From Acidobacteriota bacterium (lineage in GTDB: Bacteria > Acidobacteriota > Terriglobia > 20CM-2-55-15), in the NCBI GenBank assembly GCA_023265365.1, contig JAHFTY010000005.1, positions 872-48,896 of the forward strand: a stretch of DNA of 48,025 nt, in the 5' to 3' direction. The notes beneath the pieces are model-generated. The model ran no database searches. It saw only the letters and a program-made list of their open reading frames with translations, and was not told the origin of the DNA. Numbering within the stretch: position 1 is the stretch's first letter; every line of letters starts with the position of its first letter. Below, in pieces: positions 1 through 48,025 of the stretch. A program made the translations under genes and the position numbers.

Positions 1-879
1 AAGGCCGTGGAATGCTTTCGTGAAGCGATTGCGGGCGACCCCCAATACGCGCTTGCGCACGCGGGACTCGCCGATTGCTGCACGCTGCTGGGCACCGCCG
101 CGTACGTCGACGCGAACGCGGGCTCGACCGTCATGGCGCGGGAGGCCGCCGAACGCGCGATCGCACTGGACGATCACCTTGCCGAAGCCCACTCAGCCCT
201 GGGATTCGTGCGGTTCCGGGTGGACTGGGACTGGCCCGCCGCCGAAGCATCGCTCAAGCGCGCCTGCGAACTCAATCCCGGCCACGCGCCCGCGCACCAT
301 CGCCACGCGCTGCTGCTTTCGGCACTGGCCCGGCATGGCGAAGCGATCGCGGAAATCCGCGTCGCCCAGGAACTCGATCCCCTCTCGATGATTATCGGAA
401 CCGCCGTCGGGCGCATCCTCCATTTCGCCCGCCGCTACGATGAAGCAATCGCTCAATTCCGGCGCACCCTCGAAATGGATTCCACATTTCATCAGGCCCA
501 CTTCGATCTGGCCATGTCCCTCGCCCAGGCCGGCCGTTATCCGGAGTCCCTCGCGGAACTTCAGTCGCAGGCAGACCGCGGCGACCGCCGAAGCGTGCTG
601 GTGGCTGTCATGGGTCATGTCCATGCAATGGCCGGTCAACCCGCGCAGGCACGTGCGATCCTCGCCGAACTGCGACAGCGCCCCGGCCAGCCGCCCTATG
701 CCGAACTCGCGTATGTCCTTGCGGGTCTGGGCGACCTCGATGAAGCAATGACCATGTGCGAAGCGGCGTACGAAGCGCACATCGGACTCGCCGTTTATTT
801 CAAGGTGGAGCCGATGCTGGATCCACTCCGCAGCCATCCGCGATTCGACGCCTTGCTGCAGCGGCTCAAGCTTCAATAA
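1..879 (+). CDS. TPR-repeat protein, C-terminal part (5' end outside window)
   Basis: Frame 1 is open from nt 1. Translation is a series of ~34-aa Ala/Leu-rich helical repeats (AIALDDHLAEAHSALG, ACELNPGHAPAHH, AQELDPLS). Stop at 877-879. Confidence 0.75.
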   Translation, partial: KAVECFREAIAGDPQYALAHAGLADCCTLLGTAAYVDANAGSTVMAREAAERAIALDDHLAEAHSALGFVRFRVDWDWPAAEASLKRACELNPGHAPAHHRHALLLSALARHGEAIAEIRVAQELDPLSMIIGTAVGRILHFARRYDEAIAQFRRTLEMDSTFHQAHFDLAMSLAQAGRYPESLAELQSQADRGDRRSVLVAVMGHVHAMAGQPAQARAILAELRQRPGQPPYAELAYVLAGLGDLDEAMTMCEAAYEAHIGLAVYFKVEPMLDPLRSHPRFDALLQRLKLQ

Positions 880-933
880 CGAAACTGAAAGTTCGTCCGG
901 TGCGGATACAAGACCCCCATTTGTTCCATCTCG

Positions 934-1674
934 CTAATTCGGGCAGGTGTCGGAGACCATTGCGAGGGATCGCACGTCGATGCGTTCGGCGTTCGGCTGG
1001 CGGATGAGAATGCCCTTCGCCTGCATGCGGTGACCGGCATGGTTTTCCGGTTTGTAATCGGCGCCCAGGAAATCGACGTTCTGCAACCGGAACGTCAGCG
1101 TTCCGGCCGGCATGGTCGCGGCCGCCTTCAACTCATCCATCGTCGCGCCGGCATTGGCGCGCGAGCGTTTGGGTTCCGTGGCCATCGTCAATCCCCACGT
1201 CGACGCGTTGATTTGCGTCATGCAGCCGACCGTTTGAATGAACGCGGAGTTGGGAACCGGCCTGGGTCCGTCCTTGCCTTCGACCTGAATACTCGCAAAC
1301 GTTTCGGGTTTCAGCTCGAAAGATCCGGCAGGGAAGTTATTCGATTTCAGGATGAAGGCCATCACGTCCTGATAGAGGTTGTCGGCCAGTGGCGTGCGCA
1401 CGGTCCGGCCGCGCATGGGGGGCATGCTGTTCTTGATGAACAGGTAAAGGCTCTCGACATTGTCTTCGCGCCACCGGTCCATGAAATCGTTGCCCGTCAG
1501 TGACGGCGTCTGGCCGCCCGGCGCGCCATGGCAGCGGGCGCAGTTTTCTTCGTAGACCATCAGGCCGCGCGCGGCCTGTTCGTCGTTGTAGACGCCGGTC
1601 CACACGGTTTTCCGGGATTGCATGCCGAGCAGGAGTGTCGAGGCGCAAAGGATGATGGCGAGTTTCGTTTTCAT
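934..1674 (-). CDS. Exported mono-haem cytochrome c family protein
   Basis: N-terminal signal peptide MKTKLAIILCASTLLLG. Single CxxCH motif (CARCH) about 45 aa in. The C-terminal ~120 aa has no family I recognise. Confidence 0.8.
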   Translation of the reverse strand: MKTKLAIILCASTLLLGMQSRKTVWTGVYNDEQAARGLMVYEENCARCHGAPGGQTPSLTGNDFMDRWREDNVESLYLFIKNSMPPMRGRTVRTPLADNLYQDVMAFILKSNNFPAGSFELKPETFASIQVEGKDGPRPVPNSAFIQTVGCMTQINASTWGLTMATEPKRSRANAGATMDELKAAATMPAGTLTFRLQNVDFLGADYKPENHAGHRMQAKGILIRQPNAERIDVRSLAMVSDTCPN

Positions 1675-1683
1675 AGACCGGGG

Positions 1684-1689
1684 ATTATA
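1684..1689 (-). promoter_or_regulatory. Candidate -10 hexamer TATAAT, 9 nt upstream of the cytochrome c ATG (leaderless-type)
   Basis: Minus strand reads cgTATAATccccggtctATG. No Shine-Dalgarno sequence in between. Confidence 0.35.
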
Positions 1690-1714
1690 CGTTGTTCCGG
1701 TCTGAATTCGACCC

Positions 1715-1960
1715 TCAGCGCCCGCCCAAAAACGCAGGATCGCCGGACCGCCGATACACGATGACGACGTGCGGTTCGAGCTTGAGCGGACCGCACTCGA
1801 TCGTCGAAGGAACGTCGGTGTGCAGTTTGACGATCCGGTCCCCGGACCTGCCGATCCGGCGGCGCCTTGTAATCGGTGGGAATGCCCGGCTCGGCCGGAA
1901 GTAGTAGTGGGCCAAATGAATCTGTGAATCCGCTTCCACGGCTTTCGACAGAAACGTCAA
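1715..1960 (-). CDS. Hypothetical small protein (TTG start), weak call
   Basis: 81-codon ORF directly downstream of the methyltransferase on the same strand. Third codon positions are mostly G/C. No recognisable family. Confidence 0.25.
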   Translation of the reverse strand: MTFLSKAVEADSQIHLAHYYFRPSRAFPPITRRRRIGRSGDRIVKLHTDVPSTIECGPLKLEPHVVIVYRRSGDPAFLGGR

Positions 1961-1967
1961 CCGTCAC

Positions 1968-2849
1968 TTACTCGCAACGGGGAGCCGGAACCATGGGTGC
2001 GGCGCCCGAGACGATAAGAATCTCGGCGGGGAAACGGAAGCGGTTCGAGTGGAAATACGGTTGAGTTTCCGCGCGTACGTCCTCTTTGAAACGGGACAGC
2101 AACTCCGGCGGCATCCGGCGGACCTTTTCCCGCAGCGTGTCCGACATTTCCGTCCTCGCTTCAAAAAAGCGATCGAAGGAAAGTTCGAACTCGAAGTGCA
2201 GACCGGCGACGCGTTCCACCGGGTCGTGGGCGCCGGCCTCGCGCATCAGGTCGAGCAGCTTGCCGCGCTCGGCGAATCGATAGGCGCCGGGGGCCTCAGG
2301 ATCCGGCGGTGGAGATGGCGCGTAACGGTCCGCCACATTTTGGACGGCCCCAAGGAACGGATTTGTCTCTCGAGGTCCCCAGACCGCGAAGGCGGCGCGA
2401 GCGCCAGGCTTCAGAACGCGAAGGGATTCGCGGATGCCGGCGACCGGTTCGCTGAAAAACATGATGCCGAAACGGCAGACGACCGCGTCGAACGTGCCGG
2501 ACTCGAACGGAAGTTCTTCTCCACGGCACTCGCTGAAACGCATGTTGCGGACACCGCTCCTTTCAGCGCAGCGTTTCGCAGCACGCACCATGGCGGAAAC
2601 GAGGTCGGTGCACCAGATCGTGATGTTCGCGTCATGCCTCTCCGCGATCTGGAAACTCACGTCACCTGCTCCGGCCGCGACGTCGAGAATGGTGAAAGGG
2701 CCGCACTGCCGCGGATGCGGGATTGCCGCCTCCCGGGATAAGGCGTCCGTGATCGTGCTGAACATCGCCTGACGGGCATCGCGATGTTTGTCCCAAAAAG
2801 CAGCGGACTCACTCCAGCTCTTGAAGACCTCGTCGTCTGCGTCGCGCAT
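1968..2849 (-). CDS. Class I SAM-dependent methyltransferase
   Basis: Motif I ILDVAAGAGD and post-I/II region (DAVVCRFGIMFF). I placed the start at the internal ATG (MRDADDEV) preceded by AGGAG. The longer 349-aa ORF would overlap the divergent acnX start. Confidence 0.85.
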   Translation of the reverse strand: MRDADDEVFKSWSESAAFWDKHRDARQAMFSTITDALSREAAIPHPRQCGPFTILDVAAGAGDVSFQIAERHDANITIWCTDLVSAMVRAAKRCAERSGVRNMRFSECRGEELPFESGTFDAVVCRFGIMFFSEPVAGIRESLRVLKPGARAAFAVWGPRETNPFLGAVQNVADRYAPSPPPDPEAPGAYRFAERGKLLDLMREAGAHDPVERVAGLHFEFELSFDRFFEARTEMSDTLREKVRRMPPELLSRFKEDVRAETQPYFHSNRFRFPAEILIVSGAAPMVPAPRCE

Positions 2850-2886
2850 CGTTCTCCTATTTTGACACGGACGGTAAACTCCTCCG

Positions 2887-3715
2887 ATGGAATTGACCCC
2901 CGACGACAAGGCCATGCTCGACCACGGCGGCGCTGCCGCATTCGCGATGACTGTGCTGGCGCGGTATGCCGGCGCGATCGGAGCGCCGCGCCTGCTCGAT
3001 ATCACTCGCGCCCACATCGATGGCTGTCTGTACCACGGCGTCCCAGCCGGCGTCGGATGCGCTGTTTATCGGCATCGGATACCTCATTGGCGAACGTTCA
3101 GGTTCGCGGATCCCCGTCATCGAAGGTTTGCCGAAGCCGATGTCCGAAGACCCGTTAAAGGCGCTTGGCGCGGTAGCGGCATCGACGGGAGCGGTGGCGA
3201 TGTTCCATGCGATCGGCATCACGCCGGAGGCGCCCACGTTGAATGATGCGTTTGGCGGCCGGGATCCGGACGATGTGGTGGAATTCACGATGGACGACAT
3301 CCGCAACGCGCTCGCCAGGCTGTCGACTGCCCGCGAGGGCGCGCCTCTGGCGGCCGTGAGTCTGGGCACCCCGCATTTTTCGATCGACGAATTTTGGGCA
3401 TTCGTTCCGCTGCTCTCCGGCTTTCAGATTGCGCCGGGCGTCGAGTTTTACATCAACACCAGCCGCGAAACGCTTCGAGCGATCGACCAGGCGGGCCTCC
3501 TTCCGGTCATCGAAAAGGCGGGCATCCGGTTGGTGACCGATACCTGCACTTACGTGACCTCGATCCTCCGGGATGGCGGAGGAGCGGTGATGACGAACTC
3601 GGGAAAATGGGCGCACTATGCACCGGCCAACCTGGGTGTCGACGTGGCATTCGGATCGACTGAGGATTGTCTGAGATCGGCGTCTTCCGGCCGCATCGAG
3701 AGGAGCGGCCTGTGA
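2887..3715 (+). pseudogene. Aconitase X catalytic-domain (DUF521) gene with internal deletion and frameshift
   Basis: The N-terminal 56 aa (MELTPDDKAMLDHGG...AHIDGCLYHG.AGV) are in frame 1. The C-terminal ~220 aa (DALFIGIGYLIG...AMFHAIGITPEAP...DTCTYV...MTNSGKWAHY) are in frame 2. The junction is near nt 3055. Total length is ~276 codons versus roughly 400 expected for the family. Confidence 0.6.
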
Positions 3716-4113
3716 TTGCCGTTCAAAGCCTTATCGACGGAGTGGCGGAGGGCGAACTTCTCATTCTCGACACTCCGCTGAGCTTCTGGGGTGGATTCGA
3801 TGCGAAAACCGGGCGCGTGATCGATCGATCGCATCGCGCGTTCGGCGCGTTGTTAACGGGAAAGATCGTCGCCATGCCCGCCGGCCGCGGCTCCAGTTCC
3901 GCCAGCAGTGTGCTGGCCGAAGCCATTCGCGCAGGAACCGCCCCCGCCGGCCTTATTCTGCAGGAGCCCGACCCTATTCTTGTGGTGGGTGTGATTATTG
4001 CAGCGCAGCTCTATGGCCGTTCCATTCCCATCGTGGTGTGCTCGCAGCCTCTCCCGCCCTTGCGCCGGGTCCGCATCGCCGCGGACGTGAACTCATGGAT
4101 CGCCGGTGTGTGA
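3712..4113 (+). CDS. Aconitase X swivel-domain (DUF126) small subunit
   Basis: Carries LILDTPLSFWGGFDAKTGRVID and GRGSSSASSVLAEAIRAGTAPAG. GTG start preceded by GAGAGGAG, overlapping the upstream stop (GTGA). Confidence 0.75.
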   Translation: MIAVQSLIDGVAEGELLILDTPLSFWGGFDAKTGRVIDRSHRAFGALLTGKIVAMPAGRGSSSASSVLAEAIRAGTAPAGLILQEPDPILVVGVIIAAQLYGRSIPIVVCSQPLPPLRRVRIAADVNSWIAGV

Positions 4114-4167
4114 ACAGATCTTGCGGCCGAACGTGGCCGCGCCGATGCAGATCCGGCGCTGAATGAC

Positions 4168-4389
4168 TTGTCCCGAGAGTATGCGCGAGCGCTCAGCCAG
4201 GAGGGTTCCATCCGCGGTGGCGGAGCATCCACGGACGATCCGTTTCGTTCGGGAGCCCTTGACTTCAACTGGTTGCGCGTTCCCGATGAGACGCGGGCCA
4301 CCGTTCGCGAACACCTTGCGGAACTTCAGAAAACAGCCGCCGCCGCCCTCGCCGACCAGTTGTTCGTCAACGTCGAATTCCGGAAATAA
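4168..4389 (+). CDS. Hypothetical small protein (TTG start), weak call
   Basis: 73-codon ORF with moderately GC-biased third positions and no recognisable family. The frame is open from 4114, directly after and in frame with the DUF126 stop. Confidence 0.2.
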   Translation: MSREYARALSQEGSIRGGGASTDDPFRSGALDFNWLRVPDETRATVREHLAELQKTAAAALADQLFVNVEFRK

Positions 4390-4409
4390 ATCGTGCCGGT
4401 CCGTTGGGC

Positions 4410-4465
4410 GCCAACCCGGCGCTTCGCGCCACCCTCTTCGTCGAGGCACTGCTGTTCCAATAAGG
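4410..4465. repeat. Partial copy of the mosaic intergenic repeat (H2 module reversed plus T-like module)
   Basis: ccaacccggcgcttcgcgccaccctcttcgtcgaggcactgctgttccaataagg matches the H2 and T modules of the 8596-8821 copy. Confidence 0.6.
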
Positions 4466-4533
4466 TGAGATCGAGACGACTATAAGGGTTGCGACGTGTT
4501 ACCGCTCACACGTTTAAGGAAGCCAAAACCCAT

Positions 4534-4569
4534 GCGCGCCGCTCGTCGGTCTGCTGCAGCGTGTTGGGC
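4534..4569. repeat. Type-2 short repeat, copy A (GCGCGCCGCTCGTCGGTCTGC core)
   Basis: The 21-nt core is identical to 5796-5816 in the same orientation. Similarity extends to ~60 nt including an upstream aCGTTT. Confidence 0.7.
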
Positions 4570-4702
4570 CTCAGACGTTTTCCATCAGTTCCGCAAAACC
4601 CGACCACGACCAGCGTCGTCCCTTTTTCCATTTCTTCCCGTACCACGTAATCGATCCTCGGCCGATAATCAGACTGCCGATCTTCTTCTTGACTGCGTAG
4701 AC

Positions 4703-5089
4703 CTATTGGCCTGCGGGCGGTTGCCAGAGTTCGACCTTGTTTCCCTCAGGGTCCATGACCCAACCGAATTTGCCGTACTCGGAGTCGTCCGTCTTCTCGA
4801 GCACGTTGCACCCTTCAGTTCGAAGCGCCTGGAGCAAGGCAGCCAGATCTTCGACGCGGTAGTTCACCATGAAGGTTGAAGAGCTCGGGGCGAAGGAGTT
4901 ACCGTCCGCAGCGCCGATGGACCAGGCGGTTGTTCCCTTGATCGGGTTACCCGCTTCGTCCGCCCACGTGAACGCCGCACCTCCCCACTCTTGCACGTCA
5001 ATGCCAAGGTGGCGCTTGTACCAGGCTCGAAGCGCTACCGGATCTCGAGCGTTGAAGAAGATTCCGCCAATACCCGTAACTCTCTTCAT
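4703..5089 (-). CDS. VOC / glyoxalase-bleomycin resistance family protein
   Basis: MKRVTGIGGIFFNARDP...GKFGWVMDPEGNKVELWQP is typical of small VOC-fold proteins. GGAGG lies 5 nt upstream of the chosen ATG. Confidence 0.85.
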   Translation of the reverse strand: MKRVTGIGGIFFNARDPVALRAWYKRHLGIDVQEWGGAAFTWADEAGNPIKGTTAWSIGAADGNSFAPSSSTFMVNYRVEDLAALLQALRTEGCNVLEKTDDSEYGKFGWVMDPEGNKVELWQPPAGQ

Positions 5090-5206
5090 ATGCACCTCCG
5101 AAGCATTGAGGTTCAAACGAGGGGCGTTCGACGCACTAACATTTTGGGCATCAGCCGCGGCACGTCTTTTGTGCCGGCGGCTGCATGCCCGTTAGCTGGC
5201 CCCGTA

Positions 5207-5418
5207 CTACAGGAGCTTCTTAAACTTTTCGACCGTGAGACCAGCATCACGAACGATACCGCCCATTGTGTATTCATTGACGGGTTGTGACGAGGAATTG
5301 TAAGAATGCGACTCCCGTCACTCATGACAATGTGCTTGCCTTGATTGACGATCTTGAAACCGGCTCTTTCCAGCGCTCGAACAGCCCGAAGATGGTTGAC
5401 GCCAGGAAGCTTGGGCAC
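5207..5418 (-). pseudogene. hicA: HicA-family mRNA-interferase toxin gene, frameshifted near 5281-5284
   Basis: MPKLPGVNHLRAVRALERAGFKIVNQGKHIVMSDGSRILTIPRHNP is in one frame. The expected tail VNEYTMGGIVRDAGLTVEKFKKLL-stop is in another frame. The break falls in a short C run (minus strand). The uninterrupted 101-aa ORF runs on into the VOC gene. Confidence 0.7.
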
Positions 5419-5420
5419 AA

Positions 5421-5618
5421 CTACACTGGAACTTCGACCTCGCGGACCTTCGCACCTTTTGAAATCTTGACGGCTGCCTCAAGGTAGTCGCGAATCGCAT
5501 CTTGTATGTTTTCGAGGGCCTCGTCTTCTGTTTTACCCTGAGACCAGCAGCCAGGAAGGCCAGGACACGACACGCTGTAGCCTTCCTTGGATTTTTTAAG
5601 AACGACTTTGTATTTCAT
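5421..5618 (-). CDS. hicB: HicB-like (UPF0150) antitoxin
   Basis: MKYKVVLKKSKEGYSVSCPGLPGCWSQGKTEDEALENIQDAIRDYLEA is the canonical small HicB fold signature. GAGG Shine-Dalgarno sequence. A 2-nt gap separates it from hicA. Confidence 0.8.
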   Translation of the reverse strand: MKYKVVLKKSKEGYSVSCPGLPGCWSQGKTEDEALENIQDAIRDYLEAAVKISKGAKVREVEVPV

Positions 5619-5666
5619 GCTGACCTCATTTTCGCTCAGGGCTATCGCAATGTGCCAGTCGAAGCG

Positions 5667-5684
5667 AGTTTACAGAGTTTACAG
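5667..5684 (-). promoter_or_regulatory. Tandem 9-mer (CTGTAAACT x2 on the minus strand) about 50-65 nt upstream of hicB; possible promoter or operator
   Basis: Perfect tandem duplication agtttacag-agtttacag on the plus strand. Each unit contains a TAAACT -10-like hexamer on the hicB strand. Confidence 0.3.
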
Positions 5685-5795
5685 CACACAGCCCGCAGCG
5701 ATCTCGATTTCAACGGGCAAGCCGGAATACGCCTGACGGCTTGCCGCTCAGGCGCGAGCGGCTCGATCTATACGTTTCGCGTTGGCCGCCACCGG

Positions 5796-5828
5796 CGCGC
5801 GCCGCTCGTCGGTCTGCAGCGGCTTGGG
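5796..5828. repeat. Type-2 short repeat, copy B
   Basis: gcgcgccgctcgtcggtctgcagcggcttgggc. Direct repeat of 4534-4569. Confidence 0.7.
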
Positions 5829-5837
5829 CGGCGTGTG

Positions 5838-6049
5838 TCAAACAGCGAGCGTTTCAAAAGCGACGCGCAATGGCCCAGGCTTAGCAAAGGAGAAATTGAG
5901 TTTTTCAAACCCGATGACACGCCCAGAGATGTCCTTCATCAAGATCACTTCATCGCCAGTCTCTTCGCAGATTTGGACGAGGGGGGACGCGAAGCGCCGG
6001 GGTGGTGCCGCCAGTTCGGCGATTTCGAACGGCGCGCAGGACCCGGTCA
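5838..6049 (-). CDS. Possible DUF2283-like small protein (GTG start overlapping the MFS stop), weak call
   Basis: The C-terminal half GDEVILMKDISGRVIGFEKLNFS resembles the DUF2283 core (G-x-I-x-D-x-D-x-x-G-x-V-G-I-E). The N-terminal part is occupied by an H2 repeat module. Confidence 0.25.
5978..6010. repeat. Isolated H2 module of the mosaic repeat
   Basis: acgaggggggacgcgaagcgccggggtggtgcc. Confidence 0.55.
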
Positions 6050-7480
6050 CGATGGGACGGCGGATCTCCGGGCTTCCTGGATCGCTTTCCCCGTATTCGT
6101 CAGTGCGAGAATGACGATGCCGATGACGAACAGGACGATCAACGAGAGGATGGCCTGGCGGTAGGAGCCGGTTCTTCCGACCACGATTCCGAACAGCAGT
6201 GGTCCAATCCACGACGTCCCCCGTTCCGACACTTCATAGATCCCGAAAAACGACGCTTCGAACCCCGGCGGAATCATTCGCGCAAACAAGGACCGGGACA
6301 GTGCCTGCGATCCCCCGAGAACGATCGCGAGAACCGCGGCCATTCCCCACGCCTGCATCGTGGTGCGAAGCGCCGCGTACGTATACACGACGACGCCGGA
6401 CCACAGGAACAACGACGTCAACAGCGCGTTCTTCGTTCCGATCGCCCCCGAGATGCGTTCGAAGAGCATGGCGCCCAGGAACGCGACGAACTGTACCATC
6501 AGGAAAATCTCAAGCATGAAGGTCTGGTCCTCGCCGGCGAGGCGCTGCTGCTCCGTGAAGAGCTCCTGCGACAGGAACACCGAGGCGAGGCCGATGACGG
6601 TTTGAACGCCGTCGTTGTAGAAGAGGTAACCGACCAGGTACTTCAGCGTGTGAGGCAGCCGCTGCAACTGCCGGAAGGTTGCGCGGAGTTCCGTGAATCC
6701 CACGGTGAAGTAGCTCTGCCCGGATTTCAGCACTCGCGACGGAATCCGCGTCCGCAGACGCCGGAACGTGAGGATGGAAAAGCCGCCCCACCAGAGCCCG
6801 GCGGACAACAGGGACAGTCGAACCGCCAGTCCTGCGCCGATGCCCAGGTTCTTCGCGCTCAGCAGCAGAATGAAGTTCAGGAGAAGCAGCAGGCCGCCGC
6901 CGAGATATCCCAGCGCGAATCCACGGCTGGAAACCTTGTCGCCCTGATCGTCGCTGCAGATTTCCGGAAGGAACGCGTTGTACAAGACCAGGGATGCGCC
7001 AAAACTGAGGTTGGCGGCGATGAACAGAATCCCGCCGAAAAAATAGAAGCGGCCGGTGATGACGAACAAACCGCACGTCGCAACCGCGCCGATGTAGCAG
7101 AACAGGGCCATCAGTTTCTTCTTGAGGTGGGAATAGTCGGCGATGGCGCCCAAAACCGGCAGAAGGAAGACCTGAAGGAGTACCGAGATCGAAATGCAGA
7201 ACGGAAAGAACGACTTCGCGGTGACGGCCCCCAACGGCCCGAGATTAAGGACAACTCCGTTCTGACCGACCACGCCTTGAGCCAGCGAGGTGAGGTACGG
7301 CGACAGCAGCGCGCCCGCCACCGTTGTGCTGAATGCGGAGTTCGCCCAGTCATACATCATCCAGCCGAAGATTTCCCGGGAATCGTTGACGGTTTTCACG
7401 GCGGGTATCGTTTCACAGGTCCGGGATTCTTGTGCAGGCTTTAAGGTGGTATCCTTGTCGGCCGAAACTGCAAACCACAA
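6047..7480 (-). CDS. MFS transporter, UMF1 / Atg22-like family
   Basis: N-terminal W-MYDWANSAFSTT signature followed by ~12 hydrophobic segments. The start is uncertain: the TTG at 7480 is only 17 nt from the divergent gene, and a GTG at 7399 is possible. Confidence 0.85.
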   Translation of the reverse strand: MWFAVSADKDTTLKPAQESRTCETIPAVKTVNDSREIFGWMMYDWANSAFSTTVAGALLSPYLTSLAQGVVGQNGVVLNLGPLGAVTAKSFFPFCISISVLLQVFLLPVLGAIADYSHLKKKLMALFCYIGAVATCGLFVITGRFYFFGGILFIAANLSFGASLVLYNAFLPEICSDDQGDKVSSRGFALGYLGGGLLLLLNFILLLSAKNLGIGAGLAVRLSLLSAGLWWGGFSILTFRRLRTRIPSRVLKSGQSYFTVGFTELRATFRQLQRLPHTLKYLVGYLFYNDGVQTVIGLASVFLSQELFTEQQRLAGEDQTFMLEIFLMVQFVAFLGAMLFERISGAIGTKNALLTSLFLWSGVVVYTYAALRTTMQAWGMAAVLAIVLGGSQALSRSLFARMIPPGFEASFFGIYEVSERGTSWIGPLLFGIVVGRTGSYRQAILSLIVLFVIGIVILALTNTGKAIQEARRSAVPS

Positions 7481-7497
7481 TCTAAGGAGTAACTGCG

Positions 7498-8442
7498 ATG
7501 GAGCGAAAGAAAATTTCCGAGTTCCCGCAAGAGGTCATTAACCTCTTTGACCTCTTCATTCACGGTGATATCGATCGCCGTGACTTCATTGAAAGCGCCG
7601 GTAAAGTCGTCGGTGCGGTTGCTGCCGTAACCATGCTGGAAAGCCTGACTCCGAATTATGCGATGGCGCAACAGGTCACGCCGGACGACAAGCGGATCAA
7701 GGCATCCTGGGAGACTTACGATTCTCCGAACGGCACGGGCAAGATGAAGGGTTACCTGGTGCGTCCGGCGAACGCGAACGGAAAACTGCCCGCCGTTCTC
7801 GTTATTCATGAGAATCGCGGTCTCAATCCCTACGTGCAGGATGTCGTTCGCCGTTTCGCACTGGCGGGTTTCATGGCTTTCGGACCCGACGCGCTGAGTT
7901 CGCTCGGCGGCTATCCGGGCAACTGGAACTCCTACGTGGCGGGCAAGCAGGTGGACGCGACGGAGGTCACCACAAACGATCAAAAGGGCCAGCAGATGCA
8001 GTCGTCACTGGATGGCAAGAAACTGGTGGAAGACTGGGTCACCGGCGCGCAGTGGCTGAAATCCAGGGCCGATTGCACGGGCAGAATCGGCGCTGTCGGA
8101 TTCTGCTATGGCGGCGGCATTGTGAATACGCTGGCCGTCCGCCTGGGCGCGGACCTTGCGGCCGGCGCTCCCTACTACGGCTCGCAGCCGAGCGCCGATG
8201 ATGCGGCGAAGATCAAAGCGGCGTTGTGCCTGCACTACGCGGAGATGGATACGCGAATCACCGGCAACTGGCCGGCATACGAAACCGCTCTCAAGACGGC
8301 GAAAGTCATGTACGAGGGTCACGTTTACCCGGGCGCCCAGCACGGATTCCACAACGATTCGACTCCGCGCTACGACAAAGCCGCCGCCGATCTTTCGCAG
8401 CAGCGCACGATCGCCTGGTTCAACAAATATCTGAAGAGCTAA
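7498..8442 (+). CDS. Dienelactone hydrolase family protein with Tat-type signal
   Basis: AGGAG Shine-Dalgarno sequence. RRDFIESAG twin-arginine motif. LPAVLVIHENRGLNPYVQDV, GFCYGGG nucleophile elbow and a C-terminal HGFHND. Confidence 0.85.
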   Translation: MERKKISEFPQEVINLFDLFIHGDIDRRDFIESAGKVVGAVAAVTMLESLTPNYAMAQQVTPDDKRIKASWETYDSPNGTGKMKGYLVRPANANGKLPAVLVIHENRGLNPYVQDVVRRFALAGFMAFGPDALSSLGGYPGNWNSYVAGKQVDATEVTTNDQKGQQMQSSLDGKKLVEDWVTGAQWLKSRADCTGRIGAVGFCYGGGIVNTLAVRLGADLAAGAPYYGSQPSADDAAKIKAALCLHYAEMDTRITGNWPAYETALKTAKVMYEGHVYPGAQHGFHNDSTPRYDKAAADLSQQRTIAWFNKYLKS

Positions 8443-8519
8443 CGAGGCTGCGCCTCAGACCGACATCGCATGTGGTGCGCTATCCGCGCGATTGCCCTAT
8501 GTCGGTCTGAAGCCTCGTT
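8441..8519. repeat. Long imperfect hairpin directly after the hydrolase stop; related to the type-2 repeat
   Basis: Arms aacgaggct(gcgcc)tcagaccgacat and atgtcggtctgaagcctcgtt flank a ~32-nt loop. The right arm shares GTCGGTCTG with 4534-4569 and 5796-5828. No U-tract. Confidence 0.5.
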
Positions 8520-8566
8520 AGTTCAACTCGACACATCCACTACAGATTTTTTTATTCAAGACTCCC

Positions 8567-8866
8567 GAGCGCCACCCCTCGTTGAGGAGTGGCCGTCCCA
8601 ATGAAGCGAAATCGAGGAAAAGCGTTTTTCCCTCCTCGACGAGGAGGGGTGGCGCGAAGCGCCGGGGTGGTGCTTTCAAGAAATGGATTCTGTTGAACGA
8701 ACCGCCCCGCCGCTCCGCGGCACCCCGCCTGGCCAAGGCGGGGGAAAGTCCTCGTCCTGCGACTCCATGGCTTCATGTAATAACAGACCGCATCGCCCAA
8801 CGTTTTTTCTCGCTTAGGGAAACGCGAAGCGCCGGGGTGGTGTTTTCAAGAAATCTTCCTCGACGA
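8567..8866. repeat. Mosaic intergenic repeat, reference copy
   Basis: Complete T-H1-H2-L-E unit at 8596-8821, with partial modules on both sides. T is 8595-8629, H1 is 8630-8649 (ccctcctcgacgaggagggg), H2 is 8650-8672 (tggcgcgaagcgccggggtggtg), L is 8673-8780 and E is 8781-8821. A second H2 sits at 8822-8842. It fills the gap between two convergent stops. Confidence 0.85.
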
Positions 8867-8867
8867 C

Positions 8868-9683
8868 CTACATCTCCGTGCGTGCCGCCCAGAGGACGGG
8901 GAAGAATCGTTTGCTGAGAGTTGACGAGAGATAATCGACGCCCATGGTTCCGAGCGGCCCGCTTTTTCCGTAGGCCTGTTCGGCCATTTTCTGACCGGTC
9001 CCCGGTTTCCCTCCGATCATCCGCTGCGCCATCCGGACATGGTGTTCCCGCCAGAGCGAAAACATCTCATCGTATTCAATGAGCGCTTCGCAGAGCATTC
9101 GCAAGTCGTGGTCGCCGCGACGCCGATAGATTCCAACGACGGCGGCGATCTGGCTGCGCTCATCGTGGACGTCGATTCCACGGCTCTCCAGAACCTTCAT
9201 GAATCGATCCCACATGGATGGTTCGTCCAGCCTCTTCTGAAGCCGGGCGGTGGCCTCGGGGTCTCCTTTGAACATGCCCAGGTATCGCGGCTCCTTCAGG
9301 CCGGAAGCGAACTCGACTTCACGGAACTGATACGACTGGAAGCCGCTTGCGGGTTTCAGCAGATCGCGGAATTTGATGAAATCGGAGGGGATCATCGTTT
9401 CGAGCACGCTGAGTTTCGGGATGAACAGGCGAACGATCGAGGTGAGGCGCCGGATAAGGCGCTCGCTTTCGAGCGTGTCGCCCTGGTCGAGCAGCTCGAA
9501 AACCCGGTCGACTTCATGGATCATCAGCCGGAACCAGAGCTCGAAGACCTGATGGATGACGATGAAAAGCATTTCGTCGTGACAGCCGGGTTCCGCCAGA
9601 GGGCGCTGCAGCCCGAGAAGTTCAACGAGCTTCAGATAGCTGTTGTAATCCAGATCCGGTGGGGTATTTTGTTCGCTCGCCAT
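8868..9683 (-). CDS. kynA: Tryptophan 2,3-dioxygenase
   Basis: LDYNSYLKLVELLGLQRP...HDEMLFIVIHQVFELWF...GTGGSSG-like tail (GKPGTGQ). Length and motifs are typical of bacterial TDO. Confidence 0.9.
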   Translation of the reverse strand: MASEQNTPPDLDYNSYLKLVELLGLQRPLAEPGCHDEMLFIVIHQVFELWFRLMIHEVDRVFELLDQGDTLESERLIRRLTSIVRLFIPKLSVLETMIPSDFIKFRDLLKPASGFQSYQFREVEFASGLKEPRYLGMFKGDPEATARLQKRLDEPSMWDRFMKVLESRGIDVHDERSQIAAVVGIYRRRGDHDLRMLCEALIEYDEMFSLWREHHVRMAQRMIGGKPGTGQKMAEQAYGKSGPLGTMGVDYLSSTLSKRFFPVLWAARTEM

Positions 9684-9691
9684 GTCGTTTC

Positions 9692-9697
9692 AGTATA
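9692..9697 (-). promoter_or_regulatory. Candidate -10 hexamer TATACT, 8 nt upstream of the kynA ATG
   Basis: Minus strand reads gcTATACTgaaacgacATG, with no Shine-Dalgarno sequence. Confidence 0.35.
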
Positions 9698-9714
9698 GCG
9701 AATGAGGAGGTTCC

Positions 9715-10773
9715 ATGCCGCGACGGTCCAAACTGCTGCTCGTCATTGTAATGGCTGCCGGAATACTCGTTGCCGCCACCGCCCAGATACGAAAGCCGGC
9801 GGGCGTTCTTCAGAAAACGAGAGCCTACCGCTTCAACAAAATCCGGGATGACGTCTACCACGCCGTCGGCACCGGCGCGCTGACGGTCGGAGCGAACTCG
9901 GCCATCATTATTAATGAAAACGACGTCACGATCGTGGACACGCATATCTCTCCCGCTGCGGCGTGGGTTCTGCTGGATGAGCTGAAGGGGATCACCACGA
10001 AACCGGTGCGGCACGTCATCGTCACCCACTTTCACTACGATCACGCCCACGGGACGCAGGTGTTCGGCAAGGACGTGGAGGTGATCGGTCATGAGTTCAC
10101 ACGCGACATGCTGCTGCACGATGCGGAAGGAAAACTGTTCAAGTCGTACGTCGCGGGGTTGCCCGCCTCCATTGAAACGCTGAAAGGCCGCCAGGCCGCG
10201 GAAACCGACCCTGCCCGGAAGACTCAACTCGACGCGCAGTTGGAATCCGCAGAAGCCAATCGCGCGGCGCAGGCCGAAGTGCAGGCTGTACCTCCCACGG
10301 TCACGATCAAGGACAAGATGACGCTTTATCGCGGCAACCGCGAAATCCAGCTTCTCTATCTCGGTCACGGTCACACGGGCGGCGATGTGGTGGTGTATTT
10401 ACCGAAGGAGCGGATTCTCTGCACCGGCGACCTGATGACCAACGGGACCTCCAACATGATCGACGGTTTTGCCGACGAGTGGGTGAATACGCTCGAGTCG
10501 CTCAAGAAACTCGACTTCGACTCCGTGCTGCCGGGCCATGGCGAAGCATTCACCGGCAAGGAGAAGATCACGGCTTACCAGACCTACCTTCGCGACATCT
10601 GGATTCAGGTGGGGCAGTTCAAGAAACAGGGCCTTTCCGCCGAAGACGCCGCGAAGAAAGTCGACATGACGGCGCACAAGGCTGCGTTTCCCACCATCAC
10701 CGCGGCCGGCGTGAATCCGCAGTGGGTGGCGCGCATGTATGAGGTGATGGACTTGCCGAAAGGGTCGCGTTGA
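9715..10773 (+). CDS. Exported MBL-fold metallo-hydrolase
   Basis: GAGGAGG Shine-Dalgarno sequence, signal peptide, VTHFHYDHAHG metal-binding motif and a later HGHTGGD. Confidence 0.85.
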   Translation: MPRRSKLLLVIVMAAGILVAATAQIRKPAGVLQKTRAYRFNKIRDDVYHAVGTGALTVGANSAIIINENDVTIVDTHISPAAAWVLLDELKGITTKPVRHVIVTHFHYDHAHGTQVFGKDVEVIGHEFTRDMLLHDAEGKLFKSYVAGLPASIETLKGRQAAETDPARKTQLDAQLESAEANRAAQAEVQAVPPTVTIKDKMTLYRGNREIQLLYLGHGHTGGDVVVYLPKERILCTGDLMTNGTSNMIDGFADEWVNTLESLKKLDFDSVLPGHGEAFTGKEKITAYQTYLRDIWIQVGQFKKQGLSAEDAAKKVDMTAHKAAFPTITAAGVNPQWVARMYEVMDLPKGSR

Positions 10774-10808
10774 CCATGTTAAGATTTCGCGTTTTGGAGG
10801 GAGCTCGA

Positions 10809-11978
10809 ATGAAGTGCATAACGTTAGTTCTGGGTCTGGCCTTGTTGTCCGCCTGCAGTCAAGCGACCGACCAGCCGGCCGCCCCCGCCCAACCCGCTCC
10901 GGCGGCTCAGCCCGCATCGACGCCGTCGTCCATTCCGGGTTACGACATCGTCACGGTCGGCGCCGGCGGTGCGATTTCCGGAACGATTACGGTCTCGGGA
11001 ACCATTCCAAAGCTGCCGAAACGAAATCTGAACAAAGATCCGAAAGTGTGCGGAACCGCTCCCCGCGAGTCCCAGCAGCTCCTCGTTTCCCCAACCGGCG
11101 GCCTTCAAAATGCGATCGTCATTGTCGAAGACGTGAAAAAAGGGAAGCCCATTCCTGCCGCCCTCTTGAGCGCGGAAATCGATCAGAAGAACTGCGAATA
11201 CACGCCCCATGTCACGGTCGTTCCGGCCGGCGCCGAGATCGCCGTGAAGAACAGCGATCCGATACTGCACAACATTCATTTCTACCAGAACGATGAAAGC
11301 CTCTTTAACATCGCGCAGGCCAACCCGAACCAGGTCGATAAGCACACACTCGACAAGGCCGGCATGGTCTACGCGGAGTGCGACGTCCACGGGTGGATGC
11401 AGGGTCATGTGGCGGTCGTCAACAATCCGTACTTTGCCATCACCGACGCCGACGGCAAGTTCTCCATCGCCGACCTCGAGGCAGGAACGTACAAGGTGAA
11501 GATCTGGCATGAATACCTCGGCGAGAAGACGCAGGACGTGGCGGTGAGCGCCAAAGGGAATGCGGCATTGGATCTGGACCTGAAGGATCTTCTTGCGGCA
11601 AAGAAGCCCGCCGTAGAAAAACCGGTCACGGCGGCGCCTGCCGACAGGAAGGCCTCCGGTGGCGCCGAAGTCGTGGTCAAGATGATCACCGAGGGAGGGT
11701 CCTACCGTTTCGAACCGGCAAACCTGACCGTGAAAGCCGGAACCACCGTGAAGTGGGTGAACGATTCGGAGAACCGGCACACCGCGACCGACGATCCGAA
11801 GTTCGAAAAGAAACAGGGCCAGGCCATCCTGCCCGCCGGTGTCGAAGCCTGGGGCTCTCCGTTCCTGACCGGTGGCGAGACGTTTTCAATGACCTATACG
11901 GTGCCGGGGAAATATCAGTACTTCTGCCGCAATCACGGCCAGTTTGGAATGGAAGGTACCATCACAGTCACTCCTTGA
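10809..11978 (+). CDS. Lipoprotein with two cupredoxin (type-1 copper) domains and a carboxypeptidase-regulatory-like insert
   Basis: GGAGGG Shine-Dalgarno sequence and lipobox LLSAC. First site is HNIH...C-DV-H-GW-M. Second site is H...FCRNHGQFGM (C-x2-H-x4-M, plastocyanin/amicyanin-like). A FAITDADGKFSIADLEAGTYKVKIW beta-sandwich lies between them. Confidence 0.8.
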   Translation: MKCITLVLGLALLSACSQATDQPAAPAQPAPAAQPASTPSSIPGYDIVTVGAGGAISGTITVSGTIPKLPKRNLNKDPKVCGTAPRESQQLLVSPTGGLQNAIVIVEDVKKGKPIPAALLSAEIDQKNCEYTPHVTVVPAGAEIAVKNSDPILHNIHFYQNDESLFNIAQANPNQVDKHTLDKAGMVYAECDVHGWMQGHVAVVNNPYFAITDADGKFSIADLEAGTYKVKIWHEYLGEKTQDVAVSAKGNAALDLDLKDLLAAKKPAVEKPVTAAPADRKASGGAEVVVKMITEGGSYRFEPANLTVKAGTTVKWVNDSENRHTATDDPKFEKKQGQAILPAGVEAWGSPFLTGGETFSMTYTVPGKYQYFCRNHGQFGMEGTITVTP

Positions 11979-11992
11979 AAACCGCCCCATCT

Positions 11993-12075
11993 GCGCCACC
12001 CCTCCTCGTCGAGGAGGGGAAAACGCTTTTCCTCGATTTCGCGTCATTGGGACAGCAGCGCCTCAACGAGGAGAC
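11993..12075. repeat. Mosaic repeat, short reversed copy (part of H2, then H1 and T)
   Basis: gcgccacccctcctcgtcgaggaggggaaaacgcttttcctcgatttcgcgtcattgggacagcagcgcctcaacgaggag. Lies between convergent stops. Confidence 0.8.
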
Positions 12076-12080
12076 ATCCT

Positions 12081-12626
12081 TTACGGTTTTTTGGGCGGTG
12101 TCGCGGTCTTGGTGATTTCCGCGTCGATCCTCTTGATGATTTCGTCCGTCACGTCCGCCTGAGGATTCACGAAAAGCACCGATGTGTTCTGTGGATTCGA
12201 GGTGTCGACGATGAGTGCGAAGTTGCCCTCGGCCGCGAACTTGTTCAGCACGGTTTCGGCAATGGTGGCGATGGGGCGCATCAGTTCAGCGCGCAGCGCG
12301 TCGAGATCCTTCTGAGCGTCTTCCTGAATCCGCGTCAGTTCGGTCTGCCGCCGGTCGATGTCCTTGGACAATTCGAGCTTCTTGTCTTCGGCGAGCACAC
12401 GCTCCTGCGTCTTGAGTTTGTTTTGCGCGGTCTCGAGTTCCTTTTGTCTGGTTTCGATCGATTTTCGAAGGTCCTCGAATTTGGCCGTGAACGCGGCCTC
12501 CGCCTTCTTGCCTTCGATGGACTGGACGATCGCCCGCTCCATATCGACGACGCCGATTTTCGGTGCCTGTGCCATGAGTGGCGTTGCAGCCAGCGCCGAC
12601 GCCAGCAGCAGAACTATTCGCTTCAT
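12081..12626 (-). CDS. skp: OmpH/Skp family periplasmic chaperone
   Basis: Signal peptide, then KIGVVDMERAI and a long charged coiled-coil (KELETAQNKLKTQERVL...). Ends with NFALIVDTSN. Confidence 0.85.
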   Translation of the reverse strand: MKRIVLLLASALAATPLMAQAPKIGVVDMERAIVQSIEGKKAEAAFTAKFEDLRKSIETRQKELETAQNKLKTQERVLAEDKKLELSKDIDRRQTELTRIQEDAQKDLDALRAELMRPIATIAETVLNKFAAEGNFALIVDTSNPQNTSVLFVNPQADVTDEIIKRIDAEITKTATPPKKP

Positions 12627-12742
12627 ATCCACCTCGTGCAATTCCGGATCTTGAATGACAGCCACCTATTGTAAGTTAGACGCGTGCCGATGACCTATCT
12701 CAAGCTCCGCCGCGAATCCGCCTGCATCGCGCGGAAGCAGGA

Positions 12743-14185
12743 TCACAACGTAAAGCCGCCCGCCTTTTCGAAGTAATGCGCCAGGCGGAGCAGCAGGCCT
12801 TCCTGAAAGTGATTGGCCAGAAGCTGCATTCCGACGGGCAGACCCGTGGAATTCCAGCCGCAGGGAACGGAAATGCCGGGCAGTCCGGCCAGATTGCAAG
12901 TGATGGTGAAGACATCCGACAGATACATTTCGAGCGGGTCGGCTGTTTTTTCGCCGATGCGGAACGCGGTTGTCGGCGTGGTCGGTGTGAGAATCGCATC
13001 CACGCCTTCGAAAGCTTTCTGGAAGTCCCGAAGCACAAGTGTCCGGACCTTGAGCGCCCTGTTGTAATACGCGTCGTAATAGCCTGCGCTCAGCGCGTAA
13101 GTTCCGAGAAGGATCCGCCGCCGGACCTCGGTTCCGAAACCGGACATTCGGGTGCGCCGGTACATTTCGCCAGGATTCCTGCCGGTTTCGGAGAGGCCGT
13201 AGCGGACGCCGTCGTATCGCGCGAGGTTCGAGCTGGCCTCCGCCGCCGCGATGATGTAGTAGGTGGCGATGGCGTATTCGGTGTGAGGCAGGCTGATCTC
13301 CTCGATCGCGCAGCCCAGGCCTTCAAAGAGTCCGATGGCGGACTCGATCTTTCGCCGCACTTCGGGGTCGAGGTTCCCCGCGAAGTATTCCTTTGGGATT
13401 CCGATTCGTGTTTCCTTTATCGGCCGGTCGAGCCCTCGAACGTAGTCGCCAATGCGGGCGCCGGAAGAAGTGGAATCGTAATGGTCGAGGCCGGAAATGA
13501 CTGCGAGCGCCATTGCCGCCTCGCGAACGGACTTCGACAACGGTCCGATCTGGTCCATTGAAGATGCGAACGCGACAAGGCCATACCGCGACACACGGCC
13601 GTAGGTCGGCTTCAGGCCGACGACGCCGCAGAATGAAGCGGGCTGGCGGATCGACCCGCCGGTGTCCGACCCCAGCGCCGCGAGCGACATTCCGGATGCC
13701 ACGCTGGCCGCGGATCCACCGCTGGATCCGCCGGGCACGCGGTCGAGGTCGTGGGGATTCCGCGTGACGAAAAAAGCCGAGTTCTCGGTCGATGACCCCA
13801 TTCCGAACTCGTCAAGATTGGTCTTGCCGACAACGATCGCACCGGCGCCGCGAAGCCTTTCCACGGCAGTGGCGGTGTAAGGCGCGACGTCGCTTTCGAG
13901 CATGCGCGAACCGCAGGTGGTCGCGACATCGCGAATCGAAATGTTGTCTTTGACGGCCACGGGCACGCCGGCAAACGGCTCGATCGTGTCCCCCGAAGCG
14001 ATGCGGGCATCGAGCGATCGCGCATCCTTGAGAGCGCGGTCCCGCATCAGCGTGATGAAGGCGCGCACATTCGGATCAATCCGTTCGATGTCGTCGAAGA
14101 GGCCGGAAATGACCTCAGTGACCGAGAGGTCGCGATTGCGATACAGGGCCACGAGCTTTTCGGCGGTAATGCCCTTGAGGTTCAT
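12743..14185 (-). CDS. gatA: Glu-tRNA(Gln)/Asp-tRNA(Asn) amidotransferase subunit A
   Basis: Amidase signature GGSSGGSAASVA, KDNI and a full-length 480 aa. The start overlaps the gatC stop (ATGA). Confidence 0.95.
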   Translation of the reverse strand: MNLKGITAEKLVALYRNRDLSVTEVISGLFDDIERIDPNVRAFITLMRDRALKDARSLDARIASGDTIEPFAGVPVAVKDNISIRDVATTCGSRMLESDVAPYTATAVERLRGAGAIVVGKTNLDEFGMGSSTENSAFFVTRNPHDLDRVPGGSSGGSAASVASGMSLAALGSDTGGSIRQPASFCGVVGLKPTYGRVSRYGLVAFASSMDQIGPLSKSVREAAMALAVISGLDHYDSTSSGARIGDYVRGLDRPIKETRIGIPKEYFAGNLDPEVRRKIESAIGLFEGLGCAIEEISLPHTEYAIATYYIIAAAEASSNLARYDGVRYGLSETGRNPGEMYRRTRMSGFGTEVRRRILLGTYALSAGYYDAYYNRALKVRTLVLRDFQKAFEGVDAILTPTTPTTAFRIGEKTADPLEMYLSDVFTITCNLAGLPGISVPCGWNSTGLPVGMQLLANHFQEGLLLRLAHYFEKAGGFTL

Positions 14186-14463
14186 CGCTCCGTGATGACT
14201 TTGGGAACCCGGAAGAGCCCGACCGTTTTACCGGCTTCCGAACTTCCCGTGCGGGCGGCCACCCGGTCGTCCCGGAGAACGTTCTTGCCGCCGGCAACCA
14301 CCGGCGGCGCCGGGCCAATGTCACTCACGTCGAGCCGGTTCAGCTGTTCGACATAGTCCAGGATGCGGCTAAGCTGACCGGCCAGTTCCTTCTTCCCGTC
14401 ATCCCCAACTTCCAGACCGGCCAGGCCGGCCACATACTCCATGTCACTTTCCGTAATTCTCAT
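14182..14463 (-). CDS. gatC: Amidotransferase subunit C
   Basis: MRITESDMEYVAGLAGLEV...ILDYVEQLNRLDV. 93 aa, coupled to gatA. Confidence 0.9.
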   Translation of the reverse strand: MRITESDMEYVAGLAGLEVGDDGKKELAGQLSRILDYVEQLNRLDVSDIGPAPPVVAGGKNVLRDDRVAARTGSSEAGKTVGLFRVPKVITER

Positions 14464-14746
14464 GAGTGAACGCGATCCCCGTAATAAAAGGCGACGGCCA
14501 CGGCTCATTGAGCTTCTTGAGAATCTCGCCTTTCATCCTGAGAAGCTGTCTCCGCCAGATCAGATCGGGCACATTGATGACCACGACCGATCCCTGCAAC
14601 GAAACGATCTTCGTCGCGGCCGCCAGGTCCGCGCCGGCGAGCGCCGGCCAGAGTTTCTGGAGCAGTTGCAGGTCGAGTTGCGCGTCCCAGTTGGGCGATT
14701 GCCGAAAAGTTGCGATCATGCGGCGGAAAGCCGGATCAAGAGCCAT
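14444..14746 (-). CDS. DUF721 (DciA-like) protein
   Basis: LWPALAGADLAAATKIVSLQGSVVVINVPDLIWRRQLLRMKGEILKKLN fits the DUF721 pattern. Overlaps the gatC start by 20 nt. Confidence 0.7.
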   Translation of the reverse strand: MALDPAFRRMIATFRQSPNWDAQLDLQLLQKLWPALAGADLAAATKIVSLQGSVVVINVPDLIWRRQLLRMKGEILKKLNEPWPSPFITGIAFTHENYGK

Positions 14747-14755
14747 AGGGCACCC

Positions 14756-14761
14756 AGTATA
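14756..14761 (-). promoter_or_regulatory. Candidate -10 hexamer TATACT, 9 nt upstream of the DUF721 ATG
   Basis: Minus strand reads caaTATACTgggtgccctATG, with no Shine-Dalgarno sequence. Confidence 0.35.
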
Positions 14762-14795
14762 TTGAAAAAAGAACCGCGCAACCTCCTCGTTGAGG

Positions 14796-16082
14796 TCAGA
14801 AACTGTAGCGAAGGATCAGCGTCGCATGGGAGTTGTGGCGATACTGTCCCAGGAAGTCGGTGGGCTTGCCGAAAATCACGCTGAAGTTCGCCGTCGCCCG
14901 CCAGTGCTGACCAAGCGTTTGGGAGTATTCCGCGCGGGTCCAGGCGCCATCGAGGTTCTGCCTGACGCTGGCATCGAAAGCAATGCTGCGGTTGGCGTCG
15001 ATCGTCAGGCGGGCCGTGCCGAGAAACGTTTTCGTGAAGCCGCGGTCGGGAGCAAACGTTCCGTCCTGAGTGCCTGTTCTCGTCAGGGCTTCGCCGGCGT
15101 AACCGCTGACGAACGTCCACTCACCGGAGTGTCGTTCGAGTTGAAGAACATACTGCGCGTATTCATCGGCGCGTGGGTCTTTGGAGGAGAAGTAAGCCGT
15201 CTCCCCTTTCAGGCTGAACCAGTGGAGGGGGAAGGCCAAATCCGCACCAAGCATCCGCATCTTCGGATAGAACCTCTGCAGCTCAATGACGAGCAATGAG
15301 GATGGGGGTGTGAACGGAGGCGAGAAAGTCTGAGGCGGCGGACTCGCCGATGGCCGATCGACGAACGTTGCATGCTCTGCCAACGAAGGCAGATGGTTGA
15401 AGCCTTCATAAAAGGAGCCGGAGAATTCCACCAGTCCGATATGGTTCCATCGGAATCCCGTCTGCGGGCCTCCCGGAAAGCGGGCCCCTCCGTCTCTGAA
15501 GACAACGAATTGAGGAGTGTTGGCCGGAAGGACCACCCATCGCTGATCCTGCAGCGGCAGCCGGCTGGGCGTGAACCGTGGCGACAGGACCGCTTCGACG
15601 GTGTCCGCTCCTCTTTCATAGCTGAGGCGCGCTGCAGTGATGCCGAGAAAGTCATTGTCGAGGACGGTGAGGAAGTCGCGCGGCGCGAATCGATCCGTCG
15701 GATTGAGAAGGTCGGCCTTGCCCCAGCGGATGAACTGCTTTCCGGCTTCGATCGTCAGTCCGCCCGTGTGGTAAGTCGCACTCAGGCGGCGGACGGATAG
15801 CATCGGGCGCCTCTGCTCACGATCCCACCAGGACGCGTCGAACCTCCGTTCCACCTGGCGATGGGTGTCGGTTCGAAGGTCCAGCGCGCCGCTCACCTGA
15901 AGCTTCGAGGAAGGCTTGTAAAAACCTTCGTAACGCAGAAGAGCTTCGCCCACGGTATGCGCGCGATCTGCCGGCGTCGTTTCCGGATAACCGGTCGCCC
16001 GCGTCTCGACGAAACCGCGCTGTGTGTAGTTCTGTCCGAAACCCGAGGTGACGCGGGCGAAGAAAAACACGATGGACAACAT
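14796..16082 (-). CDS. Outer-membrane beta-barrel protein (DUF1302-like by eye)
   Basis: Alternating beta-strand pattern and terminal ...LILRYSF. GKQFIRWGKADLLNPTD motif. I placed the start at MLSIVFFFARV because everything upstream in the 538-aa ORF is translated repeat DNA. The start is uncertain. Confidence 0.65.
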   Translation of the reverse strand: MLSIVFFFARVTSGFGQNYTQRGFVETRATGYPETTPADRAHTVGEALLRYEGFYKPSSKLQVSGALDLRTDTHRQVERRFDASWWDREQRRPMLSVRRLSATYHTGGLTIEAGKQFIRWGKADLLNPTDRFAPRDFLTVLDNDFLGITAARLSYERGADTVEAVLSPRFTPSRLPLQDQRWVVLPANTPQFVVFRDGGARFPGGPQTGFRWNHIGLVEFSGSFYEGFNHLPSLAEHATFVDRPSASPPPQTFSPPFTPPSSLLVIELQRFYPKMRMLGADLAFPLHWFSLKGETAYFSSKDPRADEYAQYVLQLERHSGEWTFVSGYAGEALTRTGTQDGTFAPDRGFTKTFLGTARLTIDANRSIAFDASVRQNLDGAWTRAEYSQTLGQHWRATANFSVIFGKPTDFLGQYRHNSHATLILRYSF

Positions 16083-16095
16083 GCAAAACCCTAAG

Positions 16096-16369
16096 CCCCT
16101 CCCCGCGGTGAGGCACTGCTGTCCCAATGAACCGAAATCGAAGAGAAGCTGCGCGGCTTTACACACAAAGTCGCAGGCCGAAGAAATTTCCCCGCCTCGG
16201 CCAAGGCGGGGTGCCGCGAAGCGGCGGGGCGGTTCGTTCAACAAAGTCGATTTCCTGAACAACACCACCCCGGCGCTTCGCGCCATCCCTCCTCGCTGAG
16301 GAGGGGAAAACGCTTCTCCTCGATTTCGGTTCATTCGGAACAGCAATGCCTCGCCCGAGGAGGGAATTT
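16096..16369. mobile_element. MITE-like copy of the mosaic repeat with terminal inverted repeats
   Basis: Left end is ctgctgtcccaatgaaccgaaatcgaagagaagc (16117-16150). The reverse complement of the right end (16311-16344) is tgctgttccgaatgaaccgaaatcgaggagaagc, matching at 31 of 34 positions. Weaker symmetry extends to 16096 and 16369. The interior is L-H2-H1 in reverse orientation. Confidence 0.6.
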
Positions 16370-16401
16370 TGGACTCCACACCGACTTCTTGAAGCAAAGG
16401 T

Positions 16402-17163
16402 CTACCCCTCACGGCGGATGGCTTGCAGCGTGAAGTCTTCGTCTTTCATGGGCAGGTTGTACTGCAGTTTCTCCAGCTTCAGGACGGTCCGGCTGTTTCG
16501 CTTCAGGTCTTCCACTTCCGTGGTATGAGCGGTCCAGAATCCCTGAACGCTGCGGATGTCCGAGTATTTGATTCGGCGAATGAGACCGGCATTCCTGAAG
16601 TTCTCGATTTGGGCGAGGACGTAGTTATCTTTGCGGATCCACAGGATCGAGTGCGTGTACTGCGACGACTTTGTGCTTTTCGGCCGCGACTCGATTTTCC
16701 AGCACGGGGTTCCGACGAAGGATTCCTCGGCGAGCAGTTTGTAGTCGAACTGGTTCGTGTCGCGTTCCTCGAGATCCTCGAAGCTGAAGTCCGTGCCGAA
16801 GAAGCGGGTTGAGCGGTCCTGCATGGCGATGCGCCGCTCGCGGGCGAGAGAAGGCGTCCACATCCATTGATCGGAAGAGCGGTCCGGATGATTCACAATG
16901 AGCAGCGCCATCCCTTTCACTTCGGCGGGCGCCGTAAATCGCAGCACGGCTTTGCTGTTGCCGTGCGAGCCGATGCGATCGAATACCCAGCGTTTTTCGG
17001 TGACCTTCGTTTTCGCGTCGATGACCTGCAGCGTTCCTTCGTAGCGCTGAGAGCCGGAGCGGGCGCGCCGCTGGGCCTCCTCGACAATTTGTTTTCCGTC
17101 CTGCGCGAACGCAGGCATCCCTCCCGAGACGGCCAGGACCAGTGCGAGAATGAACCTACTCAT
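16402..17163 (-). CDS. LolA-like 'outer membrane lipoprotein-sorting' family protein
   Basis: Signal peptide MSRFILALVLAVSG. Carries KAVLRFTAPAEVKGMALL, DQWMWTPSL.RERRI and GTDFSFEDL. The start overlaps the permease stop. Confidence 0.8.
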   Translation of the reverse strand: MSRFILALVLAVSGGMPAFAQDGKQIVEEAQRRARSGSQRYEGTLQVIDAKTKVTEKRWVFDRIGSHGNSKAVLRFTAPAEVKGMALLIVNHPDRSSDQWMWTPSLARERRIAMQDRSTRFFGTDFSFEDLEERDTNQFDYKLLAEESFVGTPCWKIESRPKSTKSSQYTHSILWIRKDNYVLAQIENFRNAGLIRRIKYSDIRSVQGFWTAHTTEVEDLKRNSRTVLKLEKLQYNLPMKDEDFTLQAIRREG

Positions 17164-19708
17164 ATTCGAGAGCCTCGACAAGACTGCCGCGTACGGCGGA
17201 TTCCGCGGGTCCGACGGCTGCAATGAAGGCCGCGGAAAGAATCGTCGGAATCATCAGCGACATGAATCCGACCGGATAGATGTAGTCCAGGTCGAGTCCA
17301 CCCAGGTCACGTTGGATCATTCCCAGACTGTAGTAGAGATTCACTGCGCCGAGACCCATTCCCAGCACGAGCCCGATGATTCCAATGCCGATCGCTTCGA
17401 GCCACACCGTCCGCCGGATCTGATTCCTCAACCCGCCGACCGCCTGCATGACGCCCAGTTCGCGGCGCCGGTCGGTGATGGAGACGGTGAGGGTATTCAC
17501 GATTCCAAGAACGGCAACCAGGATGGCCACGGCAATCTGGTTGTAGGTCATCGAGAACCACTGGTCCATCAACTTCAGCACGTAGGCGCGGACCTCGCTG
17601 TTGGTCATCACGAGCAGACGGTATTTTCCGGAGAGGCTGTCCGTGATGCGCCGCTTCACTTCCGCGGCATCGGCGTCCTTCCGCAGGTAGACGCGTACGA
17701 CGTTCACGGTGGTGTCGTTCCAGTACTTCAGATACACGCTTCGATCGATGAAGACGGCTCCCTGAAGATCCGAATAGTCGCGGATGACTCCTGCCACGGG
17801 CAGCTTCAGCAGGCCGGACGGTGTCGGTATGTCGAGCATGTCGCCGAGCGTCACGTGCCGCATCGAGGAAAAACCGTCCGAGATGATGGCTCCCTTTCCG
17901 GCGGCGGTGAGCGCATGCATTTCTTTGGAGTTGCCGGCGAGCGGAACGCGTTTCACCTTGCTCAACAGCTTTTCGGTTTCGACCGACACCACCATGATTG
18001 GCGTTCCGCCATAAATCACACGAGCGTCTCGAACGAGTTGAACCTGGTCCACGCCCTCGACGCTTTCAATCGTCTGTCCGACTTCGGCGGGGAACGTAAT
18101 GCTGCGATTCGTGAGGTTCGCCGAATGGGCCACGAAAAAATCCGGGTTGAGGGCGGTCGACATCCACTCGTCCATCGACACGTAGATCGAATTCGTGAAT
18201 CCCCCAAAACCCACCACCATGGCGAGCGAGAGCATCAATGCGGAGACGGTTGCCGATGTCCGTCTCGGCGACTGAATCAAACTGTCGGCGGCGAGCGTGC
18301 CCTCGGCGGGAAGAAACTTTTTCAGCGCGGGCCGCAACGCTTTGGCGAGAAGAAGCGAGACCGCCGGTGCGATCAACAGGCCCGCCAGGATCATCAGGAT
18401 GTAGCCGGTGTAGAACGCGGGCTTCCAGTTGTTGAAAAACAGGCAAACGCCGGAGATCACCACAAGAACCGCGGCCCCGGCTCGTCGTCGCCGGTTTTCG
18501 CCGGCGGAAAGGACCTGGTATTTGCCTTTCTGCAGCGCTTGTATGGGGTCGACGCGGGCCGCGCTGCGGGCAGGAATCCATGCGGCGACGACACTCGTGC
18601 CGATCCCAATCGCCAGGGCGCCCACGATCAACCACGGATCGACGGCCAGTTCATCCAGCCGCTGCGCGACGCCGACGACCTGTTCGGTCAGATCGCCCAT
18701 GTACGAGGAAACGCCGACCGCCATGCCCATACCGGCAAGCACGCCCAGCATCGATCCGAGGAAGCCGGCAACGACGCTTTCCAGAAGAAAGAGCCGCTGC
18801 ACCTGGCTTCGCGTGGCGCCGAGCGCCCGCAGAATTCCGATCTCCGAGCGCCGTTGGGTGACGGCGATCGAGAAGGAGTTGTAGATGATGAACATGCCGA
18901 CGACCATTGCGAACAGGCTCGAGACGCCGGTGGCCGTCGTATAGCTCTGCATCAGCGCGTCGAAGTGCTGTCCGCGCGACGAAGGCGGATCGATTTCGAA
19001 ACCCGGACCCACGGCGCGCTGCACTGCCGCCTTGCATTCGTCCAAGCGAACGCCATCCTTCGCCTTTATCTCGATGCGGTCGAACCGGCGTCCGCGGCCG
19101 AGGACCAGTTGGAGCGCATAGATATCCATGATGGCGAGGTTTCCGCCGAAAGCCTGAGCCATTCCGGTGGAACTCATGATGCCGCGGACCGTGAACTGCT
19201 TTTCGCCCTGCACGGTGAAGAGCGGAATCTTTGCGTTCAAGGCCAGCCCGTTCCGTTCGGCGAACTCCCGGGTGATCAGCAGCGAGTCGGGTTGCGCGAG
19301 GAAAACCAGGGGATCATCGATGATGCTTTCGTCCGCGCTGTCGAGTTCATAATCGCGCAGGCTCCGGTCTCCCGTCATATCGATGCCGAGGATCAGAATA
19401 CTGCCCTGGGTGCGAATCCCCGTCTCGACCGTCGATTCAATGACCGGCACGGCCACACCGACCTCGGGAACATTCTGGACCTGTTCGAGCACCTCTTCCG
19501 GAAAGCCGAACTCCCCGGCTGACACCTGCAACTGAGCGGAGCCCGCAATCTTCTGAACCGTCTTTTCGAATGCGGCGTGAACCGAGCGATTGGCGACATG
19601 CATCGCCACGAAAACCGCCACCCCCAGGACGATTCCCGCGATCGTCAGCGCCCAGCGCAGAACGTGCTTCTTGAGGTAGGGCCAGCTGAGCAGCCGCAGA
19701 AGCATCAT
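17156..19708 (-). CDS. ABC transporter permease with two FtsX/MacB-type domains (YbbP-like)
   Basis: 850 aa. Two copies of the 4-TM FtsX module are each preceded by a large periplasmic domain. The ATG overlaps the ATPase stop (ATGA). Confidence 0.9.
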   Translation of the reverse strand: MMLLRLLSWPYLKKHVLRWALTIAGIVLGVAVFVAMHVANRSVHAAFEKTVQKIAGSAQLQVSAGEFGFPEEVLEQVQNVPEVGVAVPVIESTVETGIRTQGSILILGIDMTGDRSLRDYELDSADESIIDDPLVFLAQPDSLLITREFAERNGLALNAKIPLFTVQGEKQFTVRGIMSSTGMAQAFGGNLAIMDIYALQLVLGRGRRFDRIEIKAKDGVRLDECKAAVQRAVGPGFEIDPPSSRGQHFDALMQSYTTATGVSSLFAMVVGMFIIYNSFSIAVTQRRSEIGILRALGATRSQVQRLFLLESVVAGFLGSMLGVLAGMGMAVGVSSYMGDLTEQVVGVAQRLDELAVDPWLIVGALAIGIGTSVVAAWIPARSAARVDPIQALQKGKYQVLSAGENRRRRAGAAVLVVISGVCLFFNNWKPAFYTGYILMILAGLLIAPAVSLLLAKALRPALKKFLPAEGTLAADSLIQSPRRTSATVSALMLSLAMVVGFGGFTNSIYVSMDEWMSTALNPDFFVAHSANLTNRSITFPAEVGQTIESVEGVDQVQLVRDARVIYGGTPIMVVSVETEKLLSKVKRVPLAGNSKEMHALTAAGKGAIISDGFSSMRHVTLGDMLDIPTPSGLLKLPVAGVIRDYSDLQGAVFIDRSVYLKYWNDTTVNVVRVYLRKDADAAEVKRRITDSLSGKYRLLVMTNSEVRAYVLKLMDQWFSMTYNQIAVAILVAVLGIVNTLTVSITDRRRELGVMQAVGGLRNQIRRTVWLEAIGIGIIGLVLGMGLGAVNLYYSLGMIQRDLGGLDLDYIYPVGFMSLMIPTILSAAFIAAVGPAESAVRGSLVEALEYE

Positions 19709-20379
19709 CGCCGGTTGTCCCCCTCGATTCGTCCATCCCGCAGCCTGATCGTCCGGGCGCACTGAGCCGCCACCCCCATGTCATGCGTCACGATCAGAAC
19801 GGTCGAGCCGAGCCGCGCGTGAAGGTCCTGGATGAGCCTCAGGATTTCTTCGCCGGTGCGGGAGTCGAGGTTTCCGGTCGGCTCGTCCGCCAGCAGAATC
19901 GGGGGATAGACCGACAGCGCCCGCGCGATCGCCACGCGCTGGCGTTCGCCTCCGGACAGTTCTTCAGGCAGGTGCTCGACGCGATGCCCCAGTTGAACGA
20001 GATCGAGCAGCTCGTTTGCCCGGTCCTCGATTTTTTTCCGGGGCCAGTTTCTCAGGTGAAGCGGAAGCGCGACGTTTTCCAGGCAGTTCAGCGTGGGAAG
20101 AAGATTGAAAAACTGAAAGATGAAACCAATCTTGTCGCGGCGAACGCGTGTCAACCCGTCGTCGGAGAGCTGAGCCAGGTTTTCGCCTTCGATCCGGATT
20201 TCGCCGGAGCTGGGCCTGTCCAACCCGCCGATCAGGTTCAGCAGTGTCGATTTTCCGGAACCGGATGGACCGACGATCGATACGACCTCGCCGCGGGGAA
20301 TATGAAGTTCGACATTTTCAAGTGCGGTGGCCCTCCGTTTACCATCGAAGACCTTCGAAACGCGGTTCAAATCAATCAT
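19705..20379 (-). CDS. ABC transporter ATP-binding protein (LolD/MacB/YbbA type)
   Basis: Walker A GPSGSGKST, signature LSGGERQR, Walker B ILLADEPTGNLD. ATG (MIDLNRV) is preferred. A TTG at 20388 is the alternative start. Confidence 0.93.
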   Translation of the reverse strand: MIDLNRVSKVFDGKRRATALENVELHIPRGEVVSIVGPSGSGKSTLLNLIGGLDRPSSGEIRIEGENLAQLSDDGLTRVRRDKIGFIFQFFNLLPTLNCLENVALPLHLRNWPRKKIEDRANELLDLVQLGHRVEHLPEELSGGERQRVAIARALSVYPPILLADEPTGNLDSRTGEEILRLIQDLHARLGSTVLIVTHDMGVAAQCARTIRLRDGRIEGDNRR

Positions 20380-20387
20380 CCCGCTCA

Positions 20388-20393
20388 ATCATA
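20388..20393 (-). promoter_or_regulatory. Candidate -10 hexamer TATGAT, 8 nt upstream of the ABC ATPase ATG
   Basis: Minus strand reads gctgcTATGATtgagcgggATG, with no Shine-Dalgarno sequence. Confidence 0.35.
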
Positions 20394-20500
20394 GCAGCCC
20401 CGCCTTGATTCCATTAGAATCGGTGGGCTGCAACTGTGTGCGCCGGCTCCGGCCGGCGCGTCGGCCATTGGCGACGGCTACGTTGTTTGAAGGAGGGTTC

Positions 20501-23314
20501 ATGAGGAAAAGGATGCTCGGCTCGCTTCTGCTGGTGTTGTTGGTCTCGGCCACGCTCCAGGCTCAGGGGAGGATCACGAATCCGAAAGATCAATTCGGAT
20601 TCAACATCGGCGACGATTACCAACTCGTCAACTACACCGACTACGAAAAGTACATCAAGAAACTGGACCAGGAGTCCGATCGCATGACGCTGCAGGTGAT
20701 CGGCAAGTCCGAGGAAGGCCGCCCGATGTACCTCGCGGTGATCACGTCGCCCGAGAACCACAAGAAACTTGACCGGTACAAACAGATCGCCAAACAACTC
20801 ACCCTTGCCGAAGGAATCACCGACGCTCAGGCGAAGGCGATGGCGCAGGAAGGCAAGACGATTGTCTGGATCGACGGCGGCATTCACGCCACGGAGGTTC
20901 TTGGGGCGCAACAGTTGATCGAGCAGATTTATCAGATGGTGAGCCGCACCGATGCGGAAACGATGCGATTCCTGAACGACACCATCGGCATCTATTGCCT
21001 CGTCAACCCCGACGGAATGGAGCTCGTCTCGAACTGGTACAACCGGGAGCCCGATCCGAAGAAACGGTCCACCGGTGGTGTGCCTGTTCTTTACAACAAG
21101 TACGCCGGACACGACGACAATCGCGATTTCTTCATGGTGAACCTCTCCGAGTCCGACGCCATTAACCGCGTTCTCTACCGCGATTTTTTCCCGGAGGTGA
21201 TGTACAACCACCACCAGACCGGTCCCGCGGGCACAATCATGTTTTCGCCTCCCTTCCGCGATCCTTTCAATTACAACTTCGATCCGCTCGTGATCTCGGA
21301 GCTGGACGAGGTTTCGGCGGCCATCCACAGCCGGATGATCGAAGAAGGAAAGCCCGGCGTCACGATGCGTTCCGGGGCGAACTATTCGACCTGGTACAAC
21401 GGCGGTCTGCGAACCACGACCTATTTTCACAACATGGTGGGCATCCTCACCGAAACGATCGGCAATCCGACGCCGGTGGAAGTGCCGCTGATCTTCTCTC
21501 AACAGCTTCCGCACCAGGATCTCCCGTTTCCCGTGCCTCCCGGCGTGTGGCACTTCCGGCAGTCGATCGACTATTCGATCACCGCGAACCGCGCGATCCT
21601 CGACGTTGCGTCCCGGAATCGCGAACGGTATCTCTACAACATGTACGTGAAAGGGAAGAACTCGACCGAGCGCGGCAACCGCGACTCGTGGACCGTCAGC
21701 CAGCACAAGCTTCAGGCCGTTCAGGATCTGGCTCTGGCCGACCGTCAGGCCGGGCAGCGCGGCGCACCTGCGGCCGGCGGGCGCGGCGGCGGTGGCGGCC
21801 GCGGAAACGCCAGCTTCAACGGCGACGAAGCGCAGAAGTACTGGAAGATGATCCAGGCGCCCGACAAGCGGGACCCGCGCGGCTACATTCTTCCATCGGA
21901 CCAGCCGGACTTTCTAACCGCCGTCAAGTTTCTGAATACTTTGATCAAGAACGGCGTCACGCTTCATCGTGCGACCGCCAACTTCACGGTGAACGGGAAG
22001 AGCTATCCCTCGGGATCCTTCGTGGTGAAAACGGCGCAGGCCTATCGGCCGCATATTCTCGACATGTTCGAGCCGCAGGACCATCCCGACGACTTTGCTT
22101 ACCCGGGGGCTCCGCCGACTCCTCCTTATGACAACACGGGCTGGACGCTTGCCTTCGAGATGGGCGTGAAGTTCGACCGCATCCTTGACGCGTTCGACTG
22201 TCCGTGCCAGAAACTCCCGGTGGAGGAACTGAAACCGCCGGCCGGCAAGGTGACGACGATTTCGAGCGCTCCGGCCGGATACCTGCTCACCCATGACACA
22301 AACGACTCGTTCCTGGCGATCAATCGACTTCTCGCGGCGAAGGAAAACGTTTACTCCATCAAGAATTCGTTCGGCGCCAACGGCAAGACGTATCCCGCAG
22401 GAACTCATTTCATCCCCGCCAAGGCAACCACTCTGCCTCTTCTGCAAAAGCTTGCCGGCGACGCCGGCCTGACGTTCGAAGCCACAGCGGCCAAGCCGGC
22501 CGGAGAAGCCATGATGCTGCGGCCGATGAAAGTCGGTTTGTTCGATCGCTACGGCGGCTCGATGCCGACCGGCTGGATTCGCCAGCAACTGGAACGATTC
22601 GGATTCAATTTCGAACTCGTGTTCCCGCCAACGCTGGATGCCGGCAACCTTGCCCGGAAGTACGACGTCCTCATTTTCCCGGACGACGCCATTCCTGAAG
22701 GCGGCGGCGCTGGTTTCGGCGGTGGCGGAGCGGCGTCCTCGAACATTCCGCCGGAGTTTGCCGCGCGGATGGGCAATGTGACCGATGCGAAGACCATTCC
22801 GGAAATCAAGAAGTTCCTCGAAGATGGCGGAACGGCCCTGGTCATCGGAGGGTCCACCTCTCTCGGTTATAAGCTCGGCCTGCCGATCGCCAACGCGCTC
22901 ACCGAAAATGTGAACGGCCGGGAAGTCAACCTGCCTCAGACCAGGTTCTACATTCCGGGCTCGGTCCTGCAGGCCAAAGTGGACAACACCACACCGCTGG
23001 CCTGGGGCATGCCTGGCCGCGCCGACGTGTTCTTCGACAGCAGCCCGGCGTTCAAGCTGAAGCCGGAGGCCGCGGCCGCCGGCGTCAGGCCGGTTGCGGT
23101 GTATGACTCCGCCACACCGGTGAGGAGCGGATGGGGATGGGGTCAAAGTGCTCTGAAGGATACCGTGGCGATCGTTGAAGCGCCGGTGGGCAAAGGGAAA
23201 GTATTTTTGTTTGGCCCGGAGATCATGTTCCGCGGGCAGCCGCACGGAACCTTCAAATTCTTGTTCAACGGGATTTATTACGGCAGGACCGAGACCGTGA
23301 ATTTGAACCAGTAG
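20501..23314 (+). CDS. Large exported M14-family zinc carboxypeptidase-like protein
   Basis: AGGAGGG Shine-Dalgarno sequence and signal peptide. Carries SEEGRPMYLAVITSPEN, IDGGIHATE and NPDG. The long C-terminal extension has two Gly-rich inserts. Confidence 0.85.
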   Translation: MRKRMLGSLLLVLLVSATLQAQGRITNPKDQFGFNIGDDYQLVNYTDYEKYIKKLDQESDRMTLQVIGKSEEGRPMYLAVITSPENHKKLDRYKQIAKQLTLAEGITDAQAKAMAQEGKTIVWIDGGIHATEVLGAQQLIEQIYQMVSRTDAETMRFLNDTIGIYCLVNPDGMELVSNWYNREPDPKKRSTGGVPVLYNKYAGHDDNRDFFMVNLSESDAINRVLYRDFFPEVMYNHHQTGPAGTIMFSPPFRDPFNYNFDPLVISELDEVSAAIHSRMIEEGKPGVTMRSGANYSTWYNGGLRTTTYFHNMVGILTETIGNPTPVEVPLIFSQQLPHQDLPFPVPPGVWHFRQSIDYSITANRAILDVASRNRERYLYNMYVKGKNSTERGNRDSWTVSQHKLQAVQDLALADRQAGQRGAPAAGGRGGGGGRGNASFNGDEAQKYWKMIQAPDKRDPRGYILPSDQPDFLTAVKFLNTLIKNGVTLHRATANFTVNGKSYPSGSFVVKTAQAYRPHILDMFEPQDHPDDFAYPGAPPTPPYDNTGWTLAFEMGVKFDRILDAFDCPCQKLPVEELKPPAGKVTTISSAPAGYLLTHDTNDSFLAINRLLAAKENVYSIKNSFGANGKTYPAGTHFIPAKATTLPLLQKLAGDAGLTFEATAAKPAGEAMMLRPMKVGLFDRYGGSMPTGWIRQQLERFGFNFELVFPPTLDAGNLARKYDVLIFPDDAIPEGGGAGFGGGGAASSNIPPEFAARMGNVTDAKTIPEIKKFLEDGGTALVIGGSTSLGYKLGLPIANALTENVNGREVNLPQTRFYIPGSVLQAKVDNTTPLAWGMPGRADVFFDSSPAFKLKPEAAAAGVRPVAVYDSATPVRSGWGWGQSALKDTVAIVEAPVGKGKVFLFGPEIMFRGQPHGTFKFLFNGIYYGRTETVNLNQ

Positions 23315-23316
23315 GC

Positions 23317-23590
23317 GTTCGAAGCGCCGGCCGCCCCGCCGCTCCAACATTCCCTAAGCGAGAAAAAACGTTGGGCGATGCGGTCTGGTAATGACATGAA
23401 GCCGTGGAGTCGCAGGACGAGGACTTTTCCCCGCCTTGGCCAAGGCGAGGTGCCGCGGAGCGGCGGGGCGGTTCGTTCAACAAACCCAAATCTTTGGAAA
23501 GCACCACCCCGGCGCTTCGCGCCACCCCTCCTCGTCGAGGAGGGGAAAACGCTTTTCCTCGATTTCGCTTCATGGGGACAGCAGTGTTTT
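23317..23590. repeat. Mosaic repeat, complete reversed copy (E-L-H2-H1-T)
   Basis: The reverse complement of 23348-23584 aligns end to end with 8596-8821, about nine-tenths identical by eye. Lies between convergent stops. Confidence 0.85.
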
Positions 23591-23615
23591 CCCGTCCTGG
23601 CGACTCAGGAGATTA

Positions 23616-25445
23616 CTAACCGAGCCGCGTTTCCAGTGCGTCGACTTGTTTCCTGATTCCTTCGGGCAGGCGGTCCCCAAACGTCGCGAAGTATGCGCGC
23701 ATCGCGGGGATTTCGTTTTTCCAGCCCTGGATATCGACCTTCAGGAGTTTCTCCACCACCACGCGCGTGATGTCCATGCCGCTCATGTCGAGATCTTCCG
23801 GCCGGGGCAGCCGGCCGATCGCCGTATCCACGGCGTTCGCGGTTCCGTTGCATCGTTCGAAGACCCATTTCAGAACGCGGCTGTTTTCGCCGTAGCCGGG
23901 CCAGATGAACTTTCCGTTCTCGTCCTGGCGGAACCAGTTGACCGAGAAAATCTTCGGAAGACGCGCGCCCGCCCGTTCGCCGATCTTCAGCCAGTGGCCG
24001 AAATAGTCGCCCATGTTGTAACCGCAGAAGGGAAGCATGGCCATCGGGTCGCGGCGCAGTTGTCCAACTTTGCCGGCGGCGGCGGCCGTGGTTTCGCTGC
24101 TTGTGGAGGCGCCGAGGAAAGTGCCGTGCTGCCAGTCGAAAGCTTCGGTCACGAGGGGAACGACCGTTCCGCGCCGTCCGCCGAACAGGATGGCGTCGAT
24201 CGGCACTCCGCGCGGATCTTCCCATTCGGCGGCGATTGCGGGGCACTGCCTTGCGGGGGTGGTGAATCGGGCGTTCGGGTGAGCGGCCTTGCGGTTCGAA
24301 GCGGGGGTCCAGGGACGTCGAAGCCAATCCATTAGCTGGGAGGGCTTCTCGTCGGTCATCCCTTCCCACCACACGTCGTCGGCGGCGGTGATCGCACAGT
24401 TGGTAAAGATCGAGTTTTTGGTCACGGTCGCCATCGCATTGGGGTTTGACGACATGCCGGTGCCCGGAGCGACGCCGAAGAAACCGGACTCCGGATTGAT
24501 GGCATAGAGCCGTCCGTCAGGCCCGAACTTCATCCAGCAGATATCGTCTCCCACCGTTTCGACCTTCCAGCCCGGAGTCGTCGGAATCAGCATCGCGAGA
24601 TTCGTTTTGCCGCACGCCGACGGGAAAGCGCCGGTGATGTACTTCACCTCGCCTGCCGGACTCGTGATCTTCAGGATGAGCATGTGCTCGGCCAGCCAGC
24701 CCTCGTCGCGCGCCTGAACGGAAGCGATGCGCAGCGCGTGGCATTTCTTTCCAAGCAACGCGTTTCCGCCGTAGCCCGACCCGTATGACCATATCTCGCG
24801 GGTCTCCGGAAAATGACAAATGTATTTCCGGTTGGGATCGTTCGGCCACGTGTCGTCCTGCTGGTTCGGCGCCAGCGGCGCGCCGACGGTGTGGACGCCC
24901 TTGACGAACTCCCCGTCGTTCCCGATCGCTTCGAGCACGCGTGTGCCGACGCGTGCCATGATGTGCATGTTGGCGACGACGTAGGGCGAGTCCGAAATCT
25001 CGACGCCGATTTTCGAAATCGGCGAGCCCAGGGGACCCATGCAATACGGAATGACATACATGGTCCGGCCCGCCATCGAGCCTGTAAAAAGCTCGTTGAG
25101 TTTCTGCTGCATCCGGAGAGGATCTTCCCAGTTGTTGTTGGGTCCGGCGTCTTCCTTCTTTTCGGAGCAGATGAAGGTGCGGTCTTCGACGCGGGCGACG
25201 TCGGCGGGATTGGAACGGACAAGAATGCTGTTGGGACGGATATTCGGGTTGAGCGGGATGGCGGTTCCCGCCTGGACCATGGCGTGAAGCATGGACTGGT
25301 ATTCCTGTTCCGATCCGTCACACCAGTGAATCCGCTCGGGACCCGTGAGGGAAGCGATCTCGCGGACCCATTGCAAAAGCTTCTTGTGCGCCACCTTATC
25401 GGCAATATCGTTCCCGGCCGTTTCGTGCGTTTGCGTGGTTGTCAT
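23616..25445 (-). CDS. pckG: Phosphoenolpyruvate carboxykinase (GTP)
   Basis: 609 aa. Carries SACGKTN (P-loop) and FGYNMGDYF-like CGYNMGDYF. Overall collinear with GTP-PEPCK. Confidence 0.95.
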
Positions 25446-25585
25446 AAATGAGTTCGTCTTTTGATGAAAGAATTTAAGTTATTGAAAGTGGGCGCTCTAG
25501 CGTACCTGAATAGGAAAGCTTAGTTTCAGCGTCATTCTGCCAAAATTAGAGGCCGAATTCATATTTTTTCAGGTGGGCATTGAAA

Positions 25586-26095
25586 ATGGCCATTTCCGAT
25601 TATCTCCGAAGCGTCCGCGCAAAAGTCGGTCACGACCTGCTGGTGCTGCCGTCCGCCGCCGCAGTGGTTCGGGACGATCGCGGCCGCGTGCTTTTCGGCC
25701 TTCACGCGGACAAAAAAATCTGGGTTGTGCCTGGCGGTCTCGTCGAACCTGGAGAACTGCCTGCAGACGCTGCCGTTCGAGAAACCTGGGAAGAGACCGG
25801 TCTTCTCATTGAACTGACCGGCCTGCTCGGCGTGGTCGGCGGGCCGGACCTGGTGATCCATTACGACAACGGAGATGTGGCTTCCTATGTCGGCACGATC
25901 TTCCGTGCGCGGGCCGTCGGGGGCGAACTCGAGGCGGACGGTTCGGAGACCCTGGATGTCCGCTACATGTCCCGGACGGAGTTGGAGAAAGTGGAACATT
26001 CAGCCTGGATTCACGCGGCCCTGGATTTGATTTTCGCGAGGTCCGGCGAACACGCATTTCAACCCGCGACGTGGAAGCCGCCGGCCCGCCCTTGA
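25586..26095 (+). CDS. NUDIX hydrolase
   Basis: Nudix box GGLVEPGELPADAAVRETWEETG. ATG preceded by AGGTGGG. The ORF track's TTG lies 6 nt upstream. Confidence 0.85.
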   Translation: MAISDYLRSVRAKVGHDLLVLPSAAAVVRDDRGRVLFGLHADKKIWVVPGGLVEPGELPADAAVRETWEETGLLIELTGLLGVVGGPDLVIHYDNGDVASYVGTIFRARAVGGELEADGSETLDVRYMSRTELEKVEHSAWIHAALDLIFARSGEHAFQPATWKPPARP

Positions 26096-26104
26096 TTCGG
26101 GCAT

Positions 26105-26143
26105 CGCATTCCCTAAGCGAGAAAAAACGTTGGGCGATGCGGT
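26105..26143. repeat. Isolated E module of the mosaic repeat (reversed)
   Basis: cattccctaagcgagaaaaaacgttgggcgatgcggt is near-identical to 23348-23386. Confidence 0.7.
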
Positions 26144-26192
26144 GTTGTCCAGCCCCGGGCTTCCACGGTCTTGGCGATCCGGACCGATCGGC

Positions 26193-26693
26193 CTACCGCA
26201 ACATACGGAGCTGTTTCGAGGTCATCATCCATAAGAGCGTGCCGGGGACCTTGGGCGGCACGCGTTCCACTTCGACGGCACACACGCCGCTTTTCTTCAG
26301 ATCCAGCTGCATGCTTGTGGAGTGGCAGAGAAGGTATGCGGCCAGGTCGCTCAGCAGAGGATTGTGGCCGACCAGCATGACGTTCTTCAGCGCCTGCTTC
26401 TTGACCAGCGCGTTCATCACTTCTTCGACGCTCCGGTCGCCGGCGAGTTCGTCCATTTCGTAGAGCCGTTCGCCGATCTCGAGCACGTCACACGCGATCT
26501 TCGCCGTTTGCTGTGCCCGCAGCCAGGGACTGGTGAACGCGGCGTCCAACTCGATGTCGAGTTTCTTCAGACCTTCCGCGGATTGTTTTGTCCTTTTGAT
26601 TCCTTCGTCGACCAGGGGACGGGCCGCATCGGACGAGATGGCGGGGTCGGCCCTCGAAAGCGCCTCGCCGTGCCTCAGCAGGTATATTCGCAT
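26193..26693 (-). CDS. sixA: Phosphohistidine phosphatase SixA (histidine phosphatase superfamily)
   Basis: MRIYLLRHGEA (RHG catalytic motif), SPWLRAQQTA and VGHNP. 166 aa. Confidence 0.85.
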   Translation of the reverse strand: MRIYLLRHGEALSRADPAISSDAARPLVDEGIKRTKQSAEGLKKLDIELDAAFTSPWLRAQQTAKIACDVLEIGERLYEMDELAGDRSVEEVMNALVKKQALKNVMLVGHNPLLSDLAAYLLCHSTSMQLDLKKSGVCAVEVERVPPKVPGTLLWMMTSKQLRMLR

Positions 26694-26699
26694 CTTCGC

Positions 26700-28220
26700 T
26701 CAATTGAAACGGACGTTCAGGTCGTAGACCTCGTTCATGAGTTCCGACTTTTCCAGCGCGTACTCGATGTCGCGGGTGAGGTCGCCCTTGCCAGTCAAAT
26801 GAATGGCAAGCTTCTTGGACGATCGAAGCTTACACGAAATATCTTTTATTTTGGACTGGTGGTCGAAATCCAATGCGTCCGCCAACCGCAGGATCGCGCT
26901 CAACTTCAGGACCACGTCCTGCTGGAAAGGCGAAAGCCGGCTGAAGGGGATGTGCCGGTGTGTGGGATGCGCCTTGCGATGATAGCGGGCGATGTTCGCG
27001 ATCATGTCCAGCTCCGCCGTTTCAAACAGCTCGGCGCCGGAACTCTTGATCAGATAGTAGGTGTGTTTGTGGTGTTTCGGATATCCGACAAACAGACCGA
27101 TATCGTGCAGCATGGCTGCCGCGTGCAGAAGATCGGCGAACTTTCCCGGAAGTTTGTGCAGGTCGCGCAACTGTTCAAACAGGATCAGCCCGAGCCGGCT
27201 GACCTGCTCGCAATGAGTCTTGTTGAAGTTGTATTTCGCTCCGATCCCCTCCAGGGATTCGGTGCGGGTTGCCTCTTCGGTCCAGGTTCCCGAGTACTTG
27301 GGATAACTCTTCGAGAGCAGATCCACCATCAGCCCGTCGCGAAGGCCGCGGCGGGACACGAACAGATAGTCGAGGTCGAACCGGTTCATCATGGTGAGCA
27401 GCACCATGGCGCCGGCAACCAGGATGTCGGCGCGTTTCGTATCGCCGATGATGGTGTCCGCCTGCTTTGAGGGTTGGCTGATCAGGAGATTGTACAGGCT
27501 CTTCAAACGGGCTTTGCGCAGGACATATAGCGATTCGAGATGCGAGTCCCCGGTGAATCGCGCGTCGGCGTCCGCCAGCGTGGTGATGGTGCCGCCGCTT
27601 CCGAACGCCATGCTGAATTTCTCGCGAAGCACGCGCTTGGCAACGGGCCCGAGAAGTTTGCGCGCCTTTCGGCGGAGCGCAACAATCTCTTTCTCGGAAG
27701 GCGGGTCCTTGCTGAGATAGCGTTCGGTCAGGCGCACCGCGCCGAGCGGAATGCTGAAGAGGTTGAGCATCTTCGCGCGGTTTCCAATCGCCACTTCGAC
27801 GCTTCCGCCTCCGATGTCCATGAAGAGTCCCATCGGCAGGTCGAACTTCACGCCGCTCATGATGCCGATGCCGATCAGTCGCGCCTCTTCTTCTTCGGGA
27901 AGAACCTCGAGCGTGACGTCGATTTCAGCGGACTGCTGGATGAAGAATGCCGCATCGCTCGCCTCGCGCAACGCGCTGGTGGCCACTGCGCGGATGGCGG
28001 CGCAATTGTGACGGTCGGCGACCGCCTTGAATTTCCGCAGCGTATCGAGCGCTTCGGTGCGGCTGACCTTGTCCAGCTTCCCTGTCTCGAACACTTTGTG
28101 GCCCAGCCGGACGGGGCGCCGCTCCTGCTCGATGATGCGGTACGAGCCGGGCTGCTCGACAGTGGCGACTTGAAGCCGGATCGCGTTGCTTCCGGCATCG
28201 ATGACGGCGAAGGTTTTCAT
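26700..28220 (-). CDS. ppx: Exopolyphosphatase / Ppx-GppA family with C-terminal HD domain
   Basis: AVIDAGSNAIRL, DIGGGSVE, and later LHDIG with an HD-type tail. 506 aa. Confidence 0.9.
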   Translation of the reverse strand: MKTFAVIDAGSNAIRLQVATVEQPGSYRIIEQERRPVRLGHKVFETGKLDKVSRTEALDTLRKFKAVADRHNCAAIRAVATSALREASDAAFFIQQSAEIDVTLEVLPEEEEARLIGIGIMSGVKFDLPMGLFMDIGGGSVEVAIGNRAKMLNLFSIPLGAVRLTERYLSKDPPSEKEIVALRRKARKLLGPVAKRVLREKFSMAFGSGGTITTLADADARFTGDSHLESLYVLRKARLKSLYNLLISQPSKQADTIIGDTKRADILVAGAMVLLTMMNRFDLDYLFVSRRGLRDGLMVDLLSKSYPKYSGTWTEEATRTESLEGIGAKYNFNKTHCEQVSRLGLILFEQLRDLHKLPGKFADLLHAAAMLHDIGLFVGYPKHHKHTYYLIKSSGAELFETAELDMIANIARYHRKAHPTHRHIPFSRLSPFQQDVVLKLSAILRLADALDFDHQSKIKDISCKLRSSKKLAIHLTGKGDLTRDIEYALEKSELMNEVYDLNVRFN

Positions 28221-28621
28221 TAACCCATCGTGGAGACGCTCACCGGACGAATCTTGTAGATGACCCGGACTTCGCCTGGTTTGCGGCCCGGATACTTGTC
28301 CTGGCCGAGATACTTCTTCGCGAGCGAGTCGATGTGGTCGTCCGCGCCTTCCAGCGTGATTTCCTCGACCTTGCCCTTCACGGAAACATAACGGTAGGGA
28401 TTGTCGGGATCCTGAAGCGTGATCGCCACGTTGGGGTTCCTCCGGACATTTCTGTCCTTCACGCGGCTGAGCGCCGAGTTGACGCGAACATAACGGCCGT
28501 CAAAGTCGACCCATACCGGCGTCACTTGCGGGGTGCCATCCTTCATGATCGTGCCGAGCTGGCCGAAGGCTTTCTTTTCGAAAAGATCGCGGAAACTTTC
28601 TGGGATCTGGTCTGACATCAT
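28220..28621 (-). CDS. PPOX-class (pyridoxamine 5'-phosphate oxidase-like / F420-type) small protein
   Basis: GQLGTIMKDGTPQVTPVWVDFDG.YVRVNS...VAITLQDPDNPYRYVSVKG. GGAGGG Shine-Dalgarno sequence. The longer 262-aa ORF is rejected. Confidence 0.85.
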   Translation of the reverse strand: MMSDQIPESFRDLFEKKAFGQLGTIMKDGTPQVTPVWVDFDGRYVRVNSALSRVKDRNVRRNPNVAITLQDPDNPYRYVSVKGKVEEITLEGADDHIDSLAKKYLGQDKYPGRKPGEVRVIYKIRPVSVSTMG

Positions 28622-28656
28622 ACCCTCCACTACACAGTCTACGTGTTGAACGGCAG

Positions 28657-29691
28657 TCAGCCAACCGCCAAGCCGCCGAGAATGGCGAGAACCCACACGG
28701 ACACGGCCACCGTGCCCGCCACCTTCCAGCCGCCGATGCGGGCCACACTCCACAGCGACGGAAGATTGATCGCAGGCCCCGCGAACAGCAGCGCCACGGC
28801 GGCCCCAACCGGAAAACCTGCGGCGAGGAGACCGATCGACAGAGGGATTTCCAAAAACGTCGGTAACGCGAGCGGCACCGCAATCGTGGCGGCGACCAGA
28901 ATGGCCGTGATCCTGGCGCCGGGTGACGCGAATACACCCACGGGCAAAAACTGCACGATCAGCATCGAAACGAAGACTCCCAACACCACGCCGGGAATCG
29001 TTCTCCACGCCACTGCCCCAAGCGACTTCAGAAATTGCGTGGCCGCATTCTGATGGGATGAACCGTTATCGAACCCGTTGCTCCCGGATGCCACGATGCG
29101 CGCGTGGGGAACGAGACGCTCGGCCAGGGGTCCGATCCACACTACCGCGCCAACCGCCAACAACAGACGGGCTGCCGCCACCCGCGGTTCAAACAACAGA
29201 AAGGTCAGCGCCAACGCGGCCGGATTGAGGGATGGCGATGCCAGCATCAGCCCGAGCGCCGGGCCGATCCGGGCCGACGTTTCCGCCACGCTCGCGAAGA
29301 CCGGCGCCACGCAGCACGAACACAACATCAGCGGAGCCCCCGCAAGACCGGCCGTCAACTGGGTCTTCACCGATCGCGCGCCCAGCAACCGCGATATCCA
29401 CTCGATTGGAACAAAGGCGCGGACGCCGGCCGCGATCAACACACCGAACACCAGCGCCGGCCAGATCACCAGAAAGTAATTCGCCGATCTTTCCAACGCG
29501 CCGATGCTCGACACCTGCTGCCCGAACGCGACCACGCCCGGCTTGCCGGCAAGACTGCCGGAACTCCAGGTGGCGCCGAGCACTCGAATGGAGGCGTTCG
29601 CCTTGTAGATGAACAGAGCGGACACGATGACGAGAGGAATCAGTGTCAGCGAACGCCCGGTGGTCTTCTCGACTGTTACGGTTCTGTTCAT
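28657..29691 (-). CDS. Predicted permease (ArsP/DUF318-type, CC-motif membrane protein)
   Basis: About 8-10 TM segments. PLMLCSCCVAPVF motif is typical of the 'predicted permease' PF03773-like family. Confidence 0.75.
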   Translation of the reverse strand: MNRTVTVEKTTGRSLTLIPLVIVSALFIYKANASIRVLGATWSSGSLAGKPGVVAFGQQVSSIGALERSANYFLVIWPALVFGVLIAAGVRAFVPIEWISRLLGARSVKTQLTAGLAGAPLMLCSCCVAPVFASVAETSARIGPALGLMLASPSLNPAALALTFLLFEPRVAAARLLLAVGAVVWIGPLAERLVPHARIVASGSNGFDNGSSHQNAATQFLKSLGAVAWRTIPGVVLGVFVSMLIVQFLPVGVFASPGARITAILVAATIAVPLALPTFLEIPLSIGLLAAGFPVGAAVALLFAGPAINLPSLWSVARIGGWKVAGTVAVSVWVLAILGGLAVG

Positions 29692-30062
29692 TACTCCGCC
29701 CGGGTTCCGTCAGGCACCGGTTTTTCGGGAATCGCAAGCGCAGGCGAGACCCCATCCGCAAAACCGATATCGAACAACATTCCTTCCGAGACGAGCCCCG
29801 CCATCTTGCGCGGCGCGAGGTTTACCACGAAGAGCGTTTGGCGGCCTTCCAGTTCTTTGTAGCTGGGCCGTTCTTTCTTGATGCCGGACAGGATACATCG
29901 CTTGTGGTCGCCGAAGTTCACGGTCAGACGGACCAGTTTGTCGGAGTTTTCGACCTCGTCCGCGGCTTCGATGGTGCCGGCACGGATGTCGATTTTCGTG
30001 AGGTCATCGATGGTGATCGCCGGTTTGATCGGCGCCGGCTTCATCTCGGGTGGAAAGGTCAT
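29691..30062 (-). CDS. tRNA-binding (EMAP/CsaA-like OB-fold) domain protein
   Basis: IDIRAGTIEAADEVENSDKLVRLTVNFGD...LFVVNLAPRKMAGLVSEGMLF. I placed the start at MTFPPEM because the upstream ORF extension is repeat DNA. Confidence 0.85.
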   Translation of the reverse strand: MTFPPEMKPAPIKPAITIDDLTKIDIRAGTIEAADEVENSDKLVRLTVNFGDHKRCILSGIKKERPSYKELEGRQTLFVVNLAPRKMAGLVSEGMLFDIGFADGVSPALAIPEKPVPDGTRAE

Positions 30063-30070
30063 AGCGGACA

Positions 30071-30076
30071 ACTCTA
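30071..30076 (-). promoter_or_regulatory. Candidate -10 hexamer TAGAGT, 8 nt upstream of the tRNA-binding-domain gene
   Basis: Minus strand reads gagtTAGAGTtgtccgctATG, with no Shine-Dalgarno sequence. Confidence 0.3.
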
Positions 30077-30112
30077 ACTCAGGATTCTGAATCGCAGACA
30101 CCAAATCCCGGA

Positions 30113-30390
30113 CCCCTCCTCGACGAGGAGGGGTGGCGCGAAGCGCCGGGGTGGTGCTGTTCAAGAAATTGTTTTTGTTGAAACGAACCGCCCCGCCGCT
30201 GGCGCGGCACCTCGCCTTGGCCAAGGCGGGGAAAAGTCCTCGTCCTGCGACTCCATGGCTTCATGTAACAACCAGACCGCATCGCCCAACGTTTTTTCTC
30301 GCTAAGGGAATATTGGATCCAAACCCGACTCTTTGTGCAAAGCCGCAAAGGCGGGGAAAAGTCCTCGTCCTGCGAATTCGCGGTTTCAAT
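30113..30390. repeat. Mosaic repeat, forward copy H1-H2-L-E (30113-30310) plus a duplicated L tail (30345-30390)
   Basis: ccctcctcgacgaggaggggtggcgcgaagcgccggggtggtg...cgccttggccaaggcggggaaaagtcctcgtcctgcgactccatggcttcatgt...cagaccgcatcgcccaacgttttttctcgctaagggaa. The second ggcggggaaaagtcctcgtcctgcga starts at 30350. Confidence 0.85.
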
Positions 30391-30453
30391 TAAAAAAATC
30401 GGGAATTGGCGGCGACTTCCTCGCAAATGAGCGATGCCGGTTCACGGACCAAA

Positions 30454-31257
30454 TCAGGAGATCGTTGCCGTCGCGGCGGGCCTCACCGCCCGGGGCCACT
30501 CTTCCTCCAGAGCCCTGAGCCCGGCTCGCACCCGGGCCCGCAACGTGCCGGTCGCCGGCCGCAAACGTTTCGAATCCGGACGATGCATCATCGCGGTTCG
30601 AACCAGTTCCAGATCGCGGATGGCCCCAAGCTGGGTCTGTCGCCTTTGCAGGTCCGATGTCTTCAGCCGGGATCGAATGCCCAGGAGGGCCTCGAAGTTC
30701 TCGCGCATATATCTCAGTTTCTTGATGGCAATGCGAAGGGCATGAACCGTTTCCATGTCGCCCGCGTCCATCTCCCGATAAGCCGCACGGAGCCGGCCGG
30801 ACCTGGCGCGCAGCAGCTTCCGGACCCGCTTTTGAACGGCAGCCTTGCGCTGTTTCTCAACGATCGATTCGATCCCGGCGCCCGCCCATTCCTTCGAAAG
30901 CTTCTTGAGCGCGCTCCGGTCCAGGACGTGTCGGGCACGTTCAACCTCATCCTGTTCGCGGCGCCGCAAATCCCGGCGAAACTTCCGGAGAGCGGCCGGG
31001 TGTTCGAGAGTTTCGGTGAGCGAGATTTGAACCTGAACGTCCCGCAGCCGGCCGAGTTCGCGTATCAGTTTTCTGAAACGCCGGCGCAATCGCGGGATGG
31101 ACGGATCCCTGGAGATCTTCTCCAGAATTTCGAGGGCGGCGACGAGACGCCGGCTGTTGACGCGGACGGCGTGAACCGCGTCGGGCTTGCCATGGCTTGC
31201 CTTTTGCCAGTTCGAAGAGATTTCAGACCAATAGCCATCCAGAGCTTTCGAGTTCAT
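30454..31257 (-). CDS. CHAD domain protein
   Basis: VHAVRVNSRRLVAALE and VHALRIAIKKLRYMRE are the two conserved CHAD helices. Starts 9 nt after ppk. Confidence 0.85.
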   Translation of the reverse strand: MNSKALDGYWSEISSNWQKASHGKPDAVHAVRVNSRRLVAALEILEKISRDPSIPRLRRRFRKLIRELGRLRDVQVQISLTETLEHPAALRKFRRDLRRREQDEVERARHVLDRSALKKLSKEWAGAGIESIVEKQRKAAVQKRVRKLLRARSGRLRAAYREMDAGDMETVHALRIAIKKLRYMRENFEALLGIRSRLKTSDLQRRQTQLGAIRDLELVRTAMMHRPDSKRLRPATGTLRARVRAGLRALEEEWPRAVRPAATATIS

Positions 31258-31266
31258 GGGACATCA

Positions 31267-33357
31267 TCAGACGTGCGTGGCTTGATACTTCGCCATGAGA
31301 TCTTCCTGAAAATTGTGGGGAGAGGCGCCGGTCGGCGGCGCGTGCCGGTAAGTGCCGTCGGGTTGGAGCCATCGGATCTTCGTGTTATCGGCCAGCGCGT
31401 TTTCGAGAATCTCGGAACGGATGCGCTTTCGATGCTGTGGGTCTTCGACGGGGAAAACGACTTCCACCCGGCGATTCAGATTTCGATGCATGAGATCGGC
31501 GCTTCCGAGATAAATCTCCTCTGCGCCTCCATTAAAGAAAAGGTAAATCCTCGAGTGCTCCAGGAAACGCCCCACGATGCTTGCCACCCGGATGTTCTCG
31601 CTCATGCCGGGAACACCGGGCCGAAGGCAACAGACACCGCGGACAAGCAGCGTAATGGGCACGCCTGCGGCCGAGGCAGCGTACAACTCTTCGATGATCG
31701 CCGTGTCGGTCAGGCTGTTGAATTTCGCGATAATCCCGGCCTCACGTCCGGCCGCCAGGTGCTCGATCTCCCGCCGGATCAACGAGGTGAAGTGTTCGCG
31801 AAGGCCGACGGGCGCGACGGCCAGCTTGCGGTACCGGGTCTGGCCGGAATAGCCGGTCAGGAAGTTGAACAGTTCGGATCCGTCGGCGCCGAAATCCGCA
31901 TTGGACGTGAAGAGACATAGATCCGTGTAAATGCGCGCCGTGATCGGATTGTAATTCCCCGTGCCCAGATGCACGTAGCGCCGGAGGGCGTTGCCTTCCT
32001 GGCGGATCACCAGGGTCAGCTTGGCATGCGTCTTCAACCCGACGATGCCATAGATGACGTGCGCTCCCGCTTCTTCAAGACGCCGCGCCCAGATGATGTT
32101 GTTTTCCTCGTCGAATCGCGCTTTCAGCTCGACGAGAACCGCCACCTGCTTGCCCCGCTCAGCCGCTTCGATCAACGCTTTGACAATCGGGGAGTCCGGG
32201 CCGACGCGGTAAAGCGTCGCCTTGATCGCGAGGACTTTGGGATCGCTTGCCGCCGCGCGGAAAAACTCGACAACCGGCATGAACGATTCGTACGGATGAT
32301 GCAGGAGAACGTCCTGATGCCGGATGACGTCGAAAATCGTTTCGCCTTCGCGGGAGATATTCGGCGCCAGTGGCTCGAAAGGCCTTTCCTTTGCCGCCGA
32401 CAGATCCAGCTTGCAAAGCGCCATCAGATCGGGAATGTTCAGCGGGCCTTCGATCGAATAAACATCCTGATTCTCGAGCTGCAGCGACCGCCGGAGAAGA
32501 TCCACCATCGGCGCGCTCATCGCAGCCGACACTTCGAGCCGCACGCCGAATCCGAACCGGCGCTGCCGAATCGTCTGTTCGACCGACTTCAGCAGATCTT
32601 CGGCTTCGTCTTCTTCGATCTCGATATCGGCGTCGCGAGTGATCCGGAACGGCTGGGCTTCCAGAATGGCGCACTTCGGGAAGAGCGCGCCGATGTGGGC
32701 CGCAACCAACTGTTCGAGCAGAACGAAGTCGTGGGTGCCGGCGATCGGAATGAGCCGGGGCACATTCGGCGGAATCTTCACGCGCGCAAACCGCGGTGCG
32801 TCATCGATGCTGCCGTCGACCGGTCCGAGGAGGATTCCAAGGTTGAGACTGATATTGGAAATGTAGGGAAAGGGGTGGCCCGGATCGACAGCCAGAGGCG
32901 TGAGGACGGGAAACACCCGGTCAAAAAACAGTCGCTCCAGATCGAGGCGCTGCGAGTGGTTCAGGTCGTTCAATTCCAGAAGACGCACCCCGATCTGACG
33001 CAGGCCGGGCAAAATCTGGTCGGTCAGGCAATCCGTTTGAAGCTTCAGCAAGGGCCGGAGCGTCTCGGATACCAGTCTTAATTGAGCGGCGGGCGTGAGG
33101 CCGTCCGGAGAGAGCAACGACGGATTCGATTCCAGTTGCTCCTGCAGACCGGCAACTCGAACCATGAAAAATTCGTCAAGGTTCGACGAGAAGATCGAAA
33201 GAAACTTCAGTCTTTCGAGCATCGGCAAACGGTTATCGAGACCCTCGAGCAGGACCCGGGAGTTGAACTGGATCCAACTCAGCTCCCGATTGAAAAAAAT
33301 AGACTGCACGGGCCCGGGTGCCGGCAAGGTCTGGCGAATGGTGTTCCGCTCCTCCAT
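31267..33357 (-). CDS. ppk: Polyphosphate kinase 1
   Basis: [35 protein letters not shown] and two PLD-like HxK-type C domains. 696 aa. Confidence 0.95.
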
Positions 33358-33452
33358 TCCCCGATTCTAAGTCAAGGTCGGCAAGGAGGGTGAACGGAGT
33401 CTCTCCGGTGCCGCTTTCACCGGCACCGCCGGCGTGCTTATAATCTCGCGCA
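33358..33452. promoter_or_regulatory. Divergent ppk / ydcF-like promoter region
   Basis: TATAAT (33439-33444) lies 8 nt before the plus-strand ATG. TAGAAT (minus strand, 33364-33369) lies 6 nt before the ppk ATG. Inverted GTGAAC (33390-33395) and TTTCAC (33415-20) hexamers lie between them. Confidence 0.4.
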
Positions 33453-34697
33453 ATGAAACCGCGAATTCTGCTTCTGCTTCTTCTTTCCACAAACATTTCC
33501 ATGGCCCAGCAGCCGGCCCGGGCTCCGATTCCGCTGCGATCGCCGGTTCAGGACAAGAATTTCTACCTTCTCTCCCTGCTCGAGCGGGTGGAAGGACTCC
33601 GAACCGTGATGAAAAACGAACCGGGACTGGAGACGATCCGGGTTGCGAAGGTCGAAGGCCTGAAAACCGCCGCGAGATGCAAACCCGAACTGACGTGCTA
33701 TACCCGCACCATGCTGTGGACGGACGGGGAGATCGGCGCCGTCGAGACATCGCTGCGTGCTCTGCAGCAGAGTTCCGGCGTATTTCGCAACGCCGTCACC
33801 GCGCCGATGCGCGCGAGCGGCCTGTATCAACTGCACAGCAAGCTCAACGACGGCGACCTGCTCGCGTGGGCCTGGAAGGACGCGGCTCAGGGAATCAATC
33901 GGGCCATTGCGATTTACGGGGAAGGCGCCGCCCCCCACTATCCGGACATCGATTCGATCTCGTATGACGTGAAATCCGCGGGCTTCCGGCAGCTCGTTCA
34001 CGTCATCCTCACGGGCGTGAACGAGGAAATCGATGCCTACCCCCTGTTTTTCCACGCCCCGCTCCAGTTCGCGCTTCGCCTTCTGGAAGCCAACAAACGC
34101 GATGAGGCAGGACGCTTCGAGCCGATGGAGCTTGGAGTGAACCGCAGCGCGATCGAGCGGATCAAGACAACGCGGTGGAGCGACTATCCGTACTCCGTGA
34201 TTCTGGTGCCGGGCTCAGGAACGGACCGGCTTTCCTGGAACATTTCTCAATATGGGAGGGAGCGGATGCGGCTTGCCGTCCGGCGATATCGCGAGAAGAA
34301 GGCGCCGTTCCTGATCGTGTCCGGCGGATTTGTCCATCCGAGCCAGACTCCTTACGCGGAAGCGATCGAGATGAAGAAAATCCTGGTCGCCGAGTTCGGC
34401 CTTCCCGAAAACGCCATCCTGGTGGAGCCGCATGCGCGCCATACCACGACGAACATTCGCAACGCCGTCAGGCTCATCTGGCGCTACGGCATTCCCTTCG
34501 ACAAGCCGGGACTGATTACGACGGACCTCTATCACAGCGAAACCATCGGCAGCGCCGAGTTCAAGCAGCGGCTTGATCGCGAACTGGGCTACCAGCCTCA
34601 CGAAACGGGACGCCGGATTTCGCCGTTCGATCTGGAATTCGTGCCCCGGCTGGACTCTCTGCAACTGGACTCCAGCGAGCTGCTGGACCCGCTTTGA
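33453..34697 (+). CDS. Exported protein with C-terminal YdcF/ElyC (DUF218) domain and an unassigned ~240-aa N-terminal domain
   Basis: Signal peptide MKPRILLLLLLSTNISMA. The C-terminal part has ILVPGSG...FLIVSGGFVHP...YAEA and EPHARHTTTN, typical of DUF218. Confidence 0.8.
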   Translation: MKPRILLLLLLSTNISMAQQPARAPIPLRSPVQDKNFYLLSLLERVEGLRTVMKNEPGLETIRVAKVEGLKTAARCKPELTCYTRTMLWTDGEIGAVETSLRALQQSSGVFRNAVTAPMRASGLYQLHSKLNDGDLLAWAWKDAAQGINRAIAIYGEGAAPHYPDIDSISYDVKSAGFRQLVHVILTGVNEEIDAYPLFFHAPLQFALRLLEANKRDEAGRFEPMELGVNRSAIERIKTTRWSDYPYSVILVPGSGTDRLSWNISQYGRERMRLAVRRYREKKAPFLIVSGGFVHPSQTPYAEAIEMKKILVAEFGLPENAILVEPHARHTTTNIRNAVRLIWRYGIPFDKPGLITTDLYHSETIGSAEFKQRLDRELGYQPHETGRRISPFDLEFVPRLDSLQLDSSELLDPL

Positions 34698-34816
34698 GCG
34701 GACGAACCCGGCAAACCCCCGAAGAAACTTCTGGAGCTGTCCGCGGATCGCATCGCCGGTGAGCTTGCCCGACTCATGAGTGTCTTCCTCCAGTGGCGTT
34801 CATCGACCGCCGCCGA

Positions 34817-36334
34817 TCAAAGACGTTGTGCGCCCGGTTTGCCGCTTTCGACGACGAAGGTGGCGCGGGTGGACACCGGCGAGTCTTCGACCGACACCTT
34901 CTCGACAACGCGGTAGTCGGCCTTCATCGCCTCCGGCGTCACTTCACACCGGACGTAGCCGCGCTGGGCGTTGAAGAAGCGCACGTGGGGCGCCTCGCGC
35001 AGATACGCTTCGACATTCGGCGAGGAGTCCGCCCCGTTCCCGCCGCTGGTAATCGAGGTTCCAACGAACTCCGTCGCCACAACGGGAGATCGCTGCTCCT
35101 TGTAATCGTGCTTCAGGTCGCACACCCAGTTCGTGTGGATGTCGCCGGTAATGACGACCGGATTCGCCACGCGGCTGTCCGCCATGCTCGACATCAGCCG
35201 TTGCCGGGCCATTTCGTAGCCGGCCCAGTTATCCATCGCATACTCTTCCCCTGGGCCGGGCTTGCTGTCGACCGGCGTCATGCGCACCTGATTCGCAAGA
35301 ATGTTCCAATGACTCCTCGATTTTCTGAAGGCCGTATCGAGCCACTTCTCCTGTGACGCGCCCAGCATGGTCCGGCGTTCTTCAAGGAATTCCGGGCACG
35401 GCGGCTTGACTCCGTCGCCACAGGCCTGGTCACTGCGATACTGCCGTCCATCCAGCACGAGAAAGTTCGCGAGCGGTCCGTACGAACGCTGCCGGTACAG
35501 TCGCGCATCGGGTCCGTGGGGAATGCACACCTTCGGCATCGGCAGCCACTCGTAGTACGCCTGATACGCGGCCGCGCGGCGCTTGAGGAATTCGGCAGGA
35601 GGGTCGTCGTGCTCGGAAATGCTGTTGGCGTAGTTGTTATCCACTTCGTGATCGTCCCAGGTCAGGATCCACGGAAACAAGCGGTGCACTTCGCGCAGAT
35701 TCGGATCGGATCGATAGAGCGCGTACCGGTTTCGGTAACCCTCGAGAGTGACCGGTTCCTCCACCGGAACCGTCCGTACCACAGTGCCTCCGCCTTCATA
35801 AATGTAGTCGCCCAGAAACACGACCAGGTCGAGGTCTTCGGCGGCCATGTGTTTGTACGCCGTATAAAATCCGTCGGTGAACTTCTGGCATGAGGCGAAC
35901 GCAAACCGCAGGCGGTCCGACGGTCCGGACGGCGCCGTGCGCGTGCGTCCGGTCACGCTTTGGGCCGAGCCGCACCGGAACCGGTACCAATACCAGCGAT
36001 TGGGCTGAAGTCCCCCAACCTCGACATGCACCGAATGTCTGAGCGAGGGAAGCGCCACGGCGCGGCCGCTGCGGACGACATGTTCCATCCGTTCGTCGGT
36101 GGCGATCCGCCAATCGACCGCAATCGACTCGCGCTGCCATTCCTGCTCGCGGTTCACGTCGGGCATCAGCTTCGTCCACAGGACAACGCCGGTCGCAGAC
36201 GGATCGCCGGAGGCCACACCGGCGGCAAAGGGGTCGGATGAAAACTGCGGTCGTGGAGTGAACGCGCCAAGACTCCGCAAGGGATAACCCAGCGCCAGGA
36301 AGCCGGCGGTTTGAAGCAGCGATCGTCGATCCAT
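34817..36334 (-). CDS. phoD: Alkaline phosphatase D family (PhoD), Tat-exported
   Basis: GGAGG Shine-Dalgarno sequence. MDRRSLLQTAGF twin-arginine signal. FAAGVASGDPSATGVVLWT, DDHEVDNNY and GDIHTNW. Confidence 0.9.
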   Translation of the reverse strand: MDRRSLLQTAGFLALGYPLRSLGAFTPRPQFSSDPFAAGVASGDPSATGVVLWTKLMPDVNREQEWQRESIAVDWRIATDERMEHVVRSGRAVALPSLRHSVHVEVGGLQPNRWYWYRFRCGSAQSVTGRTRTAPSGPSDRLRFAFASCQKFTDGFYTAYKHMAAEDLDLVVFLGDYIYEGGGTVVRTVPVEEPVTLEGYRNRYALYRSDPNLREVHRLFPWILTWDDHEVDNNYANSISEHDDPPAEFLKRRAAAYQAYYEWLPMPKVCIPHGPDARLYRQRSYGPLANFLVLDGRQYRSDQACGDGVKPPCPEFLEERRTMLGASQEKWLDTAFRKSRSHWNILANQVRMTPVDSKPGPGEEYAMDNWAGYEMARQRLMSSMADSRVANPVVITGDIHTNWVCDLKHDYKEQRSPVVATEFVGTSITSGGNGADSSPNVEAYLREAPHVRFFNAQRGYVRCEVTPEAMKADYRVVEKVSVEDSPVSTRATFVVESGKPGAQRL

Positions 36335-36425
36335 TTCGCCTCCGCGTGATTCGCCATCATACATGCGACCGGCCAATCATCTCCGCAACCGGATTGCGTT
36401 TTCCCGACCTATACTGATCGGCCAG

Positions 36426-37943
36426 ATGAATCGGAGAACCTTTCTCAAAACCGCGATCGCGTTCCCCTCCATCCTCCAGTCGGACCGGCAACGCCTTTCC
36501 ATGCCGGGCGGCATCCAGTGCGGCGACGTCACCGCAAACGCCGCCGTCATCTGGAGCCGCACCGAACGACCCGCCAGAATGATCGTGGAATACGCTTCGA
36601 ACGATGGGTTCCGCGATCCGCGCAGGGCCGCCACAACGGTTGCGGAGAGTTCCGGCTACACGGGACAGATCGATATCCGCGGCCTGCGGCCGGGTCAGAC
36701 GTATTTCTACCGGGTTCACTTCGAGGACCTTCGCGACTCGCGCTCAAAAAGCATTTCAGAAACGGGGCAGTTCCGGACGCCGCCTCAGAATCGGCGCGAT
36801 GTGCGGATCCTGTGGACCGCCGACATGGTTGGCCAGGGATGGGGCATCAATTCCGAATTCGGCGGCATTCCCATCTACAAGACGATGGGCGCGCTCGATC
36901 CGGACCTGTTCATCCATTCGGGCGACCAGATTTATGCCGACAATCCGCTCGAATCCGAAGTGAAGCTGGACGACGGCACGATCTGGAAAAATCTGGTCAC
37001 ACCCGCCAAATCGAAGGTCGCGGAAACCCTCGACGAGTTTCGCGGGAACTTCGCATACAACCTTCTCGATGAGAACGTGCGCCGTTTCAATTCCCGAGTT
37101 CCGATGGTCGTTCAGTGGGACGATCACGAAGTTCGGAACAACTGGTATCCCCAGCAGATCCTGGACGACCCGCGCTACTGGATCAAAGAAGCCGCGCTGC
37201 TCGCCGCGCACTCCAAACAGGCCATGTTCGATTACCTGCCGGTCCGGCGCACCGCGGCCGAGCCACGCCGCGTTTACCGGTCCTTCAGCTATGGACCGGC
37301 CATCGATATTTTCGTGCTCGACCAGCGCAGCTACCGCGGCCCGAATGGCGTCAACCGGGAAACCTCACGCGGACCGGCCACCGCGATGATGGGCACAACC
37401 CAACTCGAATGGTTGAAGAAGGCGCTCGCCCGATCCCGCGCGACTTGGAAATTGATCGCCAGCGACATGCCGCTCGGTCTTCGGGTTGGGGACGGAATGC
37501 GGGACAACAATCCGGCCTGGGAAGCGTGGGCGAACGGCGACGGCCCTGCACTCGGACGGGAGTTGGAACTGGCAGACCTGCTTTCCTTCGTGAAGAAGAA
37601 CCGCATCCCGAACCTGGTATGGATCACCGCCGACGTCCATTATGCCGCGGCCCATCATTACGACCCGTCGCGGGCGGTCTTCCGGGACTTCGATCCGTTC
37701 TGGGAATTCGTCGCCGGCCCGATGCATGCCGGAACTTTCGGGCCGAATGCGCTCGATAACACGTTTGGGCCGGAGGTTCGCTTCCATGCCGTTCCTCCGG
37801 GAATGAAACCGAATCGCGGGCCCGCGGACGGCCTGCAGTTTTTTGGCGTTCTCGACTTCGACGCGAAGACCGGTCAACTCAAAGTGAGCCTGAAAAACCT
37901 GGCCGGCGCGACGATTCATGCCGTCACGCTGGATCCGGGCTAG
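36426..37943 (+). CDS. phoD: Second PhoD-family alkaline phosphatase, Tat-exported
   Basis: MNRRTFLKTA signal. GDVTANAAVIWSR, WDDHEVRNNW and ADVHYAAAHHY. TATACT (36410-36415) lies 10 nt before the ATG, with no Shine-Dalgarno sequence. Confidence 0.9.
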   Translation: MNRRTFLKTAIAFPSILQSDRQRLSMPGGIQCGDVTANAAVIWSRTERPARMIVEYASNDGFRDPRRAATTVAESSGYTGQIDIRGLRPGQTYFYRVHFEDLRDSRSKSISETGQFRTPPQNRRDVRILWTADMVGQGWGINSEFGGIPIYKTMGALDPDLFIHSGDQIYADNPLESEVKLDDGTIWKNLVTPAKSKVAETLDEFRGNFAYNLLDENVRRFNSRVPMVVQWDDHEVRNNWYPQQILDDPRYWIKEAALLAAHSKQAMFDYLPVRRTAAEPRRVYRSFSYGPAIDIFVLDQRSYRGPNGVNRETSRGPATAMMGTTQLEWLKKALARSRATWKLIASDMPLGLRVGDGMRDNNPAWEAWANGDGPALGRELELADLLSFVKKNRIPNLVWITADVHYAAAHHYDPSRAVFRDFDPFWEFVAGPMHAGTFGPNALDNTFGPEVRFHAVPPGMKPNRGPADGLQFFGVLDFDAKTGQLKVSLKNLAGATIHAVTLDPG

Positions 37944-37944
37944 T

Positions 37945-38108
37945 CCTGTCCCAACAAGCCGGAATCGGGGAAAAGCGTGGCGCGAAGCGCCGGGGTGGCG
38001 CTGTCAAGAATTCGATTTTGTTGAACGAACCGCCCCGCCGCTGCGCGGCACCAGGCCTTGGCCAAGGCGGGGAAAAGTCCCCGTCCGGCGACGCTCGGTT
38101 TCATGTAA
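37945..38108. repeat. Mosaic repeat, forward copy T-H2-L (no H1, no E)
   Basis: ctgtcccaacaagccggaatcggggaaaagcg-tggcgcgaagcgccggggtggcg-...cgccccgccgctgcgcggcaccaggccttggccaaggcggggaaaagtcc...ggtttcatgtaa. Confidence 0.8.
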
Positions 38109-38358
38109 AAACCACACCTTCTCCCAGGGCACTTCGCTGGAATCCAAGAACATCGTGCAATTTCAGGCAGAACCGAATCCGCGTTTCGGACAGTTCTGCC
38201 TCGTCGAGAAGGGGAACCGAATCGGTTAGGGGTGTTTCCGGACACCACATTAAGAGTCGATCATTGCCGCGGTTCGTGGTGAGCCTCGGCGGTAACCGAA
38301 ATAGTCATTGGGCCAGGAGTCCCTGAGGCTTTAGAGTTTGGGCCGGGAGACACGAACC

Positions 38359-39447
38359 ATGCGCAGAACACTTGCATTCCTTTTCGCTGGGATCGCCGCT
38401 CTTGGCGCGGCGGCCGCCCCGATCGCCGCGCCAAGAATTGTCGGAGGCCCGTTCGTCGTCAAGGTGACCGCGCAAACCGCGACCATCGTCTGGATCGTCC
38501 AAAATGACGGGGTCAGCGTGCGGACGGAAGGCGAGGCGGCTTTGGCTTCTCCATCCTATCGTGTCGAGAAAACGACGCTGACGGGTTTGAAGCCAAACAC
38601 GCGATATGACTACGACGTCGCATCGGGAGGGGAGGAAGGCAAGGGATCCTTCCGCACACCGCCATTTGGCCCGACGGGTCCATTTACCTTTGCCGCCTAC
38701 GGTGACAATCGCACGCGGCCGGATGCGCATCGCGGCGTGATCAACCAGTTGATCAAGCACGGCATACCCGATTTCATCCTTCAGACCGGCGACATGGTGG
38801 CCAACGGAGACGACAGCTCGCAGTGGGGTGTCTTCTTCGACATTGAACGCGAACTTCTCCGGCGGACCGCGTACTTCCCCGCGCTGGGCAACCACGATCG
38901 CAATACGCCTTACTTCCGGGAGTTTTTCCAGGTCAATCCCTACTACTCATTCGACTGGGGCAACGCCCATTTCACCGTCCTCAACAGCGACATAGCCACA
39001 GCCGCTGCCGATGAACCGGCCAGGAACGCATTCTGGGCCGAACAGGTTCGATGGCTGGAGGAGGACCTGAAGCAGAACCAGAACGCCGCCTTCCGTTTCG
39101 TCACGGCCCACCATCCCCCGATCACGGCCGTCGCGCGGCGGCAGGCCGGCAATCCGCGCATGACCGATCTTCTCCCGCTGTTCGAAAAGTACCGCGTCAC
39201 GGCCGGGCTTTTCGGGCACGACCACAACTACCAGCACTATCTCAAGAACGGAATCCACTACATCACGACCGGGGGAGGAGGAGCGCCACTTTACGACGTC
39301 GATCAGCCGCCGGCCGGAATCACGCAGAAGGTGATGAGCATCGAAAACTTCGTTTCCTTTCGCGTCGATGGAAAGGTGATCCGCGTCGAAGCCATCGCAA
39401 TCGATGGCCGGGTGATCGATTCGTTCGAAATCAACGCGGGAAGCTGA
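38359..39447 (+). CDS. Exported metallophosphoesterase (purple-acid-phosphatase-like, N-terminal FN3-like plus calcineurin-like domain)
   Basis: Signal MRRTLAFLFAGIAALGA. Carries YGDNR, GDMV.NGD, GNHD, HHP and GHDHNYQ metallophosphatase motifs. GGGAG Shine-Dalgarno sequence. Confidence 0.85.
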   Translation: MRRTLAFLFAGIAALGAAAAPIAAPRIVGGPFVVKVTAQTATIVWIVQNDGVSVRTEGEAALASPSYRVEKTTLTGLKPNTRYDYDVASGGEEGKGSFRTPPFGPTGPFTFAAYGDNRTRPDAHRGVINQLIKHGIPDFILQTGDMVANGDDSSQWGVFFDIERELLRRTAYFPALGNHDRNTPYFREFFQVNPYYSFDWGNAHFTVLNSDIATAAADEPARNAFWAEQVRWLEEDLKQNQNAAFRFVTAHHPPITAVARRQAGNPRMTDLLPLFEKYRVTAGLFGHDHNYQHYLKNGIHYITTGGGGAPLYDVDQPPAGITQKVMSIENFVSFRVDGKVIRVEAIAIDGRVIDSFEINAGS

Positions 39448-39775
39448 CGGACGCGCCGTCGCCGTACGTTTCGTAGACGTGCTCAAAGACGACCGCGCAT
39501 TTGTGTTTGTACAGGTCCGGCGTATATGCGCGAGGCAGGCCGCCGTCGAGCAGTTCTTCAATCGCCAATCTCACCCGCGACCGGGCTGTGCTCTTCTGCC
39601 GCCAATTGATGACGAGGAGCGATTTCAGTTTCTGAAGCAGTTTCCGGGCAACCTTCTTGATCTCGTCGCGCTCCTCCGTGGTCAGCTCCGGAGCAGGCCG
39701 AATAAGAATGTCGAAGATCACCAGTTTTTCTTCCGGCAGCCGTTCACGAACGTGACGCTGCTCCTCGTCGTCCAA
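39431..39775 (-). pseudogene. hsdR: 3' fragment of a type I restriction enzyme R-subunit gene (HsdR C-terminal DUF3387-like region)
   Basis: LPEEKLVIFDILIRPAPELTTEERDEIKKVARKLLQKLKSLLVINWRQKSTARSRVRLAIEELLD.GLPRAYTPDLYKHKCAVVFEHVYETY matches the extreme C-terminus of HsdR proteins. In-frame stops lie immediately upstream. No hsdM or hsdS is nearby. Confidence 0.65.
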
Positions 39776-39831
39776 GGCTCGGCTTAGTTAGCGTCAGCAG
39801 TTCGCTGAAAGCGGGCCGGCTCCAGGCCCAG

Positions 39832-40214
39832 GTGCATTCGGTTTCCTTCACAGGGCCACTACCGCCGCCGAAGATGCTGGAACAATACAACGGTGTCTTT
39901 CCCGGATGTGCTGAACGCATCGTCGCCATGGCGGAGAAGCAAGCAGAACACCGGCAAAATCTCGAAAAAGAGCGGCTAAAAGCAGATGTATTCAGCGAAA
40001 AATTCGGGTCTGTTCTTGGATTTGTAATTGTGATGGCGCGGTGTGTGGCGGAACTTGGTTAATCCACGAAGGTCATAACGCCTATGGGATTGCCGCCATC
40101 ATCACCTCGCTGGCGACCCTGGCTGGAGTATTCGTCTATGGCCGGCGGGCTCAGCAAAAGGAACGGGCCGCAAATGTTGCCGAGTTTCAGGGTCCGCTCG
40201 ATTCACCGCAATAA
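39832..40214 (+). pseudogene. DUF2335 membrane-protein gene, frameshifted near 40030-40045
   Basis: FTGPLPPPKMLEQYNGVFPGCAERIVAMAEKQAEHRQNLEKERL is the DUF2335 core. The TM tail LIHEGHNAYGIAAIITSLATLAGVFVYGRR continues in another frame after a premature stop at 40060-40062. Confidence 0.6.
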
Positions 40215-40287
40215 TCACGCCTCGAAATGGGAAAACAAACGACCGGCCACGTTTGGCCCCGGTTCTTCTATTTTCCATCCGGTTTTC

Positions 40288-40323
40288 CCCCAATGAGGGG
40301 TGGCGCGAAGCGCCGGGGTGGTC
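40288..40323. repeat. Mosaic repeat fragment (T tail plus H2)
   Basis: ccccaatgaggggtggcgcgaagcgccggggtggtc. Confidence 0.65.
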
Positions 40324-40336
40324 CCGCCGAACTCAT

Positions 40337-42076
40337 TCAGGCCGTCACAATCGGCAGGCGGATGGTGAACGTGGAGCCGGCTCCGAGCCTGCTGGCCACA
40401 GTGACGGACCCGCCCTGACTCTCAATGGCGTGTTTCACGATCGACAGGCCGAGTCCCGTGCGGCCCGGTTCCCTCGATCGGGCGCGGTCGACTCGATAAA
40501 AACGTTCAAAAATGCGCGGAAGCTCGTCCGATGCGATGCCCTGGCCCGTGTCTGCAATGCTCAACTCGACACTGTCCGCGACGATCCTGCAGGCGATCCG
40601 GATTTCGCCGCCCGTCCGGTTGTAGTAGACGGCATTGTCGATCAGGTTGGACACAGCCATCGACAAGCGCGTCTTGTCCGCGCGGATCTCGACATCGGCG
40701 CACTCATTCGCAACGGTGATCTGACGACCGGCAATGATGGAGGTTCGGGATGCGATCTGCTCGTCAAGAATGTTCTTGATGTTGACGGATTCCTTCGAGA
40801 CGAGAGGCTCGGACTCCATGCGAGCCAGGGTCAGAAGGTCCGATACGAGATTTTCCAGGTGTTGCGCGTTCCGCTCGATAATGCGGACAAATTCGCCCGC
40901 GATGCCCGGATCCTGCAGGGCCCCGGAAAGCAGCGTCTCCGCATAACCACGGATTGAGGTGAGCGGCGTTTTGAATTCATGTGAAACGTTGGCGACGAAG
41001 TCGCGGCGCATCCGCTCCGTGTTCCGGATCTCGGTCAGGTCATGAAAGACCATCACCACCGCGTCCACCGCTCCCGACGCGTCCACAACGGCGGCGACAT
41101 TGGCCTGAAGAATGCGGGCGTTCCCTGTGGCGAATTCGACAACCTGCGCCGGTTCAGCTCTCAAGACCCTCCGGACCGCGTCGTCGATGCCGGGATCACG
41201 GAATACTTCCAGCGGAGTCCGGCCGATCAAATCGCGTTCGGTTCCGAGCAGGCCGGGCATCGCGCGGTTTGCCAGAAAAACGCTTCCGGTCCGATCGAGC
41301 ACCATGACGCCCTCCGTCATGGCGCCGACGATGGACTCGAGCCGCTGCTTCTCATCGGTGAGCGCCCGCATCTGCGTGCTCAGGTTTTTCGCCATCGTGT
41401 TCAGCGAATTCCCGAGCGCCGCGATCTCTTCGTCGCCGCTGATGGGGAGGCGTTGCGACAAGTCCCCTCCGGCGAGTTTCGTGGAAGCCTGCGATATCTC
41501 CCGGAGCGGCCGCGAAATGAGCCCGCGGATGAGAATGCCAAAAATCAGGGTCAGCCCGATGGCGATGCCCATTGCGAAAATGAGACGCGATCGCAGGTCC
41601 GCCATCAGCGTTTCGACGGCGGAAAGAGGCATGGCGAGCCTGACGACGTAAGGGTCGAACCGCCGCGCCACGTAAATGAATTCCACCCGGACCGTCGGGC
41701 TCCAGCGGATGGCGGTCCCGGTTCCCTGCTCCTCGGCATCGATCACCTCCGGGCGGGAACGGTGATTCTCGACGCCCTGAAGCTCGGTTCGATCCAGATC
41801 GGAATCGCCAAGCACCGTTCCGTCATGCGCGATGATCGTCACCCGGAGATCGAGCAACCCGCCCAGCCGGTCCGCCAGTTCGTCCTGGTTTCCGCCGGTG
41901 TCTTCGTGCGCAAGGAATGCGCCGGCCAATCCGGCTTCCTCGGTGAGTCTCAATTCGATTTCGGTTTCGATGTGATCGCGTAGAGCCGAGCTCAGGTAAT
42001 TGCCGAGAATTCCAACGGTGAGCCCGATGATCAAGAGGTTCCAGACGACGAGCCGCGAATGGAGCCGGAAGATCAT
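40337..42076 (-). CDS. phoR: Phosphate-regulon-type sensor histidine kinase (TM, HAMP, PAS, HisKA, HATPase)
   Basis: HEFKTPLTSIRGY H-box, and N/G1/G2 boxes (DNAVYYN, DTGQGI, GLGLSIV). Translationally coupled to phoB (ATGA). Lies in the pst-phoU context. Confidence 0.85.
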   Translation of the reverse strand: MIFRLHSRLVVWNLLIIGLTVGILGNYLSSALRDHIETEIELRLTEEAGLAGAFLAHEDTGGNQDELADRLGGLLDLRVTIIAHDGTVLGDSDLDRTELQGVENHRSRPEVIDAEEQGTGTAIRWSPTVRVEFIYVARRFDPYVVRLAMPLSAVETLMADLRSRLIFAMGIAIGLTLIFGILIRGLISRPLREISQASTKLAGGDLSQRLPISGDEEIAALGNSLNTMAKNLSTQMRALTDEKQRLESIVGAMTEGVMVLDRTGSVFLANRAMPGLLGTERDLIGRTPLEVFRDPGIDDAVRRVLRAEPAQVVEFATGNARILQANVAAVVDASGAVDAVVMVFHDLTEIRNTERMRRDFVANVSHEFKTPLTSIRGYAETLLSGALQDPGIAGEFVRIIERNAQHLENLVSDLLTLARMESEPLVSKESVNIKNILDEQIASRTSIIAGRQITVANECADVEIRADKTRLSMAVSNLIDNAVYYNRTGGEIRIACRIVADSVELSIADTGQGIASDELPRIFERFYRVDRARSREPGRTGLGLSIVKHAIESQGGSVTVASRLGAGSTFTIRLPIVTA

Positions 42077-42744
42077 ATGGCGATACGATAGCCCACGCCG
42101 CGCGCCGTTTCGATGCAGGCGCCGTCGGGCCCGAGCTTTTCGCGGAGGCGCCGGACGTGGGTGTCCAGCGTGCGGGAGGTCGCCTCTCCGTGATAGCCCC
42201 AGACGCGGTCCATCAGGGCGTCGCGGCTGAGGACATTGCCGCGGGCTCGCATCAGTTCGTACAGGAGATCGAATTCCTTGACGGTCAGCGGCACGAGTTC
42301 ACTGCCGGCGAAGCACTGGCGTCTTTCCGGATAGAGCTGGATTCTTCCGATTCTCAGCATCCCGGTTTGGTCGCTGCGGCTCCGGCGGAGAACGGACTTC
42401 ACGCGCAACACCAGCTCGCGCGGGCTGAACGGCTTCATGACGTAGTCGTCGGCGCCCAGCTCGAAGCCGATGACCCGGTCGATCTCTTCACTGCGGGCCG
42501 TGAGCATGATGATGGGAATCCGCGTGGACGCTTCGTGCGCGCGCAGGCTGCGGCACACTTCCATTCCGTCGACGTCGGGAAGCATCAGATCCAGGATGAT
42601 GAGGTCGGGCGGGCGCTTCTGAATGATCTCCAGGGCGGCCCGGCCGGTGGATGCCGCGACGGCTTCGAAACCGGATTGAGTGAGGTTGTAAGTGACAAGC
42701 CGGACGATGTCCGGGTCGTCATCCACTACCAGGACGCGTTCCAT
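42073..42744 (-). CDS. phoB: OmpR/PhoB-family response regulator
   Basis: MERVLVVDDDPDIV...DLMLPDVDG...MLTAR receiver domain plus a winged-helix C-terminus (LTVKEFDLLYELM...GVGYRI). The start overlaps the phoU 3' end by 26 nt. Confidence 0.9.
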   Translation of the reverse strand: MERVLVVDDDPDIVRLVTYNLTQSGFEAVAASTGRAALEIIQKRPPDLIILDLMLPDVDGMEVCRSLRAHEASTRIPIIMLTARSEEIDRVIGFELGADDYVMKPFSPRELVLRVKSVLRRSRSDQTGMLRIGRIQLYPERRQCFAGSELVPLTVKEFDLLYELMRARGNVLSRDALMDRVWGYHGEATSRTLDTHVRRLREKLGPDGACIETARGVGYRIAI

Positions 42745-43408
42745 GCCGAATGTCCAACCCCCGGACCATAAATACCACCATCTCCGCGATGTTCGCAGAA
42801 TGATCGCCGACCCGCTCCAGATGTTTGGCAATGAAGATCAATTTGATGGCTCGCGAGATGTTGCGCGTGTCTTCGATCATGTACGTCAGCAGTTCGCGGA
42901 AGATCTGCTCGTACAGATCGTCGATCTCCCGGTCGGCATGCACCACTTTTTCAGCCTGCCCGGCATCTTCATTCACAAACGCATCGAGGCTTTCCTTCAG
43001 AATGCGCTGCGCGGATTCAGCCATCAGCGGCAGGGCGATGAGCCGCTTGAGCTCGGGTTCCTGGATCAGTTCCCTTGCGCGTTCCGCAATATTCACGGCG
43101 GTATCTCCGATGCGCTCGATGTCGCGGACGATCTTGAGGGCGGTGGCGATAAACCGGAGATCGCGGGCGACCGGCTGTTCGAGGGCGAGAATCTGGTAAC
43201 ACAGCGTGTCGATCTCAACTTCGAGCTGATCCAGCGTGTCGTCACGCGCGATCACCTCGTCCGCCAGGGTCGGCCGGCGATCCACCAGCGAGCGGATCGC
43301 GTCGGCGATCATCTGTTCGGCCTGATGACTCATCAGCAGCAGCTTGTCCTTCAACAGTCGAAGCTGCTGCTCGTAGTGTTTGCTGGTGTGTTGTCGAATG
43401 TCGGACAT
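42719..43408 (-). CDS. phoU: Phosphate signalling complex protein PhoU
   Basis: Two PhoU repeats (DEVIARDDTLDQLEVEID... and ADREIDDLYEQIFREL..., each with ERIGD/ERVGD). Confidence 0.95.
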   Translation of the reverse strand: MSDIRQHTSKHYEQQLRLLKDKLLLMSHQAEQMIADAIRSLVDRRPTLADEVIARDDTLDQLEVEIDTLCYQILALEQPVARDLRFIATALKIVRDIERIGDTAVNIAERARELIQEPELKRLIALPLMAESAQRILKESLDAFVNEDAGQAEKVVHADREIDDLYEQIFRELLTYMIEDTRNISRAIKLIFIAKHLERVGDHSANIAEMVVFMVRGLDIRHGTRPGSG

Positions 43409-44172
43409 TATCCAAACCTTCCGGTAATGTAGTCTTCAGTCTCGCGATTCGCCGGCGCCGTGAAGAGGCGTTTGGTTTCATTGAACTCTACCAGCCGCCC
43501 GTTCAAAAAGAATCCGGTTTCGTCCGATACGCGCCCGGCCTGCTGCATGTTGTGCGTCACGATAACGATGGTGTAATCCTTCTTCAGCTCGTAAATCAGT
43601 TCCTCGATTTTAGCCGTCGAAATCGGATCGAGCGCCGACGCGGGCTCGTCCATCAGAATCACTTCGGGCGCAACCGCCAGCGCCCGCGCGATGCAGAGGC
43701 GCTGCTGCTGTCCTCCGGAAAGCGACATGGCGGAACGGTTGAGCCGGTCCTTCACTTCATCCCAGAGCGCCGCGCCACGGAGCGTGCGCTCGACGATCTC
43801 GTCCAGTTCGGCGCGCTTTTTCGTGATCCCGTTCACCCGTGGCCCATAGGCGACGTTTTCGTAGATGGACATCGGAAAAGGGTTCGATTTTTGAAAGATC
43901 ATGCCGACGCGCCGGCGCAGATGGATCACGTCCATCGCCGGGGAGTAGATGTCCTCACCGTCCAGCTCGACCCGGCCCTCCAGGCGCGTGCCGGGAATAA
44001 GGTCGTTCATGCGATTGAGAGACCGCAGAAATGTCGACTTCCCGCAGCCGGACGGGCCGATGAGCGCCGTGACACACCGGTCGTGAATCTGCACATGCAC
44101 GTCGTGCAGTGCCTGGTTGCCGCCGTAGAAAAAGTTGGCGCCTGTGACGCCGATCTTCACCGGGTTGCCCAT
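43408..44172 (-). CDS. pstB: Phosphate ABC transporter ATP-binding protein
   Basis: [23 protein letters not shown] and [12 protein letters not shown]. PstB-typical N-terminus. Confidence 0.95.
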
Positions 44173-45050
44173 TGCCGCATCCGGTTTCTGATGAGGATGG
44201 CCGTGATGTTCAGAAGAAATGTCAGGATCAGAAGCACCAGCACTGTCGAATACAGCAGCGGTTTCGTCGCATCAACGTCCGGGGACTGCGTGGCCAAAAC
44301 ATAAATGTGATATCCCAACTGCATGAACTGATCGTTCGCATGGGTCGGCAGGCGCGGCAGAAAGTAGGCGGCTCCGGTGAACAGCACCGGCGCCACCTCG
44401 CCGGCGCCTCGGCTGATGGCGAGAATGGCGCCGGTCATGACGCCGGACCAGGACTGCGGCAGGATGACGCGGACAATCGTCTGAAGCCGCGTCGCACCCA
44501 GCGCCAGCGACGCTTCGCGATATTCCCGCGGAACTGCCCGCAGCGTCTCCTCGACCGTAATGATGACGACCGGCAGCGTGAGAACGGCCATCGTCATCGC
44601 GGCCCAGAGAATCGACGGCTGGCCGTAAACGAGCTGACCGCCGTACAGGCCGCGATCGATCCCGCGTCCAATCGTCTGGATGAAGAAGCCCAGTCCGAAC
44701 AGGCCGAACACGATCGAGGGAACTCCGGCAAGATTGTTCACCGCTATCCGGGTCAGCTTGTAGAGCCGCGACTCCGCTCTCGCATACTCCGCGAAGTAGA
44801 TGGCGACGATCACTCCGAAAGGAACGGCGGCGAGCGACATCAGAAGCACCACGAGAACCGTGCCGAGAATCGCCGGGAAAATGCCTCCCGCCGTCATGCC
44901 CTTCACGGGCGACGCGCTGACAAACTCCCAACTGAGGCGATCCTTTCCGTGAATGACGATGTTGCCGACGATCACCGCCAGCATCGCCAGAATGACGATG
45001 GTTGCCGTCAGGGTCAGCGCGACGAAAGTCCGATCGAACGCTTTTCTCAT
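44157..45050 (-). CDS. pstA: Phosphate ABC transporter permease PstA
   Basis: [14 protein letters not shown]... with 6 TM segments and an EAA-like loop ([13 protein letters not shown]). ATGA overlap with pstC. The 596-aa track ORF is an out-of-frame extension. Confidence 0.9.
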
Positions 45051-45964
45051 GCGGAACCGAAGAGCCTGATGCGCAGACTGCGCTTGAACCGGTCGCCGGC
45101 CCAGTTCAATAAAGACGTGATGATGAACAGGAGCGTGCCGATGAAGAACAAAACGCGGTAGTGGCCGCTGCCAAAAACGACTTCGCCCAACTCCGCCGCC
45201 ACCGTGGCGGACAGCGTCCGCGCCGGCAGGCCCGGATCGAGCGAAAGGATGGCGGCGTTGCCGGAAACCATCAACACGATCATCGTCTCGCCGATCGCCC
45301 GGCCGAACCCCAGAACGATCGCCGCGCCCACGCCCGGCATCGCGGCAGGAAGGACCACCCGTAACGCCGTCTGCGATTTTGAAGCGCCCAGGGCAAGCGA
45401 GGCCTCGCGATAGTGAGGCGGGACGGCCGTCAGCGCATCCTCGCTCACGGTGTAGATGATCGGGAGAACCGCCAGGGCCAGACCGATTCCGGCGGTGAGC
45501 GCATTCAATCGGAAGTCCAGACCGAGCGTGGACTGAATCCACGAGGCGAGAACGATGAGAACGAAGAAACCCATGACGACCGACGGAATTCCCGCAAGCA
45601 TCTCGATCGCCGGCTTGATCCACTCGCGGCTCGATCCCGGCGCAAACTCCGCCGTGTACAACGCCGCGGCAAGCGCAAGAGGAGTGGCGATCAGAAGCGC
45701 GATCAACGTGATCTTGAGGGTGCCCACAATGAGAGGAACAACGTTGTACTTCGGCGCACCCGACACCGGCTGCCAGCTGAACGGCGCTGTGAAAGGCGAC
45801 ACCAGCGTGATCCCTTCCACCGACCCCGTGGCAATCGGCAACGCCTCCCGCGCGACATAAACGAAAATCAGGAAGATGATGGCGATCGCCACAAATGCGA
45901 ATCCGAAAATGATCTTCTCGGCGGCCGTGTCGAGCCGGCGGCGCCATCGGATATTCGCGTTCAT
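45047..45964 (-). CDS. pstC: Phosphate ABC transporter permease PstC
   Basis: 305 aa with 6 TM segments and [13 protein letters not shown]. Overlaps the pstS stop. Confidence 0.9.
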   Translation of the reverse strand: MNANIRWRRRLDTAAEKIIFGFAFVAIAIIFLIFVYVAREALPIATGSVEGITLVSPFTAPFSWQPVSGAPKYNVVPLIVGTLKITLIALLIATPLALAAALYTAEFAPGSSREWIKPAIEMLAGIPSVVMGFFVLIVLASWIQSTLGLDFRLNALTAGIGLALAVLPIIYTVSEDALTAVPPHYREASLALGASKSQTALRVVLPAAMPGVGAAIVLGFGRAIGETMIVLMVSGNAAILSLDPGLPARTLSATVAAELGEVVFGSGHYRVLFFIGTLLFIITSLLNWAGDRFKRSLRIRLFGSA

Positions 45965-46851
45965 TGAGACGGTTTCGGCGCTTTCAGCGGATAAAAACCA
46001 ACTTCCGAAACGGCCTTCTGCCCTTCGGGACCGAGAACCCAGTCCACCAGTTCTTCGATCGCACCGGTCGGGGCCCCCGCGGTGTACCAGAACAGATTGC
46101 GGCTGAGGGGATAGGTATTGTTGTAGACATTTTCCATGGACGGCGCGACCGCCGGCGCCGACGCGTCCTTCGCCACCGGAAGGGTCTTCACTGCGGTGGC
46201 ATAACCGATGCCGCCATAACCGATGCCGCCGGCATCCTTCTTTACCGCGTTGATCACGGCGCCGGTGCCCGGGAGGGCCTGGTATTTTTCCGCGAAGTCC
46301 GCGTTCGCCAGAACATGTTCCTTGAAGTAGACGTAGGTTCCCGAGCTGTTCTCACGTCCGTACAAAACGATGGGCGCGTCCGGACCGCCGGCCTCTTTCC
46401 AGTTGGCGATCTCGCCGCGGAAGATCCGGCCCAGTTGCTCGATCGTCAGATGCTCGATCGGATTCCGGTCGTTCAGGTAGATAGCCAGGGCGTCCAGCGC
46501 GACAGGAATTTCGGCGGCATCGGCGTTGCGTTGCTGCCGGAGGGACGCTTTTTCCTCCGGTTTCATCGGGCGCGACGCCTGACAGATCTGCGTCGTTCCG
46601 TTAATCAACGCCGCGATTCCCGTTCCGCTGCCGCCGGCGGTGACCTGAATCGTCGTGCCGGGATGCCCCTTCATGTAATCCTCCGCCCACCGCTGTCCAA
46701 GCTGGACCATGGTGTCGGAACCCTTCATCGTGATCGTTTGATTGGCGGCGCCCGGCTGATCCGGAGGTTGGGCGCACGCGGACATGAGAAACAGCATCGA
46801 GAGTGTGAGCAACGGGAAATGTTTTCGACTCATGGTTTGAGGATAGCTCAT
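45961..46851 (-). CDS. pstS: Phosphate-binding lipoprotein PstS
   Basis: Lipobox FLMSAC. Carries GSDTMVQL and TAGGSGTGIAALINGT. An alternative ATG at 46833 (MSRKHF) is equally possible. Confidence 0.9.
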   Translation of the reverse strand: MSYPQTMSRKHFPLLTLSMLFLMSACAQPPDQPGAANQTITMKGSDTMVQLGQRWAEDYMKGHPGTTIQVTAGGSGTGIAALINGTTQICQASRPMKPEEKASLRQQRNADAAEIPVALDALAIYLNDRNPIEHLTIEQLGRIFRGEIANWKEAGGPDAPIVLYGRENSSGTYVYFKEHVLANADFAEKYQALPGTGAVINAVKKDAGGIGYGGIGYATAVKTLPVAKDASAPAVAPSMENVYNNTYPLSRNLFWYTAGAPTGAIEELVDWVLGPEGQKAVSEVGFYPLKAPKPSQ

Positions 46852-46854
46852 GGA

Positions 46855-46890
46855 ATGTTACGGTTTCGTGAACTGCCCGTGAACAGTTCA
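46855..46890 (-). promoter_or_regulatory. Candidate pstS promoter with Pho-box-like direct repeats
   Basis: Minus strand reads TGAACtGTTCACGggcaGTTCACGaaaccgTAACAT. Two GTTCACG copies are 11 nt apart. The distal one sits 17 nt from a TAACAT -10-like hexamer. The distal copy is also half of the palindrome TGAACaGTTCA. Confidence 0.35.
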
Positions 46891-46920
46891 TGGATCGAGA
46901 AGGGGAAGGCGCGTTGTGAC

Positions 46921-48025
46921 CTAGAACGAAAACGCGAGCTGACCCTGATACCTCCAGGTTCGCGGGGTCTCGCGGCCGAGCGGAACAAAGAAGGAAGCCC
47001 CTGGATTCGAACTTCGGCGTTCTGTCTGGAGAAACAGCAAGTTCTGGATCACCAGGTTGGGCCGAACGGTATAGTCCATCCGGAAGTGGTGCGCCGCAAG
47101 GTTGACGCCCACGCCGGTTCCCAGGTCGTCATCGGTGAATTGCGACAGGAGTGAATTGGCGTCCTTGATCGCGAACAAGTACATTCCCCGAATGTCTCCT
47201 TTTTGGGTCGTCCGGCCGATCGATATCGAAGACAGGAGCGCGTCGCGCAATTGTGACGTCCCGATGTTCCGCAACGCTTGAACCATCCATGTCATGGGCA
47301 GCCTGGGGCTGCCCTTCAGCTGTGCGGCGTCGAGCCGGTAAACGGCGCGCGCCACCTGGTAATGCCGGGCGAAGAGGATTGCCGATCCCGGGGACGTGGT
47401 TGCATTACCGGTTCCCGGGGCGGCGCCGGAGACAGTGATGCCGATGCCGGGACTCACGGTGGCCGTCACGCCGGTTGCGTTGGAAGTCAATGCGATCAGG
47501 TTTGGATTTCGATACAGCTGGATGTCCGCAGTCACCTGCTGTTTCCACCTCGCGTTGATCGGCGCATCGACGGTCATCCCCTGATGAAACATCTGGCTGG
47601 CTCGAGCGATCTTTCCGGGTTGCACTCCCGCCAGTGTCAGGGGAGAGTTCGACGGAACGGAAAAGACATTTGGGTTGACGAAGAGGTACTGTGCGCCTCG
47701 AAATTCGACTCTTCCGCGGCGAACGCGCTCGCTGAATCCATTGAACCGGACATCGTCGTCCCACAGGAACCGCGAGTTGTCCGCATACACTTCTTCCTGC
47801 CGGCCTGCTCGAATGGAGACGTTGGGACGGTGGTAATCCACGTAGCCTTCGGAAATGAACAGAGGATGCCGGCTGACCCCGGCGGCAAAATCCTGATCGA
47901 ACGTGATTCCATTGTTGATTGCGCCCGTCGAGAGCTGCATGTGGAAGCTCAGGTCAGGCGCAATTTCCCGATCGGCATTCAAACGAAGCCGGTATCGTCT
48001 ACGAACATTCTGCAGTCCCGCCGAC
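46921..48025 (-). CDS. Outer-membrane porin (phosphate-porin context), 5' end outside window
   Basis: The frame is open to the window edge. Beta-strand periodicity and a terminal ...YQGQLAFSF. Lies immediately upstream of pstS. Confidence 0.7.
   Translation of the reverse strand, partial: SAGLQNVRRRYRLRLNADREIAPDLSFHMQLSTGAINNGITFDQDFAAGVSRHPLFISEGYVDYHRPNVSIRAGRQEEVYADNSRFLWDDDVRFNGFSERVRRGRVEFRGAQYLFVNPNVFSVPSNSPLTLAGVQPGKIARASQMFHQGMTVDAPINARWKQQVTADIQLYRNPNLIALTSNATGVTATVSPGIGITVSGAAPGTGNATTSPGSAILFARHYQVARAVYRLDAAQLKGSPRLPMTWMVQALRNIGTSQLRDALLSSISIGRTTQKGDIRGMYLFAIKDANSLLSQFTDDDLGTGVGVNLAAHHFRMDYTVRPNLVIQNLLFLQTERRSSNPGASFFVPLGRETPRTWRYQGQLAFSF

Follow-up and report, generated by a model that had tools for sequence, protein, structure and literature searches.

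Short intergenic repeats with secondary structure have been described in bacteria in several forms. REP, BIME and REPIN sequences are dispersed, short, G+C-rich intergenic hairpins which lie mostly after genes and probably act as single-stranded DNA. Their hallmark is a conserved GTAG-type tetranucleotide at the base of one imperfect palindrome, 20-40 nt long, and as a rule each family is confined to a species or genus. A cognate RAYT (Y1/HUH) gene, typically with repeats on its flanks, is expected in the same genome. MITEs, such as Correia, ERIC and RUP, are non-coding and multicopy, with truncated and nested copies; they have defined ends formed by terminal inverted repeats, and each copy is flanked by a target-site duplication. 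The BoxC/PIT/TMECO family of E. coli and other Proteobacteria, recognised decades ago, consists of class II triplex repeats for which triplex formation has been proven in vitro (Holder et al., 2015; PMC4666352). These repeats are always intergenic, without strand bias, occur as inverted A+B pairs and are patchily distributed in close relatives, the TMECO consensus being CCCTCNCCC-N3-6-GGGNGAGGG-N3-GGGNGAGGG (PMC4666352). NMR of TMECO has excluded a quadruplex and favoured a triplex, and it has been reported that purine-motif triplexes cannot form in RNA (PMC4666352). A stable BoxC triplex has gone undetected in vivo, neither a function nor a spreading mechanism has been established, and BoxC/PIT display no promoter or terminator activity (PMC4666352). 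According to the same source, two published triplex searches have been limited to loops of 1-6 nt (ITxF) and 0-10 nt (Hoyne et al., 2000). Mini-hairpin DNA of the GCGNAGC and GCGNNAGC types is described as extraordinarily stable in a manner dependent on the closing pair (PMC13037366, PMC3201870).

The stretch of DNA analysed here (48,025 nucleotides, hereafter the window) carries a repeat family which an earlier note, made from the sequence alone, had described as modular, rich in hairpins and occupying most of the non-coding DNA. Each of the copies claimed is present at or very near the coordinates given, and the reversed copy at 23317-23590, judged about nine-tenths identical by eye, is 87-94% identical to 8567-8866, depending on the segment. 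The share of non-coding DNA holds roughly for large gaps only: over the 20 kb for which genes were called, repeats fill each of the three gaps exceeding 150 nt and occupy about half of the intergenic bases in total. The core pattern GTGSCGCGNAGCGSCGGGGYGGT has 13 matches in the window at no more than 3 mismatches, against 0.02 expected from shuffles. When the 48-kb window was scanned, with filters off, with a covariance model of a 48-nt unit, one unit of ~47 nt was found in 10 intact copies, all scoring above 46 bits, and in 5 decayed ones. The large intergenic gaps are filled by five composites of ~170-300 nt each; five long copies can be aligned over ~250 nt, and the identity between copies is 80-97%.

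On its G-rich strand the unit is arranged as 5'-(CCCCTCCTY arm)-loop-(purine arm RAGGAGGGG)-T-(G+C hairpin)-(tail GGGGTGGTK)-3', with an arm consensus of CCCCTCCTT / AAGGAGGGG / GGGGTGGTT. Loop 1, closed by the hairpin of the two arms (H1), has 3-8 nt, and loop 2 comprises the T and a G+C hairpin (H2) of 13-21 nt, 14-22 nt in total. The earlier note had treated H1, H2 and the following GGGGTGGTG as independent modules; its picture of a modular intergenic mosaic in two orientations stands, but these three are parts of a single unit. Since its "L" module contains a second unit on the opposite strand, the core of the family is a tail-to-tail doublet, and all five doublets in the window are tail-to-tail and unite the two types A and B. 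The composites, their parts and the remaining pieces are listed below, the scores being those of the covariance model.

4408-4474, minus strand: decayed unit (4408-4469; core with 2 mismatches; 26.8 bits) with an a-arm-like stretch, downstream of an AcnX swivel-domain gene
5959-6008, plus strand: decayed solitary unit, H2 and tail retained, H1 lost (28.4 bits), in or adjoining ORFs without a Pfam match
8567-8866, plus strand: composite 1, between the convergent stop codons of DLH hydrolase and kynA; a-arm, unit A, spacer, unit B (minus strand), b-arm, E module, truncated H2 and tail
8569-8626, plus strand: a-arm of composite 1, CCTCGTTGAGG..GTCCCAATGAAGCGAAATCGAGGAAAAGCGTTTT, a lineage-specific flank containing the "T" module of the earlier note
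8627-8673, plus strand: full unit of type A, composite 1 (63.1 bits; also found by the class II triplex scan); CCCTCCTC-GAC-GAGGAGGG, G/T linker, GGCGC-GAA-GCGCC, tail GGGGTGGTG
8699-8745, minus strand: full unit of type B, composite 1 (53.5 bits); CCCCGCC-TTGGCCA-GGCGGGG, T, GCCGC-GGA-GCGGC, tail GGGGCGGTT
8746-8783, plus strand: b-arm of composite 1, GAAAGTCCTCGTCCTGCGACTCCATGGCTTCATGTAATAA, by eye a diverged inverted counterpart of the a-arm
8784-8821, plus strand: E module of composite 1, CAGACCGCATCGCCCAACGTTTTTTCTCGCTTAGGGAA
8807-8843, plus strand: decayed unit
8819-8854, plus strand: truncated unit of composite 1, lacking H1 and made up of H2, tail and the first part of the spacer (19.7 bits); a 97% direct repeat of 8653-8684, 170 nt downstream
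11979-12075, minus strand: half element (37.7 bits), unit A H1 and the start of H2 plus a-arm, between the stop codons of cupredoxin and Skp
11979-12021, minus strand: decayed unit
16095-16369, minus strand: composite 2, between a LolA-like gene and an unknown ORF, co-directional; a-arm, unit B, unit A, inverted a-arm
16188-16235, plus strand: full unit (B), composite 2
16262-16308, minus strand: full unit (A), composite 2
23317-23590, minus strand: composite 3, between the convergent stop codons of M14 and pckG; truncated unit, E (23348-23389), b, unit B, unit A, a-arm
23427-23474, plus strand: full unit (B), composite 3
23501-23547, minus strand: full unit (A), composite 3
26105-26143, minus strand: E module on its own in the gap where the NUDIX and SixA stop codons meet; repeat match of 100% over 35 nt
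30098-30397, plus strand: composite 4, between CHAD and tRNA_bind, co-directional; unit A, unit B, b, E (30273-30310), and an additional partial H1'+b copy at 30343-30397
30111-30157, plus strand: full unit (A), composite 4
30185-30233, minus strand: full unit (B), composite 4
37945-38113, plus strand: composite 5, located downstream of PhoD; short a-like arm, unit A whose H1 is decayed, unit B, b-arm
37964-38001, plus strand: decayed unit (A), composite 5
38027-38074, minus strand: full unit (B), composite 5
40285-40324, plus strand: solitary full unit of type A with a shortened H1 (46.5 bits), 13 nt from the stop codon of a PhoR-like kinase

In composite 1 the two units are separated by a 25-nt spacer. 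By eye, the reverse complement of the E module resembles a shortened a-arm, which gives this composite imperfect inverted termini; in composite 2 the a-arm is inverted at both ends, so that its termini resemble TIRs.

A set of 150 units (137 of them distinct) was used for the study of covariation, and it demonstrates, at the level of sequence, that both hairpins are maintained by compensatory changes: 98.4% of the Watson-Crick cells are paired and 74 cells are changed on both sides, with slid controls pairing at 43-67%. The tail is likewise demonstrated to mirror the purine arm, T standing in the place of A, and to covary with it, 1069 of the 1109 cells (96.4%) fitting a G.G-C, T.A-T or A.A-T triad as compared to 42-57% in slid controls. 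None of 500 shuffles reached the Watson-Crick values and none of 1000 the triad count (shuffle mean 1039 +/- 3.4), counts which overstate the significance, the copies being phylogenetically non-independent. At triad 5 the change from A to T is seen in 123/125 cases; at triad 9, A is answered by T in 52/56 and G by G in 14/24. Rare variants of arm and tail obey the same rule (GAAGGGGG to GGGGGTTG, AAAAGGGG to GGGGTATT, GAGGGGGG to GGGGGGTG and GAGGAGGGG to GGGGTGGTG). A generic strict class II scan of the window returned type A units only, with 7 perfect triads, and nothing in shuffles. Type B is an exception, having C opposite C-G at triad 5, a non-standard triad which covaries in 6/7.

The stem of H2 varies among GGCGC, GCCGC, GCCC, GCCTGC, GCCGGC and others. 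Where the loop had been left free in the search pattern, it is C|GNA|G in 16 of 30 units and C|GNNA|G in another 4, with GAA, GCA, GTA and GGA all represented among the GNA loops. DNA fold prediction for the unit at 8627-8673 forms H1 and H2 and leaves the tail free; triplexes cannot be represented in ViennaRNA. For doublets a long inter-unit hairpin is predicted (-44 kcal/mol, z -6.1), which competes with the unit fold. In double-stranded DNA, the duplex competes with the fold of the unit.

The core has been found in genomes labelled Pseudomonadota, Acidobacteriota, Bacillota, Bacteroidota and Desulfobacterota, and in one MAG labelled Actinomycetota. It is near-identical across these phyla, although the sample was picked by a pattern which fixes H2 and the tail, so that their conservation is partly imposed. 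The carriers are mostly uncultured and extend to dozens of unrelated assemblies, some of them with contigs of megabase length; among the carriers are Thiorhodospira sibirica ATCC 700588, Advenella sp. RU8 and megabase MAGs of Competibacteraceae and Terriglobia. It had no matches in 841 kb around relatives of pckG, a negative control of 80 JGI metagenome loci having only pckG in common with the window, nor in two syntenic relatives (82-84% identity; ~83% for protein). PLSDB plasmids and GenBank phages gave no match to the unit, and neither did a BLAST search of 5,426 complete E. coli genomes. The a, b and E modules were absent from 876 kb searched for them; across the sequences compared, it is only these outer modules that are lineage-specific, and the core is not. 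The gap between the LolA-like gene and the following ORF measures ~319 nt here, as compared to 17 and 122 nt, both repeat-free, in the two relatives, in which the gene order across composite 2 is conserved. As the sole empty sites come from relatives at ~83% protein identity, the insertion boundaries are undefined. This wide but patchy distribution points to horizontal spread together with lineage-specific bursts.

With respect to gene context, intergenic status was judged from the Pfam-supported genes of the window and not from stop-to-stop ORFs. Five convergent gaps had been claimed, of which four have Pfam support (DLH hydrolase and kynA, cupredoxin and Skp, M14 and pckG, NUDIX and SixA); the fifth, DUF2335 and phoR, is a putative one, with two short plus-strand ORFs lying there. 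The three co-directional gaps are in agreement with Pfam (LolA-like to unknown ORF, CHAD to tRNA_bind, PhoD to Metallophos). None of the three divergent gaps in the annotated 20-kb stretch holds a repeat; in a wider sample 24 of 75 clusters lie in convergent gaps and 11 of 75 in divergent ones. Solitary units are without orientation bias, the G-strand being sense to the flanking genes in 13 cases and antisense in 18. Stop-to-stop ORFs proved too noisy in G+C-rich DNA to establish an intergenic location: those of 200 aa or more cover 43% of units and 79% of random positions. One ORF start in the window is called within a repeat.

We consider it reasonably probable, on comparative sequence grounds, that the repeats are non-autonomous intergenic elements amplified in the lineage of this Acidobacteriota (Terriglobia-like) genome and built on a unit of hairpin, mini-hairpin and fold-back third strand. 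With the unit strand single-stranded, the tail would fold back antiparallel along the purine arm and form 7-9 G.G-C and T.A-T triads. The result would be an intrastrand triplex of the class II purine motif, with the mini-hairpin as its second loop. Purine-motif triplexes and C-GNA-G mini-hairpins are both favoured in DNA over RNA, which suggests that the unit probably acts as single-stranded DNA and not as a transcript. Possible settings for the single-stranded state would be the lagging-strand template, the non-template strand, and repair or transfer intermediates. Unlike units pair tail-to-tail (A+B), and the a, b and E arms, with imperfect inverted symmetry, wrap these doublets to give BIME/MITE-like mosaics of ~170-300 nt. 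The weakest step is the spread itself: the folded single strand may be the substrate of an enzyme encoded elsewhere and acting in trans, or it may stall replication and promote template switching. Copies would then persist where insertion is harmless, mainly at gene 3' ends. A bolder proposal, tentative and unlikely, is that the unit could be the recognition structure of an unrecognised, horizontally spreading mobile system of single-stranded DNA, its fold being read by a trans enzyme of neither RAYT nor DDE type and being under selection.

The likening of these repeats to a BIME/REP-type mosaic more than to a single transposon, made in the earlier note, is in keeping with the modular, intergenic copies in two orientations, and by tblastn no transposase or RAYT is encoded in the window. 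That the family is not a described one is correct insofar as there is no Rfam or literature match (six 11-13-mers of the core are absent from the relevant papers), but an analogous class, BoxC/PIT/TMECO, has been described (PMC4666352). Were the repeats of REP/REPIN type, which is unlikely, the hairpins would be recognised by a RAYT (HUH/Y1) enzyme whose gene lies elsewhere in the genome, and the doublets would be REPINs mobilised as single-stranded DNA. Intergenic inverted doublets of unlike units in a mosaic, comparable to the Y and Z REPs of BIMEs, are in favour of such a system, as are the patchy, lineage-specific distribution, the long imperfect hairpin predicted for the doublet and the structural features favouring single-stranded DNA. 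However, E. coli RayT and IS608 TnpA, used as tblastn queries, found no RAYT/IS200-type gene in the window and 192 loci, a small part of any genome, the hairpin has no GTAG-type head (GGGGT precedes H2), and a core near-identical across phyla is at odds with REPs being normally restricted to a species or genus. A REP/REPIN system could coexist with the triplex fold and would provide the mobiliser that is otherwise missing. It is quite unlikely that the composites are classical MITEs, deletion derivatives of a DDE insertion sequence moved by cut-and-paste, with the triplex unit as internal cargo. The inverted a-arms terminating 16095-16369, the resemblance by eye of the E reverse complement to a short a-arm, and the central position of the unit of Competibacteraceae in a TA-flanked palindrome (TATAGCGTTCC...GGAACGCTATA) would agree with this. 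Against it, the ends of the window copies do not coincide, sharp common termini and target-site duplications are lacking (on inspection, none of the five long copies has a duplicated flank or one in common with another), units also occur armless and alone, as at 40285-40324 and many other loci, and the window has no transposase. Moreover, the arms are wholly different between lineages while the unit is kept, which identifies the unit, and not the arms, as the conserved entity. Among the neighbouring genes, no family recurs in an all-against-all BLASTP of ORFs from 100 loci, and no transposase-like gene was seen on reading the ORFs between nearby unit clusters.

The position of most copies directly after stop codons, in the four Pfam-confirmed convergent gaps and at the DUF2335 and phoR pair called in the earlier note, and the 24 convergent as against 11 divergent clusters of 75 would suit an element acting in RNA, as a family of small RNAs, a stabiliser of 3'-UTRs or a terminator serving both of two convergent genes, and H1 and H2 can fold as RNA too. 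Such a role is nonetheless very unlikely. Neither H1 nor H2 is followed by a U-tract, no promoter was found and the only terminator predicted is a weak one within the a-arm on the opposite strand; orientation bias is absent (13 sense, 18 antisense); Rfam, a check proposed in the earlier note, gives nothing for the repeats at the gathering threshold or even at E <= 5. The mirror covariation of tail and purine arm has no Watson-Crick explanation; RNA is reported to be unable to form purine-motif triplexes, and BoxC/PIT are without promoter or terminator activity (PMC4666352). With several G-runs on one strand (GGAGGGG, GGGG, GG) and C-runs opposite, a G-quadruplex or i-motif might take the place of the triplex, as might a site for an abundant DNA-binding protein, but this is highly improbable: a quadruplex has no need of the conserved complementary C-rich arm, leaves the A<->T covariation of purine arm and tail unexplained and is excluded by NMR for the analogous TMECO (PMC4666352), while dimeric protein sites do not show mirror symmetry. 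That the repeats are an assembly artefact, through collapsed or chimeric joins, is almost inconceivable. The window is indeed a metagenome contig, and short-read assemblies break at repeats; even so, the copies differ (80-97% identity), have unique flanks and adjoin intact genes, a Logan contig, assembled independently, matches window 26114-28424 at 100% identity and breaks off 30 nt inside the E module, as a multicopy repeat would lead one to expect, two relatives keep the gene order over composite 2, and unrelated assemblies by the dozen, some with megabase-long contigs, have the unit.

Several other resemblances were considered and rejected. An Rfam miRNA model matched a separate hairpin at 8434-8526, a chance match to a long hairpin. 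A peptide-coding function (..KEGWREAPGW..) was rejected because a different peptide results from the compensatory changes in the stems, a likeness to CRISPR repeats in Competibacteraceae (GT-hairpin-..GAAAC) because the flanks are not conserved in other lineages, and a likeness to a DnaA box in the H1 loop because this loop is likewise not conserved in other lineages.

The covariation of arm and tail is evidence, on comparative grounds, that the third-strand interaction is under selection, and the natural variation makes the relevance of triplexes in cells a testable question. Should the bolder proposal of a mobile single-stranded-DNA system hold, the three-way covariation across phyla would show for the first time, by comparison of sequences, that bacteria form intrastrand DNA triplexes in the living cell and that these are of consequence. 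In practical terms, such repeats break short-read assemblies and mislead gene callers.

When compared to REP, BIME and REPIN sequences, the repeats described here share the inverted doublets of two unlike variants, the mosaics with other short motifs and the location mostly at gene 3' ends, and differ in having two hairpins with a mirror-repeat tail, no GTAG head and a core common to several phyla. With MITEs such as Correia, ERIC and RUP they share a length of 170-300 nt and the imperfect inverted symmetry of whole composites; unlike these, the conserved part is internal and not terminal, target-site duplications and defined termini are missing, and units occur alone. The C-GNA-G or C-GNNA-G closure is common to the mini-hairpin DNAs d(GCGNAGC) and d(GCGNNAGC), a motif which in those papers is one of oligonucleotides (PMC13037366, PMC3201870) and which here is a linker of a larger fold in a genomic repeat. 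The likeness to BoxC is one of arrangement: both have the same strand order of C-rich arm, loop, purine arm, loop and mirror G-rich arm, the class II purine motif, and 7-9 triads of G.G-C, with T.A-T or A.A-T where the arm has A. Both are intergenic without strand bias, frequently form inverted pairs of unlike subtypes A+B, are abundant in some lineages and missing from close relatives, and have no linked gene. The consensus differs, being CCCCTCCTT / AAGGAGGGG / GGGGTGGTT in contrast to CCCTCNCCC / GGGNGAGGG in TMECO. Loop 2, of 3 nt in BoxC, is here a T and a G+C hairpin of 13-21 nt, usually a C-GNA-G mini-hairpin. By the limits quoted in PMC4666352, loop 1 lies within and loop 2 (14-22 nt) outside both published searches (ITxF; Hoyne et al.), and the use of a stable mini-hairpin as second loop appears as a new architecture beyond their reach. 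BoxC is known from Proteobacteria only, whereas the present unit occurs in genomes labelled as six phyla and here lies within mosaics of 170-300 nt whose arms are lineage-specific. Since BoxC/PIT/TMECO have already been described (PMC4666352), the kind of repeat is not new; judged by its sequence features, the unit is apparently an undescribed relative in kind of the BoxC triplex repeats, in which the architecture and the sequence family appear to be new.

Every repeat copy listed in the earlier note, in both orientations, has been recovered by a reading of 8400-9000 and a whole-window repeat search, and the core pattern GTGSCGCGNAGCGSCGGGGYGGT has 13 matches in the window at three or fewer mismatches, against 0.02 expected.

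Repeat copies in the window
8560-8870, + strand, long copy, aligning over about 250 nt with the four others
16085-16375, - strand, long copy, aligning over about 250 nt
23300-23600, - strand, long copy, aligning over about 250 nt
30095-30400, + strand, long copy, aligning over about 250 nt
37935-38125, + strand, long copy, aligning over about 250 nt
4400-4485, shorter repeat piece
5965-6020, shorter repeat piece
11975-12085, shorter repeat piece
26095-26155, shorter repeat piece
40270-40335, shorter repeat piece

The placement of the copies outside genes is likewise borne out by gene calls and by Pfam searches of the flanking ORFs, which locate them mostly directly 3' of stop codons. Gene calls cover a 20-kb stretch of the window, where repeats fill each of the three gaps exceeding 150 nt and are missing from all three divergent gaps. 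The window is a metagenome contig. An independent Logan contig from SRR14366766 (L195) is 100% identical to window 26114-28424 and terminates 30 nt into E, one of the modules flanking the repeat core; its terminal 30-mer is found again in full at 8787-8816 and 23355-23384, and over 28 nt at 30276-30303. Stopping inside E is the behaviour of a real multicopy repeat in de Bruijn assembly, and the intergenic repeat family is real.

The separate modules T, H1, H2, L and E described previously have been regrouped into one unit plus flanks, with L found to hold a second unit on the opposite strand. The unit is about 47 nt long and is read on the G-rich strand.

Parts of the unit, in order
C-rich arm of hairpin H1, CCCCTCCTC in type A
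loop, 3-7 nt
purine arm of H1, GAGGAGGGG
single T
H2, a 5-bp G+C hairpin with a GNA loop, GGCGC-GAA-GCGCC
tail, GGGGTGGTG

Type B, an unlike variant, has CCCCGCC / GGCGGGG, GCCGC-GGA-GCGGC and the tail GGGGCGGTT. A covariance model built from 43 aligned units finds 10 full and five decayed units in the window. The doublets are alike in all five cases, consisting of one A and one B unit placed tail-to-tail with 25-27 nt between them and enclosed by the arms a, b and E. Compared by eye, b is an inverted and diverged form of a, and E in reverse complement is a shortened version of a, so that the composites (repeat copies of about 170-300 nt) are large imperfect palindromes; the window repeat search places arm a at each end of the copy at 16095-16369. 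Truncated and nested pieces reflect secondary rearrangement, examples being a 32-nt direct repeat (8653-8684 and 8823-8854) and an extra half copy (30343-30397).

Both hairpins covary. In a sample of 150 units (137 distinct), whose cross-phylum members were picked with a pattern fixing H2 and the tail, 98.4% of H1 and H2 cells are paired and 74 hairpin cells carry compensatory double changes. Observed values were reached in none of 500 shuffles, a count that overstates significance because unit copies are not independent, as do the tail shuffles below; slid controls pair 43-67% only. The tail covaries as well, mirroring the purine arm with A changed to T.

Purine arms and their tails
AAGGAGGGG, tail GGGGTGGTT
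GAGGAGGGG, tail GGGGTGGTG
GAAGGGGG, tail GGGGGTTG
AAAAGGGG, tail GGGGTATT
GAGGGGGG, tail GGGGGGTG
GGGGGGGGG, tail GGGGGGG
AGGCGGGG, tail GGGGCGGT

Watson-Crick pairing gives a mirror repeat no meaning. Such a repeat is the hallmark of purine-motif triplexes, whose third strand lies antiparallel to the purine strand. Antiparallel triads (G.G-C, T.A-T or A.A-T) account for 1069 of 1109 cells (96.4%), compared with a shuffle mean of 1039 +/- 3.4 (0/1000 as high) and 42-57% in slid controls, and in type B units one triad carries a non-canonical C. The position of the tail fits triplex geometry as well: it starts at the H1 base after H2 and would follow the H1 groove, H2 serving as its connecting loop. 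The closure of H2 is C-GNA-G, with N varying freely, and C-GNA-G or C-GNNA-G occurs in 20 of the 30 units whose loop was left free by the search pattern. This closing matches the "mini-hairpin DNA" motif GCGNAGC / GCGNNAGC (PMC13037366, PMC3201870). Nearest-neighbour DNA folding of the unit forms H1 and H2 and leaves the tail unpaired, and for the doublet it yields a long imperfect hairpin that competes with this fold (-44 kcal/mol, z -6.1).

Near relatives have been used to look for empty sites. Named relatives of the window's pckG, at 76% identity, belong to Terriglobales and Acidobacteria, which makes a Terriglobia-like acidobacterium the probable source of the window. No unit occurs in 841 kb around 80 pckG relatives. 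In the two nearest relatives compared at the DNA level (L196 and L197), pckG is 82-84% identical to that of the window and the gene order NUDIX | pckG ... ABC-FtsX-LolA-like-unknown ORF-DciA-GatC-GatA is kept, and neither locus contains a unit or an a, b or E module. The gap from the LolA-like gene to the unknown ORF measures about 319 nt in the window, 275 nt being the composite at 16095-16369 (-), versus 17 and 122 nt in the relatives, so that a filled site in the window faces empty ones in both relatives, although at family-level distance. The recorded call for the ORF at 14796-16412 (-) is 496 aa with its start at 16287, inside this composite; judged by alignment with 429-431-aa orthologues, the true start lies near 16082, and the repeat therefore misled the gene caller. 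Unlike L196 and L197, the window carries an M14 peptidase gene (20327-23314) between pckG and the ABC transporter gene. Repeats lie at three of four synteny breakpoints versus one of eight conserved junctions (junctions concerned: 23317-23590, 26105-26143 and 11979-12075), small numbers that are confounded with convergent gaps.

Other features of the window have also been noted. A long single-copy hairpin at 8443-8522, directly 3' of the DLH hydrolase stop codon, has arms AACGAGGCT..CAGACCGACAT and ATGTCGGTCTGAAGCCTCGTT (about 25 bp) and a loop of about 30 nt; no other copy occurs in the window or related loci, and it is separate from the repeat family. Its only Rfam match, a sub-threshold one to a plant miRNA, is taken as chance. 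At 39431-39775 (-), a 114-aa ORF matches PF11867 (type I restriction enzyme HindI-like subunit) in its C-terminal part only (profile 228-323 of 329), which suggests a putative gene remnant. Two adjoining short overlapping ORFs at 39832-40214 (+), where the earlier note placed DUF2335, resemble a single gene for a small membrane protein that has been frameshifted. The 480-aa ORF at 6002-7444 (+) has no Pfam match, carries a decayed unit at its 5' edge and lies in a stretch of unusually high AT skew (0.157, 6001-8000).

The core is not private to the window's genome. A GTDB scan with a 23-nt pattern, one genome per species, gave at least 100 loci, with a patchy distribution across phyla. Six matches without H1 (Streptomyces, Sphaerisporangium, Streptosporangium, a Gemmatimonadaceae MAG and a Burkholderiales MAG) are apparently chance. 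The remaining matches listed carry the whole unit including H1, although H1 was not in the pattern; among them are Competibacteraceae, Contendobacter and Thiorhodospira; Burkholderiales, Advenella, Gallionellaceae and Methylophilaceae; Terriglobia, Pyrinomonadaceae and further Acidobacteriota; Oscillospiraceae and further gut Bacillota; Tannerella and Muribaculaceae; and a Rickettsiales MAG, a Desulfobulbaceae MAG and one Streptomycetaceae-labelled MAG. The unit is also present on 12 IMG/VR contigs, two of which, classified as viral (L107 and L112), have three units each over several kilobases, reflecting either entry into phage or prophage DNA or host DNA within the contigs. No match was found in PLSDB plasmids, GenBank phages or E. 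coli genomes. Only the unit, plus the doublet in a few Betaproteobacteria, is common to the window and other lineages; the arms a, b and E are lineage-specific, with no match outside the window, and no gene family was found to recur beside the unit. In an uncultured betaproteobacterium (L077, 5414-5540), one complete unit is followed by three head-to-tail copies of purine arm, H2 and tail with a 38-nt period, a local tandem amplification.

When single-stranded, the G-rich strand would be expected to fold into a hairpin, a triplex and a mini-hairpin. Relative to flanking genes, solitary units show no orientation bias (13 sense, 18 antisense); gap-type statistics for loci beyond the window are based on crude ORF calls. 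Since the triplex and the mini-hairpin favour DNA and solitary units lack orientation bias, we infer that the relevant molecule is single-stranded DNA and not RNA. Speculatively, either an enzyme acting in trans could use the fold as its substrate, or the fold could obstruct replication and so promote copying elsewhere, and copies would last where harmless. A RAYT-type or MITE-type mobiliser may be involved; neither a mobiliser nor a target-site duplication was found in the window. In Competibacteraceae and Contendobacter (L003, L028, L049, L064, L087 and L091), the unit is at the centre of a TA-flanked palindromic element of about 125 nt with termini TATAGCGTTCC...GGAACGCTATA and, inside these, a further inverted repeat CAGTTGTGGAA / TTCCACAACTG; the element looks like a TA-targeting MITE with the triplex unit at its apex; the unit can thus at least ride on MITEs.

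The closest known system is the E. coli BoxC repeat, also termed PIT or TMECO, CCCTCNCCC-N3-6-GGGNGAGGG-N3-GGGNGAGGG, a class II purine-motif intrastrand triplex seen in vitro by CD and NMR, with no stable triplex detected in vivo (Holder et al. 2015, PMC4666352). BoxC is always intergenic, without strand bias and without promoter or terminator activity; it is plentiful in some genera and missing from close relatives, and the five inverted pairs in MG1655 each join a type A and a type B copy (PMC4666352). It has been linked to local genome instability, which the repeats at synteny breakpoints echo, and purine-motif triplexes are stated to be unable to form in RNA (PMC4666352). The searches of Holder et al. 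allowed loops of 1-6 nt and, as reported there, the earlier ones of Hoyne et al. loops of 0-10 nt (PMC4666352); the second loop of the present unit, at 14-22 nt, would escape both, and later papers on bacterial intrastrand triplexes do not describe the unit. The kind of repeat is already known, and the family is a new architectural variant of intrastrand-triplex (BoxC-like) repeats, widespread in mostly uncultured bacteria and amplified in the window into BIME/MITE-like mosaics, a finding of more interest than a private REP family.
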